Source: Shigella phage ESh20. Taken from it: a DNA stretch of 64,000 nt. The stretch lies in sequence record ON528730. One strand, written 5' to 3'. Position numbers and translations under genes: made by a program. The notes below the pieces were generated by a model. It had not been told where the DNA came from and searched no databases. It worked only from the letters and a program-made list of their open reading frames with translations. Position 1 is the stretch's first letter; each line of letters starts with the position of its first letter. This document shows, one piece after another, positions 1 to 64,000 of the stretch.

Positions 1-1987
1 CAATTTCATATACATACTTCAACTCTTCATAATCAGGTACAATAAACAGAACGTTACCAGTTGCAGACTTCTTAGTTAAGATGAAGTCACGAATAGGGTA
101 TAGGCCGTTTGTCGTGTTAGTTGCCAGAGAAGAACTCTCATTAGGCATGTAAGCCTCTAACACAGAGTTACGGATACCTCCATTTTCCTTGATTCGCTGT
201 GACAGGTCATCCCAATCATAACGAAGTTTTGCATCGTGCTTTTCATCAATTTTCTTGTTAGCAGTCTTTGGTGGAACCCAACCGTCAGGGTACTTAGTAA
301 ACTGCATGTACTCTGGTACACCACGCTCTTTTGCGAGTCTTAAAGATGCTTCATGCAAGAAGTAAGAGTGCATCTCAGCCAACTCATGAAGTTTAGTTTT
401 ACCAGCCCTTGATGAGTAGTTCACATAGTTCTTCGCAAGGTAATGGGCCACATTAGTAAGACCAATACCAACAGAACGACGTTTCTGAACATGGTTACGC
501 ATTGACGGATACGGATAATCCATAAGGTCAATAACGGAGTCAACCATTGCAAGAGCATAATAAGCAACGTCAGCGTATTCATCTTCTGTGATTCTCCCTG
601 CAACCAAACTAGCTAGGAAGCAAAGAGCAACTTCACCGTCTTCTTTCTTGGCTGTGTAGCTATACAGGTCTCTTTCATCCTCAAAACCATGAACTGGTAA
701 GACAATCTCCATACACAGGTTTGACATTTTCAAAGGCTCTTTGAAAGGTGTATGATAGTTTGCGTTGTTAGTAAAGAACGGGTAAACACGTCCTGTAGCA
801 TAACGTTGTTGAATAAACAACTTGGCAACTTCACGAGCCTTTACACGTTTATGTTTAACACCTGTATGAACTGCGTGACCTACTGCCATAGCAAATTCAT
901 CAGCACTTGCTGTGTAGAACATGTCATACAGTCTTGGTGCATCTTTGTAAGAGAATAGCAACCAATCTGTATCGTACTGTACACATTGCCAGAAGTAATC
1001 ATTTGCACCAAATGAGTAATCCATTTCATTAATACGTTTTGCAGTAACCGTCGTAGGGTGCTTCAAGCGTAGCAAATCCTCAATCTGTGGGTCTAATGCA
1101 GTGAAGAAGTTATTAGCTGAACCACCACGACTCTTCTGCTTATTAGCCTCTACAGCAGCACGTACAAGCTTATAATAAGGGAGTTTTCCCATATGCTCAA
1201 TAGTGTTTTGTCGGATTCCATCACCAATTGTTCTGGTCTCCATCAGCATACCAATACCTGCTTGCTTAGTGGTCATGTCATAAGCTACTTTTGTAGCAAT
1301 GCCAAGAGATTCAGCAGTATCATTTGCTTTAATTAGGCAGCATGAAGCATAGCCAGATTTTGTAGCTCTCAGACCATTCAGATACGGTGTAGGAGCATTA
1401 ATCTTCAGGTCAGATAGATATGTGTAGAGTTTAATAACATCATCTAAACGACGCTGTTTAGGCTGTCTTTCAAAGGCTTTCATAGCCATACCCATGAACA
1501 TAAACTGTGGAGACTCAAATAGCTTACCACTTTTAATGTCACGGATTCCATACTTATCACGGAACTGCTTCAGTACTGCATACCCATAAGAGATATCTTT
1601 TGAATGTACGATGTGACCTTGTAAATAGTCAATATCTTCAGGTGTGTAATCCATGTGTTCCCAAAGCCCCATCTGCTCCATCTTCATCACAAATGGAAGT
1701 AACTGAGGAACCTTTGTAAATCCACCAAAAGCTTCTTTGTAGATAATACCAAGAAGTAGTCTCCCAGCCATATCAGAGTACTCTTGAGTTTGCTTATCAA
1801 TACAAACGTCAATCATAGCTTGGTGCATTTCTTTTGTTGTGCAACCTTCATAGACACGCTTCATAGCCTCCATTACAACCTCTGACCAGATAATTCCTCT
1901 CTTGTCAGCCCATGAAGCCCATTTATTTAAACGTTCTGGTTCGAATGGTACAATCGTACCGTCTGATTTGCGAATAGTAGTAATCAT
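1..1987 (-). CDS. nrdA: Ribonucleoside-diphosphate reductase alpha subunit (class I), partial; C-terminus runs off the window
   Basis: Own translation of minus strand from ATG at 1987: N-terminal ATP-cone-like MITTIRKSDGTIVPFEPERL and class I active-site motif SNLCMEI with conserved Cys/Glu; frame open to position 1. Confidence 0.85.
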   Translation of the reverse strand, partial: MITTIRKSDGTIVPFEPERLNKWASWADKRGIIWSEVVMEAMKRVYEGCTTKEMHQAMIDVCIDKQTQEYSDMAGRLLLGIIYKEAFGGFTKVPQLLPFVMKMEQMGLWEHMDYTPEDIDYLQGHIVHSKDISYGYAVLKQFRDKYGIRDIKSGKLFESPQFMFMGMAMKAFERQPKQRRLDDVIKLYTYLSDLKINAPTPYLNGLRATKSGYASCCLIKANDTAESLGIATKVAYDMTTKQAGIGMLMETRTIGDGIRQNTIEHMGKLPYYKLVRAAVEANKQKSRGGSANNFFTALDPQIEDLLRLKHPTTVTAKRINEMDYSFGANDYFWQCVQYDTDWLLFSYKDAPRLYDMFYTASADEFAMAVGHAVHTGVKHKRVKAREVAKLFIQQRYATGRVYPFFTNNANYHTPFKEPLKMSNLCMEIVLPVHGFEDERDLYSYTAKKEDGEVALCFLASLVAGRITEDEYADVAYYALAMVDSVIDLMDYPYPSMRNHVQKRRSVGIGLTNVAHYLAKNYVNYSSRAGKTKLHELAEMHSYFLHEASLRLAKERGVPEYMQFTKYPDGWVPPKTANKKIDEKHDAKLRYDWDDLSQRIKENGGIRNSVLEAYMPNESSSLATNTTNGLYPIRDFILTKKSATGNVLFIVPDYEELKYVYEI

Positions 1988-2005
1988 TATATTAAATCCT
2001 ACAGG

Positions 2006-2030
2006 TGAAAAAGGGTCTCCGAAGAGACCC
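2006..2030 (-). terminator. Rho-independent terminator-like hairpin
   Basis: Minus strand GGGTCTC-ttcg-GAGACCC followed by TTTTT, between the 2039..2374 gene and nrdA. Confidence 0.55.
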
Positions 2031-2038
2031 CTTAGAGA

Positions 2039-2374
2039 TTAAATGCTAAAAATCTTTTTACTTACCCAGAGTTCAACGAACTTCTGTGATACTTTTGTCA
2101 GTGAACCTTTAGACATTGCATTCATGTACCAGTAACGCATACCATCATCGAATGCCATATCAAGTTTTTCACTAACATCATCTTCAAGTCGTGCAATTGA
2201 GAAGTTGCCACGTACTTTGCAGACAACTCGTCCAAATTTGATATCACTGCGACCTTTGCAATCTTCAGTGTACATTACAAAATCACCATGACGGAGTATC
2301 TCACCAAACTTATCAGTGCCTAATTCTTCGCCAGATTTAATTTCTTCTTTAGTTAACTTTTTATTTTTAGACAT
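2039..2374 (-). CDS. Hypothetical protein (111 aa)
   Basis: ORF track; same-strand operon context. Confidence 0.5.
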   Translation of the reverse strand: MSKNKKLTKEEIKSGEELGTDKFGEILRHGDFVMYTEDCKGRSDIKFGRVVCKVRGNFSIARLEDDVSEKLDMAFDDGMRYWYMNAMSKGSLTKVSQKFVELWVSKKIFSI

Positions 2375-2693
2375 GGTATCTATCCAAGTTTCGTTTCAAG
2401 TAAATCCACTGGTCATCTGTGCGCTCTACACCCATGAACAGGGGGGCTACAACAACTTTACCAAAAGTATTTCTGTGCTGGCAAATCTCGTAAGAGTACG
2501 GTTTATCAATATTTAAGCCATACTTATACAACACTGCTGCTAATACTTGTTCATTATCCAGAATCGTTTCTGGCTTCTCTCCGTACTTGTCTAACAGTGA
2601 ATCATTCATAAACACTGTCATAGAGAGGTTGTAGTTGGAGAAGTGGCTTTTTGCCACCACTTCTTCACCTTTATTAATGTTCTGTGAATCCAT
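2367..2693 (-). CDS. Hypothetical protein (108 aa)
   Basis: ORF track; small overlap with neighbours. Confidence 0.5.
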   Translation of the reverse strand: MDSQNINKGEEVVAKSHFSNYNLSMTVFMNDSLLDKYGEKPETILDNEQVLAAVLYKYGLNIDKPYSYEICQHRNTFGKVVVAPLFMGVERTDDQWIYLKRNLDRYHV

Positions 2694-3429
2694 TATAACC
2701 GACTCCTTTCAACCACTGCTTGAGGTTGATTGCATCATAATTCAATTTCGGATATGAGGTTACATGGAACTTCTCACCATCATAGTACACAATATCCGCA
2801 AGCCATAATCCATTCTCACGGCAGAAGTCTTTATCTGCTTTTGAAGAGATTGGTTCAACTTTAGAAAAGTTTTTAATGCCAAGACTACCAAGACTTCCAA
2901 TCAGTCCTTGGCAGATAACGCATGTGTCAGATGTTACCACAAATAATTCTTTTGCGTCAACTTCTGCAATAAAACTTTCAAGTTGAACTTTTGGAAGATT
3001 AGACTGTTTCATAATCTTACCATCAGACTTGCGAATAATCGCAAACCACTCTTTACCTTCAATAATTGATTGACGCAGGTAACATTCATCACCAGTACGT
3101 TTCTCAATATCAAACATTCGCTGTAAAGCTTCTTGATAGTCGTCTGTGTATTTGAGGTTGTTGTTTTCACAAACAGCCTTGATAGCACCATCATGGTCAT
3201 GCTGTGTCAGGAAAATTAAACCATCAAGTACATACTGCAAATCAGCTTGAGCATCAAGGGTCTCAACAGGGTCTTTGGCTTCTACTGCTGCGACTAACTC
3301 TCTAGCTTCTTCAAGCATACACAGAGATTGACTTTTCAGTGATTCCCAATACTCTGTGCTATATGGTTCTTTTGGGTTATTGCCACAACGTAGATTCCAA
3401 TTTCTTACGGATTCTCTGGAATTAAACAT
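2674..3429 (-). CDS. Hypothetical protein; N-terminal region weakly resembles MazG-like NTP pyrophosphohydrolase
   Basis: Acidic helical motif EEARELVAAVEAKDPVETLDAQADLQYVLDGL recalled as MazG-like; not verified. Confidence 0.35.
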   Translation of the reverse strand: MFNSRESVRNWNLRCGNNPKEPYSTEYWESLKSQSLCMLEEARELVAAVEAKDPVETLDAQADLQYVLDGLIFLTQHDHDGAIKAVCENNNLKYTDDYQEALQRMFDIEKRTGDECYLRQSIIEGKEWFAIIRKSDGKIMKQSNLPKVQLESFIAEVDAKELFVVTSDTCVICQGLIGSLGSLGIKNFSKVEPISSKADKDFCRENGLWLADIVYYDGEKFHVTSYPKLNYDAINLKQWLKGVGYNGFTEH

Positions 3430-3659
3430 TAAGCCTCCTTATCTTCAAACAACTTTTGTTGAGACTCAATATAGTCCATTCGTTCTTTGAGTTCAACACG
3501 TTTGCTTAACAGATGTTGAATTTGTGATTCCAGAGCATCCATCTCAGCTTCTGTAGCTGACTTAGCTTTACTGATAGTTTCCTTCAGTGCTGCTACGCCA
3601 CTCTGGATTTTAGAAACATGGTCATTTTTGATTTTATTAAACATTTTAAACTCTCTCAT
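3429..3659 (-). CDS. Hypothetical coiled-coil protein (76 aa)
   Basis: ORF track; start overlaps upstream stop. Confidence 0.45.
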   Translation of the reverse strand: MREFKMFNKIKNDHVSKIQSGVAALKETISKAKSATEAEMDALESQIQHLLSKRVELKERMDYIESQQKLFEDKEA

Positions 3660-4146
3660 TAAGTTTCATGATTTTAGTGATTCTCTTCTCAGCTTCATCA
3701 TAAGTCTCTTTTGTAAGAAACTTGATTGCTGCAATGTTCGCATTGTAGAAGAGTCGAAGCTGAGAGTCAATCCTTTTTGTCATGACGTCAAACTTATGTT
3801 GTAGGTTAGCTTCGCCATAAACCAAGCCACCTCGCGTATAGTAAGTCTGGATGATGTAGAAGTCAAACTCTTTTTCACCAAAAGATTCAATATCCTTCTT
3901 AATGTACTCAGAAGATGTTTGGTAAGTCATCCAATCACTTTCTTTTGTCACGACTTTACGTCTGGTCTTTCCAGCAACCTTTTTCTTAGTGACGTTATTA
4001 AATTGTTTCTTTCCAATATAATATTGTCCAGTTTTCTTACAGTATACTAAATAGACAAAACCAAAATAGTTAGCGGGGTCAATTTCCCCGCACAGTGAAA
4101 TCCAATGTCCATAAACAGGGCAATTTCCAAATCCTTTAATCTTCAT
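3646..4146 (-). CDS. Putative GIY-YIG family endonuclease
   Basis: N-terminal GFVYLVYCKKTGQYYIGKK resembles the GIY...YIG motif pair. Confidence 0.45.
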   Translation of the reverse strand: MKIKGFGNCPVYGHWISLCGEIDPANYFGFVYLVYCKKTGQYYIGKKQFNNVTKKKVAGKTRRKVVTKESDWMTYQTSSEYIKKDIESFGEKEFDFYIIQTYYTRGGLVYGEANLQHKFDVMTKRIDSQLRLFYNANIAAIKFLTKETYDEAEKRITKIMKLNERV

Positions 4147-5203
4147 TCATAACTGGCTCCCAATTGTATTTTTTAAACGTAAAATCATCTTTAGGATTTC
4201 GTTCTTGATAAGCAATCCAGAAGTGCTGCTCCATTAGTTCTAGTGGAGTTCTTGTCACAATCTGACCATCCCATGATTCATAGGTGTATGACTCTTTCTT
4301 AGCATAAAGCTCATAGATTGCGTCTAAGCACTCTTTGTAGGTAGTTTTACCTTCCAGTGCATTCATCACCGCAACTTTACCAGCACCTTTTAAACCGAAG
4401 TAGTTATCTGCATTATCACCTGCTACAGCTTGATAGCAGAGGAATTTAAAACCTACTCCGACTGTCTTCTTAGCTTTCGGTTTAGATTTGATAGGGCAAT
4501 CCCAAATCTCACCAACGTTATTATCTGCAATGAAAATTAATGGAGCTTTCTCGTAAGTCATATCAATACAGTAAGTTCCTTCAGCTTGACGAAGGTCTTT
4601 ATCAATACTCATCAGAGCAGCTTTTTTACCCATCTTCTCAGCTTTTGCAATAACGATAGAGTCTGCTTCGAAGCCCCCTTTTAAGAGCTTAAACTCTGGT
4701 CGTGACAGAAGATACTCACGACAAGCAACTAGGTGTGTAGGTGTTACAGCTTCTTTTCTGTTACCTTGGTATTGGTGTTCAAGACCTTTGATATCCTTGT
4801 GTTTGTGAACACCTTTCTCAGTAAGGTAACCCATCCATTTGCGTTCTTTACCAACGACTTTCAACCACTCCTGAAGAACTTGCTGTGTAGCCATAATTGC
4901 TTCAGCTTCACTCTTAGCCTCCTTCCAAGTCTGTCTTTCCCATTCATCTTCATCAAAGTCAAGTCCTAACTCTTCAGTTAAAACTCTTTGGTCAGACAGC
5001 CATTGTGCTGCCAGTTTTGCACTATCAAAAGCGTCGGATTCTTCAGCAGTTATTTTATTCACATACTTGTACTTTGCTTTTTCAACTACACAAGCACCTT
5101 TGTAAGCAATGCTATCAGAGTCAATAAAGACGTGTGTAACGCTCTCTGGGAGCTTTGTTAAGGTGTATTGTTCCATTGTACTCTCCATACGAAAAAGCCC
5201 CAT
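4136..5203 (-). CDS. Flap endonuclease / 5'-3' exonuclease (RNase H-like)
   Basis: Motifs VFIDSDSIAYKG, EADSIVIAKA...LMSIDKDLRQ and GDNADNYFGLKGAGKVA match the conserved 5'-3' exonuclease family blocks. Confidence 0.8.
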   Translation of the reverse strand: MGLFRMESTMEQYTLTKLPESVTHVFIDSDSIAYKGACVVEKAKYKYVNKITAEESDAFDSAKLAAQWLSDQRVLTEELGLDFDEDEWERQTWKEAKSEAEAIMATQQVLQEWLKVVGKERKWMGYLTEKGVHKHKDIKGLEHQYQGNRKEAVTPTHLVACREYLLSRPEFKLLKGGFEADSIVIAKAEKMGKKAALMSIDKDLRQAEGTYCIDMTYEKAPLIFIADNNVGEIWDCPIKSKPKAKKTVGVGFKFLCYQAVAGDNADNYFGLKGAGKVAVMNALEGKTTYKECLDAIYELYAKKESYTYESWDGQIVTRTPLELMEQHFWIAYQERNPKDDFTFKKYNWEPVMNED

Positions 5204-5238
5204 ACGTCTGTACAGGGCTTTGTAGTAGTTACTGACTA

Positions 5239-6099
5239 TTACTCGTCGTCAGTTTCGAAATCATCTTCGTCATCATCATCTGGGTTTGGCAGGTCGTCGT
5301 CATCGTCATCACCACCTTTACCTTCATCACCAGAATCTTTTGCATCTTCTTCAGTGATTTCACCGTTGTCTTCAACACCTGCAAGACCAAGCATTGCCAG
5401 TTCATCTTCATCCAGTTCAGTCTCAGTAGCACCACCAGTACCACCAGTGTAAGGAACCAGAGTATCAATGATAAATTGTTCCTGAATTGGCTTGGTCAGA
5501 ACGTTACCTTCAAATGTGTAGAAGTGAGTCGCCAGAATCACACTACCAAATGAGCCGTTACCAACTGCAATATCTGGATGAATTACATCGTAAGTCTTAT
5601 CATCATCGTGCTTATCAGATTTTGCTGCCTTGATTTTCTTCATAGGCTGCTTAACTGCAACACGCTTACCGTTGATTTCTTCAACCAGCATTACAGGGAA
5701 ACTCTGTTTTGCTGACCACACAGCACCGTCTTTATATGCTGCTGAACGGCTAACCTTCAGGATGTGATAGGTGTCAGCTTCAAACGGAGGCTCACAACCA
5801 AACTTCTCTTCGAAGTCATCTGCATCAACAGCCTCTGTAGTAACTTTATCCCAACCTTCAGGACTCTTTTTAGACTTGGTGAACTCTTTAAAGAGCTTGT
5901 TACCATCTTTTGCCAGAATTGAAACGCTGTAGTTACAATCTTTGCCCGGAAAATGCTTATCCACAGATTTACCCTTTTGAGGACGTGGAATAGTGTTCAG
6001 GTAATAGAACCAAACATCTTTCAGTAGGTAACGCAGAGTCTCACGTTCTTGACCATTGTACTTCTCTACCGGAGCTTTCATTTTAACAACTTTAGACAT
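5239..6099 (-). CDS. Putative single-stranded DNA-binding protein
   Basis: 286 aa in replication module with strongly acidic C-terminal tail DDDDDDLPNPDDDDEDDFETDDE typical of phage SSBs. Confidence 0.4.
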   Translation of the reverse strand: MSKVVKMKAPVEKYNGQERETLRYLLKDVWFYYLNTIPRPQKGKSVDKHFPGKDCNYSVSILAKDGNKLFKEFTKSKKSPEGWDKVTTEAVDADDFEEKFGCEPPFEADTYHILKVSRSAAYKDGAVWSAKQSFPVMLVEEINGKRVAVKQPMKKIKAAKSDKHDDDKTYDVIHPDIAVGNGSFGSVILATHFYTFEGNVLTKPIQEQFIIDTLVPYTGGTGGATETELDEDELAMLGLAGVEDNGEITEEDAKDSGDEGKGGDDDDDDLPNPDDDDEDDFETDDE

Positions 6100-6184
6100 T
6101 TTAATACCTCTTTCTCAAATTAACTTTCAACTCAACTATCAAGGAGTACAATCTTACAGACTTCGTACTCCCTTGTCAAACACT

Positions 6185-6322
6185 TTAAGCAGATTTCTTA
6201 GCTGCTTTACGAGCCGTCTTACCCATGCGAACTCGCTTCTGTACATAGTATTCAGCAGGTTTACCAGCAGTTGCTTTCATGGAATCGCCAAATACTTTCT
6301 CGAATGCTTTAGAATGTTTCAT
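6185..6322 (-). CDS. Small basic protein (45 aa), not in ORF track
   Basis: Own translation MKHSKAFEKVFGDSMKATAGKPAEYYVQKRVRMGKTARKAAKKSA; ATGA start/stop overlap with upstream gene. Confidence 0.35.
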   Translation of the reverse strand: MKHSKAFEKVFGDSMKATAGKPAEYYVQKRVRMGKTARKAAKKSA

Positions 6323-6600
6323 GAATCTCTCCGATATATTTCATATTCAAAATGTTTATTAGTCAAGGTAAAGATGTAAACTGTAGATAAACCATCAATC
6401 GCTAATGCAAACTGCTCAACATTATCTTTTGATAAGTGCTCAAACTTTACTTCATGTCCCTTGTTGATGAGTACTTTACCGAACTGCTCTATCTTAGTCA
6501 AGCACTCTTTTACAAATTTTTTTCTACTTTCTTCTGAATAGAAGGGTTCAAAACCCTCCTTCAGATAACTATCAATCAGTTTCGAACGGACAGTCATCAT
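6319..6600 (-). CDS. Hypothetical protein (93 aa)
   Basis: ORF track. Confidence 0.5.
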   Translation of the reverse strand: MMTVRSKLIDSYLKEGFEPFYSEESRKKFVKECLTKIEQFGKVLINKGHEVKFEHLSKDNVEQFALAIDGLSTVYIFTLTNKHFEYEIYRRDS

Positions 6601-8563
6601 TATCCTCGTTAATCACAGGTGGAATGGTGGAGCTTTCACGTTGCTCTTGTGTGTAAATCTCTCCAGATTCACGGTCAAAATCAACATCTTCATAGTGTGG
6701 CATAGAGTCATCATAATGGTCTTCAGCCTCACCAATACCAAACTGCTGACGAATATTCTCTGCTGCACCATCAATATCAACACCACATCCAGCAGCCTTT
6801 ACAAGACGGCCTGTATCTGGATTGTACCAAGTGTGACCAGCAATACCAGTTGATTTACCATGACGACGACATTTCGTTAACTTGATTTTTGTCAAGTTCT
6901 TTTTAACAGGGTCTGGGTCAACCTTGTTACGCATAAGTAAAATGTTGTTCATGGAAATCTGGAAGTATGCACCAGAACCCTTGATATCTTCTTCAGAAAT
7001 ATCACCACCTTCAGAGTTAGCCTTTTGACCACCTGCACTCTTACGAACGTGACACACGTTTACCTGAGCATACTGATAACGCTTACAGCGACGAAGTAAC
7101 TCAGACAGAACTTCTTCTTCATCTGTATCAGAGCGTGACAGCGCCAATGTAATAGGGTCAAGGATGATAATCTTACAATCAAGACTGTTAACCAGATAGT
7201 CAACAAACTCCAGCAGGTTATCTTGGTCAATTGCCCCTTGGTGGTCTACGATGTGGATACGACGACCTTTTGACAACTCAGCATGTGCAACCTTAATCTC
7301 ATCCCAATTACGCTCATCGTAAGGAATCTCTGAAATCTGCTTACTAAGATGGATTGCACAGAGCATTTCCATAAGTTCTTCGTAAGTATCCTCTACAGGA
7401 ATTACACCGATGTTGTACTCAGTATCCTTCCATGCTTTGTAAATCATTTCACGAGTATATGCAGATTTACCTACAGATGAAGGTGCAGCAAGGGTTGTAA
7501 TCTCGCCTAAACCATACCCGCCATAAGTCAGCTTATTCAAATCCCCGAAAGAATCTGGGAAAGGAATTAAAGGAATCTGACCACGATTCTTCATAGCATC
7601 GAAACCATCTGCAAAGTTCTTGATACCAGCAGGGCAGTAACGAGGTGCATTGTAGATTCGTTGTTTAAATCCTTCTAAGACTGTATCTTTGTCTTTGAAG
7701 AACTTAGTCCACCACTCACTAAGGTCTTTAATACCCTCAGGATACTGGAACAGTCTTACTTTCTCAATAGGTAAGATACCAGCAGCTTCCTTAGTTGCTT
7801 TAGCCCCTGCTTCATCATTATCAAAGCATAGGTAAATCTCATCAAAGGAAGTAATATACTGATAGTTCTCTTTGATGGACTTAACATTAGCACCGGATGG
7901 TACAGAAACGTGGCAGTAATTCTTACGTCTAGACTTATCTTTAATTGCTAAAGAAGTCATGTAGATTGCTGTAGCACATTCCATCTCACCTTCCCAGATG
8001 AAAAGACGGTTACCACCTTCTGGAGCAATCCATGAACCGAACATAGCCAGTTCACCTTTAATATCCCCAACACCACCAGAAAAGTCTTTCAACTTCCCAC
8101 GTAAGTGCTCTTTATGATAGTCATCTGGATATTTGTGACGAACACGATAACCTACATGTTGCAACTTCCCATCTTCATCCTTTTTGTATGTTGGATAGAA
8201 ATGTGCATCAATATCACCGTTATCATCAATATCAACTTTAATACCAAGACGCTCAAGGACTTTTGCAGGAATCTTCCTGTCTTTTAAATCCATTGCTTCT
8301 AGGTTTTCTTTCACATCATCTAAATCCATACCACGAAATGTACGGTTTTTATTCTCTGAACCTGAAGTATGAGTACTCACAATCTGCCCTTTATCAAAAT
8401 CCCACTCTGGAAAACCTTTTCCACAACTGAAACATGTCATTGAATATGAACCGTCATCATGACGATATATAGAACCTGCATCTGAAGATAAACATTGAGG
8501 GCGTGGACATGCACAGTGACCTACAAATGTTCCAGCATCTTTCAGTTTTCTCTGTTTAGCCAT
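6572..8563 (-). CDS. DNA primase/helicase (T7 gp4-like)
   Basis: N-terminal Cys4 zinc motif CPRPQC...CFSCGKG, TOPRIM-like FDNDEAGAKA, Walker A APSSVGKSAY, Walker B-like IIILDP. Confidence 0.9.
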   Translation of the reverse strand: MAKQRKLKDAGTFVGHCACPRPQCLSSDAGSIYRHDDGSYSMTCFSCGKGFPEWDFDKGQIVSTHTSGSENKNRTFRGMDLDDVKENLEAMDLKDRKIPAKVLERLGIKVDIDDNGDIDAHFYPTYKKDEDGKLQHVGYRVRHKYPDDYHKEHLRGKLKDFSGGVGDIKGELAMFGSWIAPEGGNRLFIWEGEMECATAIYMTSLAIKDKSRRKNYCHVSVPSGANVKSIKENYQYITSFDEIYLCFDNDEAGAKATKEAAGILPIEKVRLFQYPEGIKDLSEWWTKFFKDKDTVLEGFKQRIYNAPRYCPAGIKNFADGFDAMKNRGQIPLIPFPDSFGDLNKLTYGGYGLGEITTLAAPSSVGKSAYTREMIYKAWKDTEYNIGVIPVEDTYEELMEMLCAIHLSKQISEIPYDERNWDEIKVAHAELSKGRRIHIVDHQGAIDQDNLLEFVDYLVNSLDCKIIILDPITLALSRSDTDEEEVLSELLRRCKRYQYAQVNVCHVRKSAGGQKANSEGGDISEEDIKGSGAYFQISMNNILLMRNKVDPDPVKKNLTKIKLTKCRRHGKSTGIAGHTWYNPDTGRLVKAAGCGVDIDGAAENIRQQFGIGEAEDHYDDSMPHYEDVDFDRESGEIYTQEQRESSTIPPVINEDNDDCPFETD

Positions 8564-8756
8564 TCACACCTCTTCGTTGTAGTTCTGCCTTAAGACCGTT
8601 TTCAATCTTATCAAGCTCATGGATTTCTTCTGCAATCTCTTTCCTTCTTGAAGCGACCCTTTCAAGTCGCTCCATCATAACTTCTTTGGAAAGAGATGAG
8701 AGTTCCACTGTACGGTGGTCAATTACTTTAAAGTTATTCTCTCTCATCTTCAACAC
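8556..8756 (-). CDS. Hypothetical protein (66 aa)
   Basis: ORF track. Confidence 0.4.
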   Translation of the reverse strand: MLKMRENNFKVIDHRTVELSSLSKEVMMERLERVASRRKEIAEEIHELDKIENGLKAELQRRGVNG

Positions 8757-8759
8757 CTT

Positions 8760-9530
8760 TTATAGATTGATAATGGTTTTAAGTTTACTCTCTAACTCTT
8801 CCATCGTTCCGTTATTCTGGATAATATCACGGGAGAAGTTAGTGGAGATACCACGTTCAGAGCTATGGGAAGCCACCTGAATAGCATCTTTTCTTGTAAT
8901 CTCAATTATCTGGCTATCATAGCTTTGAAGGAACTCAGCTTCAATATCAAATCTTAAATCACATATCAGTGCAATACCTATGTGACTTTTCTTAACGCAA
9001 TCACCATAGAATTTTTCAATACGTTCTGCCAAATCTGTAATCCAGAAACGCTCTCCAAGAATTTTACGGATAACCTCACTACCCCAGACTTGCTGTATTT
9101 GTCTTGAGGAAATCATATATTCATTTTTCAAACCAAGCTTTGTAAGCAATGTAGGTTTACCAACTTTCTTTAACTCTTTGATAAGCCTGTCTGTGATTTC
9201 CCCACAAAGTTTTGCATCTTCATGGATGCCCTTACTTTTCATGTTTAGCTGGAAAGCCCATGCCACACGGGAGTTAAGATTGTCAAAATCTAAGCTAAAC
9301 TTTTTAGGTGTTTCTTTCGTATCACCATACAGGTCTTGCCAGTTCAAGTCAAAGATAAATCCAGCAGTTGCTTTTAAGTTATCGGCAAACGCAAACACTT
9401 TAACAGTGTATCCAGCCTCATTCAATAGATTTTTTACAATACTGCAAGACGTATCCTTTCCAGAACGAGCTTTTCCAGTAAATGCAATAACACTTTTCAT
9501 ATCATTCACTCCATAATAAAAAGCCCCCAA
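8760..9530 (-). CDS. Putative deoxynucleoside monophosphate kinase
   Basis: N-terminal P-loop IAFTGKARSGKDT resembles T4 gp1-type dNMP kinases. Confidence 0.55.
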   Translation of the reverse strand: MGAFYYGVNDMKSVIAFTGKARSGKDTSCSIVKNLLNEAGYTVKVFAFADNLKATAGFIFDLNWQDLYGDTKETPKKFSLDFDNLNSRVAWAFQLNMKSKGIHEDAKLCGEITDRLIKELKKVGKPTLLTKLGLKNEYMISSRQIQQVWGSEVIRKILGERFWITDLAERIEKFYGDCVKKSHIGIALICDLRFDIEAEFLQSYDSQIIEITRKDAIQVASHSSERGISTNFSRDIIQNNGTMEELESKLKTIINL

Positions 9531-9557
9531 TTAAGGAGGCTTAAGGGTATGCCACAA

Positions 9558-10352
9558 TTATTGTAGTTTAGAACCAGTGAGTTCACGCTCAGACATTGCT
9601 TCTAACTGCTGAACAAAATCTTCACCGAAGTTGATTGCAATCTTGGTGCTAAGAACTGCTGCACCAGTTTGGCTAAATACATCCCCGAGTGCTGCTGTAT
9701 GAGCACCTTGTGAAATGCTCTCTACAAAGCTTGGGTCAGACTCTAACATTTTTGACACTTCAAGTAAAGCATGGATACCCATGATACTAAAGATAGCGTT
9801 TAACAGTGAAGTTACCTTAACCTGAATAGGGTCTAAAGAGAGACCATTAGTAATCTCTGACAGCTTATTCATTGTCTCATCAGCGTACTGAATTGCCTTG
9901 TCAGAGACTTCATCAAAGCCCCAATCCAGTTTTGCATAACGTGGTGACTTATCATTCATACGCTTCTCTAGCGATGCCATTACAGCAGCAACTGGTGTAC
10001 AAATACCTTTCAGAAGGTCTTCATCACTCATGTTATCAAGTTCTTTAATACCCTGCTCAGTAATCTGGATGTATCCACCTGAATACATTTCATCAAAGAT
10101 GTATGCTGCAAAGGCATCAACACCAATGAAGATGGTCTTCAGAGCATCAGTCTTATTAGACAGCAGGTATTCAACCTCTTTACGGAAATCTTCGTCATTC
10201 TCTACAGCGTTTTTTACAACACGCAGAGATTCAGGGATAAATTTTCCTGACAGTGAGTTGCTACGCATAATGATAGCAAGAGTCTCAACGGTGTTCAGCA
10301 TGAATGCTTCGTCAATACCTTTTTCTTCCAGAATCTCATTTACAGTTTTCAT
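9558..10352 (-). CDS. Hypothetical protein (264 aa)
   Basis: ORF track. Confidence 0.5.
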   Translation of the reverse strand: MKTVNEILEEKGIDEAFMLNTVETLAIIMRSNSLSGKFIPESLRVVKNAVENDEDFRKEVEYLLSNKTDALKTIFIGVDAFAAYIFDEMYSGGYIQITEQGIKELDNMSDEDLLKGICTPVAAVMASLEKRMNDKSPRYAKLDWGFDEVSDKAIQYADETMNKLSEITNGLSLDPIQVKVTSLLNAIFSIMGIHALLEVSKMLESDPSFVESISQGAHTAALGDVFSQTGAAVLSTKIAINFGEDFVQQLEAMSERELTGSKLQ

Positions 10353-10776
10353 CTTTAATCTCTCTCATTTTGTTAATAGTAAGTCGTGACAATCTTAAGC
10401 TTTCTTGTGAAGAGAAGTCAAGTCCTTTTTCAGACCGTGGGAAGTAATTTCTGTCCCAAGTATTCTCTGCATCCTGAAGCAGTTGGGATAGACTATCTAA
10501 GTCCGTTCCATTTTGCAACTTATTTTTTAAGGTATCTATCAAAAAGATTGTGTCTTTCGCTTTACGTCTTTCTGAAGATATCTCTTTCATGTGCTCAAAT
10601 ACAGAACACTTTAAACCTTCGTCGTATCCACTTGATAGTTCTATCTCATGCTGAACATCAACCATTCGACGATGTTGATAAGCATACTCCTTCTGAGCCT
10701 CGATGTAAAGTGCTTCAACTCTTTCTAAAGCTTGGACAAGGTTATTGATATCTGGGTGAACGTACATCCTCTGCAT
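10336..10776 (-). CDS. Hypothetical protein (146 aa)
   Basis: ORF track; first gene of minus-strand block. Confidence 0.5.
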   Translation of the reverse strand: MQRMYVHPDINNLVQALERVEALYIEAQKEYAYQHRRMVDVQHEIELSSGYDEGLKCSVFEHMKEISSERRKAKDTIFLIDTLKNKLQNGTDLDSLSQLLQDAENTWDRNYFPRSEKGLDFSSQESLRLSRLTINKMREIKDENCK

Positions 10777-11035
10777 GATTGCCTCTGTTAAGTATCTATA
10801 AAGATTTTAATCTCTTATCTTTATGTATGTTATACATATAACTTTAAAGCTTTTTAAAAGCTATTAAAAATCTTTTAAGACTTTTAAAGAAACTGTATAG
10901 TTAATCTATAAAGGGAGTCTATTAAGATAAAACCCACTTCGAAAAGACTAACACCTTGTCAAGTAGTTTGTCAACTTGCTTTTTGAAGAAAATTGCTGTA
11001 GGGTATTATCCAGAATGATTTGAGAGGGAGTAAAA
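10777..11035. promoter_or_regulatory. Divergent AT-rich control region between minus-strand and plus-strand early blocks
   Basis: 260 bp non-coding; 7-bp inverted repeat TATGTAT-gtt-ATACATA (10822-10838); TTGTCAAG...TTGTCAAC repeats (10956-10978); TATTAT -10-like at 11004-11009; RBS GAGGGAG before ATG 11036. Confidence 0.45.
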
Positions 11036-13735
11036 ATGGACAATGTAGATTTCGAAAAATTACATTTGGTTGGTGATACAGAAACTGATGGGTTGCTCCT
11101 TGAGTTTACAAAAGCACACGTAATGGCTTTCGCAGACTATAAAGATGACAGTGATGAACCTGCTGTGTGGGTTTTCACTGATGAGCCTATTCTTGGTCAC
11201 AAGTATACAAAATACATCAAAGGTGGTCTGCGTGAAGGTGTTGAGTTTGCACTGAAAGCTAAACGTCTTTGCATACATAATGGTTTAGGTTATGACTGGT
11301 GGGTGTTTAATCACATTGCACCTGACCTGTGGAACTTTGAGAATCCTAAGTGCAAGCCTTGGAGTGACTTCTTTCAGGATTCACTTATCCAATCTCGCGT
11401 ACAGTGGATGGATAGACCTACACCAAAAGGTTACAAAGGTGCTCATGGTTTGGCTGCATGGGGTGCTCGTGTTGGTGTTCGTAAACCAGAGATTGAAGAG
11501 TGGGGTGTCTGGAATGCAGAGATTCTTACTCGTGTTGTAGAAGATATTAAGATTAACGCCAAAACTAAACGTGCTCTTGATAATGAGTACCTCAAGCTTA
11601 AGAAGTGTGGTGTTGACACTTATGAAACCTACATGCGAGCTAAAGAAACATCTTTCTGGATGAGTCAGCAAGCTATCAACGGTTGGAAAGCTGATGTAGA
11701 ACTTATGCAGTTCCACGTTAAAGAGCTTGACAAGTTAACTAATGAGTTGGCTGCTGAGGTTGAACCACACCTTCCACCAACTATTAAGACAAAAGGTAAA
11801 GTCACAGGTGAAGAATTTGCCAAGTCTTGGAATGAGTATGTAGATACATTTGGTCACGTTGACGGTTTAAAAAGGATTACCAAGCACCCTAAGACAAAGT
11901 ATCGTGAACAGATGCGTGAAGGTGAGTTGAAGCAGTACCCTATCAAGCCATATGGTAAGCCAACCACAAAGATTTTTAATGTTGAGAAACGCAACTGCTA
12001 CACTCCAACTAACACGGTCACAAAAGAAGAGTACCCTGAAGGTTTTGTAGCAATGAAAGATGCTCGTGCAGTTTGTAATGAACTGAATGAGAAGATTGGC
12101 AAGAAGTGTAAAGATTGGAAGCCAGTTAAGACTGTGAAAACTGTGAAGTACTACAACGTTCACGTTGTTAATCACTTTGAGTTAGAGTCTAGTCGCTACA
12201 CTGGTTTGATTGATGCACCATTCACACCAATTGAGTTTGAAGTTTCACGAATGACTCAGGTAGCTGTGGTGAAGGATTACTTAAAATCCGTTGGCTGGAT
12301 TCCTGATGATTGGAACTATAAAAAAGATTCTGACGGTCGTCCTATCAAGGTTTGCAGGTTCAAAGACAACAAAAAGATGATTCGCAAACATCCTAAGTGG
12401 GATGAGATGGTTGAACGTTGTGGGTTGAACTATATTGAGCATGAAGGTGTCTACTACATCGAGCATAACTGGTCTGTTAAGAAGTACACAGATGTGCTTG
12501 AACCTTGCTTGATTAGGACTTCACCAAAGCTTACAGAGTCTTCTTATGATACAATCGAAGGTGAGCTTGGACAGAAGATTGCGAAGTACTATACTTTGAT
12601 GCACCGACGCAGGACTATTGAGAACTCAAAGGATGATGAGAAAGGTTGGCTGAACCAGATTCGTCCAGATGGTCGTTTGAGTGCAGGTGCAATGGTGTTT
12701 GGTACTTCTACTGGACGTATGACTCAGTATGGTATTGTAAACGTACCTTCTGGTGCTGCTGTTTACGGTGAGCCAATGAGGGCAGTGTGGATTTGTGAAG
12801 AAGGAACCAACGTAGTATCTGTTGATATGAACTCTGCACAGCTTGTACTACTCTGTAACTTCATGGGTGATAAAGACTTCACCAAAGCGGTAACAGAGGG
12901 TAAAGAAGAGATTGAGTTTGTTCGTCAAGAGGATGGAAGATACTACTGCAAACACTTTGACCAGTATCTGAATCCAGAGATTGACAAGTATCTGCGTTAT
13001 GACTCTGAAAACGATTTGTACGTAGTTTACTCAGGGACTGATGCTCACACTCTGAACAGTATCTACTTCAGCCTTAATGATGAGCAAGATATCTTGACTT
13101 GTCGTGCTACTCAGGATGAGAATCTTCTTCATGAGATTAGCAAGGGACGTAAGAAAGCTAAGAATGGTATCTATGCCCTGTTGTTCGGTGCAGGTGATGA
13201 GAAGTTTGCTAAAACAATTAAAGCAGCAACTACTCAGGAAGGTGCATTGACTAAGCAGACTTACTTTGTGCGTTTGCCGAAGATTAAGAAACTGTTAGAC
13301 AACTTGGAAGCTGATTTCAAAGCAACTAAGAAAGCACTTGAAGAGGTGTTTGGTAAAACTGCTGCGATAGCTAAAGGTGGTTTTGTGAAGGTTGCTGGAG
13401 CTTGGCTGTGGTGTAAGTCTCCACACAAGCTGTTAAATTACCTTTTGATGGGTTCAGAAAGTCAAGTCCAGAATGAAGCAATTAACCTTGCATGTCGTAG
13501 AGCATATGATGAAGGGTTGATGAAACTAAATGGGCGTAAGCCAGCTATTGGAGCTAGACTTCTTCTGGCATACCACGACGAAAATAGTTGGGAATGTCCA
13601 GAAAGTATGACTCAAGAAGTTAAGGCTATTACTGACTGGATGTACGGACAAGCTTCTAAAAACCTTGGACTAAGGAAAGAAACCTTGGTAACAGGTACTG
13701 GTAAAGTTGGTAAGAGCTGGTTGGAAGTTCACTAA
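11036..13735 (+). CDS. DNA polymerase, family A, with 3'-5' exonuclease domain
   Basis: Exo I motif DTETDGL; motif B-like RKKAKNGIYALLFG; motif C HDE. Confidence 0.9.
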   Translation: MDNVDFEKLHLVGDTETDGLLLEFTKAHVMAFADYKDDSDEPAVWVFTDEPILGHKYTKYIKGGLREGVEFALKAKRLCIHNGLGYDWWVFNHIAPDLWNFENPKCKPWSDFFQDSLIQSRVQWMDRPTPKGYKGAHGLAAWGARVGVRKPEIEEWGVWNAEILTRVVEDIKINAKTKRALDNEYLKLKKCGVDTYETYMRAKETSFWMSQQAINGWKADVELMQFHVKELDKLTNELAAEVEPHLPPTIKTKGKVTGEEFAKSWNEYVDTFGHVDGLKRITKHPKTKYREQMREGELKQYPIKPYGKPTTKIFNVEKRNCYTPTNTVTKEEYPEGFVAMKDARAVCNELNEKIGKKCKDWKPVKTVKTVKYYNVHVVNHFELESSRYTGLIDAPFTPIEFEVSRMTQVAVVKDYLKSVGWIPDDWNYKKDSDGRPIKVCRFKDNKKMIRKHPKWDEMVERCGLNYIEHEGVYYIEHNWSVKKYTDVLEPCLIRTSPKLTESSYDTIEGELGQKIAKYYTLMHRRRTIENSKDDEKGWLNQIRPDGRLSAGAMVFGTSTGRMTQYGIVNVPSGAAVYGEPMRAVWICEEGTNVVSVDMNSAQLVLLCNFMGDKDFTKAVTEGKEEIEFVRQEDGRYYCKHFDQYLNPEIDKYLRYDSENDLYVVYSGTDAHTLNSIYFSLNDEQDILTCRATQDENLLHEISKGRKKAKNGIYALLFGAGDEKFAKTIKAATTQEGALTKQTYFVRLPKIKKLLDNLEADFKATKKALEEVFGKTAAIAKGGFVKVAGAWLWCKSPHKLLNYLLMGSESQVQNEAINLACRRAYDEGLMKLNGRKPAIGARLLLAYHDENSWECPESMTQEVKAITDWMYGQASKNLGLRKETLVTGTGKVGKSWLEVH

Positions 13736-13744
13736 GGTGTTGAA

Positions 13745-14272
13745 ATGCTTACAAAAAATCGTTTAAAGGAGCTTTTAGAATATGACCCCGATACAGGGGT
13801 CTTTACTTGGTTACCAAGAGATGGGAATACACGTTCTGTTAAAGTTTTTAATAGTAGGTATGCAGGGAAAGTAGCTGGCAGCATTCAAGTAGACTCTTCA
13901 AAACACAAGCAGTTGGTTATCTATGTTGACAAAAAGAGTTACAAAGCACACAGACTCGCATGGCTGTATATGTATGGTGAACTCCCAGATGGTATAGTTG
14001 ACCACAAAAACGGAGACTCGCTGGATAATAGGTTTGTTAATCTAAGACTTGTTGATGATTATCAAAGTGCATGGAATAAAGGTAAGTTACTGACAAACAA
14101 ATCTGGATTCAAAGGGGTTTCCAGAAAGAAGAGAACTGGAAGGTGGGTTGCACAAATAAGCTACAAAGGTAAGAAGATACATATAGGAACTTATGACACA
14201 CCTGAAGAAGCCCATGAAGCTTACTGTGAAGCTGCTATAAAACTCCACGGGGATTTTGCAAAACTTAGTTGA
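13745..14272 (+). CDS. HNH homing endonuclease with AP2 DNA-binding domain
   Basis: HNH motif AHRLAWLYMYGELPDGIVDHKNGDSLDNRFVNLRL; AP2-like GVSRKKRTGRWVAQISYKGKKIHIGTYDTPEEAHEAY. Confidence 0.8.
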   Translation: MLTKNRLKELLEYDPDTGVFTWLPRDGNTRSVKVFNSRYAGKVAGSIQVDSSKHKQLVIYVDKKSYKAHRLAWLYMYGELPDGIVDHKNGDSLDNRFVNLRLVDDYQSAWNKGKLLTNKSGFKGVSRKKRTGRWVAQISYKGKKIHIGTYDTPEEAHEAYCEAAIKLHGDFAKLS

Positions 14273-14324
14273 CAAGGTGCTCATGGAAGAGTATCTTATA
14301 CTATATATTGTATAGGAGACTTGT

Positions 14325-14525
14325 ATGACTATTTCAGAAATTGAAGTTCAACTGCAATGTGCTGGATATTCTCAAAGTGAGATTGAGGCTATGTGCATCA
14401 TCATTTGCAGTAGCCATAAGCACCTCAAGCTTTCTAATGAAAATCTTCGCAAGGTTGATATTTTTATTGCTGGAGGTAAGATTATCAAGGATAAGACAGG
14501 CTACCTTAAAGGTGAACGTCTATGA
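14325..14525 (+). CDS. Hypothetical protein (66 aa)
   Basis: ORF track; RBS TAGGAGA upstream; ATGA overlap with next gene. Confidence 0.5.
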   Translation: MTISEIEVQLQCAGYSQSEIEAMCIIICSSHKHLKLSNENLRKVDIFIAGGKIIKDKTGYLKGERL

Positions 14526-14731
14526 GCCACCGTGGAAGAACCCATCTCGCCATGATGCAAGGTGCTTCAAAAGAGACTATCAAGAATCGGAAGAAAACTC
14601 TTTTTGACAGAATGAATAGACTCATTGATAATGCAAGCCTACCTAACTCTGAAAAGGTTTTCTTGAAAGGGAATCTGAAGAGTATTGCACAGGAACTTAT
14701 TGACATTGAATTTTGGAGACACCAAAAATGA
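14522..14731 (+). CDS. Hypothetical protein (69 aa)
   Basis: ORF track; ATGA overlaps on both sides. Confidence 0.5.
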   Translation: MSHRGRTHLAMMQGASKETIKNRKKTLFDRMNRLIDNASLPNSEKVFLKGNLKSIAQELIDIEFWRHQK

Positions 14732-14814
14732 CATACGAAGAAGCTCTCGAAGCTATGAAACAGGGCAAGAAAGTTCGAAATGAAAATTTCACATCTGAGA
14801 GTTCTTTGAAATAA
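14728..14814 (+). pseudogene. Truncated or frameshifted small ORF with DUF2829-like N-terminus
   Basis: Own translation MTYEEALEAMKQGKKVRNENFTSESSLK then stop; an overlapping frame stays open 14799-14915. Confidence 0.35.
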
Positions 14815-15037
14815 AAGACGGAAAGGTTGTATGTGAAATGGGTTACCCAATGGCTGCATGGTACAAGGGGGAACCTTGGCAGAAAACTGGATGGAGTATC
14901 TTTAATGAAACTTTATAGCATTTGGGGAAGAGTTGGTGAAGGTTATGACTGGACTCTTCTTAAAACAAATGTTAAAAGTAACGAGATAGCTTACTACAAA
15001 ATCTATTACCATAAAACTTTTAGAGAGGTAGAGTATC

Positions 15038-15289
15038 GTGAGCAATAAAGAGCAAGAAGCTTTAGCAATCTTCAAGAGCGAAGACAAATCAATAGCTTTT
15101 GTCTCAGAGGCTTGGTGCAGGGATTTGGGGTATGATTGGTATATCTTCTTATGCGCTAAGAAAGATGTTAAACCAGTTGATGAAACCCGATTCAAAGAAC
15201 TGTATAATATCTGCCAAGAGGGTTATGAAGAACATTACGAAGGTTCTTTGAATCCTGTAAATTCAAAAGCTTCAGATTTATTTTATTGA
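15038..15289 (+). CDS. Hypothetical protein (83 aa), GTG start
   Basis: ORF track. Confidence 0.45.
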   Translation: MSNKEQEALAIFKSEDKSIAFVSEAWCRDLGYDWYIFLCAKKDVKPVDETRFKELYNICQEGYEEHYEGSLNPVNSKASDLFY

Positions 15290-15299
15290 GAGGTTTGAA

Positions 15300-15545
15300 A
15301 TGTTAAAATTATTGATACCAGCTTTAGTAGTCCTACTGGTTGGATGTAACCCTTCTTATGAGAATAAGGATGCTTCTTACAGACTTCCTCCAGAAATGCA
15401 AGACTGCAAGATTTATAAACTTAATGGTGATGCCATTAGCAGGGATGTTATTGTAGTTCGCTGCCCAAATTCTCAGACGACAACTTCTTACAAGTATGGG
15501 AAGAATAGTCAGTCACACACCACAGTTTTTGATGGGGGATATTAA
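15300..15545 (+). CDS. Putative small lipoprotein
   Basis: Signal peptide with lipobox MLKLLIPALVVLLVGC. Confidence 0.55.
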   Translation: MLKLLIPALVVLLVGCNPSYENKDASYRLPPEMQDCKIYKLNGDAISRDVIVVRCPNSQTTTSYKYGKNSQSHTTVFDGGY

Positions 15546-15546
15546 T

Positions 15547-15753
15547 ATGCAGGTTCTGGTAAACTTTATCTATAAGTATGAAAACATCTTCAGCACTATG
15601 ACTGTAGCTCAACGCAATCCAGTTATTCCACGAGAAGGGGAGACTGTTGGGATTAATGATTGGAACTACAGAGTTGAAGAGGTCAAGCATAAACTTAAAG
15701 ATGGTTATGACCACCAAGTTGTAAATGTGTATTTAAAAGGTAAGTGGCAATGA
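15547..15753 (+). CDS. Hypothetical protein (68 aa)
   Basis: Start moved to ATG 15547 to avoid overlap with lipoprotein gene; ATGA overlap downstream. Confidence 0.4.
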   Translation: MQVLVNFIYKYENIFSTMTVAQRNPVIPREGETVGINDWNYRVEEVKHKLKDGYDHQVVNVYLKGKWQ

Positions 15754-16283
15754 GTGAAAAAAGGTTATTCAAAGAGTCCTACAGTAATCTGAAGATGGGT
15801 TATCAAGGCTACTCAATACCTTGGTATGAAGATAAGAAAAAACAGTATTCAAACCCTTTTATATATCAACCTGTAAAACTCTCTGTACTGGAGTTTTGGC
15901 ATGAAACTGGAGCTACGCCATACCAATTTGACAACATGGAATATGCGCGTATTTGTAAAAGTCTTGGTGCAAGACAAGTTGATAATATCATTGAACATTT
16001 GAAGGATTTGTATAAAGATTTTGCTGGATACTTATACGAGAAACAGTTTGGGGAGTGCTTAAAATACCCAGATGGGTCACTTGTTCTGCTCTCATACATG
16101 TCTAATGGTAACATAAAAATTGCATACAAAGACCTGTGTGATAACTACTATGATTTTTATACTAGATTGAGACTACCATACCCAGATAGCTCCTTTTCCT
16201 TATCTAGCAATGCAATGACGCACTCTGGGAATATTGTTTCTGTTGAAAAATTAAAAAAGACGTGGGAGAAGAAAAATAAATGA
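15750..16283 (+). CDS. Hypothetical protein (about 177 aa)
   Basis: ORF track (ATG at 15750 preferred over GTG 15744). Confidence 0.5.
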   Translation: MSEKRLFKESYSNLKMGYQGYSIPWYEDKKKQYSNPFIYQPVKLSVLEFWHETGATPYQFDNMEYARICKSLGARQVDNIIEHLKDLYKDFAGYLYEKQFGECLKYPDGSLVLLSYMSNGNIKIAYKDLCDNYYDFYTRLRLPYPDSSFSLSSNAMTHSGNIVSVEKLKKTWEKKNK

Positions 16284-17380
16284 CAATTCTGTACAAACAA
16301 AATAAAGATGGTTCTTTCAACGTCTGGTCATGTGTTGCTGTAGGTGATAAAGTCGTCACAACTTATGGTAAAGAAAATGGCAAGATGATGTTTGAAGAGT
16401 ACAAAGCAGAGCCAAAGAACATCGGTAAGAAGAATGAGCGTAATGCTGAACAGCAAGCTCTTTTTGAAGTTGCTGCTAAGTACAAGAAGCAGGTTGACCG
16501 TAAAGGGTATGCTTACACAAAATCTGAAGCAGAGAATGTTGAAAAGGTTGGTGTACAGCTTGCTCAGGATGCTTCCAAGATAAGTCACAAGAAGTATCTG
16601 GTATTTCCTGCCGATGCTCAACCTAAACTTGATGGGGTTCGTTGCAGGATTTCAAGAGATGCTGACTCAGAAAGTTTTACAGCATATTCTCGTGAGAACA
16701 CGGTATACAACATTCCTATAGAGTTGATTCCTGATGTTCTTCTTATGCTGAAACTGCACAAAGATGTTGAGGATTTCGACGGGGAGATTTATGCTCATGG
16801 TTGGGACTTGGAAGATATTGTATCTATGATTAAGAATGCTGACAATCCAGACCGTCACCTTCTTAAATTCTACTGGTATGATATCTGTGACAAGACTAAA
16901 TCTTGGCCTGAGCGTCGTGAAGTTATTGATAATTCACCAATCGTTGAACTCGGTGATGCTTGCAGGGTTGTACCTGTTCAGACAATCCGTGTTAACTCTT
17001 GGGAAGAATTTGATAATGCTCATGACAACTGGGTTAAACTCAAGTTTGAAGGGGCAATGTATCGGTCAATCTCACCAGATTCGTTCTATGAGTGTGGTCA
17101 TCGCTCTTACTTCCTGATTAAGCACAAGAAGATGCACACACAGGAATTTAAAGTAACTGGTGTAAAGACTGATAAACGTGGTCATGGTAAGTTCGTTGTA
17201 GAGACTCTTCCTAACGTCTTTGTAGATGTTTCATGGAAAACTGCACACGAGAAGAAAAAGTATCTTGCTGAACATCCTGAAGAGTTTATCGGGAAGCCTT
17301 TAACGGTTCAGTTCCAGAAGATGACTCGTAAGGGTTCTTTACAGTTCCCTGTTGGGCTAGTAATTCGAGATTATGAATAG
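16280..17380 (+). CDS. ATP-dependent DNA ligase
   Basis: Adenylation motif KLDG in PKLDGVRC; size and context. Confidence 0.8.
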   Translation: MTILYKQNKDGSFNVWSCVAVGDKVVTTYGKENGKMMFEEYKAEPKNIGKKNERNAEQQALFEVAAKYKKQVDRKGYAYTKSEAENVEKVGVQLAQDASKISHKKYLVFPADAQPKLDGVRCRISRDADSESFTAYSRENTVYNIPIELIPDVLLMLKLHKDVEDFDGEIYAHGWDLEDIVSMIKNADNPDRHLLKFYWYDICDKTKSWPERREVIDNSPIVELGDACRVVPVQTIRVNSWEEFDNAHDNWVKLKFEGAMYRSISPDSFYECGHRSYFLIKHKKMHTQEFKVTGVKTDKRGHGKFVVETLPNVFVDVSWKTAHEKKKYLAEHPEEFIGKPLTVQFQKMTRKGSLQFPVGLVIRDYE

Positions 17381-17388
17381 AGGTTAGT

Positions 17389-17538
17389 ATGTTTAGTACA
17401 ATTATCCTGTTTGTTTTTGTTGTTTTATCATTATCTTACTTCATAAGTAAACTGTTAAGTATAACATACAAAGCAGCCTTAGCCCTTACTCTGTTATCAT
17501 TTGCAGTGAATGCAGCAGTTAGGATGTATTTAGTATAA
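17389..17538 (+). CDS. Small hydrophobic membrane protein (49 aa), not in ORF track
   Basis: Own translation MFSTIILFVFVVLSLSYFISKLLSITYKAALALTLLSFAVNAAVRMYLV; RBS AGAGG 7 nt upstream. Confidence 0.4.
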   Translation: MFSTIILFVFVVLSLSYFISKLLSITYKAALALTLLSFAVNAAVRMYLV

Positions 17539-17543
17539 AGTTG

Positions 17544-17571
17544 TTGACATGAGTAACCTGACGGGTATACT
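17544..17571 (+). promoter_or_regulatory. Sigma70-like promoter
   Basis: TTGACA (17544-17549), 16-nt spacer, TATACT (17566-17571); followed by inverted repeat CTGACGGGT...ACCCGTCAG and RBS GGAGGT before ATG 17622. Confidence 0.55.
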
Positions 17572-17621
17572 GCCTATATAGAAAATTATATAGGAACCCG
17601 TCAGAAACCTCGGAGGTAGTT

Positions 17622-18002
17622 ATGAAAAAGTTACTTGTTGGTGTTGTTGCTCTTGGTATGAGTTTTAGTGCAGCAGCTATGAAGATGCCTGAAGCAAACT
17701 TTAATGGTGTTGCTTTAGAATCTTGTAAGATTGTACAGAAAATTGCTTCAAATGCTGGAGAGTTGACTAAACCGTTGTCTGCTCAGACTGTTCAAGAAAT
17801 GACTGATAAGATGGTTGACTACAACTACCATTTTATGGGAGATTACTATGACAGATTGGCAGATGAGATGGTTACTCAGAACGTTGACCTTCTTGATAGC
17901 AAAGGTATTGAGACTGTAGAAGATGTGAAAGACAACTTTATGCGTGAGTCTTTCAAAGGTGTTCAATACTTTATTGAAAATCGTCACTGCATGGGTTTAT
18001 AA
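17622..18002 (+). CDS. Secreted/periplasmic hypothetical protein
   Basis: N-terminal signal peptide MKKLLVGVVALGMSFSAAA. Confidence 0.55.
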   Translation: MKKLLVGVVALGMSFSAAAMKMPEANFNGVALESCKIVQKIASNAGELTKPLSAQTVQEMTDKMVDYNYHFMGDYYDRLADEMVTQNVDLLDSKGIETVEDVKDNFMRESFKGVQYFIENRHCMGL

Positions 18003-18004
18003 TC

Positions 18005-18208
18005 ATGAAGAAGAATATCTGTAGAACAGACTATGGTGAAGTGGTCGATGATGACGGAGTAGTTATTTACAGAGTTTGGGCTAATGATTTTGCAACAGTT
18101 GTAGAGTCTTTAGATAACTACATCAATGGGACTCGTGAAAACGTCAGAGCAACTAATCTTGATTCGTTAATAGACACTTCTCGAAAACGGAGAAAGAAAG
18201 ATGAATGA
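18005..18208 (+). CDS. Hypothetical protein (67 aa)
   Basis: ORF track. Confidence 0.45.
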   Translation: MKKNICRTDYGEVVDDDGVVIYRVWANDFATVVESLDNYINGTRENVRATNLDSLIDTSRKRRKKDE

Positions 18209-18500
18209 AGTCTTTGACCCATATGCACCTCAAGATTCTTGGGAGGCTGATAGAGAGGTTGAAATGGAGAGTTATATCTGTCCAATGGATATAGAAGAGA
18301 TGAAAGATTTTGTATCTTTCAGATTCTCTAAAGAGATTGAGAAGCTAAAACTTTCTCAGGCTCAAGTAGCAACTGTTTGTGAAATCTCACAGAGTCGTGT
18401 GTCAAATATCATTAACGACCCTCAAAAGATTTCTTTAGAGTACATGCTTAATGCTTGTACAAAACTTGGTGTAAATTTTAACTTAAGGCTGGCAGATTAA
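18201..18500 (+). CDS. Putative HTH DNA-binding protein
   Basis: Helix-turn-helix-like LSQAQVATVCEISQSRVSNI. Confidence 0.45.
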   Translation: MNEVFDPYAPQDSWEADREVEMESYICPMDIEEMKDFVSFRFSKEIEKLKLSQAQVATVCEISQSRVSNIINDPQKISLEYMLNACTKLGVNFNLRLAD

Positions 18501-18501
18501 T

Positions 18502-18861
18502 ATGAAACGTGAAAATGCAATCTTTAACGATAACTTTGCAATTGGCTTCTATGGTAAACCAACTCCAGCAGAGAAGCTTTATGGTAATGCAATTCTGGAG
18601 ACCTTGAAAGAGGTTTACACAACTGGTGGTATGAAGCATACTGAAGCAAATCGTGTAAGAGGTTATATGGCAATTGGCTCTGCAATCTCTAACATCAAAC
18701 TTGAAACTACAAGTGCTAAAAAGGTGCGAGACCACTTCATCAAAGAGTTGTCAGAGAACCTAGATGGTGTTGATGTTAAGGCTGTCTGGTTAGATGTTGA
18801 TGGTCACAACTACACAACTTTTGTGTTTAAAAATGAGGATATCAAATGTCTCTTCCCTTAA
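18502..18861 (+). CDS. Hypothetical protein (119 aa)
   Basis: ORF track. Confidence 0.5.
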   Translation: MKRENAIFNDNFAIGFYGKPTPAEKLYGNAILETLKEVYTTGGMKHTEANRVRGYMAIGSAISNIKLETTSAKKVRDHFIKELSENLDGVDVKAVWLDVDGHNYTTFVFKNEDIKCLFP

Positions 18862-19349
18862 AACTCAATTTATACTTTGGGTACAGTGTATTGCAAGGCA
18901 GCATACTGTCACTACCAAAGTCAGATTATCGTTGTGATTTAGGTTCTGTGAAACGTGCATCACACTTTAACAACAACATCTTAGGCTTGCAGACACTTCA
19001 CAGGTGGCTTGAGGAAGATGGACGGTTGAATGAATATCTTCACCAACTAGAACTAGCCAAAGAAGAAGGGCATATGGGTTGGAATTTACTACCCCATCTG
19101 TACAAACCTGCAAGTCCTATGGAGATACGCTATAACGAACAAGCAATTGATAGCTATAACAAATATAATATAACTATTGGCTCAAGACCTTGGAAGGAGT
19201 ATGGAAAGCTCCGTGAAATCATTATACAGACCATTGGAAAGCGTGTAGCAAAAGGTATTGCTTATGATGAAAAGGTTGACTGGAATACACAAAAGTGTAT
19301 AAAATTCTTCAAGTACGATAATGACAAAGATACTTTTGTAGAGGTTTAA
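18846..19349 (+). CDS. Hypothetical protein (167 aa)
   Basis: ORF track. Confidence 0.5.
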   Translation: MSLPLKLNLYFGYSVLQGSILSLPKSDYRCDLGSVKRASHFNNNILGLQTLHRWLEEDGRLNEYLHQLELAKEEGHMGWNLLPHLYKPASPMEIRYNEQAIDSYNKYNITIGSRPWKEYGKLREIIIQTIGKRVAKGIAYDEKVDWNTQKCIKFFKYDNDKDTFVEV

Positions 19350-19350
19350 C

Positions 19351-19866
19351 ATGAAAATTGGAATTACCCTTTGCCAGCCTGAAGCAGAGTTCTTGAAATC
19401 AATGTTGTCTGAGCATATGAAGTCCACAAATCACACTGAGAAGACATTCTTGATTGACACTAACTATGATGCAGGAACTATTGAGTTCATTGATGAAGAC
19501 ACTGCTGATTCTCTGTGTGTTCTTCCTGCTCACTTATTTACTCCAGAGCTACGTGAAAGTCGTTCTATTGAAGTTAATCTGGAGCCAAGTATTGAACTGT
19601 ACTCAGATACACAGTATCCAAGAAGCTTTAAAGCATTGCTAAACATCTTCGTAGCTGATATTGTAGAGATTGTTAAACAGACTGAAGGTGGTCATGTAGT
19701 AACTGCTGAGTATGAACAAGGCACTATCAAACTGACAGGTGACTTTGGTTCTATGAGTTTCTTAGACTTTGTTCCAAAACACTTTGAAGACTTTCTATCA
19801 AGTGAAGTTGATGACCTTGATTTCATACTAAAATTTGAACGCACTTTTAAGGTAAACAAAAAATGA
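19351..19866 (+). CDS. Hypothetical protein (171 aa)
   Basis: ORF track. Confidence 0.5.
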   Translation: MKIGITLCQPEAEFLKSMLSEHMKSTNHTEKTFLIDTNYDAGTIEFIDEDTADSLCVLPAHLFTPELRESRSIEVNLEPSIELYSDTQYPRSFKALLNIFVADIVEIVKQTEGGHVVTAEYEQGTIKLTGDFGSMSFLDFVPKHFEDFLSSEVDDLDFILKFERTFKVNKK

Positions 19867-20135
19867 AAATCTTAAGCGGAGTATCACAGTGTTACATGAA
19901 TGATGGTGAGCCAGTTAAATGCTGCCATTGTGGAGGTGAGAACTTCCAAGGTGAAGTTTCAGAGATTGTCTCTGGCAATATCGCTGAAGAGTACACCCGT
20001 TGCTGTGGATGTGGAAAGATTTTATCTTTTTGGGCTTATGGAAGTTATGAACCACAACCTCACCTTATTTACCATCCAAACAGGATTGTGAAGCGTGTTC
20101 TGAACTGGTTCATTATCAAAGGATTTACAAAATGA
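19863..20135 (+). CDS. Hypothetical zinc-ribbon protein (90 aa)
   Basis: Paired Cys clusters CCHCGG...CCGCGK. Confidence 0.45.
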   Translation: MKILSGVSQCYMNDGEPVKCCHCGGENFQGEVSEIVSGNIAEEYTRCCGCGKILSFWAYGSYEPQPHLIYHPNRIVKRVLNWFIIKGFTK

Positions 20136-20677
20136 TTAAGTTAATTTTTGCAAGTGGTATTAACGGGGAGTTTGGCACAGCTACTGGAATGCCTTGGCCT
20201 CGTAATAAACAAGATATGGCAGAGTTTAAGAAGCAGACTGTTAACCAGTTAATCTTGATGGGTAGCGAAACTTGGAAGACTCTTGGGAGTAAGCCTTTGC
20301 CAAACCGTGAGAACCTTGTCTTGACAAACTCTCTTGACTTTTATGGTCTGGACTTTAAAGATGACTCTCATTGCAAAGCAAGAGTTAAGCCTGAAGCTTT
20401 TGGGGCTTTCCTGAAGTATATTGATAGCTCTATTGAGGAAGATGTTTTAGTAATCGGTGGAGCCAACATCTTAATCTCAGCTTTACCGTATGCTGACGTA
20501 GTTTTCCACAGTGTTATTAAGGAAGTTACTGAAGAGGCTACTGTCAAGCTACCTTATGAGGGTTTCTTCCAGTACTTGTATGACACAGAGTTATTTGCTA
20601 AAGTACAGTCCAAACCTTCAGAAGATAAGTCTGTGGTTTTTGATACCTATGTTCCACAAGTAAGAGGACGTTTCTAA
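20132..20677 (+). CDS. Dihydrofolate reductase
   Basis: N-terminus MIKLIFASGINGEFGTATGMPWPRNKQDMAEFKK matches DHFR family; adjacent to thymidylate synthase. Confidence 0.8.
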   Translation: MIKLIFASGINGEFGTATGMPWPRNKQDMAEFKKQTVNQLILMGSETWKTLGSKPLPNRENLVLTNSLDFYGLDFKDDSHCKARVKPEAFGAFLKYIDSSIEEDVLVIGGANILISALPYADVVFHSVIKEVTEEATVKLPYEGFFQYLYDTELFAKVQSKPSEDKSVVFDTYVPQVRGRF

Positions 20678-20678
20678 T

Positions 20679-21578
20679 ATGTCACAAGCAGATGTAAGCT
20701 ACAAAGCTATTTTAAACCATGTTTTATCAGTTGGTGAGTTGCGTAAAACCCGAACTGGCTCAGTGATTTCAACCTTTGCTCCACCTGAGTTCCGTTTTGA
20801 TATGCGTAGTGGATTTCCATTAATCACCTCAAAACAAACATTCATGCGTCAAGTCCTCGGTGAAGCATTATGGTTTATGAACGGTGAAAACCAACTAGGC
20901 CATTTGCGTTACAGAACTTGGGGAGAGAACGACGGAGAGCGTTGGACTATCTGGACAGATGATTTTAAACGTTGGTTGAAAACAACCTATGCTACAGAGA
21001 ATGATTGGCTGGAGGATGCTGGAGGAAGAATCTATGGAGTCCAATGGAGAGCCTACGAAGGTCATGGTGGCGTTGTTGTAGACCAGTTGAGTAATCTTGT
21101 AGAGAAGATGAGAAAGTCTCCTACAGACCGTTACATGCTCGTTAACGCATGGAATGCAGCAGATATCTCAAGTAACTCTATGGCATTAGCACCTTGCCAT
21201 GTACTTTTTCAGATTTATATCTCGAACACTAATGAGGTGGATTTGAAATGGTATCAGCGTTCTTGTGATACGTTCTTAGGGTTACCATTTAACATTGCTT
21301 CCTATGCCTTTATCTTGGAAGTGTTGTGTAAACTGACGGGATATACACCGCGATATCTGGTAGGGACTTATGGTGATACTCAAATCTATCAGAACCATAT
21401 GTCACAGGTTTTTCAGCTTCTTGGCAATGAAGAGTTCCCAGCACCTAAGTTTGAAATTCATCAAGATTTGAAGTCTCTTGAAGACTTGAGACATATGACA
21501 GCAGATGACTTCCTAGGTGGGTTGAAAGGGTATAAACATGCTGGTAAGATTGAAGCACCTTTATCAGTAGGTAAGTAG
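20679..21578 (+). CDS. Thymidylate synthase
   Basis: Conserved blocks RTGTGSVISTFAPPEFRFDM and catalytic-Cys region LAPCHVLFQIY. Confidence 0.9.
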   Translation: MSQADVSYKAILNHVLSVGELRKTRTGSVISTFAPPEFRFDMRSGFPLITSKQTFMRQVLGEALWFMNGENQLGHLRYRTWGENDGERWTIWTDDFKRWLKTTYATENDWLEDAGGRIYGVQWRAYEGHGGVVVDQLSNLVEKMRKSPTDRYMLVNAWNAADISSNSMALAPCHVLFQIYISNTNEVDLKWYQRSCDTFLGLPFNIASYAFILEVLCKLTGYTPRYLVGTYGDTQIYQNHMSQVFQLLGNEEFPAPKFEIHQDLKSLEDLRHMTADDFLGGLKGYKHAGKIEAPLSVGK

Positions 21579-21586
21579 AAACAAAA

Positions 21587-21615
21587 AAGGCTCCCGTAAA
21601 AAGGAGCCTTAGAAT
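21587..21615. terminator. Bidirectional hairpin terminator between convergent genes
   Basis: AAGGCTCC-cgtaaaa-GGAGCCTT flanked by A-run and T-rich tract. Confidence 0.6.
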
Positions 21616-21989
21616 TATTTCTTTTTAGTGCTTTGGGTATTTTGTTCTGTAATTGCTTGCAAAGCTGATACAGATTGTGCTAAGTTGTTAACACTGTCAG
21701 AGAACTTATCAAGGGTCTTAGTCAACTTAGCGTTTTCTCCCTTAACATTCTCTAGCTGAACTTTCTGGTTCTCCATCCCTAATTGTAGGAGCTTCATATC
21801 AGATTGTAAGTCACGAATAACTGAATAGTTACCTTTTGAGTAACCATCCAACTGCTGTAACTTATTTGTGATAGACACTTCCTGTTTACCATCAGAGACC
21901 TGCATTGTAGTGTACATCCCAATTACACTGAAAATACCTACAACGATTGCACCAATATTATTCTTAAAAGCATCTTCAAGCCACTTCAT
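21615..21989 (-). CDS. Membrane-anchored coiled-coil protein (possible i-spanin-like)
   Basis: N-terminal TM segment IGAIVVGIFSVIGMYTT then coiled-coil periplasmic region; function inferred from topology only. Confidence 0.3.
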   Translation of the reverse strand: MKWLEDAFKNNIGAIVVGIFSVIGMYTTMQVSDGKQEVSITNKLQQLDGYSKGNYSVIRDLQSDMKLLQLGMENQKVQLENVKGENAKLTKTLDKFSDSVNNLAQSVSALQAITEQNTQSTKKK

Positions 21990-22183
21990 TATTTCTCACC
22001 TTTAAAAGCCTTTTCCAAGGTATCTACAAATTCATCATCAATAGGTGTATCTGTTTTACTCGCAAGGTATCTTGCAAGCTTAAAGAACACTTTTTCAATC
22101 ATGTATTCACTGAGAAGAGAAAAAAGAAGCTTCCAAAAGAATGCCCCAAGGTTTTTCATGAGGATTGCTAGAATGGTTGGCAT
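21989..22183 (-). CDS. Small membrane protein (possible holin-like)
   Basis: 64 aa, hydrophobic N-terminus, charged C-terminus; own promoter upstream. Confidence 0.3.
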   Translation of the reverse strand: MPTILAILMKNLGAFFWKLLFSLLSEYMIEKVFFKLARYLASKTDTPIDDEFVDTLEKAFKGEK

Positions 22184-22232
22184 TTAATCACCTTACTTCT
22201 TGAGCCAAGATGGTGAGAATACCTACTAAGAA

Positions 22233-22261
22233 ATATTAACACCATCTTGACAGTTAGTCAA
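22233..22261 (-). promoter_or_regulatory. Sigma70-like promoter (minus strand)
   Basis: Minus-strand TTGACT, 17-nt spacer, TAATAT; overlapped by the 10-bp inverted repeat CAAGATGGTG (22206-22215) / CACCATCTTG (22241-22250). Confidence 0.5.
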
Positions 22262-22269
22262 CAAGGTAA

Positions 22270-24648
22270 TTATGCAGTTCTTACCCAAGCCATTAATTTA
22301 ATGTAAGTGTTAAGAACACTGAATGCTGCACCAGAACCAGTTGCACCAGTGTTACCACTGAATGTATGGTTGTGAGCACCAATACCTACACCGTGACCGT
22401 GAGCACCTACCCAACTTGTTCTTCCTGTCCAAGTTCTTGATGCGTAGAAGTTAACTGGTGTACCATAAGTGAACTGTGAACCAGTGTAACCTCTAGACGC
22501 TTGTGAACCTGAGATAGCAAACGCCCCACTTGCTGTATAAAAGCTGTTTGCGTCACTTCTGAAGAAACCAAAGTCACCAGAGATTTCCATGTTACCTCTG
22601 TCATGGTCGTGAGCACCTTGAGCGTCTGTGTACTTAGTACCATAATCAAAGGTAGTGGTTGTTCCAGAGAAGCTGTGAGTGTGCGCAGGGATATGACCAA
22701 CACTTAATGCAACTGTATCAGCACCACCAAGCCCTTTCACATCGGAACCATTTGCAGAACCAATTCTAATGGTTCTGTTTGCACCCTCTGTCAAGTAAGT
22801 CCAAGTAGTGCCTGGGAAAGCTGTATTTGGGTTGACATTAGAAGCAAAGAACGTCACAATACCAACTGGATACACTTTCTTAAGGTCTGTAGAATCAGTT
22901 ACCGCAGAGGCAATACGTTGGTCTACTTCAGCCTTGGTGTAAGCACCAAGTTCAGCAGGTGTAGGTTTAGCCTTATCTGTATAGATTTTAGACCAAAACT
23001 CTTCAAAACCAAAACTGTCCCTTGCCGTTCTATAGTAGATTCCACCATTTTTGTATTCGAACCTAAGCTGTGCAGAAGGTGTGGATGCGCCAATCCCAAG
23101 GTACATTTGGTAAACTAAGTGAGTTGAACCACCACTTGAACTTGTAACATTGTACAAACCTGTTTTTGCATTCCAAGCAACACCTGTTTCATCACCGACT
23201 TCGGTTCCCGTTCCAGATACACCAGACAACATATATCTTGAGTTTGCAGCAGATTGTGTGTAGTATCTTGAGTCAAAGTTTGACCAATCTGTAGGCTGAA
23301 CCTGACCGGTTACTGATACACTTCTGTTGAACATGAAAGTATCAGCAATTTCTAACTGAACACCACCGCTTGAGTAGTTATACAGGAATAGAGAATTTGG
23401 TCTACTACCTTCACCGTTACCAACATACCAACGTCTGTTGCCGTCTGCATTAGCACCAACAATATACAGTGGTGAATTAGCTGTCCCACTTTGCAATGTG
23501 AAAGCCGCATCTGTAGTAACAATAGTTTGTGGGTTAGTAAAAACGTTTGCAGCATTAGTTCTTGCAAGAACGTTCGTTAAAGAGCTTGGAACATATCTTG
23601 TATCAAAGTTTGCAAAGTCACTTGGTTTTACCTGACCAGATACATTAATAGCTTTGTTAAATGAAAACTCTGTAGCAATTTTCAAGTTAACATTTGTCAT
23701 CTGGTTTGCTAAAACAATCTCAGACTGCGTACCATCTGGTTGACCCACATACCAAGCACCTGTCCCAGCACTGTTGTAACCACGCATAAATAATGCAGCA
23801 TTCTCTGTAGCCGCTCTTAAGTTAAGTGCATTTCTATCTGCAATAACATAAGTCTTCCCGTTGAAGTTGTTAACCCCAACAAAGTTATTACTTGCATTAA
23901 GTCTTGCAAATCTCTGGTCAGCAGCAGTCTGTGTAAAGAATCTTGCATCAAGGTTGTTCCAGTTATTAGGCTGAACCTGACCATTGATTTCAAAGTTCTT
24001 GTCAACACTAACAGAGTTTGTACCAAGAGTCAACGTAGCACCTTTGCTGTTAACTAATGTAACATCAGTACCAGAAGTCAAGTTACCAACTGTGAATCTC
24101 AAAGCATTATTTGAATCTCTTGCTTCAATATATGCTCCACCATCTGGTAAGATGCTTTTAAGTGTTAAACCAACACCGTTGATATTAATGATTTGTCTTG
24201 CCAAGAAGGTATTTTCAGTTTCCTTCATAGCATATCTTGCATCATTTTCAGTATTAGTTCTCATACCTAATTCATTAGGAGATGGTTTATTAAGTGTGTG
24301 ATAAACTGTTGCAGACCTTGTGGCATCATTTACAGTTAATCTTAAAGCACTTGCATTAATTCTAAAGGTCTTGGCAGTGTCACCGAGAATAACTTCAGAA
24401 GAACCTGTTGGGTCTAATAAGTCTTTTCCACCGTATCTTAATTTGACGATGCCAAGATTCCCTGTCATATCCCCACCAGTTAGTTGTAAGAATCTTTCTA
24501 GTTTGAAAGAGGCAAGGAAATTTGCATAGGTCATTTTACGGTCTTCATCACCTAGCATATCAGACCTTTTGATAATTCTTAGGTGAAGTAAATCTTCTGA
24601 GCGAACTGTATCAATACTGTTTAGCTCACTTAGCTTATATTCAGCCAT
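22270..24648 (-). CDS. Tail fibre protein with His-x-His-rich C-terminal tip
   Basis: 792 aa; internal repeats NLDARFFTQTAADQRFARL / NFDTRYVPSSL / NFDSRYYTQSAANSRY; C-terminal HTHS, GAHDHD, GAHGHGVGIGAHNHT motifs. Confidence 0.75.
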   Translation of the reverse strand: MAEYKLSELNSIDTVRSEDLLHLRIIKRSDMLGDEDRKMTYANFLASFKLERFLQLTGGDMTGNLGIVKLRYGGKDLLDPTGSSEVILGDTAKTFRINASALRLTVNDATRSATVYHTLNKPSPNELGMRTNTENDARYAMKETENTFLARQIININGVGLTLKSILPDGGAYIEARDSNNALRFTVGNLTSGTDVTLVNSKGATLTLGTNSVSVDKNFEINGQVQPNNWNNLDARFFTQTAADQRFARLNASNNFVGVNNFNGKTYVIADRNALNLRAATENAALFMRGYNSAGTGAWYVGQPDGTQSEIVLANQMTNVNLKIATEFSFNKAINVSGQVKPSDFANFDTRYVPSSLTNVLARTNAANVFTNPQTIVTTDAAFTLQSGTANSPLYIVGANADGNRRWYVGNGEGSRPNSLFLYNYSSGGVQLEIADTFMFNRSVSVTGQVQPTDWSNFDSRYYTQSAANSRYMLSGVSGTGTEVGDETGVAWNAKTGLYNVTSSSGGSTHLVYQMYLGIGASTPSAQLRFEYKNGGIYYRTARDSFGFEEFWSKIYTDKAKPTPAELGAYTKAEVDQRIASAVTDSTDLKKVYPVGIVTFFASNVNPNTAFPGTTWTYLTEGANRTIRIGSANGSDVKGLGGADTVALSVGHIPAHTHSFSGTTTTFDYGTKYTDAQGAHDHDRGNMEISGDFGFFRSDANSFYTASGAFAISGSQASRGYTGSQFTYGTPVNFYASRTWTGRTSWVGAHGHGVGIGAHNHTFSGNTGATGSGAAFSVLNTYIKLMAWVRTA

Positions 24649-24693
24649 TTATAAATCCTCTTTCTAGGGGCTGTGTAGCCCCTTATAAAATAA

Positions 24694-25869
24694 TTACGCA
24701 GTTCTCTTCCAAACATATACAACATAAGAAGGTTGCTCAATATTAAATGCTTGTCCAGCACCAAATGCACCAGTTGTACCTGAGTGAGTGTGCTCAGAAG
24801 ATTGAACTGTCACAGTACCTGAGTGTCCATGTGAACCAATTGCAACGCTGTGTCCATGTGCTCCGATATACACACTGTGAGAGTGGTTACCACCAACTGA
24901 AGAGTTAACGTTGAAGGTATGTGTGTGAACCCCATCAAAGTCTGTATATGACGCATTACCAACACCTGCATCAGCCGTTGCCGTAATAGCGTTTACACCA
25001 CCCCTGTCAGAACCCCTCAATGGAATCCTGTGGCTGTGACTACCAGCACTGCTTACAGAACCATTAACGTTATGAGCGTGGCTTCCAGAGTCGTTTGTGG
25101 CCTTAGAACCATAATCAAAACTTGATGTGCTCTTAGTTCCATAGTCAAAGCTAGAAATTACTACTGTTGCATTATGGGAGTGTCCACCACCAGTTAACAA
25201 CACAGAGTGTGTGTGACTTGGAATGTTATTTTGTGTAAGTGTTACAGTAGCAGAACCAAATACTGATTCTACAGGTCTTGTATCTGTATCATAACCGACA
25301 AGAGACCTTCCTTTAGAAACTAACTCCCAAGTACCACCACAAAGTAAATATGTAGATGGGTTTGCAGGGTTAACTGACAAATGAATAGTACCAATTGGAT
25401 AGCTATTCTGGATAGCTCTATATAAAGCATTCACAGCTTTTGCAGTAGCATACTTATCAGCATCTTCAGAGTAAGAGTTTGAATATGTCCAGTTTTGAAT
25501 ATTAGACAAACCTACTTGAATCTTGTTAGTGTTGTGAGGGTTATTCTTGTCATTAATGTGATTCTGGATAAGAGCATTAACTTCATCACTTGATAGAATA
25601 TTAAGGTTCTGCCTAGCCTCTTCAACACTAACCACGTCTGACAAGTTATTAGCAGCCACTAATTGGAGTGCGTTAACAACATTACCAAGTTCTACGTGAA
25701 CCTTTGTAACACCGTGTGGGTTATTTCTTAAAGATGCGTGTGGAGCAAGTAATTGCTCAAGTGTGCATCGTTTATCCTCAATACCTTGCTTAAGGTGAAA
25801 GATATCACTTAAATCAATAGGCAACGAGGCTTGAGGTAATGCACTAATTTGAATTTCACCTACTGGCAT
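24694..25869 (-). CDS. Tail fibre protein (second fibre, related C-terminal tip)
   Basis: N-terminal repeats NNPHGVTKVHVELGNV / NNPHNTNKIQVGLSNI; C-terminal HxH repeats; C-terminal end (...VWKRTA) similar to fibre 1 (...AWVRTA). Confidence 0.7.
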   Translation of the reverse strand: MPVGEIQISALPQASLPIDLSDIFHLKQGIEDKRCTLEQLLAPHASLRNNPHGVTKVHVELGNVVNALQLVAANNLSDVVSVEEARQNLNILSSDEVNALIQNHINDKNNPHNTNKIQVGLSNIQNWTYSNSYSEDADKYATAKAVNALYRAIQNSYPIGTIHLSVNPANPSTYLLCGGTWELVSKGRSLVGYDTDTRPVESVFGSATVTLTQNNIPSHTHSVLLTGGGHSHNATVVISSFDYGTKSTSSFDYGSKATNDSGSHAHNVNGSVSSAGSHSHRIPLRGSDRGGVNAITATADAGVGNASYTDFDGVHTHTFNVNSSVGGNHSHSVYIGAHGHSVAIGSHGHSGTVTVQSSEHTHSGTTGAFGAGQAFNIEQPSYVVYVWKRTA

Positions 25870-25871
25870 TA

Positions 25872-26171
25872 TTAGCTCCCTTTATATTCGTATGTGTAAA
25901 GGTTAGTCGTGCTAGTGGGTGCAGTTCCTGTTACTGTGTCAATTAATTCCCAACCATTGGAAACTAAATCAGGTTGCTCCGTAGCAAATGAACGAACCTC
26001 TCCAACCGTACCATTTACTTTGTTAAGCAAATAGTTGATAATATAGTTAAACCACTGACGACCCATAGGTTCACCCCTTAATAGGCCAGTGGCTTGAATT
26101 TCTGGAGGTGGTAAAACTTTAAGCTGGTTACCATCAGCATCAACTGTATCTGTAGACCATGAAAGAGACAT
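25872..26171 (-). CDS. Hypothetical tail/baseplate-associated protein (99 aa)
   Basis: ORF track; synteny. Confidence 0.4.
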
Positions 26172-27067
26172 TATGAACTTCCTTCTTGTTGAGATTTATC
26201 TTTTCTGCCTTTGACGATTTGGGCGACTTCTGCCATAATCCCATAATCACCACCTGCTACTGTTTCTTTACCAGCAATGAAATAGTCGTTGCTATTGTTT
26301 GTTTTGCTGACTTTTAAATAATCTTTACTGGTACTTCCACCAGTTTTATCCACTCTTACATAACCATCTCTTACACCTGCATCTGCAAAACTACCTAATT
26401 TATTTGCTTCTAGAGAGCCACCTGTGTTGTTCGTAATAAGACCCTTGTTAGTGTTTGTTACAAACCAGTTATTGTTCTCATCAGTAATTGCCAGAGATGA
26501 ATCAGCAACCTCTACAGGAGTCCAAGCAGTACCATTTAAGGTAACATCTCTAAGGATAACTGCTGAACCAATAGTTGTTGCAGCAATCTTAGAAAGTGTG
26601 TATGCTGTATCTAACACGTTATTACGAGTGTTTACACGGATAACAATTCCACCAGTCATTGGCGTAATGTGCTCAAAAATCTGACTGAATGATGCGTTGT
26701 AAAGGGTCATAACAGCCCTTTGTAAGAAGCTTGGTGTGGTGTCAGAACGTCTTAAGAAAATTTGAATGTAGAGGATAGCTCTGTAAGTGTCATCATCAGC
26801 ACCAATAGGTCTAGGGACTTTAATCAAAGCCCCGATGTTATCAAGTTGTGTGCCAACACCTACACGAATATTTCTTTCAGTATATAACTGATTACTGATA
26901 TCCTCTAATAATTGTAACTCATCTGTGATAGATTTCAATAGACTTGTGTAAATAAACTTATCTTTGAATTGTGTTACAGTTCTTTCGTCCAATGTTTTCT
27001 CATAAAAGTTTTCAATCTTTTTAAACATTGTTACTCCTTGGTAATTGTATACTGTGAGCTTTCCCAA
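26171..27067 (-). CDS. Putative baseplate/tail fibre attachment protein
   Basis: Position between baseplate genes and tail fibres; no motif verified. Confidence 0.35.
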
Positions 27068-28500
27068 ACAGTGTACTGGTCACCATCAATAGTGATTCTT
27101 GAAGTTGTGTACTGCCCCTCAGCAGGTGGAATTGCTTGGTTATTTGAAAGTGCAACCTTAATCTCATTAATCTCGATACCTTGAATCACATCATAGATAT
27201 GTCCATAGATTCTGTTAGGGATTACATCGTTACCAACTTTCAAAGTTCTACCATAGGCATTAATACCTTGAACAATTCTGTCATGGATATCCTGTTCAGG
27301 GATGTTAAGAGTTTCTTCATCGTAAAGAGAGTAAGTAACCTTGACAAAAACGTATTTAGGCATTGGTCTACTAAAGTAAACGTCGTGAGGGAGAGAGCCT
27401 AAGTCGTATGCAGTCCCAAAGATTGAACCATATGGGCGAATACCAGCAGGTTTCGTGTCCCAGATTGCCTGTGCAATATTATCATTCTGACCACCAACTA
27501 CAACAATCTTAAAGGACTTCGGAGGAAGACCGTCAGAGTTTGTTGTCTCAGTATCATTTTCTACACCAGAAGCATCAGACACACCTTGAACTCTCTTGAC
27601 AGCAGCTACAATAGCATCTAGAGTACCTACACCAGTAACAGCCAGAGATTCTAAGTAACGTTGTCTCAGTTCTGTGTCAGTTTCCTCATCACGACCTGTT
27701 GTCAAGTCATATCTGTTGAAAACACTATCAAGACCATCTACAGTTGTTTCAATCTCAATCAAGGTTCCTGCCAGAGTCTGGATAGCTCCAGTTTCATCTG
27801 CTACAACGTCACTGATTGAAGTAATCTTTGTAAATGTTAAGAATGTCGTTGCAGTAACAACCATAGGGTTAGTTCTGGCAATGATATCTCCAGTGTCTTT
27901 ATAGATTCTTAGAACTGAGCCATCATTAATAACTTCAGCCTTTGCAATAATACCACCATTAATAGCATCTGCAAGTTTCTGTAGCAATGTTGTAATGGTA
28001 TCAGAACTAGTCGGCTGATATGAATACTCAATGTTGTCAATGATAATAACATAGTTTGCATCTGTTCGTAAAGAGTTAACTTCTAAGTTTGCCTCTACAC
28101 AGTAAGATGGAGTCAGTGTGAAAGTTGACACAGGGTAAAAGATATTACCTGCTGTGCTTCTTAATCTTGTAGTGGCTGGTACAGGAGCACCAGAATTACC
28201 AGTGAACTCAGCTTGGCCTCTTGTAGCCTGTGCCACATATCTGTATACAGCATTCAAAGCTGTTACATCATCTAAACTGAATCCTTCAGCTTTGTCAATA
28301 GTACCACCATCATAGATTTCTGACAAGATTTCATGAACGTCTGCAAGACCTCGGCAAACAGAAGCTAAGAATAACCCAAGTTCGCTATCTTCAGAAACAT
28401 CAAGGTTTGGTGAGATATCTCTATACAGACTTGCTTTAACATCATCCAAGATTTCTTGATATCTTTTTGTTTGTAAACCTGTAGTTGTTAATCCAGCCAT
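27031..28500 (-). CDS. Putative baseplate J-like protein
   Basis: 489 aa immediately downstream of the gp25/W-like wedge gene; synteny only. Confidence 0.4.
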
Positions 28501-28915
28501 TAAATGTTTACCTCTGTATTAATTTCAACATCGTCAGCAGTTGTCGTTGCATTAAATCTGACTGACACTTTTCTCATTGCATTATCCATTGTTGAAGAGT
28601 AGTTGTAGATGTTTGTTACATCTCTCGTTTCAACAAGGTAACCTTTCATATAATTATCAAAAATAGAGGTCTTCTGCTTGAACTTAGCAAGCTGTAAATA
28701 AGGGAATCCAGCAGATGTATTAAAGAATACCTCTCCAGCCCTTAGAAGACACCTAATATGTAATCTTTGAGCTACCTGAGTAGCTTTATCGTCTTCTGGG
28801 ATAATTCTAATCTGATTACCCGTAATTTTTAAATCTCCGTGAGCAACGTATACAGAATCATTTCCTAATTTAGCTACGTAGTCACCACCAAGATTGATTG
28901 CAAAATCTGTTTTCA

Positions 28916-28916
<1 letters not shown>
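28500..28916 (-). CDS. Putative baseplate wedge protein (gp25/W-like)
   Basis: Motif [27 protein letters not shown] resembles the conserved gp25/GPW block. Confidence 0.5.
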
Positions 28917-31677
<2,761 letters not shown>

Positions 31678-31678
<1 letters not shown>

Positions 31679-33915
31679 TATTCATCCTCTGGGTAGCTAG
31701 AGTTTAACAGAATATCTTCCTGACTCTTATCAGTGATATCCACCATCTTAGTAGCAATCTGCTTACCATCCAGATTAAAGGAAACGTTAAGCGTCTGCTT
31801 AGTTTGCAATGGTAGTCCAGAAGGAGTCATCATCATAGGTGTCTGGTTAAACTTGTTTGCAAAGTTATTTAGAGACTCAGACAGGTTGTTCATGATAATA
31901 TCCCAATTTGACAAACCATTATCAACTCTCTGAATATTTCCAGAAGTGTCTGTGGTATATTGTGCAAACTGAAGTTGTCCATTCTGGTCAAAGAACATTG
32001 GACGTTTTGGATTAGTGATTCCTGAGATAGCTTCATTGAAAGGATTAGGTGTGTTAACCTCGTTAAATCTCTTTCCAGCATTCTTGTCAACTGAACCAGA
32101 TAACATTAATGCAGAACCACCTACACCAAGAGCCATTCTGGTTGCTGATACACCAGCCGTTGTAGCTGCTGTTTCTGCTGCTGTAGTTAATCCAAACTTC
32201 TGTGCAATCTTAGCTAAGATACCTTCTTCAAAGATACTCTTGACAAATGCTACAGTACCACCAAAGATTTTAGCGACTTTTGTAATAGCTGCAATTGAGA
32301 CACCAATAGCGGTGAACGTAGCAACTAACTCAGCAGAATCCTTGATTAGTTTCTGTTGACTAGCATCTAATTCCTTGAAATAGCCCATTGAGGTATAGTA
32401 CAATGAAGAAATGCGGTACATGATATCTGTCACGAAGTCTAGAAGGTTACTAGCACCTTTTAAAAGGTAACCAATACCTGTACCAAGTGCTTCAGATGTA
32501 CCAAGGGAACCTTGCAAGAACATTGCAACTGAGTTAGAGAGTTGTGAAATACCTTCGCTAGAGTTGTTAAACAAAGCTACAAGGGTGTTATCCCACATTG
32601 CCTTTGCTTGACCCATAGAGGTAGCTGTCTGCTTAGAAACTGCATTCATACCACCTGCTGCTTCAACAAGCTCTCTCATTTTTTCTGAGACTTTTGGTAG
32701 AACGTCTTTTGCAAGAAGCTGACCATCTTTCATCATCTTGTCAAGTTCTTGTGGAGTTTTACCAATAGCATCAGAGAATAACTGAACAGCACCTGCCAAA
32801 CGGTCACCTAACTGTCCACGAAGTTCTTCAGCCTGAATCTTACCTTTAGATGCCATTTGCTGGAAAGCAACCATGATACCTTTCAAGTCTTCATCAGAAG
32901 CACCACGGATACGTGAGAACATAGCAGCATTCTTATAGAACTCTTGAGTCCCTTTAAAACCTAACTCTGGTTGAGCACCAGCAGCGAAGTTTGAGTACTG
33001 CTTCATAGTGTCTGTGTAGTTCTGACCAATCTGGTGAGAGAACGTAGCAGCGAACATTCTAGCTTGCTGTGTATCCCCTCCAAAGATAGCTGTTGAGGCT
33101 AACTGTGCAGACTGTCTCTTTACACCTGCATCAATAGTCTTCTGAGCTAATTCCAACATAGCATACGCTGAAACAAAACCACCTACAAGCTGTCTTAGTG
33201 AAGAGTTTGCTCTGTCTTGTAACCAAGCTGACTCTCTGACTGCCTTAAGTCTAGCATTTTCTGCAATAACCCAACGTTTGGTAGTGTCAATGAGTTTCTT
33301 AACTTCCATTTCATACTCACCGACTTTACCACTACCTTTGTACTTATTATAGATTCCTTGTAAGCTTCCTCTGAAGGAAGTAGCCATTTGGTTACCTTGT
33401 CCACCAATTGTTTCAAGACGACGAGTCAAACCAGAATAGAAGTTGTTATTAAACATTCTTTCCATTTGTCTTTGAGCAATATCAGGTCTAACTCTAGGTG
33501 AACCACCACCCCCAACCGGAGGGATAGTGTTACCACGGCCTCTACCAACTCCACCACGAACATTGACTTTACCTTCAACATTCATAGCTTGTCTTAGAGC
33601 CTTATTAATTTCTTTGGCTGTTTTCTTACCCTGTGTTTCTAATCTACGAAGTGATTTTACACCTTGTGAATCTAAATTCATAGCATTGTTTAGGGATTTA
33701 TTGATTCTGCCTGAAGCAGTCTGAGCGTTTTTTACAAGTCTGTTTAGAGCGTCTTGTGAACTTCTATTAGGCTTCACATCAAAGGCTTTATTGATATTGC
33801 GTTCGATACGTTGAGCAGACTGCATAGCCATTTTCTCAACTCTTTGCAAACCCTTAACAACCTTTTCACTGAATCCAAGTTCAACAATAAAACTATCAAC
33901 TGTATATTGTGCCAT
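31678..33915 (-). CDS. Tail tape measure protein
   Basis: 745 aa, Ala/Gly/Gln-rich with predicted helical N-terminus; follows two small chaperone-like ORFs. Confidence 0.7.
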
Positions 33916-34142
33916 TAAATTTTACCTGCTTTTCTGAGTTCGTTGTAAGCCATTTCTTCTTTATATGACTTCTGGATTTCTAAATACTGACGTAGAGATA
34001 ATAAATCAACGAAGGTCATATCAAAAAGTTGGTTGAGTGTTTCTTTACACCCATCCATACCATAAATAGCAAGCACAAATTTCATCTCATCTGCTTCATC
34101 ATAAGTTGCCTTTACAGCCCCGTCAGTCAGCGGGGTCTGCAT
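33915..34142 (-). CDS. Putative tail assembly chaperone (distal ORF)
   Basis: 75 aa directly upstream of tape measure gene. Confidence 0.35.
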   Translation of the reverse strand: MQTPLTDGAVKATYDEADEMKFVLAIYGMDGCKETLNQLFDMTFVDLLSLRQYLEIQKSYKEEMAYNELRKAGKI

Positions 34143-34150
34143 AGAATAAC

Positions 34151-34552
34151 TTAAGCTTCCTGCTGAGAAGTTAGGCTTTTGAAAATGCTTGCCTCGAAAA
34201 AACTTCCGAAGTTTGCCTCCAAAGCAAATGCTAAGAAGTCAATAAATTCACCGTAGTTCGCTTGGAAGTAACTATCAATTTTCAGTGGGAAGTCGTTAAC
34301 TGTTGCCCCCTGAAATAGTGTCTCTGCCATTGCATCAATATCTAGTTCGTCAACCTTTTCAAAGCAAGCTTCAACGAGTTCTTTAAATGGGATTTTAGCT
34401 TCCCCATCTTTAGAGGTTAAACCAGAGAACATCTGTGCAAATGCTGGTACAACTGCTTTACCAAGTTTCATAGAGATACGGATACCATCTCTTGCTCCAA
34501 GAAGAATAATAGTTACCTTCTTGCCGTTAATCATTTTAGTTTCAGTCTTCAT
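34151..34552 (-). CDS. Putative tail assembly chaperone
   Basis: 133 aa between tube and tape measure genes. Confidence 0.4.
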   Translation of the reverse strand: MKTETKMINGKKVTIILLGARDGIRISMKLGKAVVPAFAQMFSGLTSKDGEAKIPFKELVEACFEKVDELDIDAMAETLFQGATVNDFPLKIDSYFQANYGEFIDFLAFALEANFGSFFEASIFKSLTSQQEA

Positions 34553-34577
34553 TGTGATTCCTTAAAAGTTATGCTAT

Positions 34578-34614
34578 AAAAACACAAAAGGGGAAGACCT
34601 TTTACAGTCTCCCC
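34578..34614 (-). terminator. Hairpin with T-run (minus strand) after putative tube gene
   Basis: Minus strand GGGGGAGAC-tgtaaaa-GGTCTTCCCC followed by TTTTGTGTTTTT. Confidence 0.4.
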
Positions 34615-34628
34615 CTTATTAGGATTTG

Positions 34629-35075
34629 TTAAACGCTTGACGCAGGGATTGTTGAAGTGTAGTCTAACTTCTCACAACCGAAAATCCAAGTTTTCGAGTT
34701 CTGGTCACGACCTAATTCAATCTGTGGAAGCTCTTGCAACCAAGCATTAATACCTGTTGCCAGAACTGAACCAGATGGGTCGTAAATTACAAAGTTAGAT
34801 GAGATATCTTCTTCAAGTTCCATGTCATCTTGTTTAGCTTGAATTGCAGAAAGCATCTGGTTTGATAGAGAAGTCTGCATTAGCTCAATCTCAATCGTAC
34901 CTGTCTTGTCTGCATTTCTTGTCAGAGCTACTTGACCACCTGCACCTACAACTGGCGTAACAAGTGGAGAAGTTCTCTGAAGACGCAAGAATGAGTCTGG
35001 TGCAAAACCTTCAATGGCAATGCCATTCCAGCTACAAACTACATCTTTAGGGGAATATTGCTGATACATAGCCAT
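34629..35075 (-). CDS. Putative tail tube protein
   Basis: 148 aa downstream of sheath-sized gene; synteny. Confidence 0.4.
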   Translation of the reverse strand: MAMYQQYSPKDVVCSWNGIAIEGFAPDSFLRLQRTSPLVTPVVGAGGQVALTRNADKTGTIEIELMQTSLSNQMLSAIQAKQDDMELEEDISSNFVIYDPSGSVLATGINAWLQELPQIELGRDQNSKTWIFGCEKLDYTSTIPASSV

Positions 35076-35089
35076 TCCTAATTACTCCT

Positions 35090-36442
35090 TTATTCGTAAG
35101 CCACTGTGCCTTTCAAGTCAACATCCAAGATAGCCCCTGCAAGAATACCGTGGAAGGTAACGTCTTTCAGGATACGTGCTTTCTTATCTGCCAATGCAAC
35201 TTGTGAGGCTTTAGGAACAGTAACGGTGTAAGTTGACAAAAAGTTTCTGTTAACTGCTCGCTGAAGAGATGTTTCAATGACCTGACGAATACGGGTAATA
35301 CCAGTATCATCATAAGTAATCTTACCACCCTTCTGATTAATTAGCAAGTCTCTCAGAGATGTTTTCAAATCAGATTCAAGCCAATCAACACCACGTACAA
35401 TATCAATCCATTCACCACCAGAAGTGATACCTCTGCGCACTACAGGAACCCCTCCATCAAGGTCAATGAAGTTACAGCTACGGGTATCCAAAGCTGACTT
35501 CTGAATGCTTGTCAGTGGTCTCTGGTTAGCAGGTTGTAGGGATGCTGCAACACCAGTTAACTGAGCGTTACCCCAAGCAATTGAACCTGCATCGTATGGA
35601 GCACCATATGCAATGTAAGCCATTTCTGGGTAGTCAAACTCGGCTGTGTGATGCCACAAGCAAACTGTACGAGTGTACTTGCTCTTAGCTAACTGTGCCG
35701 GAACATCTGTTGCAGAGGTCAAATCAGTGCCTTGCAGAGCCTTAACGTCAGCATTAGCTGTGAAGAAAATCTTCTTACGAGCCTGAATCTCTGAAGCCAT
35801 TGCTAAGACAAACTGTTGAGTTCTGTCTTCTGCTGAGATGAAGTACCAATCTGTTGAATATGTCTCAATGGATGCCAGAGCAGCGGAAGCCGTGTCAGCA
35901 GTTGTTGCTGCAATAGACGTTGTAGGTGTAATAGATGTTACTTTTACGAAGTCATTATCACCAGCTTTAGTAATAATCATCGTCGCAGAAGCACCAGTAC
36001 CTGTTACACTAGCATTAACACCATCTTTAATTGTTGGGCTTGCTTCAATCTGTGATTTAAACTCATTCAAGACAATAAGTGCTGTGTCGTTTTCTTTTGC
36101 AGTGTATTGGAATGGCTGAGAAACACCACCACCGATAGCAACTGTCAATGAATATTCACTTCCTTCAGCCACTGTGTCAGGAATAGAAACAGTATATTGC
36201 ATAGTTCTTCTACCAATATACAGTTGAGTTACTTTTGGAGTTTGGCTCCATAGCTGTTTTGCAGCTTTATACGCAGCAGTACTTTCATCAAAGTCTTCAG
36301 CTACTTCTGTTAATGAAGTATAACCACGGATTCTTTCTTCAAAGTTATCTGTTGAAGCAAGGAATAATGGTAAACCAAAACCTTCTCTTGTAGTTCCTGC
36401 TGTGTTCAATGTAATATCTACATTAACAATTGGATTCCACAT
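35090..36442 (-). CDS. Putative tail sheath protein
   Basis: 450 aa preceding tube-sized gene and gp25/J-type baseplate; synteny only. Confidence 0.4.
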   Translation of the reverse strand: MWNPIVNVDITLNTAGTTREGFGLPLFLASTDNFEERIRGYTSLTEVAEDFDESTAAYKAAKQLWSQTPKVTQLYIGRRTMQYTVSIPDTVAEGSEYSLTVAIGGGVSQPFQYTAKENDTALIVLNEFKSQIEASPTIKDGVNASVTGTGASATMIITKAGDNDFVKVTSITPTTSIAATTADTASAALASIETYSTDWYFISAEDRTQQFVLAMASEIQARKKIFFTANADVKALQGTDLTSATDVPAQLAKSKYTRTVCLWHHTAEFDYPEMAYIAYGAPYDAGSIAWGNAQLTGVAASLQPANQRPLTSIQKSALDTRSCNFIDLDGGVPVVRRGITSGGEWIDIVRGVDWLESDLKTSLRDLLINQKGGKITYDDTGITRIRQVIETSLQRAVNRNFLSTYTVTVPKASQVALADKKARILKDVTFHGILAGAILDVDLKGTVAYE

Positions 36443-37042
36443 TTATTTTACCCCTTTGGAGTCTACATCTAGATGGATAGTATATTCTGGTGGCTCCTGT
36501 CCTTCCTCATAAACCAATTCACCATCCACAATGACACGTTCAATAATACTTCCACGTTCATCTTTTAATACTGAATTTTTTACAAGGGTTACAACAAGAG
36601 GTGCAGAATTTTCAAAATCTGTGTTGAGATAAGTATAATCATTCGGGATAGTCCCTGTATCAAGTACTGAAGCACCTGTCATGTCAGCTAGATAATCTCT
36701 TGTAGTACTCATCTCTAATCTTTGTTTTAGCTCAAGCATAATACTGTGAGCACCTTTACCATTTACAGTAATCAGTACAGGAATCTGGAAAGCAATTCTA
36801 TAACAAACTACATCATCTTCCACGAACTTATCAAGAACCCAACCATAAGGTGTGGTAGCATCTTGACAGTATACTGTAATAAAAGGTTGGTCTGGTTTCA
36901 GACCTTTATCATTGGAATTATCTGAAGGGTAAGCCCTAATAACGTTTGGTCTGTTATTCTTGTCTCTCGCTAAACGGTGACCAATAACATCAACCAAAAC
37001 TCGGACAATACCTTTCTCAAGTTCTGCTGTTTCTAACTGCAT
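36443..37042 (-). CDS. Hypothetical head-tail joining/tail completion protein
   Basis: ORF track; position between capsid and tail genes. Confidence 0.35.
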   Translation of the reverse strand: MQLETAELEKGIVRVLVDVIGHRLARDKNNRPNVIRAYPSDNSNDKGLKPDQPFITVYCQDATTPYGWVLDKFVEDDVVCYRIAFQIPVLITVNGKGAHSIMLELKQRLEMSTTRDYLADMTGASVLDTGTIPNDYTYLNTDFENSAPLVVTLVKNSVLKDERGSIIERVIVDGELVYEEGQEPPEYTIHLDVDSKGVK

Positions 37043-37418
37043 TCATCTTATCCCTTCTAATAATGATATACTCATAATGGGATGTGTGAGCTAATTGTTC
37101 AGACCAATCCATTGTCATAAAGACTTCGTATTCGTGTCCCTTAATCATGACAATATCAGCTTCAGTCCAATCAACATCATCAGACGTTCTTAACTCAGCT
37201 ACAGTGAAAAGGATTCTTGTATCTGTCAGTCTGATACCTTCAGGTAAAACAATCTGTGTACCATTCTTTACAGAACCCTTAATATAAGGTTGAATATTAC
37301 CTTTACAGTTAATTGATACAATATCCTGTGAAGCTACCCAATCACCATCTTCATTGTAATGACCATCTTCAGATACCTTTCTTTTAACTACAAAGCTGTG
37401 TCTATTTAAGAGTCTCAT
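37017..37418 (-). CDS. Hypothetical head-tail joining protein
   Basis: ORF track; synteny. Confidence 0.35.
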   Translation of the reverse strand: MRLLNRHSFVVKRKVSEDGHYNEDGDWVASQDIVSINCKGNIQPYIKGSVKNGTQIVLPEGIRLTDTRILFTVAELRTSDDVDWTEADIVMIKGHEYEVFMTMDWSEQLAHTSHYEYIIIRRDKMNAVRNSRT

Positions 37419-37897
37419 TTTTTAATACCTTTCTTAGTAGAGATTTTATAAGCAAGGTTATCTCGTAAATCTCCAGTTTCTACAAGAGGGGCATTGAAGC
37501 CTTTCTTTTTAACTGTAGATGGAGCGTTAGGAGGCAATATAGCCGTATTACCAAAACCTCTTTTAATTGCTTTCTGAGCACTCTTTGCAAATGCTTCTAA
37601 AGTATCTGAGGGGTCAGTATTAAGACTGTTTAATTGCTTATAGAGATTCTTCTTAGTCTGCTCTAACAAGGTCTGTCTGTGTAACATCATAGTAATTTCA
37701 AACAACCTACGATATACTTTACCTGAAGCTGCTGGTACACCAATAACTTCATGCAAGTACATTAAAGCAGAGTAAGAAAAACCAGAGCTATGTTGACCTT
37801 GTTCCTGAAAATACCCAACTTGAGCATTAGCCGTATGCAAGTTCTTCATAGCCCCGACTAATTTAGCTCTAGCGGGGTGAATAACCCTTTTAACCAT
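37415..37897 (-). CDS. Hypothetical head-tail joining protein
   Basis: ORF track; synteny. Confidence 0.35.
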   Translation of the reverse strand: MVKRVIHPARAKLVGAMKNLHTANAQVGYFQEQGQHSSGFSYSALMYLHEVIGVPAASGKVYRRLFEITMMLHRQTLLEQTKKNLYKQLNSLNTDPSDTLEAFAKSAQKAIKRGFGNTAILPPNAPSTVKKKGFNAPLVETGDLRDNLAYKISTKKGIKK

Positions 37898-38346
37898 TAT
37901 TCATCTCGCTCGATAATAAATACACCATTGACACGTTCACAGTAATCTCTACCGTAGTATCTAACAGCATCGCCATATTCAGTATATTTCTTGACAGAGC
38001 AAGGATTTTGACGACGCATGTCAATATCACACTGGTTAATACCACCCGCATAAGGGAGGCCACTAACAGAGCTTTTAACTAGGTCGTCATAGACAGCTTT
38101 CAGAGATTTGAATCTGGAAGAGTTTCGTAAATAAACACCACCAACTTTCTCATCTCCCATCTTGGCTACTTGAAAGAGTAAATATTTAAGAGCTTTGATG
38201 GCTGCTTTCTTTTCATCCTTTCCAGATTCTTGGTAGAACCACTCTAGCACCGATTGGTCAATGAGGATTTCATTGTTGTCAGTATCGGTGCAGAGGATTC
38301 GAACTCTATCAAGAGGGTTATTAGCGGGGTCGCCTGTATAACACAT
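37897..38346 (-). CDS. Hypothetical head-tail connector protein
   Basis: ORF track; synteny. Confidence 0.35.
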   Translation of the reverse strand: MCYTGDPANNPLDRVRILCTDTDNNEILIDQSVLEWFYQESGKDEKKAAIKALKYLLFQVAKMGDEKVGGVYLRNSSRFKSLKAVYDDLVKSSVSGLPYAGGINQCDIDMRRQNPCSVKKYTEYGDAVRYYGRDYCERVNGVFIIERDE

Positions 38347-38368
38347 TTATAACCCTCCTTTCAAGTTA

Positions 38369-39472
38369 TTACTCAGCGTCTGAACGAACGTCAACAAGCA
38401 GTTGAGGACGTGTGCAGTATGGCAGCATGTAAGAGTGGGCTTCGAAGTCAATACCTTCGTCACGGTCTTTCTCATATTCGAACACATACAGTTCCTGACC
38501 CAGAGTGTTTGCATAACCCATCTTAGGACATGGAGCGTAAGCAACTTCGAAGATGTTGTTAGCTTCACCTAACATTGCTACGTTAGGGAATGCGTGACCT
38601 ACACCAACATTAGTATCAGATACACCGTCAATGCTAACCAGAGTATGAGTCTTACCACGCTTATCTTTGAACTTACCGTTGTACTGTACGAATACAACAC
38701 CACCGTAGTAGAAGCGGTTCATGTGAGCCTGAACACCATCAGTACCACCAGTTCTCAGAGAACCAGTAATCTGTTGCCAAGCCAGCGGAGTCTGTTGTGC
38801 AAGGTATGCGTCACGAATCTTAGGATGCTTGATAAGCTTGCTGAAGAAAGTTCTGTCAACAACGATGTGAATTTCTTCACCGTTGATTACAGTACCCGTC
38901 TTAGCTTCATCTTCCATGTGCATACGCAGGTCTTCGATGTGTGCATCGATATCAGAGTTCGGGTTGTCCAAGTCGAAGTAGATAGTCTTCTTAGTTACAT
39001 CAAACTGCTTGTACAGGTCTGCGTACAGAACACCGTTAGCGTCGATAACTTTACCCTTCAGAGCTTGCATAAACAAGAACTCACGAGTAATATCAAACTT
39101 GGTACGAATCTTCATCAGCTTCTTAGCACGTACAACTGCTTCAGTAGTCAGTTCATTTGCAGTGCCTGGCTGACGAACACCCTGAATCTCATCAGGAGTG
39201 ATGCTTTCAACTTCCTTGAAGTACATCATCGGGAAGCTAATCTGACGAACACGCTCAGGAGCGCTAGTCTCAGCTTTACGGCTGGTACGGTCTACCGCAT
39301 CCAGTAAGCTGATATCCCAATCAGTCAAGTCCATCAGGAAAGTAGTCTGTGTTTGTGGAGCAGAACGGAACAGTCCCAGACCAGAGATATATCCGTAAGT
39401 ATTTGGAATAGACTGGACTTCACCAGTTAAGTCAGCAAGGAAAAATCTGCTTTTTTCAGAATTAGTCAACAT
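38369..39472 (-). CDS. Major capsid protein (lambda gpE-like arrangement)
   Basis: 367 aa following decoration-like and protease/scaffold genes. Confidence 0.6.
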   Translation of the reverse strand: MLTNSEKSRFFLADLTGEVQSIPNTYGYISGLGLFRSAPQTQTTFLMDLTDWDISLLDAVDRTSRKAETSAPERVRQISFPMMYFKEVESITPDEIQGVRQPGTANELTTEAVVRAKKLMKIRTKFDITREFLFMQALKGKVIDANGVLYADLYKQFDVTKKTIYFDLDNPNSDIDAHIEDLRMHMEDEAKTGTVINGEEIHIVVDRTFFSKLIKHPKIRDAYLAQQTPLAWQQITGSLRTGGTDGVQAHMNRFYYGGVVFVQYNGKFKDKRGKTHTLVSIDGVSDTNVGVGHAFPNVAMLGEANNIFEVAYAPCPKMGYANTLGQELYVFEYEKDRDEGIDFEAHSYMLPYCTRPQLLVDVRSDAE

Positions 39473-39503
39473 TGTAAAATTCTCCAGAATGTCTTATTAT
39501 TAA

Positions 39504-39881
39504 TTACAGGCCAGTTGGGACGAAATCAATACCTTTCGCCTTAAGAGCAGACTTGACAGCAGCAGCATCAACACTATCTGCCAGAGTTAGCATGTCTTTC
39601 AGTTCAGCGTCACGGTAAATACCAACAACTTTTAACTGACCGTGGTAAGACAGTTGTAGGTCTGCGTAGAAGTTAACGATACATACAGAATCTGCCTGAG
39701 CTTCTTCACCTGCTGCGACTTTAGTACCATCAGCTTTCAGAACTTCACCTACACGATACTCAGTGCTGGCTACTGGAGCGTACTCTTTACGAGAGTGACC
39801 AGTTGGTGTAATCTGTTCCCAAAGGATGATATCGTTCAGAGGTTCTCTGTTACCTAATTTAGTAAAACCTTGATATGCCAT
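39504..39881 (-). CDS. Putative head decoration protein
   Basis: 125 aa between protease/scaffold and capsid genes (lambda D-like position). Confidence 0.45.
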   Translation of the reverse strand: MAYQGFTKLGNREPLNDIILWEQITPTGHSRKEYAPVASTEYRVGEVLKADGTKVAAGEEAQADSVCIVNFYADLQLSYHGQLKVVGIYRDAELKDMLTLADSVDAAAVKSALKAKGIDFVPTGL

Positions 39882-39893
39882 TATTTGTGTTCC

Positions 39894-41240
39894 TTATTTG
39901 ATAAGAGTTTTCAAAGCATTCTGGAGAGCCAGTTTGCGTTGGTCAGCGTTAGCATTAGCATTTGCTTCTGGAGCGGTGTCTTTACCGTCATCCACTTCTG
40001 CTTCGCCGTCATTGCCAAGTTCTTCCATAGCGTTTGAGTGTTCCAGAACAGCACCAGCAGCTTCTTTCAGCTTAGTGATTTCAGAATCCTTCTCAGACAT
40101 GGCAGAAGCATGGGACGCGATAGTTTCATTAAGTTTCTGGTTAGCACCTTCCATAGCATTCATAAACAGAACACTCAGAGGGTTGCCAAGACCAGCACCT
40201 AAAATAGCTGTTGCAGCTTCTTTTGCATCAAACCCAAAAGCTTCAGCAGATGCAGAAATCTTACCAGTTAAATCTGTAAGAACTGCTTCCTGTTCCTTAG
40301 CTTTCATTTGAGCAACCTGAAGACGCAGAGCTTCTAGTTCTTGCTTTTCTTGTTCAGTCATTTCTTCACCTGAATTGTTTGTGTTTAAACTTACAGGAGC
40401 TTCTTCAGAACCTTGTAAGTAATTTAAGAAATCATCTTGAGACATGATAGAGTTAATTAAACCAAGTTCAAGAGCTTCCTGAGCAGAATAAACATTCGCC
40501 TCAGTATTCTTTACAGCTTCTTCAGAGATATTACGAGCTTCAGCTACAAAACCTGTAAAGGTTGCGTAGGTATCATTAATTCTCTTTTGAAGTCTTTCTT
40601 TGCTTTCTTCTGAGAGTGCTTGGAATGGTGAACCCATACCTTTAAACTCACCAGCTTTGATGACGTTAATTGTTACGCCATTCTTTTCAAATGCCTTAGT
40701 TAATTCCTGATGAACCATGATTACACCAATTGAACCAACATCTGCATCTGGTGATGCAATAATTTCTTCAGCGGAAGATGCAAGAGCGTATGCAGCAGAG
40801 CAAGCAAACTCATCTACATAAGCAATAATTTTCTTTTGGCCTCTTGAAGCCATGATGTGACGTGCCAACTCAAAACAACCTGACGCTTCACCACCACCTG
40901 AATCAACGTGCAGCACGATAGTCTTAATAGACTCATCTGCTAGGGCTTCGTCAAAGCCTCTGCGTAAACCTTCATAAGAACTTAGCCCACCAGTACACAT
41001 TGCATCCATGAAGGTCATACGATGTGTTAGGCCGCCCATAATAGGGATGATAGCAATGTCTTCTTTAACTTTTAAAAGACTTCTTGCTTCACCTTTTGGC
41101 TTATCGAAGTTTACTGCTGCTTGTACCTCACCTAACAAGCGGTTATTAACATAAGTCGCTGCTGAGTGGGCTAATGATTCTGTAGCTAGTAAAGGTTGGT
41201 TGAATAATCTGTCAGCAAGTCTGAAGATATTCGAACTCAT
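39894..41240 (-). CDS. Prohead protease (S49/ClpP-like) fused to scaffold-like helical C-terminal domain
   Basis: Motifs IVLHVDSGGGEASG and AYVDEFACSAAYALASSAEEIIASP resemble S49 peptidases; Ala/Glu-rich helical C-terminus. Confidence 0.6.
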   Translation of the reverse strand: MSSNIFRLADRLFNQPLLATESLAHSAATYVNNRLLGEVQAAVNFDKPKGEARSLLKVKEDIAIIPIMGGLTHRMTFMDAMCTGGLSSYEGLRRGFDEALADESIKTIVLHVDSGGGEASGCFELARHIMASRGQKKIIAYVDEFACSAAYALASSAEEIIASPDADVGSIGVIMVHQELTKAFEKNGVTINVIKAGEFKGMGSPFQALSEESKERLQKRINDTYATFTGFVAEARNISEEAVKNTEANVYSAQEALELGLINSIMSQDDFLNYLQGSEEAPVSLNTNNSGEEMTEQEKQELEALRLQVAQMKAKEQEAVLTDLTGKISASAEAFGFDAKEAATAILGAGLGNPLSVLFMNAMEGANQKLNETIASHASAMSEKDSEITKLKEAAGAVLEHSNAMEELGNDGEAEVDDGKDTAPEANANANADQRKLALQNALKTLIK

Positions 41241-41251
41241 TTTTACTCACC

Positions 41252-41584
41252 CTATTTATTTAAGTCAATGGATACTGAAGATATAACATAAATTCCTTCT
41301 TCAGCAAAGAACTGAGGGCTACTTAGAGCACCTGTTGCCACGCACTTAGAGTTGTCATCCCATAAGCTAAAATGAGAAACTGTAGCAGAAGCCGGAACAG
41401 TAATATTAACTGTGTCTTCTGAGGCAATTAATCCATTATTAGGTTCTGAGAAGAAGATAGCCACTGGCTGAGTAACCTTGTTTGCTGTAGGGTCTGCCGT
41501 TGGGTCTACATTGTGTAATACAATAGTTGTTGGGGTTAGTGTGGCTAGGATTTTATTCTTACCATCAATCGTTAATGTTCCCAT
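41252..41584 (-). CDS. Hypothetical head protein (110 aa)
   Basis: ORF track. Confidence 0.4.
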   Translation of the reverse strand: MGTLTIDGKNKILATLTPTTIVLHNVDPTADPTANKVTQPVAIFFSEPNNGLIASEDTVNITVPASATVSHFSLWDDNSKCVATGALSSPQFFAEEGIYVISSVSIDLNK

Positions 41585-42084
41585 TAATTAAACCTTACTT
41601 TTTGTTTAAGGATTGTTGAATGGTTACCAGATTCATCTACCACATTTACAATCATATCATAAACTTTACCTTTGACAAGTACTTTGTAATCATTTTGTGA
41701 AAAAATGTACTCAAGTCTGTTAGACTCTTTATTTACTGTCATTGGAGATTGAAATGCTGTATCAATGGTAATGAATGCAGCTTCAACACTATTAACGTTA
41801 ACACGTTTATTCTCACAGTTATATAACTTTACACCCAAAAGGCATGAACTGTCAAATGGAATTTTAACAATTTCGTTACAATTGTTTGAAATAAACTGTT
41901 TTCCGTTCATTGGAGCATCAAGTAACCTGCAAATAGTGAAAACGTCAGAGGTTCCACCATCACTAACATACCCTGAAAGGCTGACCCTTGAGCCAGCCTC
42001 TACAGTTAATTCATCAGTGATAATTAAGACACCCCTATAAGAATGCACTCGCGTAGCATTGGAAATAGAGATAACTTCTGCCAT
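41584..42084 (-). CDS. Hypothetical head protein (166 aa)
   Basis: ORF track. Confidence 0.4.
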   Translation of the reverse strand: MAEVISISNATRVHSYRGVLIITDELTVEAGSRVSLSGYVSDGGTSDVFTICRLLDAPMNGKQFISNNCNEIVKIPFDSSCLLGVKLYNCENKRVNVNSVEAAFITIDTAFQSPMTVNKESNRLEYIFSQNDYKVLVKGKVYDMIVNVVDESGNHSTILKQKVRFN

Positions 42085-43550
42085 TATTTGTTTGCCTTAT
42101 TAGCTGTACTTGGGTCTCTAGCTGAAGGAGTATTAGCAGTCCCTTCTCCAGCAGTTTTATAACCATCACCAGAACGACTTTGAGTGTTTGGAGATAGTTT
42201 CTCAGATACTGGTTTAGACTCATCAGCAGGTTCAAGGTCAAGATATTCTCTAAGCTTGTCAGACAATGGCTTGTCAACTTCCAGAGCACCAACTGCAACT
42301 GTTTTCTGAATGAATGATGCAATAGCTTCAAGGTCTGGTGTCTCAATATCATCATACACAATTTCTACGTGTTCTTCATCATCCCACATATTTAGTGCAT
42401 AAGTCTGAGCAACCAAATCACGGTTAATTACATTCTTCACTTGCTTCAGAAGAATATCAACTGACATTGCCAGTAAGCTTGTCTTAGAATCTGCCAGAGA
42501 GAATGAGCCATACTTTGACTGTCCCATAGCAAGAACATCAGACATAAACGCCATCATAATCTGCTTAGAGTATCTATCAATGATAGAACCTGTATCATAA
42601 GCTTTAGCACCCTGTCGAGAAACTAATGAGAACTCAAAGATATCTTCTTTAGTTTCTGGGTCGATAAATCTAGGCCAAATTAAACCTGCTCTGTCATTAG
42701 CAATTAAATCATTTACTACTTCTTGGCAGTATTTAACAAAAGCTTTCTTTTCAGGTTCTGCATCTTCACCTAAGTAATCAGGTGGAAGACCAATCTTTGG
42801 CATACCTACTAAGTCTCTGGAAACACCAACTGCTTCAAACTCTTCAATTTGAACTTTGTATTTCCAAGGAACATAAGCATTAAGCAATGGTGAACGTCCC
42901 TCTGGGTTTCCGTATTCATCATCATACTTGAACAATAAGAATTTACTTCTAGGAAGCTTTCTTGTCAATGGCTGTTCACCAAGATTAATTGCTCCTGCAA
43001 TATGGGAAACATTACGCAGGTTCTGTCTAACACCAATAACTTTTCTATAGTCAGAGTCAAAGTACCATTTGTCTAATGTAGTCTGATTACGGATTGGTAA
43101 TTTAGCCCAACCAATTAAACCATCATTATATTTTGAAGGGTACTTACCTTTCTTACCTTGACGTTTCTTATAAACTTTCTCGTTTACACAGAAACCGTAA
43201 GTACAGAATGACATTACAGAGTTAATAAAGTCAGCCCAATCGTGCTCCATGTCATTCATTAGTGAGTTAAAGAAATTAGCCCTTTCAATCATTTTGGCAT
43301 CTTTCTCTTTTCCCTTCGGTGGTACGAATCTCCAGTTAACCTTTCTGACAAACATCTTAATAATATTTACAGAGGCTGCTACTGAAGGGTCTCTCATCAT
43401 AAGTTGGAAAGTCTTAATACTTTCTGGGAATCTTAAAGCCTGTCTAGGTTCTTCATAGATTCTTCCTGAGCGAACTTTAAGGCCAAGACTCCCAACCTCA
43501 CCCATTCTGAATGGAGGAAGGCTTTCTTGTGTTTCTGTGATATCTGCCAT
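42084..43550 (-). CDS. Portal protein
   Basis: 488 aa immediately downstream of large terminase. Confidence 0.6.
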   Translation of the reverse strand: MADITETQESLPPFRMGEVGSLGLKVRSGRIYEEPRQALRFPESIKTFQLMMRDPSVAASVNIIKMFVRKVNWRFVPPKGKEKDAKMIERANFFNSLMNDMEHDWADFINSVMSFCTYGFCVNEKVYKKRQGKKGKYPSKYNDGLIGWAKLPIRNQTTLDKWYFDSDYRKVIGVRQNLRNVSHIAGAINLGEQPLTRKLPRSKFLLFKYDDEYGNPEGRSPLLNAYVPWKYKVQIEEFEAVGVSRDLVGMPKIGLPPDYLGEDAEPEKKAFVKYCQEVVNDLIANDRAGLIWPRFIDPETKEDIFEFSLVSRQGAKAYDTGSIIDRYSKQIMMAFMSDVLAMGQSKYGSFSLADSKTSLLAMSVDILLKQVKNVINRDLVAQTYALNMWDDEEHVEIVYDDIETPDLEAIASFIQKTVAVGALEVDKPLSDKLREYLDLEPADESKPVSEKLSPNTQSRSGDGYKTAGEGTANTPSARDPSTANKANK

Positions 43551-43562
43551 TCTTTCTACCTA

Positions 43563-45179
43563 TTAGCGTCTTAGCCCCTGATATGGATTACTCTTCATAA
43601 TATCTGTATGAGCACCCATTGAAGGTGGCTTGAATAGTTTAACTTCGTTTAGACTGTTGAAAGCATCACTGGTAGCATCCACTTGGTCATCCTTAGTACG
43701 ACCATCACCACAAAAACCTTCTAGTTCTTGGAAATATGCTTCATTCCAAGAGCCTCTAACAATTTTGACAAGTCCTGCCTCAGAAGCAGCAGAGAAACCC
43801 GCAAAACGGGTGACTTTATCTTTATTTGTTGGTTTAGCTCTTGCTCGGAAACCTTTCTCAGCAAGTTTTCTAATAAGGGAGGTTGCGTAGGATTTACCAG
43901 CAGCGCCGGGGTCTTGAGGGATAAAAATACCTGTGCGCTTACCATCACCTTCAGCAGTTTGGTTAATTTGTGTTTCAACTCCAGAAGGTCTATCTCTAAA
44001 TCTTACTACGTTAATCACATAATAGCAACCATCTTTTTTAGATTTACCCATTTTAACACCTGCTGTCCAGTCAGGGTTAGGGTTAACCTCAGAAGGTAAT
44101 GTTGCTGCTAAGTCCCATGCTCTTACGTCAAATACGTCTGCTGGAACACTATCAACAATTTCACACCATTGCCTTTGCCAGTAGTTTGAACCTTCAGCAC
44201 GAGCTTTCCAGTTACCAAAACGTAAACGTGCAACGTTAACTGGTGTGTTGTTTTCTAATTTACCACGATACTTAGGTTCAAGGAAATCTAGAATAGGGTT
44301 GTCATCAATTGTACCGGAAATAAAGGTATATGTTTGAGGAATCTCAAGAGGGAACATTTCAAGAATTTTATCTCTATCCCAATCAGAAACCATGACACCA
44401 TCATTCATAACATACCAACGAATCCTACCGCACTTCTCTGGGTCTGGATATCCAGCATCATCTAGGAAAGGTTCTACCCAATCATAAATAAAGTGGTCTC
44501 TATCTGGGTTCATTGAGATTTTCATATATGAGTCACCTTCAGCACCAGAACGTAAACGTGTCTGAAGATATGAAATCTGTGAAGCCGAGAAGTGTGTACC
44601 TTCGTCGAAATAAATAGCTGAGTATTCGATACCTTGGTGACCTTCTGAGTGTTTCTCAAGTTCCAAATAAGTAAACTTGATAGTTGCTCCAGAAGGGAAA
44701 GTGATAGTCATTTTCTGTTCATGTGGAACTCCACCAAACTTACCAAATAACTTCTTAGCCGCAGGCCATAGACCACCTTGTAACTGTGTTGTATTTCGAC
44801 GGAAATAAACAGCATTATAGTTTGGGTCTTCAATGAACCTTAGTGAGTCCATTAATAGGGCAGCAGTCTTACCAGCACCAGCAGCACCACCATATAGTAC
44901 CAAGTCAGCATTAGTGTTCAAGAATACCTCTTGAGAGCCAGGCTGTGGAGCTACATAGTTCTTGTCAGTCATCAATTTAAAGATGAGTCTTACTTGGTCT
45001 GGGGTGTATCTTAATAAAGTCAGAATTTGAGTTGGAAGGAATTTAGAGGGGTCTTTACCAAAGGATTTGATAATATCTTTTACTTCTTCAGAAAGCCCCA
45101 ACTCACCTGCTAGGACTTTCCTTACATCTTCCACTCGCTTCTGCTTAATAACATTTAAGTCCATTAAGCACCTCTGCAA
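43563..45179 (-). CDS. Terminase large subunit
   Basis: Walker A LYGGAAGAGKT near N-terminus; size 538 aa; adjacent to portal. Confidence 0.85.
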   Translation of the reverse strand: MQRCLMDLNVIKQKRVEDVRKVLAGELGLSEEVKDIIKSFGKDPSKFLPTQILTLLRYTPDQVRLIFKLMTDKNYVAPQPGSQEVFLNTNADLVLYGGAAGAGKTAALLMDSLRFIEDPNYNAVYFRRNTTQLQGGLWPAAKKLFGKFGGVPHEQKMTITFPSGATIKFTYLELEKHSEGHQGIEYSAIYFDEGTHFSASQISYLQTRLRSGAEGDSYMKISMNPDRDHFIYDWVEPFLDDAGYPDPEKCGRIRWYVMNDGVMVSDWDRDKILEMFPLEIPQTYTFISGTIDDNPILDFLEPKYRGKLENNTPVNVARLRFGNWKARAEGSNYWQRQWCEIVDSVPADVFDVRAWDLAATLPSEVNPNPDWTAGVKMGKSKKDGCYYVINVVRFRDRPSGVETQINQTAEGDGKRTGIFIPQDPGAAGKSYATSLIRKLAEKGFRARAKPTNKDKVTRFAGFSAASEAGLVKIVRGSWNEAYFQELEGFCGDGRTKDDQVDATSDAFNSLNEVKLFKPPSMGAHTDIMKSNPYQGLRR

Positions 45180-45185
45180 ATAGAA

Positions 45186-45392
45186 TTATTCAGAAACTTC
45201 TTCAGATTCCTGTTTAGGTTCTACACCAAACTTTTCATCTACTAAATTAAGAAGTTTATCCATCGTTGCTTCTTGTGGGTTAATACCAGTTGCAACAATT
45301 AAACGTTCAGCCACAGCCATTACAGTTGCCTGAAGCATCTGAGCCTGTTTCTGAGTTTCATATAGTTCTTTGTAAACATTAGTCTCGTTCAT
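45186..45392 (-). CDS. Hypothetical protein (68 aa)
   Basis: ORF track. Confidence 0.4.
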   Translation of the reverse strand: MNETNVYKELYETQKQAQMLQATVMAVAERLIVATGINPQEATMDKLLNLVDEKFGVEPKQESEEVSE

Positions 45393-45430
45393 TGTATTTC
45401 TCCAAAATTAAAGTTATAGTGATTCTCCTG

Positions 45431-45454
45431 AAAAAAGACGGTGCAGAGACCGTC
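45431..45454 (-). terminator. Rho-independent terminator (minus strand) closing the tRNA array
   Basis: Minus strand GACGGT-ctctgc-ACCGTC followed by TTTTTT. Confidence 0.55.
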
Positions 45455-45611
45455 AAGGAGAAACCACAATGTATGCCAGAGACATACTGTATAGGTCTTC
45501 CCATAAAGTATAACTCTATAAAAAAGCCCTGTCTAAAAATACTCTCCGGTAGCGAAAGGGAGAATACTCATAGCAGGGCATAATAACTTTGAGAGAGATA
45601 TTAATATAAAT

Positions 45612-45687
45612 TGGAGTATCGGAAGGGACTCGAACCCTCATAAACCTGTTTTGCAGACAGGCACATAACCATTTCTGACACCGACAC
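45612..45687 (-). tRNA. tRNA-Cys (anticodon GCA)
   Basis: Acceptor GTGTCGG/CCGATAC, discriminator U, anticodon loop CUGCAAA, T-arm GAGGG-TTCGAGT-CCCTT, CCA encoded. Confidence 0.7.
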
Positions 45688-45693
45688 ATAATT

Positions 45694-45786
45694 TGGAGGA
45701 AGATACCAGACTTGAACTGGTACGCCGATTTCTCGGTTACTGGCAGTTTAGCAAACTGCTCCCTTACCTTTTAGGGTTAATCTTCC
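45694..45786 (-). tRNA. tRNA-Ser (anticodon GCT), type II
   Basis: 7-bp acceptor, T-arm ACCAG-TTCAAGT-CTGGT, long variable arm, anticodon loop TTGCTAA, 3-bp D stem. Confidence 0.65.
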
Positions 45787-45787
45787 A

Positions 45788-46522
45788 TTATTTGTTCAGA
45801 GCTTCTTTCATCTCTGGAGTTGCGATAGTATCAATCACACCAGTTTTACATGAATCATCAAACCAGCTTGGTAGAACATTCGCAAGGAAACCATTAATAT
45901 TTGTTTTCAGGTATTCTGCAATCAGTGCTGCTTCATCTGCAATCATCTGAGTTACTTCATTAGCATATGCAGTAATCTTTGCAATACCCTCATTAATCGC
46001 TGTAACGGCCTGTGTAGCGAGTTCAGAGATTGTATCTAGTCCTTGGTCGATTGCATCTTGCAAATCGCTTAGAACGCTATTTACAGCGTCTATGGAGGTA
46101 TTAATCAAATCCATCGCTTTATTACCGTACTCGGTAGCTACGCCCATGATACCGCTAAACGGTGTACATCCAACCTGTTCACCTGCTGCCCCCATAACGT
46201 TAGAGTAACCTTTAGCCACTTGCATACGTTGTGAAAACTCATCTACAGACTTTTGTCCATACTCAGTAAGTGTACTTGTCGTTGAAGTTGTACTTCCAAG
46301 GCTTGTTGTGAAGCTTCCTAATAAGGCTGTTGTCAGTCCAGCAGCAACTAAAATCTGTTGTGTAGCTGGGTCTGTTACAGAACTAATTGAGTTAACTAAT
46401 GATTGAGAGGCAGCTATAGTACCACCAAGAACTGCTGCACCAGTAATAAGAGGGTTTGAGAAACCATTACCAGTTTTAAGGAGATTAAAAATCTCTTTAC
46501 TTTGTTCTGTCATCTCTTTCAT
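45788..46522 (-). CDS. Hypothetical protein embedded in tRNA array (about 244 aa)
   Basis: ORF track frame; start moved to ATG 46522 to avoid overlap with tRNA at 46539. Confidence 0.45.
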   Translation of the reverse strand: MKEMTEQSKEIFNLLKTGNGFSNPLITGAAVLGGTIAASQSLVNSISSVTDPATQQILVAAGLTTALLGSFTTSLGSTTSTTSTLTEYGQKSVDEFSQRMQVAKGYSNVMGAAGEQVGCTPFSGIMGVATEYGNKAMDLINTSIDAVNSVLSDLQDAIDQGLDTISELATQAVTAINEGIAKITAYANEVTQMIADEAALIAEYLKTNINGFLANVLPSWFDDSCKTGVIDTIATPEMKEALNK

Positions 46523-46538
46523 TATGCACCTATAAAGT

Positions 46539-46614
46539 TGGTAGCCCATCGGGATTTGAACCCTGTTCTCATGTTTTTCAGACACGCGCTTTAACCATAT
46601 AAGCTAATTGAGCT
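46539..46614 (-). tRNA. tRNA-like gene, tentative tRNA-Phe (anticodon GAA), imperfect T-stem
   Basis: Anticodon arm CGTGT-CTGAAAA-ACATG, T-loop TTCAAAT with only 3 clean stem pairs, acceptor pairing 6/7. Confidence 0.4.
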
Positions 46615-46621
46615 ATTAAAT

Positions 46622-46698
46622 TGGGGTGACCTACGGGAATCGAACCCGTATAGACCATGTTCACAGCATGGGTCATTATCCATTTATGATAAGGCCAC
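46622..46698 (-). tRNA. tRNA-His (anticodon GTG)
   Basis: Acceptor GTGGCCT/AGGTCAC, discriminator C, T-arm ACGGG-TTCGATT-CCCGT, anticodon loop CTGTGAA. Confidence 0.7.
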
Positions 46699-46729
46699 AT
46701 TTAAGGACTCTCGTAAGAACCCTTAGAAG

Positions 46730-46805
46730 TGGCAGCAGTATAAGGATTTGAACCTTAATCTTTCAGCTTCAGAGGCTGGAGCATTGCCAGTTATGCTATA
46801 CTGCT
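46730..46805 (-). tRNA. tRNA-Gln (anticodon CTG)
   Basis: Perfect 7-bp acceptor, T-arm TAAGG-TTCAAAT-CCTTA, anticodon loop CTCTGAA. Confidence 0.6.
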
Positions 46806-46811
46806 AATATT

Positions 46812-46890
46812 TGGTACTCCATATCGGATTCGAACCGATACATAACACAGATTTTAAATCTGGCCTCTCTGCCAATTGGAGTAATGGAGC
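46812..46890 (-). tRNA. tRNA with Leu-type anticodon TAA (tentative), short variable region
   Basis: T-arm ATCGG-TTCGAAT-CCGAT, anticodon loop TTTAAAA, Leu-like D-loop containing CCAATTGG. Confidence 0.45.
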
Positions 46891-46892
46891 AT

Positions 46893-46968
46893 TGGCGGGG
46901 GATGATGGAATTGAACCATCTTCTTCGATTTCAAAGACCGAGGTTTTAACCTTGTAAACTAATCCCCT
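46893..46968 (-). tRNA. tRNA-Gln (anticodon TTG)
   Basis: T-arm GATGG-TTCAATT-CCATC, anticodon arm TCGGT-CTTTGAA-ATCGA, A1:C72 mismatch at acceptor end. Confidence 0.55.
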
Positions 46969-47194
46969 AACGAACTCTTGAAAGAATATATGCGTTATTG
47001 CAAGTATCCTTATTTTCAGGTAGTGATGTTTCGAAGATAACTTGCTTAAGTTCTAATCCAGCAAAGTTATAAACAATCTTTCTAACTTCTAACGGGTCAC
47101 ATTGCCAACCAACCGCTATAAAGAAAGTATCTCCAAATCTACCTGTTTCAATCTTGTGGTCATCTTTATGTTTTTCAACTATGAGTTTATACAT
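46967..47194 (-). CDS. Hypothetical protein within tRNA array (75 aa)
   Basis: ORF track; fills gap between two tRNAs. Confidence 0.35.
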   Translation of the reverse strand: MYKLIVEKHKDDHKIETGRFGDTFFIAVGWQCDPLEVRKIVYNFAGLELKQVIFETSLPENKDTCNNAYILSRVR

Positions 47195-47212
47195 AATGTT
47201 ACCTATTAAATT

Positions 47213-47289
47213 TGGTGCAGAATAGAGGATTCGAACCTCTAACTAACAACTTCGTAGGTTGCTGCTCTATCCATTTGAACTAATTCTGC
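47213..47289 (-). tRNA. tRNA-Arg (anticodon ACG)
   Basis: Perfect acceptor GCAGAAT, T-arm AGAGG-TTCGAAT-CCTCT, anticodon loop CTACGAA. Confidence 0.7.
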
Positions 47290-47467
47290 AATATCCTTTT
47301 GAGATTCCTGTCTAGCTCTCTTCTTATCTCTTCTGAGAAAGCGTTTACGATGGTCTGTACGCCATTTGTAATAATCTTCTTCACCATCATGTGCTGCACA
47401 GCAGCCACAACTTGCAATTTCAACTTTACCATGTCTACCATAAGGCTTCATAGGAATCTCCTAAAAT

Positions 47468-47545
47468 TGGTGTTCCAAGACGGATTCGAACCGTCACTAA
47501 TACAAGGTTTGAGCTTGCATCCTCTGCCAATTGGGATACTGGAAC
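47468..47545 (-). tRNA. tRNA with Leu-type anticodon CAA (tentative), short variable region
   Basis: T-arm GACGG-TTCGAAT-CCGTC, anticodon arm GCAAG-CTCAAAC-CTTGT, D-loop with CCAATTGG. Confidence 0.45.
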
Positions 47546-47546
47546 T

Positions 47547-47621
47547 TGGTACTCGCTGAAGGACTTGAACCTTCTTCACCAACTTGTAAGGATGGAGCTT
47601 TACCATATAAACTAAGCGAGC
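47547..47621 (-). tRNA. tRNA-Val (anticodon TAC)
   Basis: T-arm GAAGG-TTCAAGT-CCTTC, anticodon loop CTTACAA. Confidence 0.55.
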
Positions 47622-47716
47622 TTTGAAGAGGTCTGAAGCTGTGCCGCTAACTCAACTCCGTGGAATTTGTTACGGTCTTCAGTTGACTCAAGCGGTCTTT
47701 CACTTGACCTCAAAAT

Positions 47717-47792
47717 TGGTGCTCCCACAAGGATTCGAACCCTGATAAGTTGCTTACAAGGCAACCGTAATAGCCAATTATACGATAAGAGC
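47717..47792 (-). tRNA. tRNA-Thr (anticodon TGT)
   Basis: T-loop TTCGAAT, anticodon arm GTTGC-CTTGTAA-GCAAC, acceptor with two G:U pairs. Confidence 0.55.
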
Positions 47793-47798
47793 ATTATT

Positions 47799-47873
47799 TG
47801 GAGCATCCAGAGGGAATCGAACCCTCAACCTCAGTTTGGAAGACTGTAATTTTCCCGTTTAAACTATGGATGC
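47799..47873 (-). tRNA. tRNA-Gly (anticodon TCC)
   Basis: Perfect acceptor GCATCCA, T-arm GAGGG-TTCGATT-CCCTC, anticodon loop CTTCCAA. Confidence 0.7.
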
Positions 47874-47879
47874 ACTAAT

Positions 47880-47955
47880 TGGTGGAGAAGCAGGGAATTG
47901 AACCCTGTACTTAAGTTTGCAAAACTTATGTTTTAACCATGTAAACTACATCCCC
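47880..47955 (-). tRNA. tRNA-Ala (anticodon TGC)
   Basis: T-arm CAGGG-TTCAATT-CCCTG, anticodon loop TTTGCAA, G3:U70 wobble pair characteristic of tRNA-Ala. Confidence 0.7.
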
Positions 47956-47961
47956 ATTGTT

Positions 47962-48037
47962 TGGTACAGGTGGAGGGAATTGAACCCATCATCTTACTGA
48001 TTAAGAGTCAGCCGCATAACCATTTTGCTACACCTGC
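47962..48037 (-). tRNA. tRNA-Lys (anticodon CTT), T-stem with only 3 clean pairs
   Basis: Acceptor GCAGGTG/CACCTGT, anticodon arm CTGA-CTCTTAA-TCAG, T-loop TTCAATT. Confidence 0.5.
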
Positions 48038-48043
48038 ATTAAT

Positions 48044-48120
48044 TTGGTACACCTAGAGAGATTCGAACTCACACTGAGCAGATTCTAAGTCTGCTGCCTC
48101 TTCCAATTGGGCTATAGGTG
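48044..48120 (-). tRNA. tRNA with Leu-type anticodon TAG (tentative), short variable region
   Basis: Anticodon arm GCAGA-CTTAGAA-TCTGC, 3-bp D stem with loop CAATTGGAAGA. Confidence 0.45.
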
Positions 48121-48376
48121 CATTAAATCTTTGTAGAGAACTGCTAAGACGCCAAAGCAACAATGGTATCAAATGCCTTAACAATTCTCTAAAAAGACCT
48201 ATTGGCCTTTGCATAGTCTTGCTTAATCCGGTGACTAGAACCTTTGGAGAGCTTGATACTATCTCTTCTCCGTGACACCTACTAGGTGCTTTACCAGTGC
48301 CGTGTACGCCAATACACGAAGAGGAAACCTGAAACACTTGCTCGAACAAATAGTCTCAGCTTTAAATCTTATTAGG

Positions 48377-48464
48377 CGGTAGATAAAGGAGTCGAACCCT
48401 CACCGTATCTCTACAATGGCAATAGTTTTCAAGACTATTTGGCTTCCATTAGCCGCTACCTACC
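48377..48464 (-). tRNA. tRNA-Ser (anticodon TGA), type II, CCA not encoded
   Basis: T-loop TTCGACT, long variable region, anticodon arm ATAGT-CTTGAAA-ACTAT, acceptor GGTAGGT/ATCTACC. Confidence 0.5.
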
Positions 48465-48477
48465 CCTAATAAGACTT

Positions 48478-48560
48478 TGGCATGGGACGGAGGATTCGAA
48501 CCCCTTTGAGTAAGTTTTGGAGGCTTACGCACATGCCTTAGTGTCTTAACATCGTCCCAT
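48478..48560 (-). tRNA. tRNA-Trp (anticodon CCA), enlarged D region
   Basis: Perfect 7-bp acceptor ATGGGAC/GTCCCAT, T-loop TTCGAAT, anticodon loop CTCCAAA, about 8 extra nt in D region. Confidence 0.5.
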
Positions 48561-48724
48561 ACTATATTTCGAAGCTTACCCTGTTATCTCAACACTGTCA
48601 AGCTTCTTCTCAGATTATTTACATGTTCTGGAAAACATGAGATACAGACCACCTCCTTATGAGATTGACTCTTTCAAGTCAATGCGGAGACCCATAAAGG
48701 TCGTCATAGTAATCTGCTAACTAA

Positions 48725-48843
48725 TTGGCAGTCAAGGTAGGAGTCGAACCTACTTACTATTAAAGGGAGCTACCCTTCAGCAACTATCCGACTTTCGTTT
48801 ATCTCTTAACGCGTATCCAAGATAACTTACTCGTGTTGTCTTG
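48725..48843 (-). ncRNA. tRNA-like element with about 40-nt internal insertion (not a canonical tRNA)
   Basis: CCA-rc and 7-bp acceptor AGTCAAG paired with CTTGACC 119 nt apart; canonical T-arm GTAGG-TTCGACT-CCTAC; no canonical anticodon arm identified. Confidence 0.4.
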
Positions 48844-48854
48844 ACCATTAAAAT

Positions 48855-48931
48855 TGGCACACCCTACAGGATTCGAACCTGTAACTGACGGTTTAGAAGA
48901 CCGTTGCTCTATCCGTTTGAACTAAGGGTGC
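48855..48931 (-). tRNA. tRNA-Arg (anticodon TCT)
   Basis: T-arm ACAGG-TTCGAAT-CCTGT, anticodon arm ACGGT-CTTCTAA-ACCGT. Confidence 0.7.
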
Positions 48932-49178
48932 ATTATCTTTAAAGGCTCTCTTAGAAAACCCTTAAAGATGCCCACTTTATTAATCATACCGTGGGCTAGT
49001 ACGCCAAATTCTTTAACAGGGAGTTGGAATACCCTGCTGGTGTTTAGCCTATTAAGCTACTGCCAGAAAAACATTATCGTTTGCATTTATTTTTAAGTTT
49101 TTAAAATAGACGCTACGCTAACGAAAACTAAGGTTATCTTAAAGTGGTCACATCTGAATGTCAACAACTTTATGAAAT

Positions 49179-49254
49179 TTGGTACTGGTAGGTGGAATCG
49201 AACCACCGATATTCCCTTATCAGGGGAGTGTTATAACCTTCTTAACTATACCAG
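49179..49254 (-). tRNA. tRNA-Ile (anticodon GAT)
   Basis: T-arm GGTGG-TTCGATT-CCACC, anticodon loop CTGATAA. Confidence 0.65.
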
Positions 49255-49256
49255 CA

Positions 49257-49333
49257 TTGGAGGTTCAGGTGGGAATCAAACCCACATTCATAGGGCTTAT
49301 GAAACCCTTGCATTACCTTATCTGCGACTGAAC
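49257..49333 (-). tRNA. tRNA-Met (anticodon CAT), elongator-type (G1:C72 paired)
   Basis: Perfect acceptor GGTTCAG, T-arm GTGGG-TTTGATT-CCCAC, anticodon loop TTCATAA. Confidence 0.6.
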
Positions 49334-49415
49334 CATTATAAGTTGCCCCTTTGTAGAGAACTGATTGAGTGGGTGTTTCCAGCCGCGCATGTGTTCTTCA
49401 GTTAAGGGGCGAATT

Positions 49416-49491
49416 TGGTAGAAGTGGAGGGATTCGAACCCGTCGCCTGTCAGATTAAAAGTCTGCCGCATCACCATTCTGCTACACTTCC
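49416..49491 (-). tRNA. tRNA-Lys (anticodon TTT), same T-stem pattern as Lys(CTT)
   Basis: Anticodon arm CAGA-CTTTTAA-TCTG, T-loop TTCGAAT with 3 G:C pairs. Confidence 0.5.
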
Positions 49492-49914
49492 ATTAAATCA
49501 TCTTTGCAGTAACCTACGCAAACCTTGCTAAAGGGTTTGTAGAGTCATCTCTTATAAGCTAATCTAGAATCATGCTCAAGAGACTCTTCGGCACTCATGG
49601 GACGACTGGTTAGCTCCATAAGTCACTGCAAAGAGGATTACCAGACCGTATTTATCTTAAGTGCTTCCATTACACCAACACGCCGTAACGTGTGAAGGAA
49701 TCGAACCTTCGCCTTTTCTTTATAAGAGAAATAGATTGTTTATTGTTTGCTGTAAACGGTCTTCTGTAAAATTGTTGGAACCAGACCAAGTTTTAAATTT
49801 TTCAAATTAAATTGGCTTGAAATATTAAAATTGCTTGCTGTATTTGGTCTTCTGCTCCTTTAAAGAATACTCGTAAGAACTCTTTAAGGGAGGGGCTAAA
49901 AAGCCCTCTCAAAT

Positions 49915-49991
49915 TTGGCGGTTACGAAGGGATTCGAACCCTCATCATCCTCCGTGACAGGGAGGTATTTTGACCAGTTAAACTACATAAC
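49915..49991 (-). tRNA. tRNA-Asp (anticodon GTC)
   Basis: T-loop TTCGAAT, anticodon arm CCTCC-CTGTCAC-GGAGG. Confidence 0.7.
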
Positions 49992-49997
49992 CTTTAT

Positions 49998-50085
49998 TTG
50001 GTGCGCCGTGAAGGAGTCGAACCTCCCGAGTCATAATGACAAGTGATTTACAGTCACCACCGCTTCCATCTACGGGATAACGACG
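49998..50085 (-). tRNA. tRNA-Tyr (anticodon GTA), type II
   Basis: T-loop TTCGACT, long variable arm hairpin, anticodon loop CTGTAAA, 3-bp D stem. Confidence 0.6.
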
Positions 50086-50154
50086 CATTTTATTCTATTC
50101 AGGCTAAGGACTTGCACCTTACAAATCGGTGAGCAATCGCTTCTCTCCCAAATC

Positions 50155-50231
50155 TTGGCGGTTAGTCAGGGATTCGAACCCTGTACCATTCGGTTAACAG
50201 CCGACCGCACATGCCTTATGTGCTTCCTAAC
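50155..50231 (-). tRNA. tRNA-Asn (anticodon GTT)
   Basis: T-arm CAGGG-TTCGAAT-CCCTG, anticodon arm TCGG-CTGTTAA-CCGA. Confidence 0.65.
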
Positions 50232-50315
50232 CATGTTAGTATTACCAGACCGTATCTTTTCATTTTTTGCCTATAAAAAATTTTAAGTGTTTGCTGTAAA
50301 CGGCCTTCTGTAAAT

Positions 50316-50392
50316 TTGGAGGCGGGTGTAGGAGTCGAACCTACCGATAACATGCTAATGAGACATGTGAGACACCCTTTCTCTATACCCGC
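50316..50392 (-). tRNA. tRNA with CAT anticodon and unpaired position 1:72 (initiator-like or Ile2-like)
   Basis: T-arm GTAGG-TTCGACT-CCTAC, anticodon loop CTCATTA closed by T:G pair, U1:C72 mismatch. Confidence 0.5.
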
Positions 50393-50479
50393 AATTCTTA
50401 ATGACCAGACCAAATCTTTTTTGGATTTCTATGCGCGAAATTGAAAAGTTTGTTTGCTGTAATTGGTCTTCTGTCAAAA

Positions 50480-50557
50480 CTGGCATTCCCGAAGGGACTT
50501 GAACCCTCAAACCACACCTTGAAAGGGTGTTGACTTTACCTAATTTGTCTACGGGAA
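50480..50557 (-). tRNA. tRNA-Glu (anticodon TTC)
   Basis: Perfect acceptor CGGGAAT/ATTCCCG, T-loop TTCAAGT, anticodon arm ACACC-CTTTCAA-GGTGT. Confidence 0.7.
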
Positions 50558-50563
50558 TATAAT

Positions 50564-50643
50564 TTGGTCTCCGTTGAAGGATTTGAACCTTCGACCCCTT
50601 GCTCCCAAAGCAAGTGCTGCTAAACCAAACTGAGCTAAACGGA
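50564..50643 (-). tRNA. tRNA-Pro (anticodon TGG)
   Basis: Perfect acceptor, T-arm GAAGG-TTCAAAT-CCTTC, anticodon arm CTTGC-TTTGGGA-GCAAG. Confidence 0.7.
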
Positions 50644-50775
50644 GATAATCTTTTTAACAACCTATGTAACAACTATAACACTATTTTTTAGTGTCTGTCA
50701 AGAGGTTTTTTAAAATAATTTGATTTATTTCAGAAAACTTCTTTTTCGTTTCTATGTAGAACATATTAAAGGGTA

Positions 50776-50806
50776 TTAAACACTTTGTCAATACCCTTTT
50801 TAAAAC
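50776..50806. terminator. Hairpin between vWA gene and tRNA array
   Basis: AAGGGTATT-aaacactttgtca-AATACCCTT followed by TTT. Confidence 0.4.
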
Positions 50807-50809
50807 TTT

Positions 50810-52225
50810 TTACCAATCGTAGCGTTCAATAATTACTGCTTTGAGCATTACGCTGATAGGGTCAAACTTCTCACCACCAAGCAAAGCTTTTAAAGTGGCT
50901 GGAGAGAAACCAGATACCATCGCTACACCGTTATCCTTTACAGACACTTCGCAAGTACCGTTACGGTTTGCTAAGTACCAGAATACCAGTTGTGGCATCT
51001 CATATCCAGCTTTCTTGTACTTTTCTTGAATTGCTTCAAAGTTAGTACGACCATCTGCTCCATCAACCTGATTAAACTGCATATCAGAGAAGATGATAAG
51101 CTTACTAGGCATCTCTTTCTGAGTCAAGTTGTTTTTAACACCAGTCTCAAGGATTCTTGCAAAAGCAGCTTGTAGGTCAGTTGAACCATACTCTACATGA
51201 CTCTTCACTTGACGTAAGCGAGTCTGTAAATCACCACTCAATGTGATGAAGTGAGGTCTGCTAGAGTAAACCATCAATTCATCTTTAAAGCAACCTGTAT
51301 TACGTTCTGAAACGTACAGGGCTAAAGATACACCAATGTCTAGCGCTGTAACAGAACCATGTCGCTCCCAAGTCATAGATGAAGATACATCTGCCATGCA
51401 CAGAATGTTCTCACCCTCTTTCATCCAGTTTGGTAAAGCTTTCCACTGCTCATTTGCAACGGTTGCATTACCATAACCGACTGACTTTGTAATGTCATAA
51501 GGGTAGACTGCACCAGCATTAATCTTTGTCTCACCTTTAGTCAGTGCTGCAATGTATGCTGCATAACGCTCACCATCTTTACGACTGAAGAGTTTTTGAT
51601 AACGTGCAGCAGCCAGTGAAGGAAGCTTGCTGTAATCAATCTCTCCGAACTCATTTGCTGAAATCTTTTGTTCAACAGTATCAGACAGTGCTGACAGAAG
51701 AACTCGATACTGCTTCTCTGAAAGATTTGCAAACTTACAGAAACGACGAACAAAACGCATGTGTCGTGATTTTACTCGTGGTAACCATTTTGCTGCCAGA
51801 GCCGATGTTGCAGGGTCTAACAGTGCAGCTTCTAAATGCTTGAAAGCATCTGTTTCGTAACGTGTACCAACAAAGATTTTAAAGTCGTCATAACGACCTA
51901 AATCAGAAATCTTGTCCATGATACGTAACACTTGGAACTCATCAAGAATCCCGTCAGAGATTGCTTTAGTAAGAGTATAACGGAACGCTTTACGCTCACC
52001 CATACCTTCTCGTGCATCTCGCATATGTAACAGGATTCGAACTGCTACATCAATATCTTCTCGCATTGCCTTGTAAAACAAGTTTGGAAGAACTTCTACG
52101 TTTGTTCTGCTTGAACCAGCAGCTTTGTAGAAATCTACCAGTGCAGACATTGAAGAGGTGTGGTTAACAGCACCGTTTTCAGTTAAACCTGCATGTAAAT
52201 GCGAGTGTTTAAATAATTCGCTCAT
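50810..52225 (-). CDS. vWA-domain protein with N-terminal domain of unknown function
   Basis: MIDAS-like DxSxS motif in ILCMADVSSSMTWERHG at about residue 279; 471 aa; adjacent to tRNA array. Confidence 0.55.
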   Translation of the reverse strand: MSELFKHSHLHAGLTENGAVNHTSSMSALVDFYKAAGSSRTNVEVLPNLFYKAMREDIDVAVRILLHMRDAREGMGERKAFRYTLTKAISDGILDEFQVLRIMDKISDLGRYDDFKIFVGTRYETDAFKHLEAALLDPATSALAAKWLPRVKSRHMRFVRRFCKFANLSEKQYRVLLSALSDTVEQKISANEFGEIDYSKLPSLAAARYQKLFSRKDGERYAAYIAALTKGETKINAGAVYPYDITKSVGYGNATVANEQWKALPNWMKEGENILCMADVSSSMTWERHGSVTALDIGVSLALYVSERNTGCFKDELMVYSSRPHFITLSGDLQTRLRQVKSHVEYGSTDLQAAFARILETGVKNNLTQKEMPSKLIIFSDMQFNQVDGADGRTNFEAIQEKYKKAGYEMPQLVFWYLANRNGTCEVSVKDNGVAMVSGFSPATLKALLGGEKFDPISVMLKAVIIERYDW

Positions 52226-52301
52226 ATTAATTCTCTCTCGTTAGAATGTTTTGGTGAGACAGACTCTAGCGTTTAATTTAGAACCTGTCAACACCTTTTT
52301 A

Positions 52302-52673
52302 TTATTTTTTCAGAGTTGCTACAGCAGAGAACGTTGGTTTGTTCTCCTGTGCTCCCTGCCCTCCATTTTCAGAAGGTTTTTTACTATCTGCTGCAATTGC
52401 TTTCATCTCACCTGCTGAGTGAGTCATGATGGTTTTACCAGCTTCCATCATGGACTTTAAGTTTACATCTTCAGCCTTTAATCCGAACTCTGCAAGCTTG
52501 TCAGCATTACGTGTGACAATGGCCTCAAACAGCTTTGCAGCATACTCTGCTGAGTTATCAATAGTCAACTGTGCCTTGACCAGTGAACTCTTGTTACGTG
52601 AGCCTTTGGGTCTACCTGATGGGTTACCAGATTGACCTTTCTTGAATTGGCCTTTGTTTGTTCGTTTCGTCAT
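52302..52673 (-). CDS. Small basic protein with GNPSGRPKG motif (possible DNA-binding or terminase small subunit-like)
   Basis: N-terminal KGQSGNPSGRPKGSRNK; function not verified. Confidence 0.3.
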   Translation of the reverse strand: MTKRTNKGQFKKGQSGNPSGRPKGSRNKSSLVKAQLTIDNSAEYAAKLFEAIVTRNADKLAEFGLKAEDVNLKSMMEAGKTIMTHSAGEMKAIAADSKKPSENGGQGAQENKPTFSAVATLKK

Positions 52674-52920
52674 TCTTCACCTCTTTTAAGACCTCTTAAA
52701 AGGCTTTTAAGATAAGAGATAGATATCCAGAAAGATATCTGTTTAAATAGCCTTTTTAGAAGAGTCTTTTAAGTAATCTTCTAAGTATTTATTAGGCTAC
52801 ACGTTGTCAAGAGGAATGTCAAGTAAATTTTTTAGTTGCAATACTTCTTGACTTGTTGTATGGATTACTGTACCATCTTACTAAAGCTGTAGGTCTGCCT
52901 TTATCTACAAAGGAGACTTA

Positions 52921-53082
52921 ATGAGAAACAATTCAAAATTGAAGACAGGTAATAATACCAATCACTGTAAGGAATCAAAGCGGGTAGAATTACTCTATTA
53001 CAAATCCTCTGAAATTGGTTTGTACCTATACTTTCAAAATTATAGACGACAAGAGGATTATTTATGTGTAGCTCCCAACTAG
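52921..53082 (+). CDS. Small ORF (53 aa), not in ORF track
   Basis: AAGGAG RBS 5 nt upstream of ATG 52921; overlaps next gene by 19 nt. Confidence 0.25.
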   Translation: MRNNSKLKTGNNTNHCKESKRVELLYYKSSEIGLYLYFQNYRRQEDYLCVAPN

Positions 53083-53297
53083 AAATCACAGATATTATTG
53101 ATTTATACCAAACTGCAAAGAGTCATGGGTATATCACTTCAATTGGAAAGAATAAGCACTATGATGCACTAACTGGTATGTATTTCAGAGCAATAGCTCA
53201 ATCTAGTGAACAGGTTCTAATGGTTTCTTCCAGTGAATTTGCTTCATTTCTCTATTGCAGCAAGATTATCAATCGTAGGAGAACTGATAAATGCTAA
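53064..53297 (+). CDS. Hypothetical protein (77 aa)
   Basis: ORF track; RBS AAGAGGA upstream. Confidence 0.45.
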   Translation: MCSSQLEITDIIDLYQTAKSHGYITSIGKNKHYDALTGMYFRAIAQSSEQVLMVSSSEFASFLYCSKIINRRRTDKC

Positions 53298-53881
53298 ACG
53301 TGAGTTTTAATTATAATGGTGACGGGTCTGTATCAATCACTTCACCATATTCTGATGACCTTCTTAAAGAGTTGGTTAATCAATGTGAAAGAGGTATGCA
53401 CTATGTACCTAATTCATTTAAACAGAAAACAATTGCAAATAACTTGATGCGTGTTACTGTTCAGTCAATGAACCCAGATTATAACATTGATGGTGAAAGC
53501 CCATACTCACTTATGGCTTTAGGTGCTAATAGTGAATTTAAACTGGTGTGTCATGATTCAGAAACATTCTTCAAAGTATTCTCAAATCTTATCCACAATG
53601 CTAAATACAGTTATGTAGCTGGTTCAACATCATTCTCTCCAGCAAACTACACATGTGTTGTGATTGATAACCTCAGAGAGTCTGAAGATACTTCCACAGA
53701 GATTTCTTTCGATGTGAACACCTCTCCAGAGTCCACTCCAAGTAATGACTTCGACATGAACTATGCGTTATCTCTGAGTAAGAAATCTGATTTCATTGAG
53801 TACGTCAATGGATTTGGATTTAAGTTGGATGAGACAATGAATCTCAAAAAACTTAAAAACATGCTTAAGACTATGGCTTAA
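53291..53881 (+). CDS. Hypothetical protein (196 aa)
   Basis: ORF track. Confidence 0.5.
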   Translation: MLNVSFNYNGDGSVSITSPYSDDLLKELVNQCERGMHYVPNSFKQKTIANNLMRVTVQSMNPDYNIDGESPYSLMALGANSEFKLVCHDSETFFKVFSNLIHNAKYSYVAGSTSFSPANYTCVVIDNLRESEDTSTEISFDVNTSPESTPSNDFDMNYALSLSKKSDFIEYVNGFGFKLDETMNLKKLKNMLKTMA

Positions 53882-53888
53882 GTTTTAT

Positions 53889-53910
53889 GGGGCGAAAGCC
53901 CCTTTTATTT
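53889..53910 (+). terminator. Rho-independent terminator
   Basis: GGGGC-gaaa-GCCCC followed by TTTTATTT. Confidence 0.65.
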
Positions 53911-53924
53911 GTTAAGGATAGATA

Positions 53925-54293
53925 ATGAAAGCAAAGAGTGGAAAAGACTTTTATTGCTTCCTGCAATCTTATGTCCAAAGTGTTCAAGAAGGTGACAGGT
54001 ATAATCTTGATGATGTACTTCCGACACCCTTAACATGGCGTGATAGTAAATGGCCTGAAAAGGATATCAACCCTACCGAAACATATTTCGAATACACACC
54101 TAAAATCCCTCTACCAGATACTGAAGAACTTCTTTACCCGATGTTTCATATCGTTGGTCTTGGTACATTTTTGATGGATATTCAATATGTGATGGGTAAA
54201 GGCTATAAGATTGACGGAGTTGTTGTAGGTGACGTTTCACCGCAACACAAAGGTTATTTTAGACTAAACGCAAGATTAGAGGCTAAGAAATGA
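53925..54293 (+). CDS. Hypothetical protein, paralogous to N-terminal domain of next gene
   Basis: Shares the blocks EELLY and FFMDLQYA / FLMDIQYV with the first 120 aa of the 54290..55174 product. Confidence 0.5.
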   Translation: MKAKSGKDFYCFLQSYVQSVQEGDRYNLDDVLPTPLTWRDSKWPEKDINPTETYFEYTPKIPLPDTEELLYPMFHIVGLGTFLMDIQYVMGKGYKIDGVVVGDVSPQHKGYFRLNARLEAKK

Positions 54294-55174
54294 TTAAAGC
54301 AAAGACATATCCAGATTTTAAAGAGTTCGTTAAAAACTTTGTAGCGAATGTTAAAGCTGGCAAAAGATACGACTTCAGAAAGTATCAAGAGGCCGTTCTG
54401 CCTCTGACATATAGCTCACCGTGGCCTGAGTCTGATATTCCAGAAGTTACTGACTTCAATTACACACCAGACTACACAGTTCCATTTAGTGAAGAACTTT
54501 TATATTCAGTTGGTGCTCAGATGAGGACTGCTGACTTCTTCATGGACTTGCAGTATGCAATCATCAATGGGAAGGATGTTGACACAGTTTATTGTGAATG
54601 GTTGGCAAGGGTTAAACCTTTCTCCATGCTTAATGCAAAGTTGAAGGATGCAATCACACCTCCAGTTATTACACAGCAGCCAACTGACCAAACTGTTAAC
54701 GAGGGTGGAACACTTACACTTTCAGTTGTTGCTACTGGTGCAACTGGTTATCAGTGGAAGAAAGGTGCATCAAACATCTCTGGAGCAACCTCTGCAACAT
54801 ATACTAAGAATGGCGTAGTCCCTACTGATGCTGGCGCATACACCTGTGTAGTTTCTGGTGAAGGTGGCTCAAGTGTTAATTCCAACGCTGCCACAGTAAC
54901 TGTGAATGCACTGCCTGTGATTACACAGCAACCTACTAACCAAGAGATTACAGAGGGAGATACACTCACCCTTAGCATCGTAGCCACTGGTGCAACTGGT
55001 TATCAGTGGAAGAAAGATGATGTAGATATCCCTTCAGCAACATCTGCAACATATGAAAAGACACCGACTTCTAAAGCTGATGATGAAGGTACTTACTCTT
55101 GTGTTGTAACTGGTGTAGGTGGCTCAATCACATCCCAATCTGCCAAGGTGGTTATTAACGCAGTAGGAGGTTGA
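54290..55174 (+). CDS. Protein with two tandem Ig-like domains
   Basis: Two about 85-aa repeats each with ITQQPT...TLTLS..ATGATGYQWKK...GATSATY...Y.CVV.G.GGS. Confidence 0.6.
   Translation: MIKAKTYPDFKEFVKNFVANVKAGKRYDFRKYQEAVLPLTYSSPWPESDIPEVTDFNYTPDYTVPFSEELLYSVGAQMRTADFFMDLQYAIINGKDVDTVYCEWLARVKPFSMLNAKLKDAITPPVITQQPTDQTVNEGGTLTLSVVATGATGYQWKKGASNISGATSATYTKNGVVPTDAGAYTCVVSGEGGSSVNSNAATVTVNALPVITQQPTNQEITEGDTLTLSIVATGATGYQWKKDDVDIPSATSATYEKTPTSKADDEGTYSCVVTGVGGSITSQSAKVVINAVGG
54650..55160. repeat. Tandem duplication (about 255 bp x2) encoding the Ig-like domains
   Basis: Identical 31-mer ACTGGTGCAACTGGTTATCAGTGGAAGAAAG in both copies; approximate boundaries. Confidence 0.55.
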
Positions 55175-55641
55175 TAATGCAACTCTCAAGTAAAGGCTTA
55201 GAAGCCATTAAGTTCTTTGAAGGGCTTCGTTTAGAAGCCTATAAAGACTCTGCTGGAATCCCTACAATTGGTTATGGAACAATCCGTATCAACGGAAAAC
55301 CTGTAACAATGGGGATGAAGATTACTGCTGAACAAGCTGTTCAATATCTCCTTGCAGATGTTGAAAACTATGTAGGTGCAGTAAACAAAGCAATCAAGGT
55401 TCCAACTACACAGAACGAATTTGATGCACTTGTTGTAGAGACTTACAACATCGGTATCAATGCTATGCAGGATTCAACTTTTATCAAGCGTCACAATGCT
55501 GGTAACAAAGCTGGTTGCGCAGAAGCTATGCAGTGGTGGAACAAGATTACAGTGAATGGTCAAAAAGTAACTTCCAAGGGTCTACAAAATAGGCGTAGTT
55601 TGGAAGCCAAAATTTACCTTGACGCTGTTTATCCAAAATAG
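55171..55641 (+). CDS. Endolysin, T4-type lysozyme (GH24-like)
   Basis: N-terminal KGLEAIKFFEGLRLEAYKDSAGIPTIGYGT with catalytic Glu/Asp/Thr spacing. Confidence 0.85.
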   Translation: MIMQLSSKGLEAIKFFEGLRLEAYKDSAGIPTIGYGTIRINGKPVTMGMKITAEQAVQYLLADVENYVGAVNKAIKVPTTQNEFDALVVETYNIGINAMQDSTFIKRHNAGNKAGCAEAMQWWNKITVNGQKVTSKGLQNRRSLEAKIYLDAVYPK

Positions 55642-55651
55642 TAGATTAAGA

Positions 55652-55677
55652 GGCTCCTTCGGGAGCCTTTTTTATTT
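55652..55677 (+). terminator. Rho-independent terminator
   Basis: GGCTCC-ttcg-GGAGCC followed by TTTTTTATTT. Confidence 0.7.
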
Positions 55678-55679
55678 CT

Positions 55680-56090
55680 ATGGAGAAAACTATGAAGCTT
55701 TGGGCAAATGATAATGGTACTTTCAAGTACACAAGAAGTGGTATGAAGGTTCGTATTGCAGGAACCAAGTTGATTACGATGGGTGACAAGGTGTTCACAA
55801 AGTTTGTTGTTGAGGTCATTGAACGCTCACCTATCACAATGGCTAACAAGGGTTTCTTTGCTGGTGAACTGTACAACGTTGATGACAATGGCATGTTCTC
55901 ACCTTTAGGTGAAAGTTCTCTTGATATTATTTCAGAGCACCCCTTGACAAGAGAGCAGTTATCAGGTTACTATAAATTTCTACTTGAGCAGAAGAAGAAG
56001 TTACACCAGAGTGAGGCTACATACCATAACAATGAGTGTATTAAACTTCTGGATAAAATTGAGAAAGCTGAGAGAGGTTATTATGAATAA
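55680..56090 (+). CDS. Hypothetical protein (136 aa)
   Basis: ORF track. Confidence 0.5.
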   Translation: MEKTMKLWANDNGTFKYTRSGMKVRIAGTKLITMGDKVFTKFVVEVIERSPITMANKGFFAGELYNVDDNGMFSPLGESSLDIISEHPLTREQLSGYYKFLLEQKKKLHQSEATYHNNECIKLLDKIEKAERGYYE

Positions 56091-56466
56091 AGAGATTCAA
56101 GTCAAAGTTGACACTTCGCGTCATGGTGTTCAAGATTTGGAATTAGTTGATGCTTCCATCTATGAACGTGATGGGGAGCTTTTCCTTCATTTTACAAAGG
56201 CTGATAATGAGCTTATCCGTGTACGTGATGATGAAGATGGTTGCCCTGTTTTTGGTTGGTATGGTGTTGATTTCCCGTTATACGCTTACCACTACCCAGA
56301 TGGTCAGGAAGATTGGACTACACAAGCTATCTTTGATGAACTGAATGGTGTACCTCTGGAAGATGAGGTTACAGAACCAACTCTTCTAACTTTCACCTTC
56401 ATCAAAGAAGAAAAAGTCGGTGATATCTCCGTAACAGAAGCGTTGCAAGTTACACAGGTACTTTGA
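56087..56466 (+). CDS. Hypothetical protein (about 126 aa)
   Basis: ORF track frame; start set to ATG 56087 with RBS AGAGAGG. Confidence 0.45.
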
Positions 56467-56467
56467 T

Positions 56468-56761
56468 ATGAGTAAAGTACAGGTTATCTTTCCGATTAAT
56501 GACTTTAGCTATGAAGCTGAGTTTGACCTGTACGAAGAACTCACTGATGATGTTATCTGGAGCGTGGTATCAAAGGCCATTAAGAAACTCTATGGTGGCC
56601 TTTTAAACCCTAATAACCCAAAAGTGTCAACAAAGCAAGTTTCCGAGCCATACACAAGCTATGATGCTGAAAAGAGTAAGTTCGAAATTACTTGCTATGA
56701 CCTTCTGGTATCTGATAACAAAATCAACTACTTCTTCGTCAGAGAATATGCAGATGCTTAA
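56468..56761 (+). CDS. Hypothetical protein (97 aa)
   Basis: ORF track. Confidence 0.5.
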   Translation: MSKVQVIFPINDFSYEAEFDLYEELTDDVIWSVVSKAIKKLYGGLLNPNNPKVSTKQVSEPYTSYDAEKSKFEITCYDLLVSDNKINYFFVREYADA

Positions 56762-57098
56762 GCTCCACATCGTTGTTTATAAGAATTTTGCAGATATACA
56801 AGAAGCCCTGTCATCAAGGCTGGACAAATGTCAGCAAAGACTATTTCTGATGTTTGATATGCTTGACTATAAACAACCTGATAAGCTTGTGTATAAAGAT
56901 GGTACAGTAATCTTTAAAAGTGAAGAGTCAGTGACCATCTTTGTTAAGCATGATATGCCAGCTAAAAATATAGGGATGCTTGAGTTCTACATCTACCAAT
57001 CCACAGGTATGCGTGGTGAGAGCATCAAAATAGATTCTATTGAGGTCTTTGAAAAACCGAAGACACCACTTAAAAAGTATTTAGTGAGGAAGTTATAG
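56754..57098 (+). CDS. Hypothetical protein (about 114 aa)
   Basis: ORF track frame; start trimmed to ATG near upstream stop. Confidence 0.4.
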   Translation: MLKLHIVVYKNFADIQEALSSRLDKCQQRLFLMFDMLDYKQPDKLVYKDGTVIFKSEESVTIFVKHDMPAKNIGMLEFYIYQSTGMRGESIKIDSIEVFEKPKTPLKKYLVRKL

Positions 57099-57099
57099 T

Positions 57100-57693
57100 A
57101 TGAGTGTACACATTAAAGAAAAGGGTGGAGTTGATTCTCCACAAGTTGCATTAGTCCAACATTACGGTAATGTTCAGGGTGTGCTTGCTGCGTTCCAGCC
57201 AAACATTAACTCACCAGCAAAAGTTGTCAAATTGACTATGGATGTGAACAATATCTCTGCATGTGTCATTGAAGATGTGCAGTACTTTAAGTTCTCATCT
57301 AAAGAAGTTGATGAAGCACTTCTGAAGTATCGTTTAGACCTTGAGAAAGACATTAACCACCAAGAGGTTGTGAAACTGTTTGGTGACCTACATGATATGC
57401 TTGATAAAGTCCACAAGCGTACATATTACATGAATGGTGGTTCAGTTATCACTACGTACACTTCCCCATTCACTAAAGAGGTCATCTTAACCGATGATGA
57501 GCAGTTCTTTGTTATGACTGCTTCAAGCTCAGATTGGTGGGTGAAGAACACAGGAATGAAGACGATTATTGAAGCTATTCGTCAACACATCCCAAACTTC
57601 AGCCCTTGGAAGGGTGCTTCTGATGACTTCATAGCTATCCTTGAAGATGTTCGAAGCAGAAAAAGTAAATTACTGCCTAGAAAATATACTTGA
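57100..57693 (+). CDS. Hypothetical protein (197 aa)
   Basis: ORF track. Confidence 0.5.
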   Translation: MSVHIKEKGGVDSPQVALVQHYGNVQGVLAAFQPNINSPAKVVKLTMDVNNISACVIEDVQYFKFSSKEVDEALLKYRLDLEKDINHQEVVKLFGDLHDMLDKVHKRTYYMNGGSVITTYTSPFTKEVILTDDEQFFVMTASSSDWWVKNTGMKTIIEAIRQHIPNFSPWKGASDDFIAILEDVRSRKSKLLPRKYT

Positions 57694-57719
57694 CAGTAAT
57701 ATCTAGAATTTTGTATGAT
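57690..57719 (+). promoter_or_regulatory. Sigma70-like promoter
   Basis: TTGACA (57690-57695), 18-nt spacer, TATGAT (57714-57719), upstream of gene at 57764. Confidence 0.5.
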
Positions 57720-57763
57720 GGGAGCTATCGAAAGGTGGTTCCCTTTTTTATTGGAGAGATAAA

Positions 57764-58504
57764 ATGGTTAAAGTTAAAGAGACAGACACAATTTACATTT
57801 ATGTAAAGGCTTCACCAGCCCAAAGAACTAAGGCATTTGTTACGTATGTGTCTGATAGCGGGGTTGTGTACTTCCGACCTATGAAGACATTACATTTCAA
57901 GATTTATCCAGCAACATCACTTGGTCCAGAAGCACACTTATGGGCTGGTAAAGTCTATTCGACCACTGATATTGAAAACTTAACCTTCACAGGAAGCTTC
58001 AGAAAGCTTCTGGGTATTTCTTTACAAGATACTGTGGTAGGGGATGAAGAAGAAACTGAAAAGGCAACTTTTGAGGCAACTCCGACTCTGAAGAAAGAGG
58101 CAACTCCAAAGGTTAGAACGATTGATGTTACTATAGAGGCTCCTACACACAGACTTGCAGATGTACCTGAGCAAGAGTCTCGATACCAAACTAAAGAAGA
58201 TGGTCATCAAACTCTGGTTGTAGATAACGTCAGAGATTACTTCAAGTATTTCTGTGATGCAAATCCACATAGTCATGCTTGGACTACACCACAAAAGAAA
58301 TTTAACTCCATGTTGACCAGCGCTTGTGAAGATGCTAAAAAGAATGTGGAAGAGTTAAAAGAAGCAATCAGTGTCACAGACCATGTGGTTAATAAGAATG
58401 ACATTGAGTACACAGTAAGAATGATGTTAAAAGCTGGTTTCACACCTTATCAGATTGCTGAAGAGATTCAAAGGCAATTCTACAACGCAATGGTGAAAGA
58501 ATGA
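57764..58504 (+). CDS. Hypothetical protein (246 aa)
   Basis: ORF track. Confidence 0.5.
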   Translation: MVKVKETDTIYIYVKASPAQRTKAFVTYVSDSGVVYFRPMKTLHFKIYPATSLGPEAHLWAGKVYSTTDIENLTFTGSFRKLLGISLQDTVVGDEEETEKATFEATPTLKKEATPKVRTIDVTIEAPTHRLADVPEQESRYQTKEDGHQTLVVDNVRDYFKYFCDANPHSHAWTTPQKKFNSMLTSACEDAKKNVEELKEAISVTDHVVNKNDIEYTVRMMLKAGFTPYQIAEEIQRQFYNAMVKE

Positions 58505-58719
58505 AAAAGTTTACAACTCTAGGTGAATACTGGAAGCTCTCTGTTTCTGAGCAGTACAGACGAGCTAAGAAGACTAAACAGTGCTATGGCAAGTTTGCCA
58601 GAGGTGATATTCTGGTATGTACTGAAGAGTCACTTAAGAATGTTACTCCAAGAGGTAAGACATTCCAGAGAATGATTGACAGAGAGTGGAATGCACGATT
58701 AAAGAGGATTGAACAATGA
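58501..58719 (+). CDS. Hypothetical protein (72 aa)
   Basis: ORF track. Confidence 0.45.
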   Translation: MKKFTTLGEYWKLSVSEQYRRAKKTKQCYGKFARGDILVCTEESLKNVTPRGKTFQRMIDREWNARLKRIEQ

Positions 58720-59222
58720 TTTATGAAGATTCAAGAGACCAGATTTCTTATGAGAAGTCAAGACACCATGTATCTTTCAAGATTGTGAAAGCAAACGGTG
58801 AAGAAGGAACTATTTCACACTTCGGAGGTGAAAATTGGTTTGGTACAGGATGCTTTGAAGGTTACAGCAGAGAGTATTTGAAAGCTTTCTACAGAGACTT
58901 CTCAGCAGACTACAATGAACTTATCAATCTTGAAAATAAGCGTAGAAATGCTGAGTATAACACCAGAGGATGGGCAGGTCTAGCAATTATGGTCTCTGTA
59001 GTTCTTGCTATGATTTGTATCATCTCTTTTGGAAGTGTGTACATGCAAGATTTAACCTTTAACCAAGCTGAGAAGAAGATTTCTGAGATTTGGTACTTGT
59101 TTGTACTGCCAATAGTTGGTATCATACTTTCATATTGGAGAATGACGACTTACAAGAAGAAGATTGTAGAGTCTGAGAAGAAGTTTGAAGAGGTAAGTAG
59201 AGAATGCAACCTAAAATTTTAG
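58716..59222 (+). CDS. Membrane protein with two predicted TM helices
   Basis: Hydrophobic segments WAGLAIMVSVVLAMICIISFG and IWYLFVLPIVGIILSYW. Confidence 0.5.
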   Translation: MIYEDSRDQISYEKSRHHVSFKIVKANGEEGTISHFGGENWFGTGCFEGYSREYLKAFYRDFSADYNELINLENKRRNAEYNTRGWAGLAIMVSVVLAMICIISFGSVYMQDLTFNQAEKKISEIWYLFVLPIVGIILSYWRMTTYKKKIVESEKKFEEVSRECNLKF

Positions 59223-59292
59223 TAATTTGTATCCGCTATGCTATTGCGGAAATGATTAACCAGAAAATCTTAAAAGATATCTCGGAGGGTAA

Positions 59293-59502
59293 ATGATTAG
59301 AACACCTGTCAAGCCTTTTGGCTTTAACACTCTGGAAGAGTTCAAAGAGTACCTTGAGAAAGGTTTCTACAACGAACAACCAGTAACAGTGATTAAATCT
59401 GACTTAGCACAGCTTGTTGACATTGCTATTGCAGCAACTGAGCCTAAGAAGAAAGAGAAAAAGGCTTCTTCAAAGAAAGATAAAGAATCTGTTGAAGAGT
59501 AA
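59293..59502 (+). CDS. Hypothetical protein (69 aa), Lys-rich C-terminus
   Basis: ORF track. Confidence 0.45.
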   Translation: MIRTPVKPFGFNTLEEFKEYLEKGFYNEQPVTVIKSDLAQLVDIAIAATEPKKKEKKASSKKDKESVEE

Positions 59503-59545
59503 TCTGTCAAGGGGTGTAAAAGCCCCTGTTTAGAGGTAGCGAAAA

Positions 59546-59839
59546 ATGAGTTTAAATTTGAAAGAAGGTCAGAAGGTTGTTATTGTTGACTACGACACAA
59601 AAAGCCTATTAACAAAAGGTGTGGTTACTGATATTGGTTCATCAGGAAATTACCCTATTGGTGTTAAAATTGATGAACCCTTTGTAATAGGTTCTGATGA
59701 CAAAGATGAGTTGTCTTTTCTCACAGGTGAGAGACTAACTTTCAACGGAGAATACCTATACCGTGGACATGTACATGAAGACCACAAGAAATGGGATTTA
59801 GAAGTGTTATCCGAAGAATACTATAACAAAAATTATTGA
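59546..59839 (+). CDS. Hypothetical protein (97 aa)
   Basis: ORF track. Confidence 0.5.
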   Translation: MSLNLKEGQKVVIVDYDTKSLLTKGVVTDIGSSGNYPIGVKIDEPFVIGSDDKDELSFLTGERLTFNGEYLYRGHVHEDHKKWDLEVLSEEYYNKNY

Positions 59840-59848
59840 GGCAAAACT

Positions 59849-60145
59849 ATGACTCCACAATCCAGAGGTGTTAAAGGTATCCACCCTCCAAAGGGTGGTT
59901 GGAAAGATAACACTTTCTACATCGTTGAAGTTGCTTACAAGCCACTTAACATGATTCATAAAGCGATGTTCTACACAGGGTTCTGTGATGATAATGGTGT
60001 ACCTGCTGGTTACAACTGGCTTATGAATGGTGGTTATGAAGAACTTTGCAATATTCAAGAAGCTTATTACTTGAAAGCTATTGCAGAGTTACCTGATGAG
60101 TTTCAAATTGAGAGAGATGAGGATTGGAAAGATGAAGAATGTTAA
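59849..60145 (+). CDS. Hypothetical protein (98 aa)
   Basis: ORF track. Confidence 0.5.
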   Translation: MTPQSRGVKGIHPPKGGWKDNTFYIVEVAYKPLNMIHKAMFYTGFCDDNGVPAGYNWLMNGGYEELCNIQEAYYLKAIAELPDEFQIERDEDWKDEEC

Positions 60146-60566
60146 AGAGACAGTACGCAAAGCTATGCTTAACAATGGTACTAAAGATGATATGTATAAA
60201 GATATCGTCGAAGACCTTGGTTGTTCAAGACATGCTGCAAAGGTTCTTCTTCATAGCTTTATCTGGGAGTGTTCAGAAGCTTACATGCAATCTGTAATAA
60301 CTGAAGGGCTTGATATGTCTCTACCTGAACGCTTCAAAGAAGAGACTAAGGCTAGTTCCATAAAGCTAAACACACTCTATATTGTAGAAACCGTTGATAC
60401 AGGTGAACCAGTAGGCACAATACATATTGAAAGTATGTGTGATGGTAAGTTCCTTGGTTATGGTGAAGCAAACGCATATAGTGCATTCTCAACCGCACAC
60501 TGGATAGTTGAAAATGATGGGTATATTCAGGTCAATGGTAAAAATACTTTCAAACTTAAGATGTGA
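60132..60566 (+). CDS. Hypothetical protein (about 144 aa)
   Basis: ORF track frame; start set to ATG 60132. Confidence 0.45.
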   Translation: MKNVKETVRKAMLNNGTKDDMYKDIVEDLGCSRHAAKVLLHSFIWECSEAYMQSVITEGLDMSLPERFKEETKASSIKLNTLYIVETVDTGEPVGTIHIESMCDGKFLGYGEANAYSAFSTAHWIVENDGYIQVNGKNTFKLKM

Positions 60567-61234
60567 TTATGGGACACCTACTGAAGAAGAGTTGGAAGAA
60601 CTTAACAGATATGGTTCCCCATCTGAAGAGGGAGAGAAAGAACTCAGAAGAATGGGAAGCAATTACTAAGAAATGTTTTAAGGATTTGATAGAGATGAAA
60701 AAGTTTGAACTTGAAAGAAAGTATCTGGTACTTAGCCTAGATGATATCAACACACATCTTGACGAAAGTGAGAAGTGGTCTTTAGACTTACTTGTTAATC
60801 GACTTAAGATGGAACGAGAAGATTCAGGTAAAGAGCCACTTGAAGGTGTCTTTGTCAAGAAGTCTTATCCGTTCTATGAAGATACTTTGAAGAAACTTGA
60901 GATGTATGTTAAGCAGCAGAACCGTAAAGAGTTCTCTATGATTTCTCTTGGTGGACAACAAATGCTGGTTATGGAAGATATAAACCCTAAGAGAACCAAC
61001 AAAGGTGTTTGTATCAAGGTCACAGGTAAAGAAGAATTTGTTGAATATGACATACTCAGACACATTATAGATGGTTTGGGTGTTGTACTGAACATGAATG
61101 AATACCATATTAGTTCACACCCGATTAAGGGTGACCAGATAATGATTCAGGTAAGAGAACGTCATAATGGGTTCACACACTTCTTCCAGACTTCTAAAAC
61201 TTCATTGCAAACTATGCTTAGTGAAGTGATGTAA
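60563..61234 (+). CDS. Hypothetical protein (223 aa)
   Basis: ORF track. Confidence 0.5.
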   Translation: MIMGHLLKKSWKNLTDMVPHLKRERKNSEEWEAITKKCFKDLIEMKKFELERKYLVLSLDDINTHLDESEKWSLDLLVNRLKMEREDSGKEPLEGVFVKKSYPFYEDTLKKLEMYVKQQNRKEFSMISLGGQQMLVMEDINPKRTNKGVCIKVTGKEEFVEYDILRHIIDGLGVVLNMNEYHISSHPIKGDQIMIQVRERHNGFTHFFQTSKTSLQTMLSEVM

Positions 61235-61242
61235 AACTATAC

Positions 61243-61267
61243 AGCCCCTTAATTGGGGCTTTTTATT
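61243..61267 (+). terminator. Rho-independent terminator ending the plus-strand block
   Basis: AGCCCC-ttaatt-GGGGCT followed by TTTTTATT. Confidence 0.7.
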
Positions 61268-61269
61268 GA

Positions 61270-62842
61270 GTAAAATTTACGAAATTTATAATTTTTATAA
61301 AATTTGGGATTCACTCCGTTCATCTTGGGTCACCATGATATGTGATAAAATATCTATACCCTTCTAAACACCCTCTCTAAGCATCATCTCTATATAGTAT
61401 TATATAGTATCTATATAGCCTCTTAGTCCCTAAATAGTGCTCTCTATATAGCCCTCTATAAAGCCTTCTAAGCCTCCCATTAATCAACCCTATACAATCA
61501 CCTTCCTAACCTCTTCCTAGCCCCTTAGGAGCCCCTATACTCATCTTAATCTCTAGGTAAACGATAGTACCCTATATAGCAGAATCACTAGGTATTACTA
61601 AGCCTCTATATAGACTGTTATATAACACTAAACAGGTATTCCCTGTAAAGGCTTATCCTACAAGGTCTAACACGGCACTAACAAGGTCTCTTATAAGCCT
61701 GTTAATTCCTGTTTTATATAAGATAGTGTATAGATAGTTATTCAGAATTATAAAATTTTTATAAAATAGACTAGGTAGTGTTTATTTAGGGGTCTTTGGA
61801 GAATCTGAAAAATATCTACTTAGGATGTATATCTGCTTGGTAGCCCTTAACAGCCCTGTAACATCCCCTTTGCAAAATCTTAAAATATCATTAACAATCT
61901 CTTAACAACTCTCCCAAGCTCTTAACATCTCTTCAAAGTTCTTAACAGTCTCTTAACAGAACTAACAAGAGCTTAACAAGTCTGTAACATTGCTTACAAG
62001 AGTCTAACAAGTTGCTTATAAGTTGCTAAATAGTTAAATCTTAAGAGTTATTTTGTTAAGATAATTAACAAGATGCTAACAAGTTCTAAACCTTTTTAAC
62101 AAGCTATTAACATGGTCACAGTGGTTGTTTACAAACACAACTTCTCTTGGTCTATAGCTCCCTATGCTTCTTAGTGATTCTCTATAAAGCCCTCTTAAAA
62201 GCTCTGTATAGCTCTGTATAGCCTCTTCTAAGGTTCTCCCTAGTAACTACACCCCAACTACCTGTATAGCTCTTTATAGGGCTTTCTAGGGGCTTATACA
62301 GGGACTTCAAAGAGTCTAACAAGCTTTTAACATACCACTAACAAGGATTTAACAAGGGGCTAACAAGTCTCTAATAAGCATAACTATGTAGCATTTGTTA
62401 AGATTTTGTTAAGAGAATGTAAAGGGGGCTAACTTTTACGTTACTTTTACGTTACTTTTACGTTACTTTTACGTTACTTTTACGTTACTTTTAAGCTCTT
62501 TTTAGTTCCCCATAACACATTACTAAGTAACTAGCAAGCCCCCTGTTTAACTATTCACAAGATTCTATCCAGCTTATAAGCTTATACCCTTATAAGATTC
62601 TTTTAAGGCTCTGGAAAGCTCTATAAAGGGCTTTTAAGAGTAGGTTAATATGATTGCTTAAGATGAGATGATAAGCCCGTATAGAGCGTTATAGAGCGTT
62701 TTAGGGATTGCCCTTCCCTTTCGGGTTATGGGCTTATATTTAAGTTGATTTGATAAGAGGATATAGAGTAAGCTATAGAGTTATTGTTCTAAATGTATGA
62801 GATAGATTCTATCGAATCAATGGTAAGATTCTAGGAAGACGT
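61270..62842. repeat. Repeat-dense non-coding region (candidate origin / packaging region)
   Basis: About 1.6 kb without long ORFs; recurring CTATATAG, CTCTATAAAGCC, TTAACA and CTAACAAG motifs, AT-rich near-palindromes, tandem 11-mers. Confidence 0.6.
62432..62493. repeat. Tandem repeat, 11-bp unit ACTTTTACGTT x about 5.6
   Basis: Read directly: aacttttacgttacttttacgttacttttacgttacttttacgttacttttaa. Confidence 0.85.
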
Positions 62843-62864
62843 AAAAAAGCCCCATCTAAGGGGC
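62843..62864 (-). terminator. Rho-independent terminator (minus strand)
   Basis: Minus strand GCCCC-ttagat-GGGGC followed by TTTTTT, downstream of gene ending at 62907. Confidence 0.65.
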
Positions 62865-62906
62865 TGTAAAGGTGTCTGGGGCTATTTGCCCCGTTGCGGC
62901 GACTTG

Positions 62907-63158
62907 TTAGTTATTGAAGCCGTCAACTTCATAGTAAAGCGTGATAAGAGAATCACCCCAATAGTAAGAGGATTTGCCATCCTTTAAGACTTCTTGTTTT
63001 ACTTCTTTCCAGAACCACTCAGATTGATTGTAGTCCTGAATAGTTGCTTTTAGACACATATCAACCATGCCAAAAACATCGCCAGTTCCAACCATATCAA
63101 ATTTAACATCTAATACATGGAAGCCAAAATTGTTAACAGTTGCGTGGATAGTAGCCAT
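62907..63158 (-). CDS. Hypothetical protein (83 aa)
   Basis: ORF track. Confidence 0.5.
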   Translation of the reverse strand: MATIHATVNNFGFHVLDVKFDMVGTGDVFGMVDMCLKATIQDYNQSEWFWKEVKQEVLKDGKSSYYWGDSLITLYYEVDGFNN

Positions 63159-63164
63159 TTTCAG

Positions 63165-63230
63165 ATTCTCCAGTTTAGGAATTTAGGTTAGTGGGGAAGT
63201 CTCCCTCCCCGTTGAAAGTAATATTAATTC
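63165..63230 (-). promoter_or_regulatory. Conserved intergenic element, copy 1
   Basis: Shares TCTCCAGTTTAGGA...GGGGAAG.TC..CCTCCCCGTTGA.AAGTA with copy 2; contains hairpin-forming GGGGAAG/CCTCCCC. Confidence 0.45.
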
Positions 63231-63487
63231 ATTGCTGCATAAGTTGCAAGTCTTTTTTCATTGTATTTTGTAAGAATCTCACAAGATAAAACGTCATATT
63301 TTGCAACGGCTTCAGATTTAGTTAAACCAAAATGGCTTACAATTTCACCATTCATGAATCCGACTACTTCATAAGATTCTGCGATGATTTCACCGTTGAA
63401 CCAATCACTTTCAATACGTTTGCAAAGTTGGATATCTTCTTTGTCAGTACCGATTTGTAACAGGATAGTGATTTCTTGATTATTCAT
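63224..63487 (-). CDS. Hypothetical protein (87 aa)
   Basis: ORF track. Confidence 0.5.
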   Translation of the reverse strand: MNNQEITILLQIGTDKEDIQLCKRIESDWFNGEIIAESYEVVGFMNGEIVSHFGLTKSEAVAKYDVLSCEILTKYNEKRLATYAAMN

Positions 63488-63494
63488 TTTCTAG

Positions 63495-63560
63495 TCTCCA
63501 GTTTAGGATTGTTGGGGAAGGTCATTCCCTCCCCGTTGATAAGTACTTTATAGATTTGTG
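63495..63560 (-). promoter_or_regulatory. Conserved intergenic element, copy 2
   Basis: Same motif set as copy 1, in the equivalent position upstream of the next minus-strand gene. Confidence 0.45.
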
Positions 63561-63898
63561 ATGATTTCGTCAAGGGAATTTTCTAAGTTTTTTAAAGATT
63601 GTTCGTAAAGCCTAATTCCCCTATTTAATGCTTCCCCTAACGTAATTTTAAAATTAGTTGTTGGGTAGTCACTTGTAAAGATGTTTTCCACTTCATAGAG
63701 TGGGTATTGTTGGTTACCCGTTCCCATAGCATACATCCCTGTATAATGGATTGCAATAAAAAGATTATGGGACTTAATAGAGCGCTCATAAGCCATTTTA
63801 AAGCGGTTTAACTCGTTTTTAGTTGCCTTAATAGCCATTTCGTGAATTTCTGCGACTATAGCCATATAATCATTCAGAATGAGAGAAATAGCCCCCAT
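63548..63898 (-). CDS. Hypothetical protein (116 aa or longer; frame stays open upstream to window edge)
   Basis: ORF track; the 102 nt upstream of ATG 63898 are in-frame without a stop. Confidence 0.45.
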   Translation of the reverse strand: MGAISLILNDYMAIVAEIHEMAIKATKNELNRFKMAYERSIKSHNLFIAIHYTGMYAMGTGNQQYPLYEVENIFTSDYPTTNFKITLGEALNRGIRLYEQSLKNLENSLDEIITNL

Positions 63899-64000
63899 AA
63901 AGTTGTTAGCTGTTACCGCTTTTACATTTGGTCGGTGTACATAAAACTTCTTATCTTCCCCTTTTGTGATAACTGCAAAAACTTTGCTCTTTAAGGTAAA

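What the first reader, a model, noticed from the sequence alone, without database searches (positions are those of the whole stretch)
50810..52225. vWA/MIDAS-domain protein of unknown role flanking the tRNA array
The C-terminal half carries a clear metal-ion-dependent adhesion site signature (ILCMADVSSSM) typical of von Willebrand A domains. The N-terminal 270 aa have no motif I can name. vWA proteins are not standard phage structural or replication components, and its position between the tRNA array and a GNPSGRPKG-motif protein is unexplained.
Basis: partly seen in the sequence, partly recalled or inferred. Interest (0 to 1): 0.55.

Follow-up and report, generated by a model that had tools for sequence, protein, structure and literature searches.

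The report
Phage Ro60-like protein with partner RNAs
The gene encodes a phage version of the ring-shaped RNA-binding protein Ro60, whose close relative in coliphage Bas63 is reported to defeat the bacterial Ppl defence. Just downstream, among the tRNA genes, lie four unannotated small RNA genes of a conserved family that accompanies this protein in many unrelated phages.

Summary

It is the syntenic ortholog (84% identity) of Bas63 gp130. A 2024 preprint shows that gp130 counters the Ppl defence, even when moved into T7. The protein is therefore a known kind, not an orphan.

What I did not find described is a conserved RNA family next to this gene. It lies on the gene's strand in 55 of 86 loci from very different phages. 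Its parts are a covarying terminal stem, an invariant (U)UACAGCAA motif and a CUG(N)UAA tail. Some copies also carry a permuted tRNA-like domain, as in bacterial YrlA Y RNAs.

The window holds four copies among the tRNAs, 0.3–1.2 kb downstream of the gene. That explains the gene's position. The short form resembles Dictyostelium Class I RNAs (Rfam hits below threshold).

Best reading: a divergent Ro–Y-RNA-type particle used in counter-defence or RNA quality control. RNA binding itself is inferred, not shown.

The parts
50810..52225 (-). Gene for a 471-aa Ro60-like protein: an N-terminal helical-repeat domain (DUF2828) plus a C-terminal vWA domain with a complete MIDAS site (DUF7788). It is the ortholog of Sf17 gp023 and Bas63 gp130.
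52263..52291 (-). Sigma-70-like promoter site (TTGACA-17-TAGAGT) in the 76-nt gap upstream of the gene. It overlaps a strong hairpin.
   Evidence: Consensus scan, 10 of 12 matches. Hairpin z = -3.7. This is a consensus match only. The total number of such sites in the region is no higher than in shuffles.
50672..50799 (-). Terminator-like hairpin (50768-50799) and two promoter-like sites (50763-50791 and 50672-50701), between the stop codon and the first tRNA.
   Evidence: Consensus matches only.
50399..50473 (-). Short partner-RNA candidate 1: stem AGACCAA/UUGGUCU, motif UUACAGCAA, tail GGUCA. It fills the tRNA-Glu/tRNA-Met spacer.
   Evidence: Model R2, 47.6 bits, E 3.9e-7 over 1.5 Mb. Rfam Dicty_Class_I_RNA 21.3 bits.
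50239..50310 (-). Short partner-RNA candidate 2: stem AGGCCGU/ACGGUCU, motif UUACAGCAA, tail GGUAA. It fills the tRNA-Met/tRNA-Asn spacer.
   Evidence: R2, 55.4 bits, E 5.5e-9. Rfam Dicty_Class_I_RNA 22.2 bits.
49775..49854 (-). Short partner-RNA candidate 3: stem AGACCAA/UUGGUCU, motif AUACAGCAA.
   Evidence: R2, 35.6 bits, E 2.8e-4 over 1.5 Mb and E 1.6e-6 over 8.5 kb.
49632..49766 (-). Long partner-RNA candidate. In order it has: terminal stem AGACCGU (49762-49756) paired with ACGGUCU (49649-49643); motif UUACAGCAA (49755-49747); an anticodon-like hairpin (49731-49715); a T arm (49710-49694); an acceptor stem closed by a loop (49693-49678); and a D arm (49675-49661). This amounts to a permuted tRNA-like domain set inside the short module.
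   Evidence: Model R1, 86.6 bits, E 4.4e-14. R2 recognises the same ends with a 63-nt insertion, 36.5 bits. Rfam tRNA model 30.1 bits on 49686-49760. Two compensatory pairs in the closed acceptor hairpin between Mooglevirus and Felixounavirus.
45612..50644 (-). Array of 26 tRNA genes on the same strand. It forms the transcription and processing context for the four RNA candidates.
   Evidence: ARAGORN. Rfam.
52302..52673 (-). Upstream neighbour, a 123-aa DUF5681 protein with the GNPSGRPKG motif. It is context only and not a conserved partner.
   Evidence: Pfam DUF5681 and PHROG 4114. Co-occurs only in Ounavirinae and L015. No NCBIfam or PDB match.

Best explanation
The gene encodes a divergent Ro60-type protein: a helical-repeat domain closed by a vWA/MIDAS domain. 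It is probably made early, from host-type promoters, together with the tRNA array.

I infer that it binds the small RNAs encoded next to it. These RNAs have a terminal stem, a single-stranded (U)UACAGCAA motif and a CUG(N)UAA tail, with or without an embedded tRNA-like domain. They would be released from the tRNA transcript by the host's tRNA-processing enzymes.

By analogy with Ro60-Y RNA particles, the RNA would gate or tether the protein to host RNA-handling enzymes. The particle would then protect or clear structured RNAs during infection.

The one phenotype known for the family is that the Bas63 ortholog counters the Ppl defence.

What is shown: the fold, the orthology, the linkage of the gene to the RNA family, and covariation in the RNA. 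What is inferred: protein-RNA binding, RNA processing, and the route from this particle to Ppl resistance.

For: Orthology and phenotype. The protein is 84% identical to bas63_0130 over 471 aa, with the same neighbours. Deleting gp130 gives tiny plaques on a Ppl strain, complementation rescues this, and transferring gp130 rescues T7 (PMC11482910).

RNA family. A descriptor for 'T arm, closed acceptor hairpin, D arm' found elements only on the gene's strand, with none in shuffled sequence. They do not overlap called tRNAs. A terminal stem and a CAGCAA motif that were not part of the descriptor turned out to be conserved. That stem is 89.6% paired, with 7 of 7 pairs changed on both sides, against 31-49% in other registers.

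The covariance models give 115 of 115 hits (R1) and 127 of 128 hits (R2) on the gene's strand in 1.5 Mb. 55 of 86 loci carry a significant element, and 53 of 98 elements lie within 500 nt of the gene. 35 of 41 protein clusters at 70% identity have one.

Rfam's YrlA model independently hits the long elements of the Enterococcus and Klebsiella phages (44.9 and 39.6 bits, E 1e-6 and 3e-5).

Other lines. In Listeria phages the gene sits among RtcB, RNA ligase and phosphoesterase genes. A canonical phage Ro60 binds phage Y-like RNAs and host PNPase (PMC12135203).
Against: No experiment shows that this protein binds any RNA.

gp130 alone, from a plasmid or from the T7 genome, restores T7 growth on Ppl. 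The phage-encoded RNAs are therefore not required for that phenotype, unless host RNAs substitute.

Pfam TROVE is not matched at E <= 1. Profile matches to Ro60 sequences are not significant (E about 1).

The window's long RNA is not matched by Rfam YrlA even at E <= 10. The short RNAs score below Rfam's gathering score for Class I RNA.

Expression and the ends of the four RNAs are not measured.

The reverse association (does the RNA predict the protein?) could not be tested.
Confidence: 0.6

Rival explanations
1. The protein works alone as a direct protein-level inhibitor of the Ppl effector, for example through its vWA/MIDAS face. The adjacent RNA elements play no part in that function.
Against: This does not explain why a conserved, covarying RNA family follows the gene across 35 of 41 protein clusters on the same strand. 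It also does not explain why the whole Ro-like ring, and not only the vWA domain, is conserved. Plasmid-borne gp130 raised T7 plating efficiency above the no-defence control, which points to a more general role.
Confidence: 0.2
2. The protein is a quality-control or repair scaffold for the phage's own tRNAs. It would hold misfolded or nuclease-cut tRNAs for repair or decay. The tRNA-like RNAs would be decoys or regulators, as in the bacterial rsr-yrlA-rtcBA operon.
For: In 44 of 89 loci tRNAs lie within the fetched flanks (up to 10 kb each side). Every one is on the gene's strand, and in 24 loci the nearest tRNA is under 1 kb away. RtcB, RNA ligase and phosphoesterase genes follow the gene in Listeria phage List-36, and Rnl2 lies nearby in Aeromonas phage LAh_9. 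The long RNA form is a tRNA mimic.
Against: About half of the loci have no tRNA within the fetched flanks, yet many of these still carry the RNA elements, for example mycobacteriophage L005. No RNA ligase or RtcB gene is annotated in the 21 kb of the near-identical Sf17 genome around the gene. The rest of the window was not screened. Bas63 tRNAs are mostly non-essential.
Confidence: 0.3
3. The RNA-like elements are cis-acting sites on the mRNA or on the DNA, such as autoregulatory operators or processing signals for the gene, rather than free small RNAs.
For: 39 of 55 loci have an element within 500 nt of the gene, upstream (32 elements) or downstream (66 elements). In Listeria phage CKA15 three copies lie between a promoter-like site and the gene's start codon.
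Against: Elements also occur 1-9 kb away inside tRNA arrays, in several tandem copies, and with a complete tRNA-like domain. In the window each short copy exactly fills a spacer between two tRNAs, so tRNA processing would release it.
Confidence: 0.1
4. The protein is a virion or assembly component, such as a vWA co-chaperone or an injected protein.
For: The Listeria homolog CKA15_055 was detected in purified particles with 20 peptides and 57% coverage. MoxR-vWA chaperone pairs are known in other viruses.
Against: The authors themselves caution that sensitive mass spectrometry picks up non-structural proteins. The gene lies outside the structural modules and next to sigma-70-like promoter sites. 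No AAA+ partner gene is annotated next to it in Sf17. The whole-chain fold match is to Ro60, not to assembly chaperones.
Confidence: 0.07

Closest known systems
Ro60 / Rsr with Y RNAs (metazoan Ro60; Deinococcus and Salmonella Rsr with Yrn1 and YrlA)
   Different: 11-16% sequence identity. No Pfam TROVE match. The N-terminal domain is about 270 aa (DUF7788 begins at residue 275), and the whole protein is 471 aa against 496-538 aa for the solved Ro60/Rsr chains. The RNAs carry a (U)UACAGCAA motif and a CUG(N)UAA tail that are absent from the Rfam YrlA consensus. In the window the tRNA-like domain is opened between the D arm and the anticodon arm rather than in the anticodon loop. Most copies have no tRNA-like domain at all.
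Bas63 (Felixounavirus JohannRWettstein) gp130, a counter of the Ppl defence
   Same: 84% identical over the full 471 aa. Same neighbours: DUF5681 gene upstream and tRNA-Pro downstream. The same four RNA elements are present.
   Different: A different genus (Mooglevirus). The phenotype has not been tested for this phage. The preprint only guessed that some annotated tRNAs might be Y RNAs. The elements found here are unannotated spacers.
Thermus phage phiLo Ro60 with Yrl1 and Yrl2 (PDB 9l5y, 9kop)
   Different: phiLo Ro60 is deposited as a 'TROVE domain-containing protein', whereas the window protein has no Pfam TROVE match. Sequence identity is 14-16%.
Dictyostelium Class I RNAs (Rfam RF01414)
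   Same: Both have a short terminal stem whose sequence varies while pairing is kept. Both have a conserved single-stranded motif directly 3' of the 5' stem strand (CCUUACAGCAA in Dictyostelium, (U)UACAGCAA here). Both start with AAG and end with CUG(U), have an A/U-rich variable middle and are about 60-75 nt long. RF01414 is the top non-tRNA Rfam hit on all three window copies tested and on six elements in other phages.
   Different: Scores of 21-31 bits lie below the gathering score of 41.5. The hosts are phages of bacteria. There is no DUSE promoter. Some phage copies carry a tRNA-like insertion. The known direct binder in Dictyostelium is the RRM protein Rnp1A. Whether dictyostelids encode a DUF2828 protein could not be checked here.
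Listeria phage CKA15_055 (P100-like phage)
   Same: A member of the same DUF2828 family: tblastn matches in P100-like Listeria phages show about 30% identity over 97% of the query. The published HHpred best hit is Rsr. The gene lies downstream of the tRNAs. The authors proposed nearby abundant RNAs as Y RNAs. Three copies of the short RNA lie directly upstream of the gene.
   Different: The hyper-abundant region the authors describe (record positions 26,236-26,727) is not matched by the models built here. The protein was detected in virions.

Membership tests
Ro60 / TROVE proteins | Sequence match to the Pfam TROVE domain (PF05731) | tested here: not met
   The Pfam scan at E <= 1 returns only DUF7788, DUF2828 and a chance Tachylectin hit. 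Profile matches to Ro60 chains have E of about 1-2.
Ro60 / TROVE proteins | Helical-repeat (HEAT-like) domain joined to a vWA domain in the Ro60 arrangement | tested here: met
Ro60 / TROVE proteins | MIDAS motif in the vWA domain | tested here: met
   D279, S281, S283, T349 and D381 are invariant in 44 sequences. The motif aligns with DVSASM of Ro60.
Ro60 / TROVE proteins | Binds Y RNA on the outer surface, and binds the 3' ends of misfolded RNAs in the central cavity | not testable with these tools
   Only genomic linkage to candidate RNAs is shown.
YrlA-type bacterial Y RNA (Rfam RF02553) | Reaches the Rfam gathering score of 69 bits | tested here: not met
   The window element has no YrlA hit at E <= 10. 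Related elements in L007 and L002 score 44.9 and 39.6 bits, which is significant but below threshold.
YrlA-type bacterial Y RNA (Rfam RF02553) | tRNA-like domain with a T arm, an acceptor stem closed by a loop and a D arm, enclosed by a long stem | tested here: met
   Descriptor hit at window 49661-49710 (minus strand) with a 7-bp enclosing stem. Two compensatory pairs in the closed acceptor hairpin.
YrlA-type bacterial Y RNA (Rfam RF02553) | GNCGAAN0-1G motif near the 5' end, the proposed Rsr-binding site | tested here: not met
   GGCGAAG occurs only at the junction between the variable region and the T arm (49713-49707). The 5' region instead carries UUACAGCAA.
YrlA-type bacterial Y RNA (Rfam RF02553) | Encoded within 4 kb of the Ro ortholog on the same strand (criterion of Chen et al. 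2014) | tested here: met
   The four window copies lie 0.34-1.18 kb downstream on the minus strand. The criterion is quoted.
Dictyostelium Class I RNA (Rfam RF01414) | Reaches the Rfam gathering score of 41.5 bits | tested here: not met
   Window copies score 22.2, 21.3 and 21.2 bits. Other phage copies score 25.7-30.7 bits.
Dictyostelium Class I RNA (Rfam RF01414) | Short stem joining the 5' and 3' ends, kept by compensatory change | tested here: met
   Short-form alignment: 93.2% paired against 31-47% in slid registers, with 8 of 8 pairs changed on both sides. The same stem in the independently selected long set is 89.6% paired.
Dictyostelium Class I RNA (Rfam RF01414) | Conserved 11-nt motif CCUUACAGCAA next to the 5' stem strand, with an AAG start and a CUGU end | tested here: inconclusive
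   9 of the 11 motif positions match in the window (UUACAGCAA). CAGCAA is invariant or nearly so in both alignments. AAG and CUG flank the stem. The RNA ends are not mapped, and the first two motif positions differ.
Dictyostelium Class I RNA (Rfam RF01414) | Dictyostelid genes with a DUSE promoter | tested here: not met
   The sequences come from phages of bacteria. The feature is described.
Bas63 gp130-type Ppl counter | Orthology: high identity over the full length, with the same neighbours | tested here: met
   84% identity over 471 of 471 residues with no gaps. Same flanking genes.
Bas63 gp130-type Ppl counter | Relieves Ppl-mediated restriction | not testable with these tools
   The phenotype is reported only for Bas63 gp130.
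Pfam DUF2828 / DUF7788 (PHROG 850) | Scores above the curated cut-offs | tested here: met
   DUF7788 scores 149.8 bits (cut-off 27.1) and DUF2828 scores 95.1 bits (cut-off 29). PHROG 850 E 3.4e-178 over the full length.

The most novel reading that the evidence does not exclude
DUF2828/DUF7788 proteins define a second Ro-type ribonucleoprotein family that has gone unrecognised. Its RNA partner would be the stem-(U)UACAGCAA-CUG module found here, sometimes fused to a permuted tRNA.

That module would be the same kind of RNA as the orphan Class I RNAs of Dictyostelium. Pfam, as I recall it, lists DUF2828 as found in eukaryotes and viruses; this was not checked here. If so, Class I RNAs would be Y-RNA analogues bound by a eukaryotic DUF2828 protein, and phages and eukaryotes would share an ancient RNP.
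Probability: 0.2. Interest if true: 0.9.

Novelty: new variant of a known kind. Interest (0 to 1): 0.72.

Why it matters
The protein alone is a known kind. It is a Ro-like anti-defence protein present in about 700 of 50,697 sequenced phage records.

The apparently new part is a concrete candidate RNA partner. Two papers had only guessed that one exists. The partner is now defined by coordinates, a conserved motif, a covarying stem and two covariance models.

This makes several questions directly testable:
- what phage Ro-like proteins bind;
- how a Ro-type particle could blunt a bacterial defence such as Ppl;
- why these genes sit beside tRNA arrays.

If the likeness to Dictyostelium Class I RNAs reflects shared ancestry or a shared binding mode, it offers a first lead for RNAs described as abundant, developmentally regulated and not found outside Dictyostelia.

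It also marks many "intergenic spacers" in phage tRNA arrays as probable genes.

Tried and rejected
- **PDB sequence search.** phmmer of the protein found nothing. The profile search gave only non-significant Ro60 hits.
- **NCBIfam.** No family for either protein.
- **DUF5681 neighbour.** No PDB or NCBIfam lead, and it co-occurs only in Ounavirinae and L015. I rejected it as a system component.
- **AlphaFold-database fold search.** This was meant to find eukaryotic, especially Dictyostelium, DUF2828 proteins. The library was unavailable.
- **Avesson 2011.** This paper names the four Class I RNA-binding proteins. It is not held.
- **Reverse association by pattern scan of viral contigs.** My pattern demanded TT-W-CAGCAA exactly 3 nt after AAGGAT. 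It returned eight matches with no DUF2828 match, no tRNAs and R2 scores of at most 22 bits, which I read as chance matches. The result says nothing either way.
- **Relaxed structural descriptor.** Too permissive: 224 hits in shuffled sequence. I used it only to pick out canonical-looking extra cases.
- **GGCGAAG as a YrlA Rsr-binding motif.** Rejected, because it sits at the junction of the variable region and the T arm and is expected by chance about once per array.
- **Pairing of UUACAG with the CUGNUAA tail.** It is possible on paper, with one bulge, but it would cross the terminal stem. I left it open.
- **CKA15 hyper-abundant RNAs (CKA15_059-061).** Not matched by my models, so the published RNA-seq cannot yet count as expression evidence for this family.
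- **Fold z-scores of tRNA-array spacers.** Several are strongly negative, but they overlap promoter and terminator hairpins and are not specific.
- **Literature searches.** Searches for DUF2828, Ro-like proteins with phage Y RNA, the motif string, and Class I RNA with phage found no prior description of this RNA family.
Full report
**1. What is there**

The ORF at 50810-52225 on the minus strand is real. It has an ATG start and encodes 471 aa. It carries the quoted ILCMADVSSSM. On the same strand a 123-aa ORF (52302-52673) lies upstream, and 26 tRNA genes (45612-50644) lie downstream.

The window is 99.5% identical to Shigella phage Sf17 (Mooglevirus, Ounavirinae). There the ORF is gp023, annotated 'RNA-binding protein; DUF2828'.

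**2. The protein**

Pfam splits it into DUF2828 (best-scoring stretch 171-269, E 5.5e-27) and DUF7788 (275-455, E 8.8e-44). PHROG 850, 'RNA-binding protein', matches end to end (E 3.4e-178).

More than 2,300 relatives were found. tblastn finds the family in 709 of 50,697 phage records: Ounavirinae, KVP40-like vibriophages, P100-like Listeria phages, Enterococcus, Staphylococcus, Campylobacter, Bacillus and jumbo phages. It also occurs in mycobacteriophages, where it is annotated 'Ro-like RNA binding protein'.

In 44 sequences that are 41-87% identical to the window protein, the complete MIDAS set is invariant (D279, S281, S283, T349, D381). So are many basic residues of the N-terminal half (R40, R72, R78, R111, K146, R150).

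At the sequence level the link is not significant: there is no TROVE hit, and profile E-values are about 1. The protein therefore works like a Ro60 by fold. It is a member of DUF2828/DUF7788, not of Pfam TROVE.

**3. What is already known**

The PhageMaP preprint (PMC11482910) studied Bas63, a Felixounavirus. It reports the following:
- gp130 is Ro60-like by structure and lies directly upstream of the tRNAs.
- Deleting it gives tiny plaques on a strain carrying the Ppl defence.
- Complementation rescues this.
- gp130 moved into T7, on a plasmid or in the genome, restores T7 plaques on Ppl.

I fetched the Bas63 record. bas63_0130 is 471 aa and lies between the DUF5681 ortholog and tRNA-Pro. It is 84% identical to the window protein without gaps.

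For the Listeria phage homolog CKA15_055 the published HHpred best hit is Rsr. The gene lies downstream of the tRNAs, and the protein was found in purified particles.

A canonical phage Ro60, from Thermus phage phiLo, binds two phage Y-like RNAs and host PNPase.

**4. Why the gene sits by the tRNAs**

I collected 89 loci: annotated phages plus 80 viral contigs. In 44 of them tRNAs lie within the fetched flanks (up to 10 kb each side). Every such tRNA is on the gene's strand, and in 24 loci the nearest is less than 1 kb away. In List-36 the gene is followed by RtcB, RNA ligase and phosphoesterase genes.

**5. A partner-RNA family**

*First clue.* In the window, Rfam's tRNA model gives a marginal hit (30.1 bits) in a 424-nt gap of the array. 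Aligning this gap with Felixounavirus showed three things:
- a perfectly conserved T arm, followed by a hairpin and then a D arm, which is a permuted tRNA;
- two compensatory pairs in the hairpin (ACACGU/GCGUGU against ACUCGG/UCGAGU);
- a variable 'anticodon' loop.

*Descriptor scan.* A descriptor for 'T arm, closed acceptor hairpin, two nucleotides, D arm' found such elements in many unrelated loci. All lie on the gene's strand, with none on the other strand and none in shuffled sequence. Hits with hairpins of at least 6 bp overlap no called tRNA. Several lie in the unannotated gap right next to the gene:
- 293 nt after it in Klebsiella phage FBKp34;
- 175 nt after it in mycobacteriophage Wigglewiggle, which has no tRNA nearby;
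- two or three copies before it in Enterococcus phage EFDG1.

*Independent check.* Rfam's YrlA model hits the Enterococcus and Klebsiella elements over its full length at 34-45 bits (E 1e-6 to 1e-3). This is below its 69-bit gathering score.

*Features not in the descriptor.* Extending the flanks revealed two:
- a 7-11-bp terminal stem whose sequence differs in every lineage;
- an almost invariant (U)UACAGCAA directly after the stem's 5' strand, with a CUG(N)UAA tail after its 3' strand.

That stem is 89.6% paired, and all 7 pairs have changes on both sides. Other registers give 31-49% (in one search the true register is the '+1' row).

*Model R1.* A covariance model built from 22 elements found 115 hits in 1.5 Mb, all on the gene's strand. 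They include strong hits that were not in the training set. The window copy scores 86.6 bits.

*Short form and model R2.* Many weaker R1 hits were about 70 nt long and lacked the tRNA-like core. A second model built from these found 128 hits, 127 of them on the gene's strand.

*Totals.*
- 55 of 86 loci have a significant element.
- 53 of 98 elements lie within 500 nt of the gene. About 5% would be expected if they were spread evenly over flanks of up to 10 kb.
- 35 of 41 protein clusters at 70% identity have one, and 10 of 10 at 50%.
- With filters off, the window has exactly four copies: 50399-50473, 50239-50310, 49775-49854 and the long 49632-49766. Nothing comparable occurs elsewhere in 8.5 kb. 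The default-filter scan of the whole 64-kb window found nothing outside the tRNA-array region either.
- Each short copy in the window fills a spacer between two tRNAs, so tRNA processing would release it.

**6. Resemblance to Dictyostelium Class I RNAs**

Among the 4,227 Rfam families, the only non-tRNA family that repeatedly hits these elements is Dicty_Class_I_RNA. It scores 21-22 bits on three window copies and 26-31 bits on six elements in Aeromonas phage LAh_9 and two uncultivated phages. The alignments are always full length and on the gene's strand. All scores are below the 41.5-bit gathering score.

The published definition of Class I RNA fits the phage short form feature by feature:
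- an AAG start;
- a short covarying stem;
- the motif CCUUACAGCAA next to the 5' strand;
- a variable A/U-rich middle;
- a CUGU end;
- a length of about 60 nt.

The authors found no such RNAs outside Dictyostelia. Pfam, as I recall it, describes DUF2828 as a family of eukaryotes and viruses. I could not check whether dictyostelids encode it. This remains a resemblance, not a membership.

**7. Mechanism**

*Shown:*
- the Ro60-like fold (predicted model);
- orthology to a Ppl counter;
- tight, strand-specific linkage to a covarying RNA family, part of which mimics tRNA.

*Inferred:*
- the protein binds these RNAs, with the stem plus the CAGCAA motif as the likely handle;
- the RNAs are cut out of the tRNA transcript;
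- the particle acts on structured RNAs or RNA-handling enzymes during infection.

*Against an obligatory RNA role:* gp130 alone helps T7 on Ppl.

The rival readings are a direct protein inhibitor, a tRNA repair scaffold, cis-regulatory elements and a virion protein. They are weighed in their own section.

**8. Limits**

- There are no expression or binding data for this phage.
- Helices 2-4 of the long model were required by my own descriptor, so only helix 1 and the motif count as independent evidence.
- E-values from the session's models are rough.
- The reverse association (does the RNA predict the protein?) was not established.
- Absence of a prior description rests on Rfam 15 and the held literature only.

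**9. Verdict**

The protein is a new member of a known, recently characterised kind. The gene together with its RNA family is best filed as a new variant of the Ro-Y RNA theme.

Noticed in passing
window 47622-47716 (-): The 95-nt spacer between tRNA-Val and tRNA-Thr is 96.5% identical to Felixounavirus, against about 85% for neighbouring spacers. It folds into one long imperfect hairpin (z = -3.6). Possibly another structured RNA or a processing element.
   Followed up: partly
window 48932-49179 (-): This gap in the tRNA array starts with a promoter-like site (TTGACA-17-TAAGAT, 49164-49136). About 200 nt of strongly structured sequence follow (z = -4.8), with a degenerate tRNA-like stretch and weak tmRNA-like Rfam hits (20-30 bits). 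It is 90% conserved in Felixounavirus.
   Followed up: partly
L007 (Enterococcus phage EFDG1) 6071-6421 and 1-227: The tRNA array of this phage holds a full tmRNA (140.6 bits) and the 3' part of a ROOL RNA (64.3 bits, cut by the locus end). In the displayed stretch neither position carries an annotated feature.
   Followed up: no
L092 (Listeria phage CKA15) 2877-3368 and 4048-4322: The published hyper-abundant non-coding region (CKA15_059-061) is not matched by my RNA models. Three copies of the short RNA lie 0.7-1.4 kb further downstream, between a TTGACA...TATCAT promoter-like site and the Ro-like gene.
   Followed up: partly
L060 11569-11624, L034 3039-3095, L067 14524-14579: In several long elements the loop that closes the acceptor hairpin begins with NCCA straight after the 7-nt 5' strand. 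It looks like a tRNA 3' end joined to a tRNA 5' end, which hints at an origin from permuted or tandem tRNAs.
   Followed up: no
L009 (Aeromonas phage LAh_9) 5917-9965: At least seven tandem or near-tandem short RNA copies precede the Ro-like gene. An SPFH/band-7 gene follows it directly, and an Rnl2 RNA ligase gene lies 3.7 kb downstream.
   Followed up: partly
L046 11924-11978: A hit to the cyanobacterial sRNA NsiR1 just below its gathering score (37.7 against 39 bits, E 8e-4). It lies about 170 nt after a short RNA copy.
   Followed up: no
window 47239-47451 (-) and 47213-47289 (-): A 70-aa ORF that Sf17 annotates as a hypothetical protein overlaps tRNA-Arg(ACG) by about 50 nt. One of the two annotations is probably not a real gene product.
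   Followed up: no
window 52302-52673 (-): The DUF5681 protein (GNPSGRPKG motif) has no match in NCBIfam or the PDB. It accompanies the Ro-like gene only in Ounavirinae and one related contig. In Staphylococcus phage SEP9 the gene immediately upstream of the Ro-like gene is a small terminase subunit.
   Followed up: partly

Follow-up and report, generated by a model that had tools for sequence, protein, structure and literature searches.

Two overlapping genes precede the endolysin gene

We analyzed a 64,000-nt stretch of Shigella phage ESh20 (ON528730), hereafter the window, which comes from a Mooglevirus of the Ounavirinae and shows ~98% identity to the Shigella phages ESh19, Sf13, Sf17, and KPS64. 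With essentially no differences, it represents one more isolate of the KPS64/Sf13/Sf17 species group. Both ORFs described in an earlier sequence-only reading were found where it had placed them on the plus strand, a short gene (53925..54293) encoding 122 aa and a long gene (54290..55174) encoding 294 aa. They share an ATGA overlap, conserved in relatives, and the short gene is translationally coupled to the long one. Fusion of the two products by -1 frameshifting was considered and rejected, since a TAA codon (54284-54286) lies two codons ahead of the ATG of the long gene, and the junction, GCT AAG AAA TGA, contains no slippery heptamer.

As had been proposed, the gene adjoining the long gene downstream (55177..55641, plus strand) encodes the endolysin, a GH24 phage lysozyme (Pfam Phage_lysozyme, 1.8e-38) that is annotated as such in KPS64. 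Its start is likely the ATG at 55177, as in the KPS64 annotation, rather than the TTG at 55171, and its Shine-Dalgarno sequence, GGAGG (55165-55169), is embedded in the final codons of the long gene, a junction that is conserved. A scan identified two terminator-like hairpins on the plus strand, each followed by a T-run. The first, GGGGCGAAAGCCCC (53889..53912), separates a 196-aa upstream gene from the short gene and is retained in 24 related loci, where both stem arms and the loop vary; the second, with a 10-bp stem (55648..55681), closes the three-gene unit. A scan for sigma-70 promoters returned fewer sites than shuffled sequences and none able to serve this unit. In phage Felix O1, transcription of the corresponding ORF36 (long) and ORF37 (short) is maximal at 60 min, alongside morphogenesis genes. 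The long gene itself lies outside the structural module, directly 5' of the endolysin gene, and the gene for the major capsid protein (MCP) is ~15 kb distant on the opposite strand.

The long gene encodes a capsid decoration protein

In phmmer searches of the PDB, the 294-aa protein matches chains 9ncf_S (E=6e-258) and 9c2d_S (E=2e-184). It also matches phrog_3995 (E=1.8e-166), and its KPS64 counterpart, gp94, is annotated as "putative capsid decoration protein." The product of 54290..55174 is the hexamer-center capsid decoration protein of the Ounavirinae, from the family of Sf14 gp20 and Bas63 Hex-Dec, and we refer to it as Hex-Dec. This is mostly known already and the structure of the family has been solved: Sf14 gp20 was located on the capsid by cryo-EM and mass spectrometry (MS), and Bas63 Hex-Dec by cryo-EM (PMC11821841, PMC12609058), the homologous Gp36 of Felix O1 was found in virions by MS (PMC3185647), and the variant with two Ig-like domains present in Sf13, Sf17, and KPS64 was named in the Sf14 study (PMC11821841). 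The sequence-only reading had asked whether virion proteomics would reveal a structural protein, and for the long protein the literature already answers that it is one (PMC11821841, PMC12609058, PMC3185647).

The capsid-binding domain (CapBD; residues 1-120, 54290..54649, plus strand) differs from that of Sf14 gp20 at a single position and evolves with a median dN/dS of 0.04. In Sf14, R79 and R107 of gp20 form salt bridges with Asp221 of the MCP (PMC11821841), and capsid placement and salt bridges have been described from cryo-EM of both Sf14 and Bas63 (PMC11821841, PMC12609058). R79 and R107 are both present in the ESh20 protein. The ESh20 MCP (367 aa, 38369..39472, minus strand), located by tblastn and translation, is a full-length homolog of Sf14 gp34 (PDB 9c2d_A, E=7e-251 over residues 1-367) with an Asp at position 221. 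By this near-identity, the placement seen by cryo-EM in Sf14 and Bas63 can be carried over to ESh20, where the N-terminal CapBD of ~118 aa would sit as a monomer at the center of the 60 pentamer-proximal hexamers of a T=9 head, with Arg79 and Arg107 anchoring it via salt bridges to Asp221 of three MCP subunits. The two I-set Ig domains would then point outward as a short flexible fiber. ESh20 Hex-Dec thus resembles Sf14 gp20 and Bas63 Hex-Dec in its full-length homology, the two arginines, the MCP aspartate, and its position 5' of the endolysin gene, but it has two Ig units, whereas Sf14 has three and Bas63 four. Its Ig region is far more diverged from Sf14 than its CapBD, which makes the gene a mosaic with a boundary at the CapBD/Ig junction. 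The closest counterparts are the two-Ig proteins of KPS64 (gp94), Sf13, and Sf17, each with an upstream gp93-type ORF, in a locus that is ~98% identical and has the same architecture.

Comparison with other decoration proteins brings T4 Hoc to mind, likewise a hexamer-center monomer whose Ig-like domains extend from the head in a chain, and PHROG profiles labeled "Hoc-like head decoration" do match ESh20 Hex-Dec, within the Ig region only (residues 119-288). However, the domain order is reversed, the capsid-binding domain being C-terminal in Hoc and N-terminal in the Ounavirinae, and the Ounavirinae protein, unlike Hoc, occupies only a subset of hexamers. There is no Hoc chain among the 57 PDB sequence matches of the long protein, which resembles Hoc in how it works without belonging to the T4 Hoc family. 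By analogy with Hoc, the Ig fiber probably serves in weak multivalent adhesion or environmental sensing, and adhesion to mucus or glycans, suggested earlier, is plausible on the same grounds. The Ig domain of ESh20 also matches chains 8zvi_a (E=1.2e-9) and 5lxk_A (E=2.8e-9), both deposited as "Decoration protein," which we take to be pb10 of phage T5. In contrast to ESh20 Hex-Dec, pb10 has one Ig domain and a capsid-binding domain without sequence similarity to that of ESh20. Members of the CapBD family occupy the corresponding genomic site ahead of the endolysin gene in Kolesnikvirus (Erwinia phages phiEa21-4 and Omen) and in Hafnia phage Zyzzx (profile E=6e-10 and 7e-4). Their C-terminal modules, Big_2 in Kolesnikvirus and a module without a Pfam match in the Hafnia phage, are unlike the Ig domains of ESh20, and the upstream anchor-only paralog described below is absent from these phages.

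The Ig array varies by whole units

The Pfam profiles Ig_3 (70.7 bits, cutoff 30), Ig_2, and I-set (51.7 bits, cutoff 23.7) all score above their curated cutoffs, each on two stretches of the long protein, in agreement with the earlier recognition of two Ig-like repeats. Unit 1 (residues 125-208, 54662..54913, plus strand; Ig_3/I-set) and unit 2 (residues 209-292, 54914..55165, plus strand; I-set) share 53 of 88 residues (60%, E=5e-32), and their DNA is ~70-77% identical, with a local alignment score of 90, where shuffled sequences average 11.2 (z=47). The tandem repeat is therefore real, but its period, previously given as 255 bp, is 252 nt, as seen in the 5' part, and reaches 255 only past a 3-nt indel; the unit is 84 aa. 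Identity between the units falls below the threshold of Tandem Repeats Finder, which passed over the array, whereas find_repeats and direct alignment picked it up.

Among relatives, Hex-Dec proteins of 210, 294, 377, and 461 aa carry one to four Ig units. Identity is 0.83-0.96 among first units and 0.80-0.93 among last units, and falls to 0.65-0.72 when units from different positions are compared; by this positional orthology unit 1 of ESh20 pairs with the first unit of all relatives and unit 2 with the last unit of two-, three-, and four-Ig relatives. As judged from these alignments, the two ESh20 units correspond to the conserved ends, first and last, of an array that varies from one to four units. 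Since they have orthologs in the first and last units of three- and four-Ig relatives, the Ig duplication is older than the split between Mooglevirus and Felixounavirus.

The two units do contain, as noted before, an identical 31-mer, ACTGGTGCAACTGGTTATCAGTGGAAGAAAG, at 54734..54764 and 54986..55016 (plus strand), the first copy of which encodes TGATGYQWKK. This tract could be taken as a relic of recent duplication, an interpretation that the relatives contradict. Identity is restricted to the Moogle/Sf13/Sf17 clade, while other lineages show two to eight differences, mostly synonymous, within the same TGATGYQWKK motif. In Henu11 and SFPB, which have a single Ig unit, the 5' side of that unit corresponds to ESh20 unit 1 (71/72 nt) and the 3' side to unit 2 (154-155/158 nt), with the switch at the identical tract. 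These one-Ig alleles thus arose by a 252-bp deletion with its crossover in the 31-mer tract. Similar chimeric units occur in the Felixounavirus loci that we numbered L025, L026, and L027. The array is a 252-nt in-register repeat, the copy number of which shifts between one and four by unequal homologous recombination between units, and the identical 31-mer of ESh20 is one of the sites where such crossovers occur.

The short gene encodes an anchor-only paralog

The tandem paralogy proposed earlier for the two genes holds. The short product aligns with residues 1-119 of the long protein in BLASTP (47/123 identities, 38%, E=2e-18), and the codon-aligned DNA identity of 53% is weak but real (z=6.4 against codon shuffles). 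It also matches residues 3-119 of PDB chain 9c2d_S (phmmer, E=1.5e-13), and an AF2 model of moderate confidence (pLDDT 73) finds in Foldseek only 9ncf_S and 9c2d_S, with a TM score of 0.67 and a probability of 1.0. No Pfam domain scores above cutoff in the short product, which ends after the CapBD fold, without Ig-like domains. Homologs include Felix O1 ORF37 and KPS64 gp93, the PHROG family (phrog_4463) is labeled "unknown function," and the Sf13 and Sf15 proteins are 100% identical to that of ESh20.

The paralog is intact, with 122-124 aa, in 232 of 252 phage records spanning three genera, and has a median dN/dS of 0.13 (pairs with dS > 0.2). An exhaustive profile search for the CapBD family recovered only 13 representative proteins among named phages, all of Ounavirinae type, indicating a small family. 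The same search found no standalone paralog in named phages outside Felixounavirus, Mooglevirus, and Suspvirus, and one further member, the divergent standalone protein P0093 (48% identity), encoded on an 87-kb contig. Twenty-eight columns are invariant across the paralog and CapBD families, including WPE.DI, LLY, and F.MD.Q, while the motif PMFHIVGLGTFLMDIQYV is specific to the paralogs and strictly conserved among them. The anchor residues of Hex-Dec have changed. All 13 aligned paralogs, like P0093, have Gly at the position equivalent to R79. At the R107-equivalent position, 11 of them have Gln, one has Arg, and one His, and P0093 has Arg. Neither net charge nor pI separates paralogs from CapBDs.

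In ~20 of the 252 records the paralog is a pseudogene, with ATG changed to ATA and an internal deletion of ~215 nt, and these phages are still viable. In a Felixounavirus subclade that includes SP116 and Z31, it exists only in this form and Hex-Dec is kept, so that the paralog cannot be strictly required as a chaperone. Matches in the REP phages and fKMPT1 begin at the same point, and these phages probably belong to this subclade as well. Altogether, the short gene appears to be an ancient partial duplicate consisting of the CapBD fold alone, held under purifying selection, in which the Arg79 anchor has been lost in every member.

Possible roles of the paralog

What such a protein does can be approached from virion composition. 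The virion protein list of Felix O1, compiled with a 25% coverage cutoff, contains Gp36 but lacks Gp37, the paralog, and proteins of 9.7-13.7 kDa were detected in it. Similarly, gp40, the paralog of phage VpaE1, is not one of the additional virion proteins named for that phage. Cryo-EM of Sf14 and Bas63 revealed no density on the other hexamers (PMC11821841, PMC12609058), in maps made with icosahedral averaging, which would smear out a monomer located on a three-fold axis. Neither the text of these two structural papers nor the Sf14 supplement mentions the paralog (PMC11821841, PMC12609058), and papers on Gifsy-encoded defense and on the C. rodentium phage contain nothing on either gene. From the negative proteomics, which for VpaE1 concerns those additional proteins, and the averaged maps, we tentatively infer, at slightly worse than even odds, that the paralog is a late accessory factor of head decoration that is absent from virions or present in very low copy. 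It might, for example, transiently engage capsid hexamers or Hex-Dec, rather than being a second stable decoration protein.

That it is nevertheless a second, minor decoration protein strikes us as unlikely, but it is the most serious alternative. The paralog could be an Ig-less plug of the hexamer centers that the long protein leaves unused, the 20 on icosahedral three-fold axes, or a competitor setting the number of Ig fibers per head. The shared fold and the 28 invariant columns fit this well, as do late co-expression and translational coupling with Hex-Dec, and the blurring expected at three-fold axes could hide such a monomer. In addition, the site selectivity of gp20 has been attributed to a shifted Asp221 at three-fold hexamers (PMC11821841), where a paralog lacking Arg79 might make contacts of another kind. 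However, neither the Felix O1 virion list nor the additional VpaE1 virion proteins include it, the other hexamers are without density in both cryo-EM studies, the Arg79 anchor is gone in all members, and one subclade has lost the gene. A two-part decoration system, in which the paralog would act as an Ig-less plug, bound either to the 20 three-fold hexamers or, transiently, to procapsids, seems to us marginally less likely still. If true, the plug would dictate the site and number of Ig fibers, which would account for the site selectivity of Hex-Dec.

Origin of the duplications

The sequence-only reading can be taken to mean that the short gene is the ancestral form, the downstream copy of which gained two Ig domains by a recent 255-bp tandem duplication in the ESh20 lineage. 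The tandem arrangement, the in-frame units, and the identical 31-mer invite this scenario, but we regard it as very improbable. Erwinia phage Omen and Hafnia phage Zyzzx, outgroups within the Ounavirinae, have an anchor-plus-Ig-like gene in the same synteny and lack the short gene, which is most simply explained if the latter is a partial, anchor-only duplicate rather than an unextended ancestor. Recent creation of the two Ig units is likewise contradicted, by their orthologous pairing with first and last units in relatives, a mutual identity of only 60%, a 31-mer that is identical only in the Moogle/Sf13/Sf17 clade, and the 252-nt period. A neighbor-joining tree of the ~120-aa domains does not resolve the duplication relative to the Kolesnikvirus split, and the argument on timing is therefore based on synteny.

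A functionless short gene, left over from duplication and decaying neutrally, as the viable phages with pseudogenes might suggest, is if anything less credible, given a median dN/dS of 0.13 at dS > 0.2, intact copies in 232 records of three genera and in P0093, and the strictly conserved PMFHIVGLGTFLMDIQYV. Finally, that both genes encode tail proteins, as stated in most GenBank records and by the "tail" category of phrog_3995, is hardly tenable, since in cryo-EM of Sf14 and Bas63 (PDB 9C2D and 9NCF) the long protein is seen on hexamers of the capsid, and the Bas63 study states outright that the tail annotation is wrong (PMC12609058).

Implications for Ounavirinae capsids

We consider it highly probable that the locus is explained jointly by a Hex-Dec decoration protein, an Ig array reshaped by unequal recombination, and an ancient anchor-only duplicate with, tentatively, an accessory role. 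With the long protein structurally solved, the finding mainly corrects its annotation, from "tail protein" to capsid decoration protein. Two small additions may help work on these therapeutic phages (Felix O1, Sf14, and the BASEL phage Bas63). For the published question of how Ig number changes, the one-Ig and two-Ig alleles offer visible breakpoints of in-register unequal crossover between units, which also means that fiber length can be engineered in steps of 84 aa. The other addition is the paralog, which is conserved, expressed late, and reduced to the anchor, and which offers a concrete candidate explanation for the restriction of Hex-Dec to a subset of hexamers.

The long gene encodes a known capsid decoration protein

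The window carries two plus-strand ORFs, at 53925..54293 (122 aa) and 54290..55174 (294 aa), which overlap by ATGA and lie where the sequence-only reading had placed them. As that reading proposed, the genes are tandem paralogs, with the short product 38% identical (E=2e-18) to the N-terminal stretch (residues 1-119) of the long one. The long product's last 170 residues consist of two 84-aa units (54662..54913 and 54914..55165, plus strand), and their predicted Ig-like nature is borne out by Pfam Ig_3, Ig_2 and I-set, all of which score above curated cutoffs with two stretches apiece. The units are 60% identical in protein (E=5e-32) and ~70-77% identical in DNA (z=47 against codon shuffles), so the claimed tandem DNA repeat is real, but it recurs every 252 nt, not every 255. 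The identical 31-mer was indeed found twice, at 54734 and 54986. Tandem Repeats Finder did not report the Ig array in the window because the units have diverged. Directly 3' of the long gene lies the expected endolysin, of the GH24 family in Pfam.

The locus is ~98% identical to those of Shigella phages ESh19, Sf13, Sf17, Sf19 and KPS64 (Mooglevirus, Ounavirinae). The 294-aa protein matches Bas63 "Hex-Dec" (chain 9NCF_S, E=6e-258) and Sf14 gp20 (chain 9C2D_S, E=2e-184), with one difference from the latter across residues 1-120. [quoted passage not shown] The 2-Ig form in KPS64, Sf13 and Sf17 is explicitly named in the Sf14 paper (PMC11821841). Both arginines are kept in the window's protein, and the MCP (38369..39472, minus strand), which aligns residue for residue with Sf14 gp34, has Asp221. 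Together, the PDB matches, the published structures and these kept residues establish that the long gene is already known and structurally characterized. By homology to the solved structures, the protein would plug hexamer centers through binding of R79 and R107 to D221, and would display two Ig domains. By analogy with T4 Hoc, the Ig fiber probably serves in weak adhesion or sensing. Outside phages, the Ig units (54662-55165) find their best PDB match in GhpA, the grappling-hook protein from the predatory bacterium Aureispira (9flp_A, E=7.8e-50, five stretches), and they match it far better than animal Ig-superfamily proteins.

Ig units are old and change in number by recombination

Across 28 IMG/VR loci and GenBank loci, decoration proteins of 210/211, 294, 377 and 461 aa correspond to 1, 2, 3 and 4 Ig units, in steps of 83-84 aa. 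Between genomes, first units share an identity of 0.83-0.96 and last units (2of2, 3of3, 4of4) 0.80-0.93, against 0.65-0.75 for units from different positions. By this positional orthology, the window's pair are the first and last units that relatives conserve. They diverged ahead of the Mooglevirus/Felixounavirus split and so do not stem from a recent duplication. Only in the Moogle/Sf13/Sf17 clade are the two 31-mers identical; other lineages show 2-8 differences, mostly synonymous, in the tract encoding TGATGYQWKK.

In the Mooglevirus phages Henu11 and SFPB, each 1-Ig allele is a chimera of two units. The 5' part of its one unit agrees with window unit 1 at 71/72 nt and with unit 2 at 52/73; the 3' part agrees with window unit 2 at 154-155/158 nt and with unit 1 at ~101/163; and the switch is located at the identical tract. 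These alleles bear the signature of a 252-bp deletion via in-register unequal homologous recombination. Two Felixounavirus 1-Ig alleles (L025 and L026, the latter from Salmonella phage SP116) show the same first/last unit chimerism, and a 2-Ig allele (L027) contains a chimera of unit 2 with the last unit. The chimeric alleles settle the question of Ig copy number left unanswered in the Sf14 and Bas63 structural papers.

Sf14 and Michonne have near-identical CapBDs and quite different Ig arrays, which suggests that the array also acts as an exchangeable cassette with its boundary at the CapBD/Ig junction. Compared with Sf14 gp20 (9c2d_S), the window's gene (54290-55174) is a mosaic, with an Ig region far more diverged than the CapBD and another unit count. 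Michonne (298-aa protein) has yet another Ig domain pair.

The short paralog is probably a partial duplicate and is under purifying selection

The sequence of the short paralog matches the CapBDs of 9C2D_S and 9NCF_S (E=1.5e-13), and the paralog's AlphaFold model (pLDDT 73, pTM 0.73) matches only these two chains in the PDB (TM 0.67, probability 1.0). It is present in 232/252 Ounavirinae records, encodes 122-124 aa and overlaps the decoration gene start. Its median dN/dS is 0.13 versus 0.04 for the CapBD, and it evolves at about twice the CapBD's rate. The Arg79 equivalent is Gly in all paralogs and the Arg107 equivalent mostly Gln, and a strictly conserved private motif, PMFHIVGLGTFLMDIQYV, is common to them.

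When 1.84 billion representative proteins were searched exhaustively with a profile, only 13 CapBD family members came back, including Kolesnikvirus CapBD-plus-Big_2 proteins and a 321-aa Hafnia phage protein. In Erwinia phage Omen and Hafnia phage Zyzzx the gene order is the same (small gene, ~205-aa gene, decoration gene, endolysin), but the syntenic position holds no short paralog. The ancestral decoration gene was thus already anchor-plus-Ig-like, and the simplest account of the short gene is a partial duplication. The lengthening of the second gene by duplication in the sequence-only reading, taken as a recent event, is contradicted by these outgroups as well as by the Ig units' positional orthology, and is very unlikely; that reading was correct in part on the identity of the parts and mistaken on their history. 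A divergent lineage keeps both genes (P0093 and P0094), probably on the same contig, since their only recorded contigs agree in number and maximum length (87,253 bp). GenBank records named "Staphylococcus phage SA1" and "Listeria phage LPML1" (OK283618.1) contain Ounavirinae-type decoration, paralog or endolysin sequences, that of LPML1 being 99% identical to the Hafnia phage protein; their Gram-positive host names likely reflect mislabeling or contamination.

In one Felixounavirus subclade, all that persists of the paralog is a pseudogene, whose ATG has become ATA and which has a ~215-nt internal deletion. The remnants in Salmonella phage SP116 (2808-3001 of its locus) and Shigella phage Z31 (2305-2498) share the same breakpoints. 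Hex-Dec is intact in SP116, and in REP-type phages and fKMPT1 most of the paralog is missing while matches continue through Hex-Dec. The short paralog is thus not an absolute requirement. The decoration gene of Z31 is broken too, into ORFs of 134 and 55 aa. Shigella phage vB_SflM_004 has many genes broken into short ORFs, including paralog, decoration gene and endolysin, which looks like sequencing frameshift errors and not biology.

In Felix O1, the paralog is ORF37, adjoining ORF36 (decoration protein) and ORF35 (lysin); by RT-PCR, ORF36 and ORF37 both peak late, at 60 min, alongside morphogenesis genes. Virion proteomics of Felix O1 detected Gp36 but not Gp37, even though it picked up proteins of 9.7-13.7 kDa; in VpaE1, paralog gp40 is not among the virion proteins additional to the Felix O1 set. 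Neither structural paper (PMC11821841, PMC12609058) mentions the paralog. Our preferred reading, held tentatively and at a little short of an even chance, is a late accessory factor of head decoration, either non-virion or very low-copy. An unrelated neofunctionalised role takes whatever weight the other readings leave. That the paralog is a minor hexamer plug or competitor lacking Ig domains, overlooked by averaging and proteomics, seems unlikely. A neutral duplicate in decay is scarcely credible, because the paralog is under purifying selection.

A conserved gene unit bordered by hairpins

Paralog, decoration gene and endolysin form a unit flanked by two terminator-like hairpins found by scanning, at 53889-53902 (5' border) and 55648-55671 (3' border). 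Related loci keep the former, with changes in both arms of its stem. In every locus compared, the stop of the paralog and the start of the decoration gene overlap. The endolysin Shine-Dalgarno GGAGG (region 55165-55179), formed by the final Gly-Gly codons of the decoration gene, is kept across the examined loci, and the start is therefore probably ATG 55177 rather than TTG 55171. A sigma-70 promoter scan of the unit found none convincing. Elsewhere on the minus strand, 24 tRNA genes cluster at 45615-50644, in agreement with the known tRNA arrays of Sf14 and Felix O1, directly downstream of a gene for a 471-aa DUF2828/DUF7788 protein (50810..52225), which adjoins a DUF5681 gene (52302..52673). 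For the 471-aa protein, the KPS64 record gives a vWA-type InterPro entry, and RefSeq gives "RNA-binding protein" in VpaE1 and Felix O1.

With the main gene already known and its structure solved, the advance here is incremental: an anchor-only paralog that had so far gone undiscussed, and a sequence-level demonstration of Ig copy-number change.

Follow-up and report, generated by a model that had tools for sequence, protein, structure and literature searches.

The chromosome ends of Felix O1-like phages have been described in a number of studies. In the genome paper of Felix O1, short terminal repeats were inferred and no small terminase subunit was found (PMC3185647). The ends of UAB_Phi87, also Felix O1-like, were determined by Bardina et al. 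using Bal31 digestion and run-off sequencing, giving a direct terminal repeat (DTR) of 608 bp (PMC4837284), while PhageTerm has reported DTRs for phage D4 (PMC11737134) and a DTR of 581 bp for the Felixounavirus Pr103Blw (PMC8303462). The terminal repeats of this group are already known, having been mapped experimentally in 2016, and the region described here is the homologous region in another member. These published accounts present the repeat as a length or as a sequence, and phased arrays, inverted ends and a conservation above that of the neighbouring genes are not described in them. Outside of this group, phage T7 possesses a short, exact and non-permuted DTR (160 bp), and in this it resembles the locus analyzed here.

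The DNA analyzed (the window) is a stretch of 64,000 nucleotides of Shigella phage ESh20 (ON528730), a Mooglevirus (Ounavirinae, Felix O1-like). It carries 26 tRNA genes on the minus strand (45612-50644), which is typical of Felix O1-like phages, and the presence of DNA polymerase A (11036-13735, plus strand) and of a primase-helicase (6572-8563, minus strand) also fits this group. The interval of interest (61270-62842, 1573 bp) very probably constitutes the genome terminus and concatemer junction region of a phage with short, exact, non-permuted DTRs, in which the sequence at 61839-62429 would be found once at each chromosome end. The region is most probably of a known kind, a packaging region, and less probably a replication origin. 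It is homologous to the DTRs of UAB_Phi87, Pr103Blw, D4 and Erwinia phage M7 (444 bp), with which it has boundary boxes, TTAACA content and a position between convergent terminators in common. It differs from these in belonging to a phage of another genus, in having its ends placed by homology and in a private expansion of an 11-bp repeat.

The sequences closest to the region are those of Shigella phages Sf13-Sf19 (~94%), and with the Citrobacter phages Michonne and Mordin (Mooglevirus) included these range from 90 to 94%. More than 200 Ounavirinae genomes contain the region almost in full, with approximately 200 Felixounavirus genomes at 73-80% identity. An alignment across relatives, as proposed in the preliminary description, was made with 24 sequences and revealed most of the repeat motif copies and both boundary boxes to reach at least 95% conservation among the more distant relatives, with no shared ORF of at least 40 aa. 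Between Mooglevirus and Felixounavirus, three sub-regions of the interval are 80-100% alignable at 71-82% identity, compared with 21-47% alignable for the neighbouring genes (three loci with full flanks). As the interval aligns better between these genera than its neighbouring genes do, the alignment indicates that the whole 1.6 kb, and not the DTR alone, is under selection as DNA. The small genes on either side (59546-61234 and 62907-64000) show little conservation between Mooglevirus and Felixounavirus, and their only PHROGs matches are to families without an assigned function. These clusters near the ends seem to be accessory regions that evolve rapidly and are transcribed outward towards the termini.

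ORFs within the interval do not exceed 46 aa. Among the 24 aligned relatives no ORF of at least 40 aa is conserved and 11 lack any such ORF, which bears out the earlier statement that no credible ORF lies here. The two bracketing terminators of the preliminary description are likewise present, facing inward and each followed by a T run. The left operon is ended by a rho-independent terminator on the plus strand (61243-61267, hairpin 61243-61260) with a 6-bp G+C stem, and the right operon by one on the minus strand (62843-62865, hairpin 62865-62848). Short coding sequences have been annotated in the homologous interval of other phages in GenBank, namely one in Michonne (CPT_Michonne111, 66 aa, 4366-4566 of the extracted locus), three in ESh19 (3202-3993 of the extracted locus) and one in D4 (CDS0001, 45 aa, 1033-1170 of the extracted locus). 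On the strength of such "hypothetical protein" annotations it could be argued that small proteins or a structured RNA are encoded here, but this is extremely improbable given that no ORF of at least 40 aa is common to the 24 relatives, that the terminators face inward and that promoters are not in excess. An Rfam scan of 60500-63500 at E<=1 also returned no match within 61270-62842, and a structured RNA in the interval was ruled out on this basis. As none of the annotated sequences is conserved as an ORF across the relatives compared, they are probably spurious and a result of over-annotation.

The position of the terminal repeat was identified through relatives. Several GenBank records among the distant BLAST matches begin or end inside the homologous interval, and both ends were fetched for four of these, all Felixounavirus and from independent submissions. 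A repeat 100% identical at both record ends was found in each: 581 bp in D4 (PP886228), 579 bp in CRP22 (OQ708377), 613 bp in SPJ41 (ON868915) and 592 bp in ECP2307 (PP461118). All eight record ends map to positions 61839 and 62429 of the window, placing the boundaries at 61838^61839 and 62429^62430 (with ^ marking the boundary), and this coincidence holds despite two of the four records having been deposited in the opposite orientation. The ends of these relatives are fixed, with independent genomes terminating at the same bases (eight ends, four submissions). The left junction of the window is nearly identical to that of the four records (...GATGTATATCTGCTT^GGTAGCCCTTAACA...), while the right junction reads ...TGTTAAGGGGGC^TAGCATTTACGT... 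in the records and ...TGTAAAGGGGGC^TAACTTTTACGT... in the window. Across all aligned relatives, the boxes spanning these boundaries differ very little from those of the window. The left-boundary box (ATGTATATCTGCTT^GGTAGCCCTTAACAG, 61825-61853) has the same junction in the four DTR-bearing records and in other relatives, and the right-boundary box (TTGTTAAGATTTTGTTAAGAGAATGTAAAGGGGGC^TA, 62395-62431) was placed by the record ends and by the mapping of UAB_Phi87. From this we infer that the ESh20 phage cuts at the same bases as its relatives. The window itself carries a single copy of 61839-62429.

The experimentally determined ends of UAB_Phi87 are in close agreement with this. Its DTR sequence, taken from supplementary file 4 of PMC4837284, is located at 15150-15757 of JN225449 (608 bp) and corresponds to 61837-62420/1 of the window. 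The run-off boundaries are therefore 2 nt from those of the record ends on the left (61836^61837) and 8 nt on the right, where they lie further in. SpeI end fragments of ~4431 and ~2751 bp were predicted for UAB_Phi87 and those printed are 4322 and 2819 bp (PMC4837284). This identifies the same SpeI interval with sizes that are 2-3% off, giving weak support, and the supplementary DTR sequence is the stronger anchor. The printed genome size of 87,669 bp and the Bal31-sensitive SpeI fragments of this phage do not tally with the deposited 87,603 bp plus a repeat of 608 bp (locus examined: JN225449 13014-19582), a discrepancy which may arise from a different sequence version or way of counting. 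With record ends and experiment both placing the DTR on the block of TTAACA and CTAACAAG repeats, the pac or terminal region that had been put forward earlier as an alternative for this interval is strongly supported.

All of these anchors are from Felixounavirus or Kolesnikvirus, and no records opened at the DTR were found among those of Mooglevirus. The "repeat_region" features of Danish phage records were considered as termini and rejected, as they mark small tandem repeats only. OP902294, considered as Mooglevirus KMM2 with a DTR, is instead an unrelated Staphylococcus phage.

The Kolesnikvirus anchor is Erwinia phage M7 (NC_041978), whose DTR of 444 bp is present at both ends of the record. 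It possesses 13 copies of TTAACA, which switch from forward in its left half to inverted orientation in its right half, and likewise sits in a gene-free zone, with boundary motifs related to those of the window (left ...GTATATCTAC^, right ...AATGTAAAAGTGGCTAA^). On its right flank another phased motif (CTTAGAAG or TTAGAAG, ~12-16 copies at a spacing of ~11 bp) replaces CTATAAAG and CTATATAG. This exchange of the flank motif suggests lineage-specific co-evolution with a binding factor, since cis sites evolving together with the protein that binds them would be expected to keep their layout while the flank motif differs between lineages.

The repeats themselves were then compared with the rest of the window. 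CTATATAG, earlier reported as a palindromic 8-mer occurring at least five times in 61390-61615, is found at 61390, 61411, 61444, 61572 and 61606, as against a single copy in the remaining 62 kb (five observed, 0.04 expected at the frequency of the remaining window). For TAACAAG the region has 11 copies with 0.11 expected on the same basis, and TAACA has 24 plus-strand copies in the interval with 2.9 expected. Nineteen of these 24 are located inside 61839-62429, between 61848 and 62361, in keeping with the "more than a dozen" iteron-like TTAACA repeats noted previously at 61880-62360. Motifs of the CTCTATAAAGCC type are positioned at 61454, 62180 and 62619; two of the sites originally listed (about 61455 and 62620) agree with these, while the third, given as 62171, was ~9 nt off. 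The AT-rich near-palindromes assigned to 61289-61305 and 61747-61768 were recovered as ATTTTTATAAAAT, which occurs at 61291 and 61755 and nowhere else in the window. Direct repeats that had also been pointed out are present as tandems, CTGTATAGCT in 2.3 copies (62200-62222) and TATAGAGCGT in 2.5 copies (62680-62704).

These families merge into one class, CTNNNNAG with an AT-rich centre, which has 47 copies in 1573 bp (30 per kb) compared with 4.2 per kb elsewhere in the window; equal-sized background windows have a mean of 6.5 copies (sd 2.8, maximum 15). Of its 46 successive spacings, 19 measure 10-12 bp; under random placement 3.1 +/- 1.7 would do so, and a count of 19 was not reached in any of 20000 simulations. 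Nearest-neighbour spacing was used here in place of Fourier periodicity. The long-range Fourier signal of TA steps gave peaks only at about the maximum of the background windows, being weak because phase is not kept over the whole region. As both the enrichment and the 10-12 bp spacing exceed background and simulation, the repeats of the interval are real, non-random and phased with the DNA helix.

The layout of the region can be followed from left to right, all of its elements being unstranded except for the 11-bp array, which is assigned to the plus strand. The left flank (61270-61838), holding the five CTATATAG copies and related CTNNNNAG motifs, is unique sequence adjoining the DTR and in the orientation of the window lies just inside the right-end DTR copy of the virion chromosome. 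Most of its motifs are at least 95% conserved in Felixounavirus relatives and the flank is 96-97% alignable between the genera. It contains two conserved AT-rich elements, each with a copy of ATTTTTATAAAAT: the first (61281-61305) is among the AT-richest 40-mers and the second (61745-61768) is situated ~70 bp outside the left DTR boundary. The DTR equivalent follows (61839-62429, 591 bp), assigned by its homology to the record-end and experimental DTRs of relatives. Its TTAACA and CTAACAAG repeats are phased at 10-11 bp and run forward over most of the block, with inverted copies (TGTTAA) near the right boundary. The outermost 80 nt at either end of the repeat match each other imperfectly in inverted orientation; the end-to-end inverted alignment scores are 29-42 for the window, D4 and M7, compared to a shuffle mean of 14.5 (sd 2.6). 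The right flank (62430-62842), with CTTATAAG, CTATAAAG and TATAGAGCGT, is unique sequence adjoining the left-end DTR copy and is mostly at least 95% conserved over 62558-62795.

Within the right flank, starting 2 nt outside the right DTR boundary, is the 11-bp tandem array recognized at the outset (62432-62493), consisting of ACTTTTACGTT in 5.6 copies at 100% identity. At the same place relatives carry a degenerate array of 3-5 ACTTT-NNNNNN units with at most one exact unit, one such unit being present in Sf13, Michonne and ESh19. As relatives have no more than this, the comparison indicates that the five perfect copies are private to the ESh20 phage and represent a recent expansion, which looks like the product of slippage beside the inferred right cut site.

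The lead interpretation of the preliminary description had been an iteron-type replication origin. Under this reading the region is, or also holds, an origin at which an initiator binds TTAACA and CTAACAAG and the adjacent AT-rich elements melt. The many direct repeats, the two conserved segments of ~90% A+T (61272-61311 and 61729-61768) and the strong conservation of a non-coding interval count in favour of such an origin. In the T7 record, furthermore, position 405 close to the left end is annotated as the promoter phiOL. A secondary origin activity has been linked to phiOL, so that a terminal region can in principle host an origin. A resemblance to iteron-plus-DUE origins (lambda ori, plasmid oriV types) is also evident in the multiple direct repeats near AT-rich segments. 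However, those origins have iterons of 17-22 bp, whereas the window has 6-8 bp cores at helical spacing, and unlike them the window has no adjacent initiator gene and no enrichment of DnaA or IHF sites, and its repeat block coincides with a DTR.

The searches for origin components returned nothing specific. No significant initiator or DNA-binding domain was found with Pfam in the eight flanking genes, whose ORFs gave one sub-threshold match to DUF2663 and PHROGs matches only to families of unknown function. The 1.6 kb has two DnaA-box-like sites, a density no different from the 1.25 per kb of the window at large, and no IHF core site. Sigma-70-like sites number 7 with 10.2 expected, so that promoter-like sites are not in excess either. 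Cumulative GC skew, a check suggested at the outset and carried out over the window, has a local maximum at the interval, between the convergent operons, and its minimum at ~10-11 kb, close to the genes for the primase-helicase and the DNA polymerase, and does not favour an origin in the interval. As GC skew in phages largely follows transcription, this pattern is weak evidence on the question. The repeat block matches the mapped DTR to within 2-8 nt, and since a coincident terminal repeat already explains the conservation, an origin is not needed to account for it. An origin at this locus is thus considered unlikely, and the earlier lead reading did not receive specific support.

The suggestion of a promoter array, also made previously, was rejected on the count of sigma-70-like sites given above. 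Elsewhere in the window, the skew minimum and a sign change fall at ~10000-11100, between the divergent primase-helicase (6572-8563) and DNA polymerase A (11036-13735) genes. This is a more origin-like location than 61270-62842, although confounded by the direction of transcription.

Returning to the terminus and packaging reading, the large terminase subunit TerL is encoded at 43563-45179 on the minus strand (Terminase_6N, 5.7e-42; Terminase_6C, 2e-32), 16-18 kb from the DTR region and adjoining the portal gene (42084-43550). The phylogeny of TerL was found to be compatible with a DTR strategy for UAB_Phi87 (PMC4837284). On replicating concatemers TerL would cut sequence-specifically at the two conserved boundary boxes, which would serve as cleavage and recognition sites, the left cut being ...TATCTGCTT^GGTAGCCC... 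and the right cut ...AAGGGGGC^TAAC.... The repeat between the cuts would be duplicated such that each virion carries a copy at both ends, as in DTR packaging of the T7 type; this route of duplication is proposed by analogy. The phased 8-bp motifs (TTAACA and CTNNNNAG, every 10-12 bp) that fill the repeat and both flanks are probably protein-binding scaffolds. A putative sequence-specific protein, for which a small-terminase equivalent or another phage factor is a candidate, would bind them to mark the junction and position the cuts.

When the T7 left end was checked directly, motifs of the CCTAAAG or CTTAAAG type were found to recur every ~11-13 bp, both in the 160 bp repeat and directly interior to it. 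These CTAAAG-type arrays parallel the CTNNNNAG arrays of the window in being short, A/T-centred motifs within and beside a DTR. There is no sequence homology between the two regions, the window DTR is ~3.7 times longer and its gene-free zone extends over ~1.6 kb. The early promoters of T7 read inward from the left end, whereas the operons flanking the window DTR are convergent. The terminase of the window is of the Terminase_6 type, and a small subunit was not identified in the Felix O1-like group (PMC3185647). In an insertion screen of T7, most loci near the genome ends tolerated insertion, except positions 142 and 162 by the repeat boundary (bioRxiv 10.1101/2024.10.10.617714). By analogy, it is the sequence close to the repeat boundary that seems critical in both T7 and the window phage, and since T7 tolerates most end insertions away from that boundary, the arrays of the window may be individually dispensable. 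The main text of the PhageMaP paper on Bas63 (Felixounavirus) is without data on the homologous interval.

A role other than packaging was also considered for the arrays, in which they control DNA entry, as does the injection stop in the left repeat of T5, or handle the ends through protection or tethering. They lie no more than a few hundred bp from either physical end and are phased and conserved, and the terminal repeat of T5 contains a gene-free stop signal rich in repeats and palindromes. For the Felix O1-like phages, however, no report of two-step injection was found, and the arrays are symmetric at both ends with the ends of the DTR being inverted copies, an arrangement more readily reconciled with recognition at the two cut sites than with an entry signal on one side. 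We regard this role as very unlikely.

A broader proposal, of low probability, can also be made, that the 1.6 kb forms one conserved nucleoprotein "end-organising centre". Its ~47 helically phased CTNNNNAG and TTAACA sites would be bound by a putative sequence-specific phage protein, the missing small-terminase equivalent of the Ounavirinae, with a specificity that co-evolves with the flank motif. The flank motifs would accordingly be CTATATAG and CTATAAAG in Escherichia, Shigella, Salmonella and Citrobacter phages and TTAGAAG in Erwinia phages, and such a centre might also serve replication initiation or the protection of ends.

With 61839-62429 recognized as the terminal repeat, the phage chromosome can be given its true start and end, and the breaks or doubled coverage seen at this point in assemblies of the group are accounted for. 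The region provides a well-conserved and easily mutated cis element in a group of phages widely used for biocontrol and typing, and for which neither a small terminase subunit nor a packaging signal has been defined. Its phased arrays, which have a parallel in those at the ends of T7, lend themselves well to studying how DTR phages recognize and duplicate their ends.

The two terminators bracketing the interval were also observed to constitute a 28-nt inverted repeat (61237-61264 and 62844-62871) that is 89% complementary, the terminal region thus being framed by near-identical hairpins.

What the first reader, a model, noticed from the sequence alone, without database searches (positions are those of the whole stretch)
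63165..63560. Duplicated about 55-bp intergenic element upstream of consecutive minus-strand genes
Two intergenic regions (63165-63230 and 63495-63560) share TCTCCAGTTTAGGA, GGGGAAG and CCTCCCCGTTGA.AAGTA blocks in the same order, each containing a hairpin-forming G/C-rich inverted segment. Each sits between a stop codon and the next start codon. Repeated structured intergenic elements of this kind can be RNase processing sites, phage-specific promoters or translational coupling elements.
Basis: seen in the sequence. Interest (0 to 1): 0.45.

Follow-up and report, generated by a model that had tools for sequence, protein, structure and literature searches.

The report
Repeated promoter-hairpin-RBS early-gene cassettes
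The two look-alike intergenic stretches are copies of a roughly 100-bp control cassette (a host-type promoter, a small G/C hairpin and a fixed ribosome-binding block) that Felix O1-like phages place in front of most small genes in one region. It is a real but ordinary regulatory repeat, already partly noted in the literature, and it closely resembles the "PeSL" cassettes of T4-like phages.

Summary
No other full copy exists in the window.

The window is a Mooglevirus (Felix O1-like), 99.4% identical to Shigella phage Sf18, and it ends inside an array of small genes of unknown function. In the complete Sf18 genome the block CCTAAACTGGAG occurs 15 times. All 15 are on one strand within 7 kb, and each lies 7-9 nt before an ATG.

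Each window copy reads: −35 (TTGACG or TTGCAA), 17 nt, −10 (TAAAGT or TAATAT, overlapping the upstream stop codon), (A/T)TCAAC, a GGGG…CCCC hairpin, an A-rich spacer, TCCTAAACTGGAGA, 7-8 nt, ATG. The hexamers and the spacing hold across 78 distinct copies in 7 spacer families.

Relatives gain or lose single ORFs exactly at these elements, leaving chimeric copies: phage SFPB has an insertion at copy A, and Felix O1 lacks the 87-aa gene.

My best reading is a sigma-70 promoter, leader hairpin and ribosome-site cassette that also serves as recombination homology. It is a functional analogue of T4-type PeSLs, not a homologue. The Felix O1 paper and the Mordin genome announcement had already noted parts of the repeat. 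Nothing here is tested experimentally. Interest is low to moderate.

The parts
63568..63573 (-). Copy B: -35-like hexamer TTGACG, inside the last codons of the upstream ORF (homologue of Sf18 gp87)
   Evidence: Consensus scan (TTGACG-17-TAAAGT, 9/12). The hexamer sits at the same fixed offset in orthologues and paralogues.
63545..63550 (-). Copy B: -10-like hexamer TAAAGT. Its TAA is the stop codon of the upstream ORF.
   Evidence: In 78 distinct class S copies, -10 positions 1, 2 and 6 are T, A and T in 100%.
63535..63540 (-). Copy B: ATCAAC, the conserved discriminator and predicted transcription-start region. The start is inferred at about 63537-63538.
   Evidence: Invariant at 4 nt after the -10 in the class S copies. 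The start site is inferred from normal -10-to-start spacing and has not been mapped.
63514..63534 (-). Copy B: hairpin GGGGAGGG-AAUGA-CCUUCCCC (8 bp, one G-U pair)
   Evidence: RNA fold (-17.9 kcal/mol, z -2.6 to -2.9). All 29 distinct class S hairpin variants fold.
63495..63508 (-). Copy B: invariant block TCCTAAACTGGAGA containing the Shine-Dalgarno GGAG, followed by 7 nt and the ATG at 63487-63485
   Evidence: There are 15 exact copies of the 12-mer core in Sf18, all 7-9 nt before an ATG. The Mordin announcement reports it as a 26-bp repeat.
63224..63487 (-). 87-aa ORF of unknown function (phrog_7022), the cargo between copy B and copy A. It is absent from Felix O1.
63244..63249 (-). Copy A: -35-like hexamer TTGCAA, inside the last codons of the 87-aa ORF
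   Evidence: Sequence. 17-nt spacing to TAATAT. It scores 8/12 against consensus, below the scan threshold. It is conserved at the same offset in Mordin, Moogle, SUSP1 and SFPB.
63221..63226 (-). Copy A: -10-like hexamer TAATAT. Its TAA (63226-63224) is the stop codon of the 87-aa ORF.
63211..63216 (-). Copy A: TTCAAC, the predicted start region (start inferred at about 63213)
   Evidence: inference only.
63193..63210 (-). Copy A: hairpin GGGGAGG-GAGA-CUUCCCC (7 bp, GNRA-type loop)
   Evidence: RNA fold (-16.3 to -17 kcal/mol, z -2.3).
63167..63180 (-). Copy A: invariant block TCCTAAACTGGAGA, followed by 8 nt and the ATG at 63158-63156
62907..63158 (-). 83-aa ORF of unknown function (phrog_4559), the last gene of the array
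62842..62865 (-). Canonical intrinsic terminator (AGCCCCTTAGATGGGGCT plus a T run) that closes the array. It shows what a true terminator looks like in this phage.
   Evidence: It is annotated as a terminator in Mordin and Moogle and corresponds to t23 of Felix O1.

Best explanation
Each copy is a compact expression cassette for one small gene in the small-gene array of a Felix O1-like phage.

It contains a host sigma-70-type promoter. The -35 hexamer lies in the last codons of the upstream ORF, followed by a 17-nt spacer. The -10 hexamer has a TAA that doubles as the upstream stop codon.

Transcription is inferred to start in the conserved (A/T)TCAAC. The mRNA would then begin, 3-5 nt from its 5' end, with a 7-8 bp GGGG...CCCC hairpin. 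After it come an A-rich single-stranded spacer and an invariant ribosome-binding block, TCCTAAACTGGAGA, 7-8 nt before the ATG.

The hairpin most likely acts on RNA. At the 5' end of the cassette's own transcript it would protect against 5'-end-dependent decay. In read-through transcripts from the cassette upstream it would mark or protect the 3' end of the preceding cistron.

Because about 100 bp of near-identical sequence precedes most genes of the array, the cassettes also provide homology for recombination. Recombination between them adds, deletes or swaps single ORFs and leaves one chimeric element behind.

Shown from sequence: the architecture, the copy distribution, the conservation, the folding potential and the cassette-bounded indels. 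Inferred: promoter activity, the start site, the hairpin's role and the recombination mechanism.
For: (1) Identity of the genome. The window is 99.4% identical to Shigella phage Sf18, a Mooglevirus of the Ounavirinae.

(2) Distribution. In the whole 90-kb Sf18 genome the exact 12-mer CCTAAACTGGAG occurs 15 times. All 15 are on one strand within 46.8-53.7 kb, each 7-9 nt before an ATG, and there are none elsewhere. Profile searches give the same picture for the window and for Sf18.

(3) Promoter. In 78 distinct class S copies from 40 loci, the hexamers at a fixed offset from ATCAAC are T.99 T.88 G.99 A.71 C.68 A.62 and T1.0 A1.0 A.88 A.77 N T1.0, always 17 nt apart. This holds across 7 sequence-unrelated spacer families, whether the -35 lies in coding or in non-coding DNA.

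The first element of the array follows a canonical terminator and 500 bp of non-coding DNA, so it must supply a promoter. It has the same layout: TTGACT-17-TAGTAT, then TTGC, ATCAAC, hairpin and RBS block.

Copy B is picked up by the consensus scan.

(4) Hairpin. The window copies fold at -16 to -18 kcal/mol, z -2.3 to -2.9. All 29 distinct class S variants and all 30 class L variants fold far better than shuffles. Class L stems show compensatory changes at 4 of 9 pairs.

(5) Recombination. A gene-order map of five phages shows single-ORF presence/absence, and the same gene preceded by different element classes. Phage SFPB has an extra 58-aa ORF inserted exactly at copy A. Window copy A equals the left half of SFPB's left element plus the right half of its right element. 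Felix O1 lacks the 87-aa ORF and carries one element that matches copy B on the left and copy A on the right.

(6) Timing. Felix O1 RT-PCR found ORFs 13, 16, 20, 21 and 22 of the homologous array maximally expressed at 5 min. The same paper states that the phage has no RNA polymerase and no sigma-modifying genes (PMC3185647).

(7) The cargo ORFs have no known function.
Against: There is no transcription-start, reporter or RNA-end data for any Ounavirinae phage in the searchable literature.

The consensus scan of the 1.3-kb region finds no excess of promoter-like sites over shuffles: 5 versus 3.7 +/- 1.8. Copy A's promoter scores only 8/12.

The copies are related by descent, so hexamer frequencies overstate the amount of independent evidence.

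Covariation in the class S hairpin itself is weak. The GGGG/CCCC ends never vary, and only one pair shows two-sided changes.

In class L and in the SFPB-type element, the 5' arm of the hairpin lies upstream of the predicted start. The '5' stabiliser' role therefore cannot be the common function of the stem-loop.

Felix O1 ORF23, the homologue of the 83-aa ORF, was scored as maximal at 25 min, not 5 min.
Confidence: 0.7

Rival explanations
1. A purely post-transcriptional element. The array is one long transcript from the promoter at its head. The repeats are intercistronic signals: an extended translation-start block (like the start-associated sequences of Cluster K mycobacteriophages, possibly bound by a phage or host factor), plus a hairpin that stabilises the upstream mRNA segment or flanks an RNase E cut in the A-rich spacer. 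On this reading the -35/-10-like hexamers are incidental.
For: The most invariant part is the block around the Shine-Dalgarno sequence. Its 14 nt are far more than ribosome pairing needs. The Mordin authors likened it to SASs, whose properties match: one orientation, non-structural genes, a few nt before the ATG. The hairpin sits directly after the stop codon and is followed by A-rich single-stranded RNA. The AT-rich sequence gives many chance promoter-like hits.
Against: It does not explain why T-T-G...17 nt...T-A-N-N-N-T is kept at a fixed offset through 7 unrelated spacer families, including inside the coding ends of unrelated upstream ORFs. It also does not explain why the element that must be a promoter, the first one after the terminator, has the same layout. 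The two readings are not exclusive for the RBS block and the hairpin.
Confidence: 0.15
2. The hairpins are transcription terminators or attenuators that insulate each gene from upstream transcription. This is the role claimed for PeSL stem-loops in RB49 and phi1.
For: The stem is G/C-rich and lies right after a stop codon. The stem-loop's position relative to the promoter varies: downstream of the -10 in class S, around the -10 in class L, and inside the spacer in SFPB. That fits a role on incoming transcripts. One PeSL stem-loop reduced lacZ expression as much as a strong terminator (PMC2839356).
Against: No U-tract follows the stem: CCCCAACAAUCC, CCCCACUAA, and in class L CCCCAGAUAAAG. The terminator scan does not call them, although it calls the true terminator at 62865-62848. 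In class S such a terminator would also abort the cassette's own transcript about 25 nt after the start.
Confidence: 0.1
3. A phage-specific (non-sigma-70) promoter, or the binding site of a phage-encoded transcription factor.
For: The long invariant blocks ((A/T)TCAAC, GGGG..CCCC, TCCTAAACTGGAGA) go beyond what a sigma-70 promoter needs. They are confined to one gene array.
Against: No phage RNA polymerase or sigma-modifying gene is reported for Felix O1 or annotated in Sf18. The invariant blocks lie downstream of good sigma-70 hexamers. The hairpin loops vary freely (GAGA, GAAA, AAUGA, AAGCAA, AAGAUAAA), which argues against a loop-reading protein.
Confidence: 0.03
4. A recent local duplication with no function, or a chance resemblance.
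For: Only two copies are visible inside the window.
Against: There are at least 15 copies in the genome, 882 matching places in 242 phage records, and conservation equal to or above that of the flanking genes: 80% versus 60-70% against Felix O1.
Confidence: 0.02

Closest known systems
PeSLs (promoter-early stem-loops) of T4-like phages RB49, phi1, PST/T4 and nt-1/KVP40 (Arbiol et al. 2010, PMC2839356; Comeau et al. 2014, PMC4122927)
   Same: [quoted passage not shown] Both have an A/T-rich stretch, a strong sigma-70-like -35/-10, a stem-loop typically built from GGGG...CCCC, and a Shine-Dalgarno sequence. Both fall into subclasses that differ in where the stem-loop sits relative to the promoter. 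Both occur in many copies, clustered in a variable region of small ORFs of unknown function. In both, indels between relatives are bounded by the elements and the crossovers leave chimeric copies.
   Different: The host phage lineage differs: Ounavirinae of about 88 kb, not T4-like phages. blastn found no match in T4-like phages: all 242 matching records but one are enterobacterial phages, and every listed hit has a Felix O1-size genome. So this is an analogue, not a homologue. The RBS block here is much more invariant. The -10 usually overlaps the upstream stop codon. No U-tract follows the stem. Promoter, terminator and mini-circle activities were tested for PeSLs and have not been tested here.
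Start-associated sequences (SAS/ESAS) of Cluster K mycobacteriophages (Pope et al. 2011, PMC3203893), the comparison made by the Mordin authors (PMC4611695)
   Same: Both are short asymmetric repeats that include the Shine-Dalgarno core plus conserved positions that pairing with rRNA does not explain. Both lie a few nt before the ATG, in one orientation, only at non-structural genes, and often with an inverted repeat just upstream.
   Different: The sequence is unrelated (GGGATAGGAGCCC versus TCCTAAACTGGAGA), as are the host and the phage group. Here the upstream inverted repeat forms a good hairpin with compensatory changes (class L), and a sigma-70 promoter accompanies it. For ESAS the authors argued against an RNA hairpin.
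T4 early promoters and moron-type self-contained gene units
   Same: Both use strong host-polymerase promoters in front of individual small early genes. The class L -35 (G)CTTTACA resembles the GTTTAC -35 that I recall for T4 early promoters (from my own knowledge, not checked here).
   Different: Morons are not flanked by conserved linker sequences. Here the linkers are the conserved part.
5'-terminal stem-loop mRNA stabilisers (ompA-type; Emory, Bouvet and Belasco 1992, from my own knowledge)
   Same: Both have a stable hairpin within a few unpaired nucleotides of the predicted mRNA 5' end, followed by a single-stranded ribosome-binding region.
   Different: The 5' end here is predicted, not mapped. 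Sister classes of the element place the hairpin partly upstream of the start.

Membership tests
PeSL (promoter-early stem-loop cassette) | [quoted passage not shown] | tested here: met
PeSL (promoter-early stem-loop cassette) | Contains a sigma-70-like -35/-10 promoter with an A/T-rich upstream stretch (sequence level) | tested here: met
   TTGACG-17-TAAAGT and TTGCAA-17-TAATAT, each preceded by an A run. The layout is conserved in 78 copies across 7 spacer families.
PeSL (promoter-early stem-loop cassette) | Promoter is active in vivo | not testable with these tools
   Needs reporter fusions or 5'-end mapping. No such data were found for Ounavirinae.
PeSL (promoter-early stem-loop cassette) | Stable stem-loop, typically GGGG...CCCC, at a variable position relative to the promoter | tested here: met
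   Three positions are seen: class S, class L, and the SFPB type inside the spacer.
PeSL (promoter-early stem-loop cassette) | Stem-loop terminates or attenuates upstream transcription | tested here: inconclusive
   No U-tract follows the stem and the terminator scan does not call it. Function cannot be tested here.
PeSL (promoter-early stem-loop cassette) | Many copies clustered in a variable region of small ORFs of unknown function | tested here: met
   15 copies in 7 kb of Sf18 and none elsewhere. The ORFs have no Pfam match, and their PHROGs are of unknown function.
PeSL (promoter-early stem-loop cassette) | Gene gain or loss between relatives is bounded by the elements, leaving chimeric copies | tested here: met
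PeSL (promoter-early stem-loop cassette) | Forms excised mini-circles | not testable with these tools
   Needs inverse PCR on infected cells.
PeSL (promoter-early stem-loop cassette) | Common descent with, or sequence similarity to, the T4-like PeSLs | tested here: not met
   blastn of copy B matches 242 records, none from a T4-like phage. All but one are enterobacterial phages, and every listed hit has a Felix O1-size genome. IMG/VR matches are all on 51-94 kb contigs of that type.
Start-associated sequence (SAS) | Asymmetric repeat a few nt before start codons, in one orientation, at non-structural genes only | tested here: met
Start-associated sequence (SAS) | The Cluster K consensus GGGATAGGAGCCC in a mycobacteriophage | tested here: not met
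   Different sequence and different host.
Intrinsic (rho-independent) terminator | G/C-rich hairpin followed directly by a U-tract | tested here: not met
   The hairpin is present but the tail is AACAAUCC or ACUAACC. The scan does not call it.
RNase III processing site | About two helical turns (roughly 20 bp) of double-stranded RNA (criterion from my own knowledge) | tested here: not met
   The stems are 7-8 bp.
Any curated RNA family (Rfam 15) | Match to a covariance model | tested here: not met
   Only one chance-level hit, E 0.11, far below the gathering score.

The most novel reading that the evidence does not exclude
The cassettes are more than passive homology. They could form an integron-like gene-exchange system for Ounavirinae. 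ORF-plus-element units would excise as mini-circles and reinsert at any other element, possibly helped by a phage protein that recognises the GGGG...CCCC hairpin or the invariant TCCTAAACTGGAGA block. That same invariant block would let one phage factor (a RegB-like nuclease or a translational repressor) switch off the whole array at once.
Probability: 0.15. Interest if true: 0.55.

Novelty: new member of a known kind. Interest (0 to 1): 0.3.

Why it matters
It gives a concrete, testable transcription and translation map for the least understood part of Felix O1-like phages, which are widely used for Salmonella, E. coli and Shigella typing and biocontrol. That part is the array of small genes of unknown function, presumably host-takeover genes.

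It shows that the PeSL design arose, or is maintained, independently in a second lineage of virulent myoviruses. By PeSL design I mean a promoter, stem-loop and ribosome site acting as a portable linker that shuffles single genes. This supports the design as a general solution for plastic early regions.

In practice the cassettes are ready-made, strong, compact expression signals and natural insertion points for engineering these phages.

It also ties together three scattered literature notes as one element: the 57-bp and 39-bp repeats of Felix O1, and the 26-bp 'SAS-like' repeat of Mordin.

Tried and rejected
- Rfam scan of 61200-64000 at a permissive threshold found nothing meaningful.
- Terminator reading: rejected as the main function, because there is no U-tract and the scan does not call the hairpins, while the true terminator at 62865-62848 is called.
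- RNase III site: the stems are too short.
- Further copies elsewhere in the window: none. There is only a promoter-half look-alike at 6510-6463, inside an ORF.
- Upstream mini-ORF. The ATG in the loop of copy B opens 13 codons that end in a TGA overlapping the main ATG. It is absent from copy A and not kept in frame in Moogle, so I dismissed it.
- An alternative sigma-70 promoter using TAAACT inside the RBS block as its -10: no -35 lies at a usable distance in either copy (inspection).
- A loop-specific protein-binding hairpin of the boxB type: the loops vary too freely.
- Formal covariation test on the class S hairpin: only weak support. The stronger compensatory evidence comes from class L copies, which lie outside the window.
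- Function of the flanking ORFs: Pfam gave nothing, and the PHROG families are of unknown function.
- Literature: I found no paper linking PeSLs to Felix O1-like phages and no transcription-start mapping for the group. The phiEa21-4 genome paper could not be read.

Full report
**1. What is in the sequence**

Three small ORFs lie head to tail on the minus strand at the right end of the window. One runs off the window end (63548 onward), followed by an 87-aa ORF (63224-63487) and an 83-aa ORF (62907-63158).

The two gaps between them are 63488-63547 (copy B) and 63159-63223 (copy A). Read in the direction of the genes, they align as: stop codon, AAGTACTTATCAAC or ATTACTTTCAAC, GGGGAGGG, a short loop, CCTTCCCC or CTTCCCC, an A-rich spacer, TCCTAAACTGGAGA, 7-8 nt, ATG.

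The exact 13-mer TCAACGGGGAGGG and the exact 14-mer TCCTAAACTGGAGA occur in the 64-kb window only at these two places. Both copies fold into 7-8 bp G/C hairpins at -16 to -18 kcal/mol, with z-scores of -2.3 to -2.9 against shuffles.

**2. Where the window comes from, and how many copies there are**

The region is 99.4% identical to Shigella phage Sf18 and 83-99% identical to other members of Mooglevirus and Suspvirus. These are Felix O1-like myoviruses of the subfamily Ounavirinae.

The window ends inside an array of about 20 small same-strand genes. In the complete Sf18 genome the 12-mer CCTAAACTGGAG occurs exactly 15 times. All 15 are on one strand, confined to 46.8-53.7 kb, each 7-9 nt before an ATG. 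None occurs in the other 83 kb.

Profile searches agree. There are two full copies in the window (E about 1e-21, spanning 63155-63260 and 63484-63583). A third lies about 70 bp beyond the window end, and about a dozen more lie further up the array.

A pattern scan of IMG/VR found the element only on 51-94 kb contigs of this phage type. blastn of copy B against 50,697 phage records hit 882 places in 242 records. All but one are enterobacterial phages, every listed hit has a Felix O1-size genome, and none is T4-like.

**3. Anatomy**

I lined up 166 distinct copies from 40 loci. They fall into two main classes that share the 3' block (A/C)AATCCTAAACTGGAGA-N7-9-ATG.

*Class S* (78 distinct contexts) includes both window copies. 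It reads: an A-rich stretch, a -35-like hexamer, exactly 17 nt, a -10-like hexamer, 4 nt, (A/T)TCAAC, a GGGG...CCCC hairpin, a spacer, and the RBS block.
- The position frequencies are T.99 T.88 G.99 A.71 C.68 A.62 for the -35 and T1.0 A1.0 A.88 A.77 N T1.0 for the -10.
- The 17-nt spacers fall into 7 unrelated sequence families. All 7 keep the hexamers and the spacing.
- In the window, copy B has TTGACG (63573-63568) and TAAAGT (63550-63545). Copy A has TTGCAA (63249-63244) and TAATAT (63226-63221).
- In both copies the -35 lies in the last codons of the upstream ORF, and the TAA of the -10 is that ORF's stop codon.
- Only copy B passes the 9/12 threshold of the consensus scanner. That scan shows no overall excess of sites in this AT-rich stretch. 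The case for a promoter therefore rests on fixed-offset conservation, not on the scan.
- The first element of the array follows a canonical terminator and about 500 bp of non-coding DNA, so it must provide a promoter. It has the same layout.

*Class L* (69 contexts, none in the window) reads: TAAAGTG, CTTTACA, N, GGGG, stem, -10 (TAAGAT, TAAAGT or TATCTT), stem, CCCC, AGATAAAGAGCTTTACC, RBS block. Here TTTACA-17-TAAGAT forms the promoter, and a 9-bp stem encloses the spacer and the -10. Four of its nine pairs show compensatory changes.

*A third arrangement* has the stem entirely inside the 17-nt spacer: TTGACA-AGGGGTGTAAAAGCCCC-TACTAT. It occurs in phage SFPB.

**4. The hairpin**

All 29 distinct class S hairpins and all 30 class L hairpins fold far better than shuffles.

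Within class S, covariation is weak. The GGGG/CCCC ends never vary, 82% of cells are paired, and only one pair shows two-sided changes. Loops vary freely: GAGA, GAAA, AAUGA, AAGCAA, AAGAUAAA.

No U-tract follows the stem, and the terminator scan does not call it. The scan does call the genuine terminator that closes the array at 62865-62848.

With the usual distance from -10 to start, the class S transcript would begin in (A/T)TCAAC. That puts the hairpin 3-5 nt from the 5' end, which is the geometry of known 5'-terminal stabilisers. This step is inference.

In class L and in the SFPB type, the 5' arm lies upstream of the predicted start. Whatever function all the stem-loops share must therefore act on read-through RNA from the upstream cassette, or on DNA.

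**5. Cassette shuffling**

I built a protein-cluster map of the arrays of Sf18, SUSP1, Mordin, Moogle and Felix O1.
- Single ORFs are present or absent between relatives.
- The same gene can carry different element classes in different phages. For example g12 and g16 have class L in Sf18 but class S in Moogle.
- Deletion of one ORF by a crossover in the shared RBS block would produce exactly this pattern.

Two cases touch the finding directly.
- In phage SFPB, an unannotated 58-aa ORF with its own element sits exactly at copy A. Window copy A is identical to SFPB's left element through the promoter and most of the hairpin. It is identical to SFPB's right element from TCCTAAACTGGAGAATCTGAAAATGGCTACT onward.
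- Felix O1 lacks the 87-aa ORF. Between the homologues of the flanking genes it has a single element that matches copy B on the left and copy A on the right.

The elements are at least as conserved as the genes around them: 80% versus 60-70% against Felix O1, and 89-95% versus 85-92% against Moogle.

**6. What is already known**

- The Felix O1 genome paper lists a 57-bp and a 39-bp direct repeat between genes 15-21. These are the class L core and the class S promoter. The paper offers no interpretation. It states that the phage encodes no RNA polymerase or polymerase-modifying proteins. Its RT-PCR found ORFs 13, 16, 20, 21 and 22 of this array maximal at 5 min, and ORFs 14, 17, 19 and 23 at 25 min (PMC3185647).
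- The Mordin genome announcement reports a 26-bp repeat, CCAACAATCCTAAACTGGAGAATCTA, upstream of 8 genes and calls it reminiscent of start-associated sequences (PMC4611695). The Mordin record annotates it as repeat_region.
- The closest described system is the PeSL of T4-like phages. A PeSL is an intergenic cassette of about 100 bp that holds a strong sigma-70-like promoter, a GGGG...CCCC stem-loop at a variable position, and a Shine-Dalgarno sequence. PeSLs cluster in variable regions in front of ORFs of unknown function and mediate single-gene indels and mini-circle formation (PMC2839356 and PMC4122927).
- I found no paper that connects PeSLs with Felix O1-like phages, and no transcription-start mapping for the group.

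**7. Verdict**

The finding is real. It is best explained as two members of a PeSL-like family of cassettes combining a promoter, a stem-loop and a ribosome-binding block, which drive the individual small genes of the array and serve as recombination linkers. Early timing is only partly supported by the Felix O1 RT-PCR data.

It works like a PeSL and meets every sequence-level criterion I could test. It shows no detectable sequence similarity to T4-like phages and sits in a different phage lineage, so it is an analogue rather than a family member by descent. The RBS block alone also fits the operational definition of a start-associated sequence.

Promoter activity, the start site, the hairpin's role and the recombination mechanism are all inferred. 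The main rival is a purely post-transcriptional intercistronic signal. It is less likely because the -35/17/-10 geometry holds through unrelated spacers.

This is a tidy but ordinary regulatory repeat, parts of which have been published, so interest is low to moderate.

Noticed in passing
window 61235-62906: About 1.67 kb without ORFs lies between the two convergent gene arrays. It is full of short repeats: the 11-bp tandem ACTTTTACGTT x6 at 62432-62497, TATAGAGCGT x2 near 62680-62699, and several CT(G/A)TATAG motifs. Several deposited relatives (Sf14, Sf16, Sf17, Sf19, mistaenkt) begin or end their records within a few hundred bp of this place. It may hold the physical genome end or terminal repeat, or an origin.
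   Followed up: no
window 6463-6510 (minus strand): TTGACT-17-TAAAGT-ACTC-ATCAAC matches the promoter half of the class S element, with no hairpin and no RBS block. It lies inside the 93-aa ORF 6319-6600, in the replication module. It may be an internal promoter of the same type.
   Followed up: partly
window 62842-62865 (minus strand): A canonical intrinsic terminator (AGCCCCTTAGATGGGGCT plus a T run) ends the small-gene array. It is conserved, annotated in Mordin and Moogle, and corresponds to t23 of Felix O1.
   Followed up: yes
L002 (Sf18), class L elements, e.g. L002 10020-10104, 11546-11630, 14313-14403: Each class L element carries two 12-bp inverted repeats, TAAAG-NG-CTTTA. One overlaps the -35 and one lies just after the predicted start. 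They look like paired operators for a dimeric DNA-binding protein, possibly for shutting off these promoters.
   Followed up: no
window 63484-63525 (minus strand): The loop of copy B's hairpin contains an ATG (63525-63523). It opens a 13-codon frame whose TGA overlaps the ATG of the 87-aa ORF. The frame is absent from copy A and is not kept in Moogle, so it is probably meaningless. Felix O1 ORF19 is annotated as starting from the equivalent loop ATG, which may be a mis-called start.
   Followed up: partly
L041 (Shigella phage SFPB) 695-871, minus strand: An unannotated 58-aa ORF with no PHROG or Pfam match is inserted as a complete cassette between the homologues of the 87-aa and 83-aa ORFs. 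A third element type follows it, with its stem-loop inside the promoter spacer.
   Followed up: yes
L002 (Sf18) 15251-15754, and L005 (Felix O1) 2917-3423: The 500-bp non-coding leader of the array, just after a terminator, holds 3-4 copies of an approximately 35-bp repeat (…CTCCAAAGGGAAAATTCATTTTCAA.TGTGCAGGT…) and a C-rich tract (CCCCACCACCCCCTCTTACTCCCC). These lie upstream of two strong promoter-like sites. Their function is unknown.
   Followed up: no
window 45600-50600: The largest 'repeat families' reported by the repeat finder in the window are tRNA genes on the minus strand. They match the cluster of about 25 tRNAs annotated in Sf18.
   Followed up: partly
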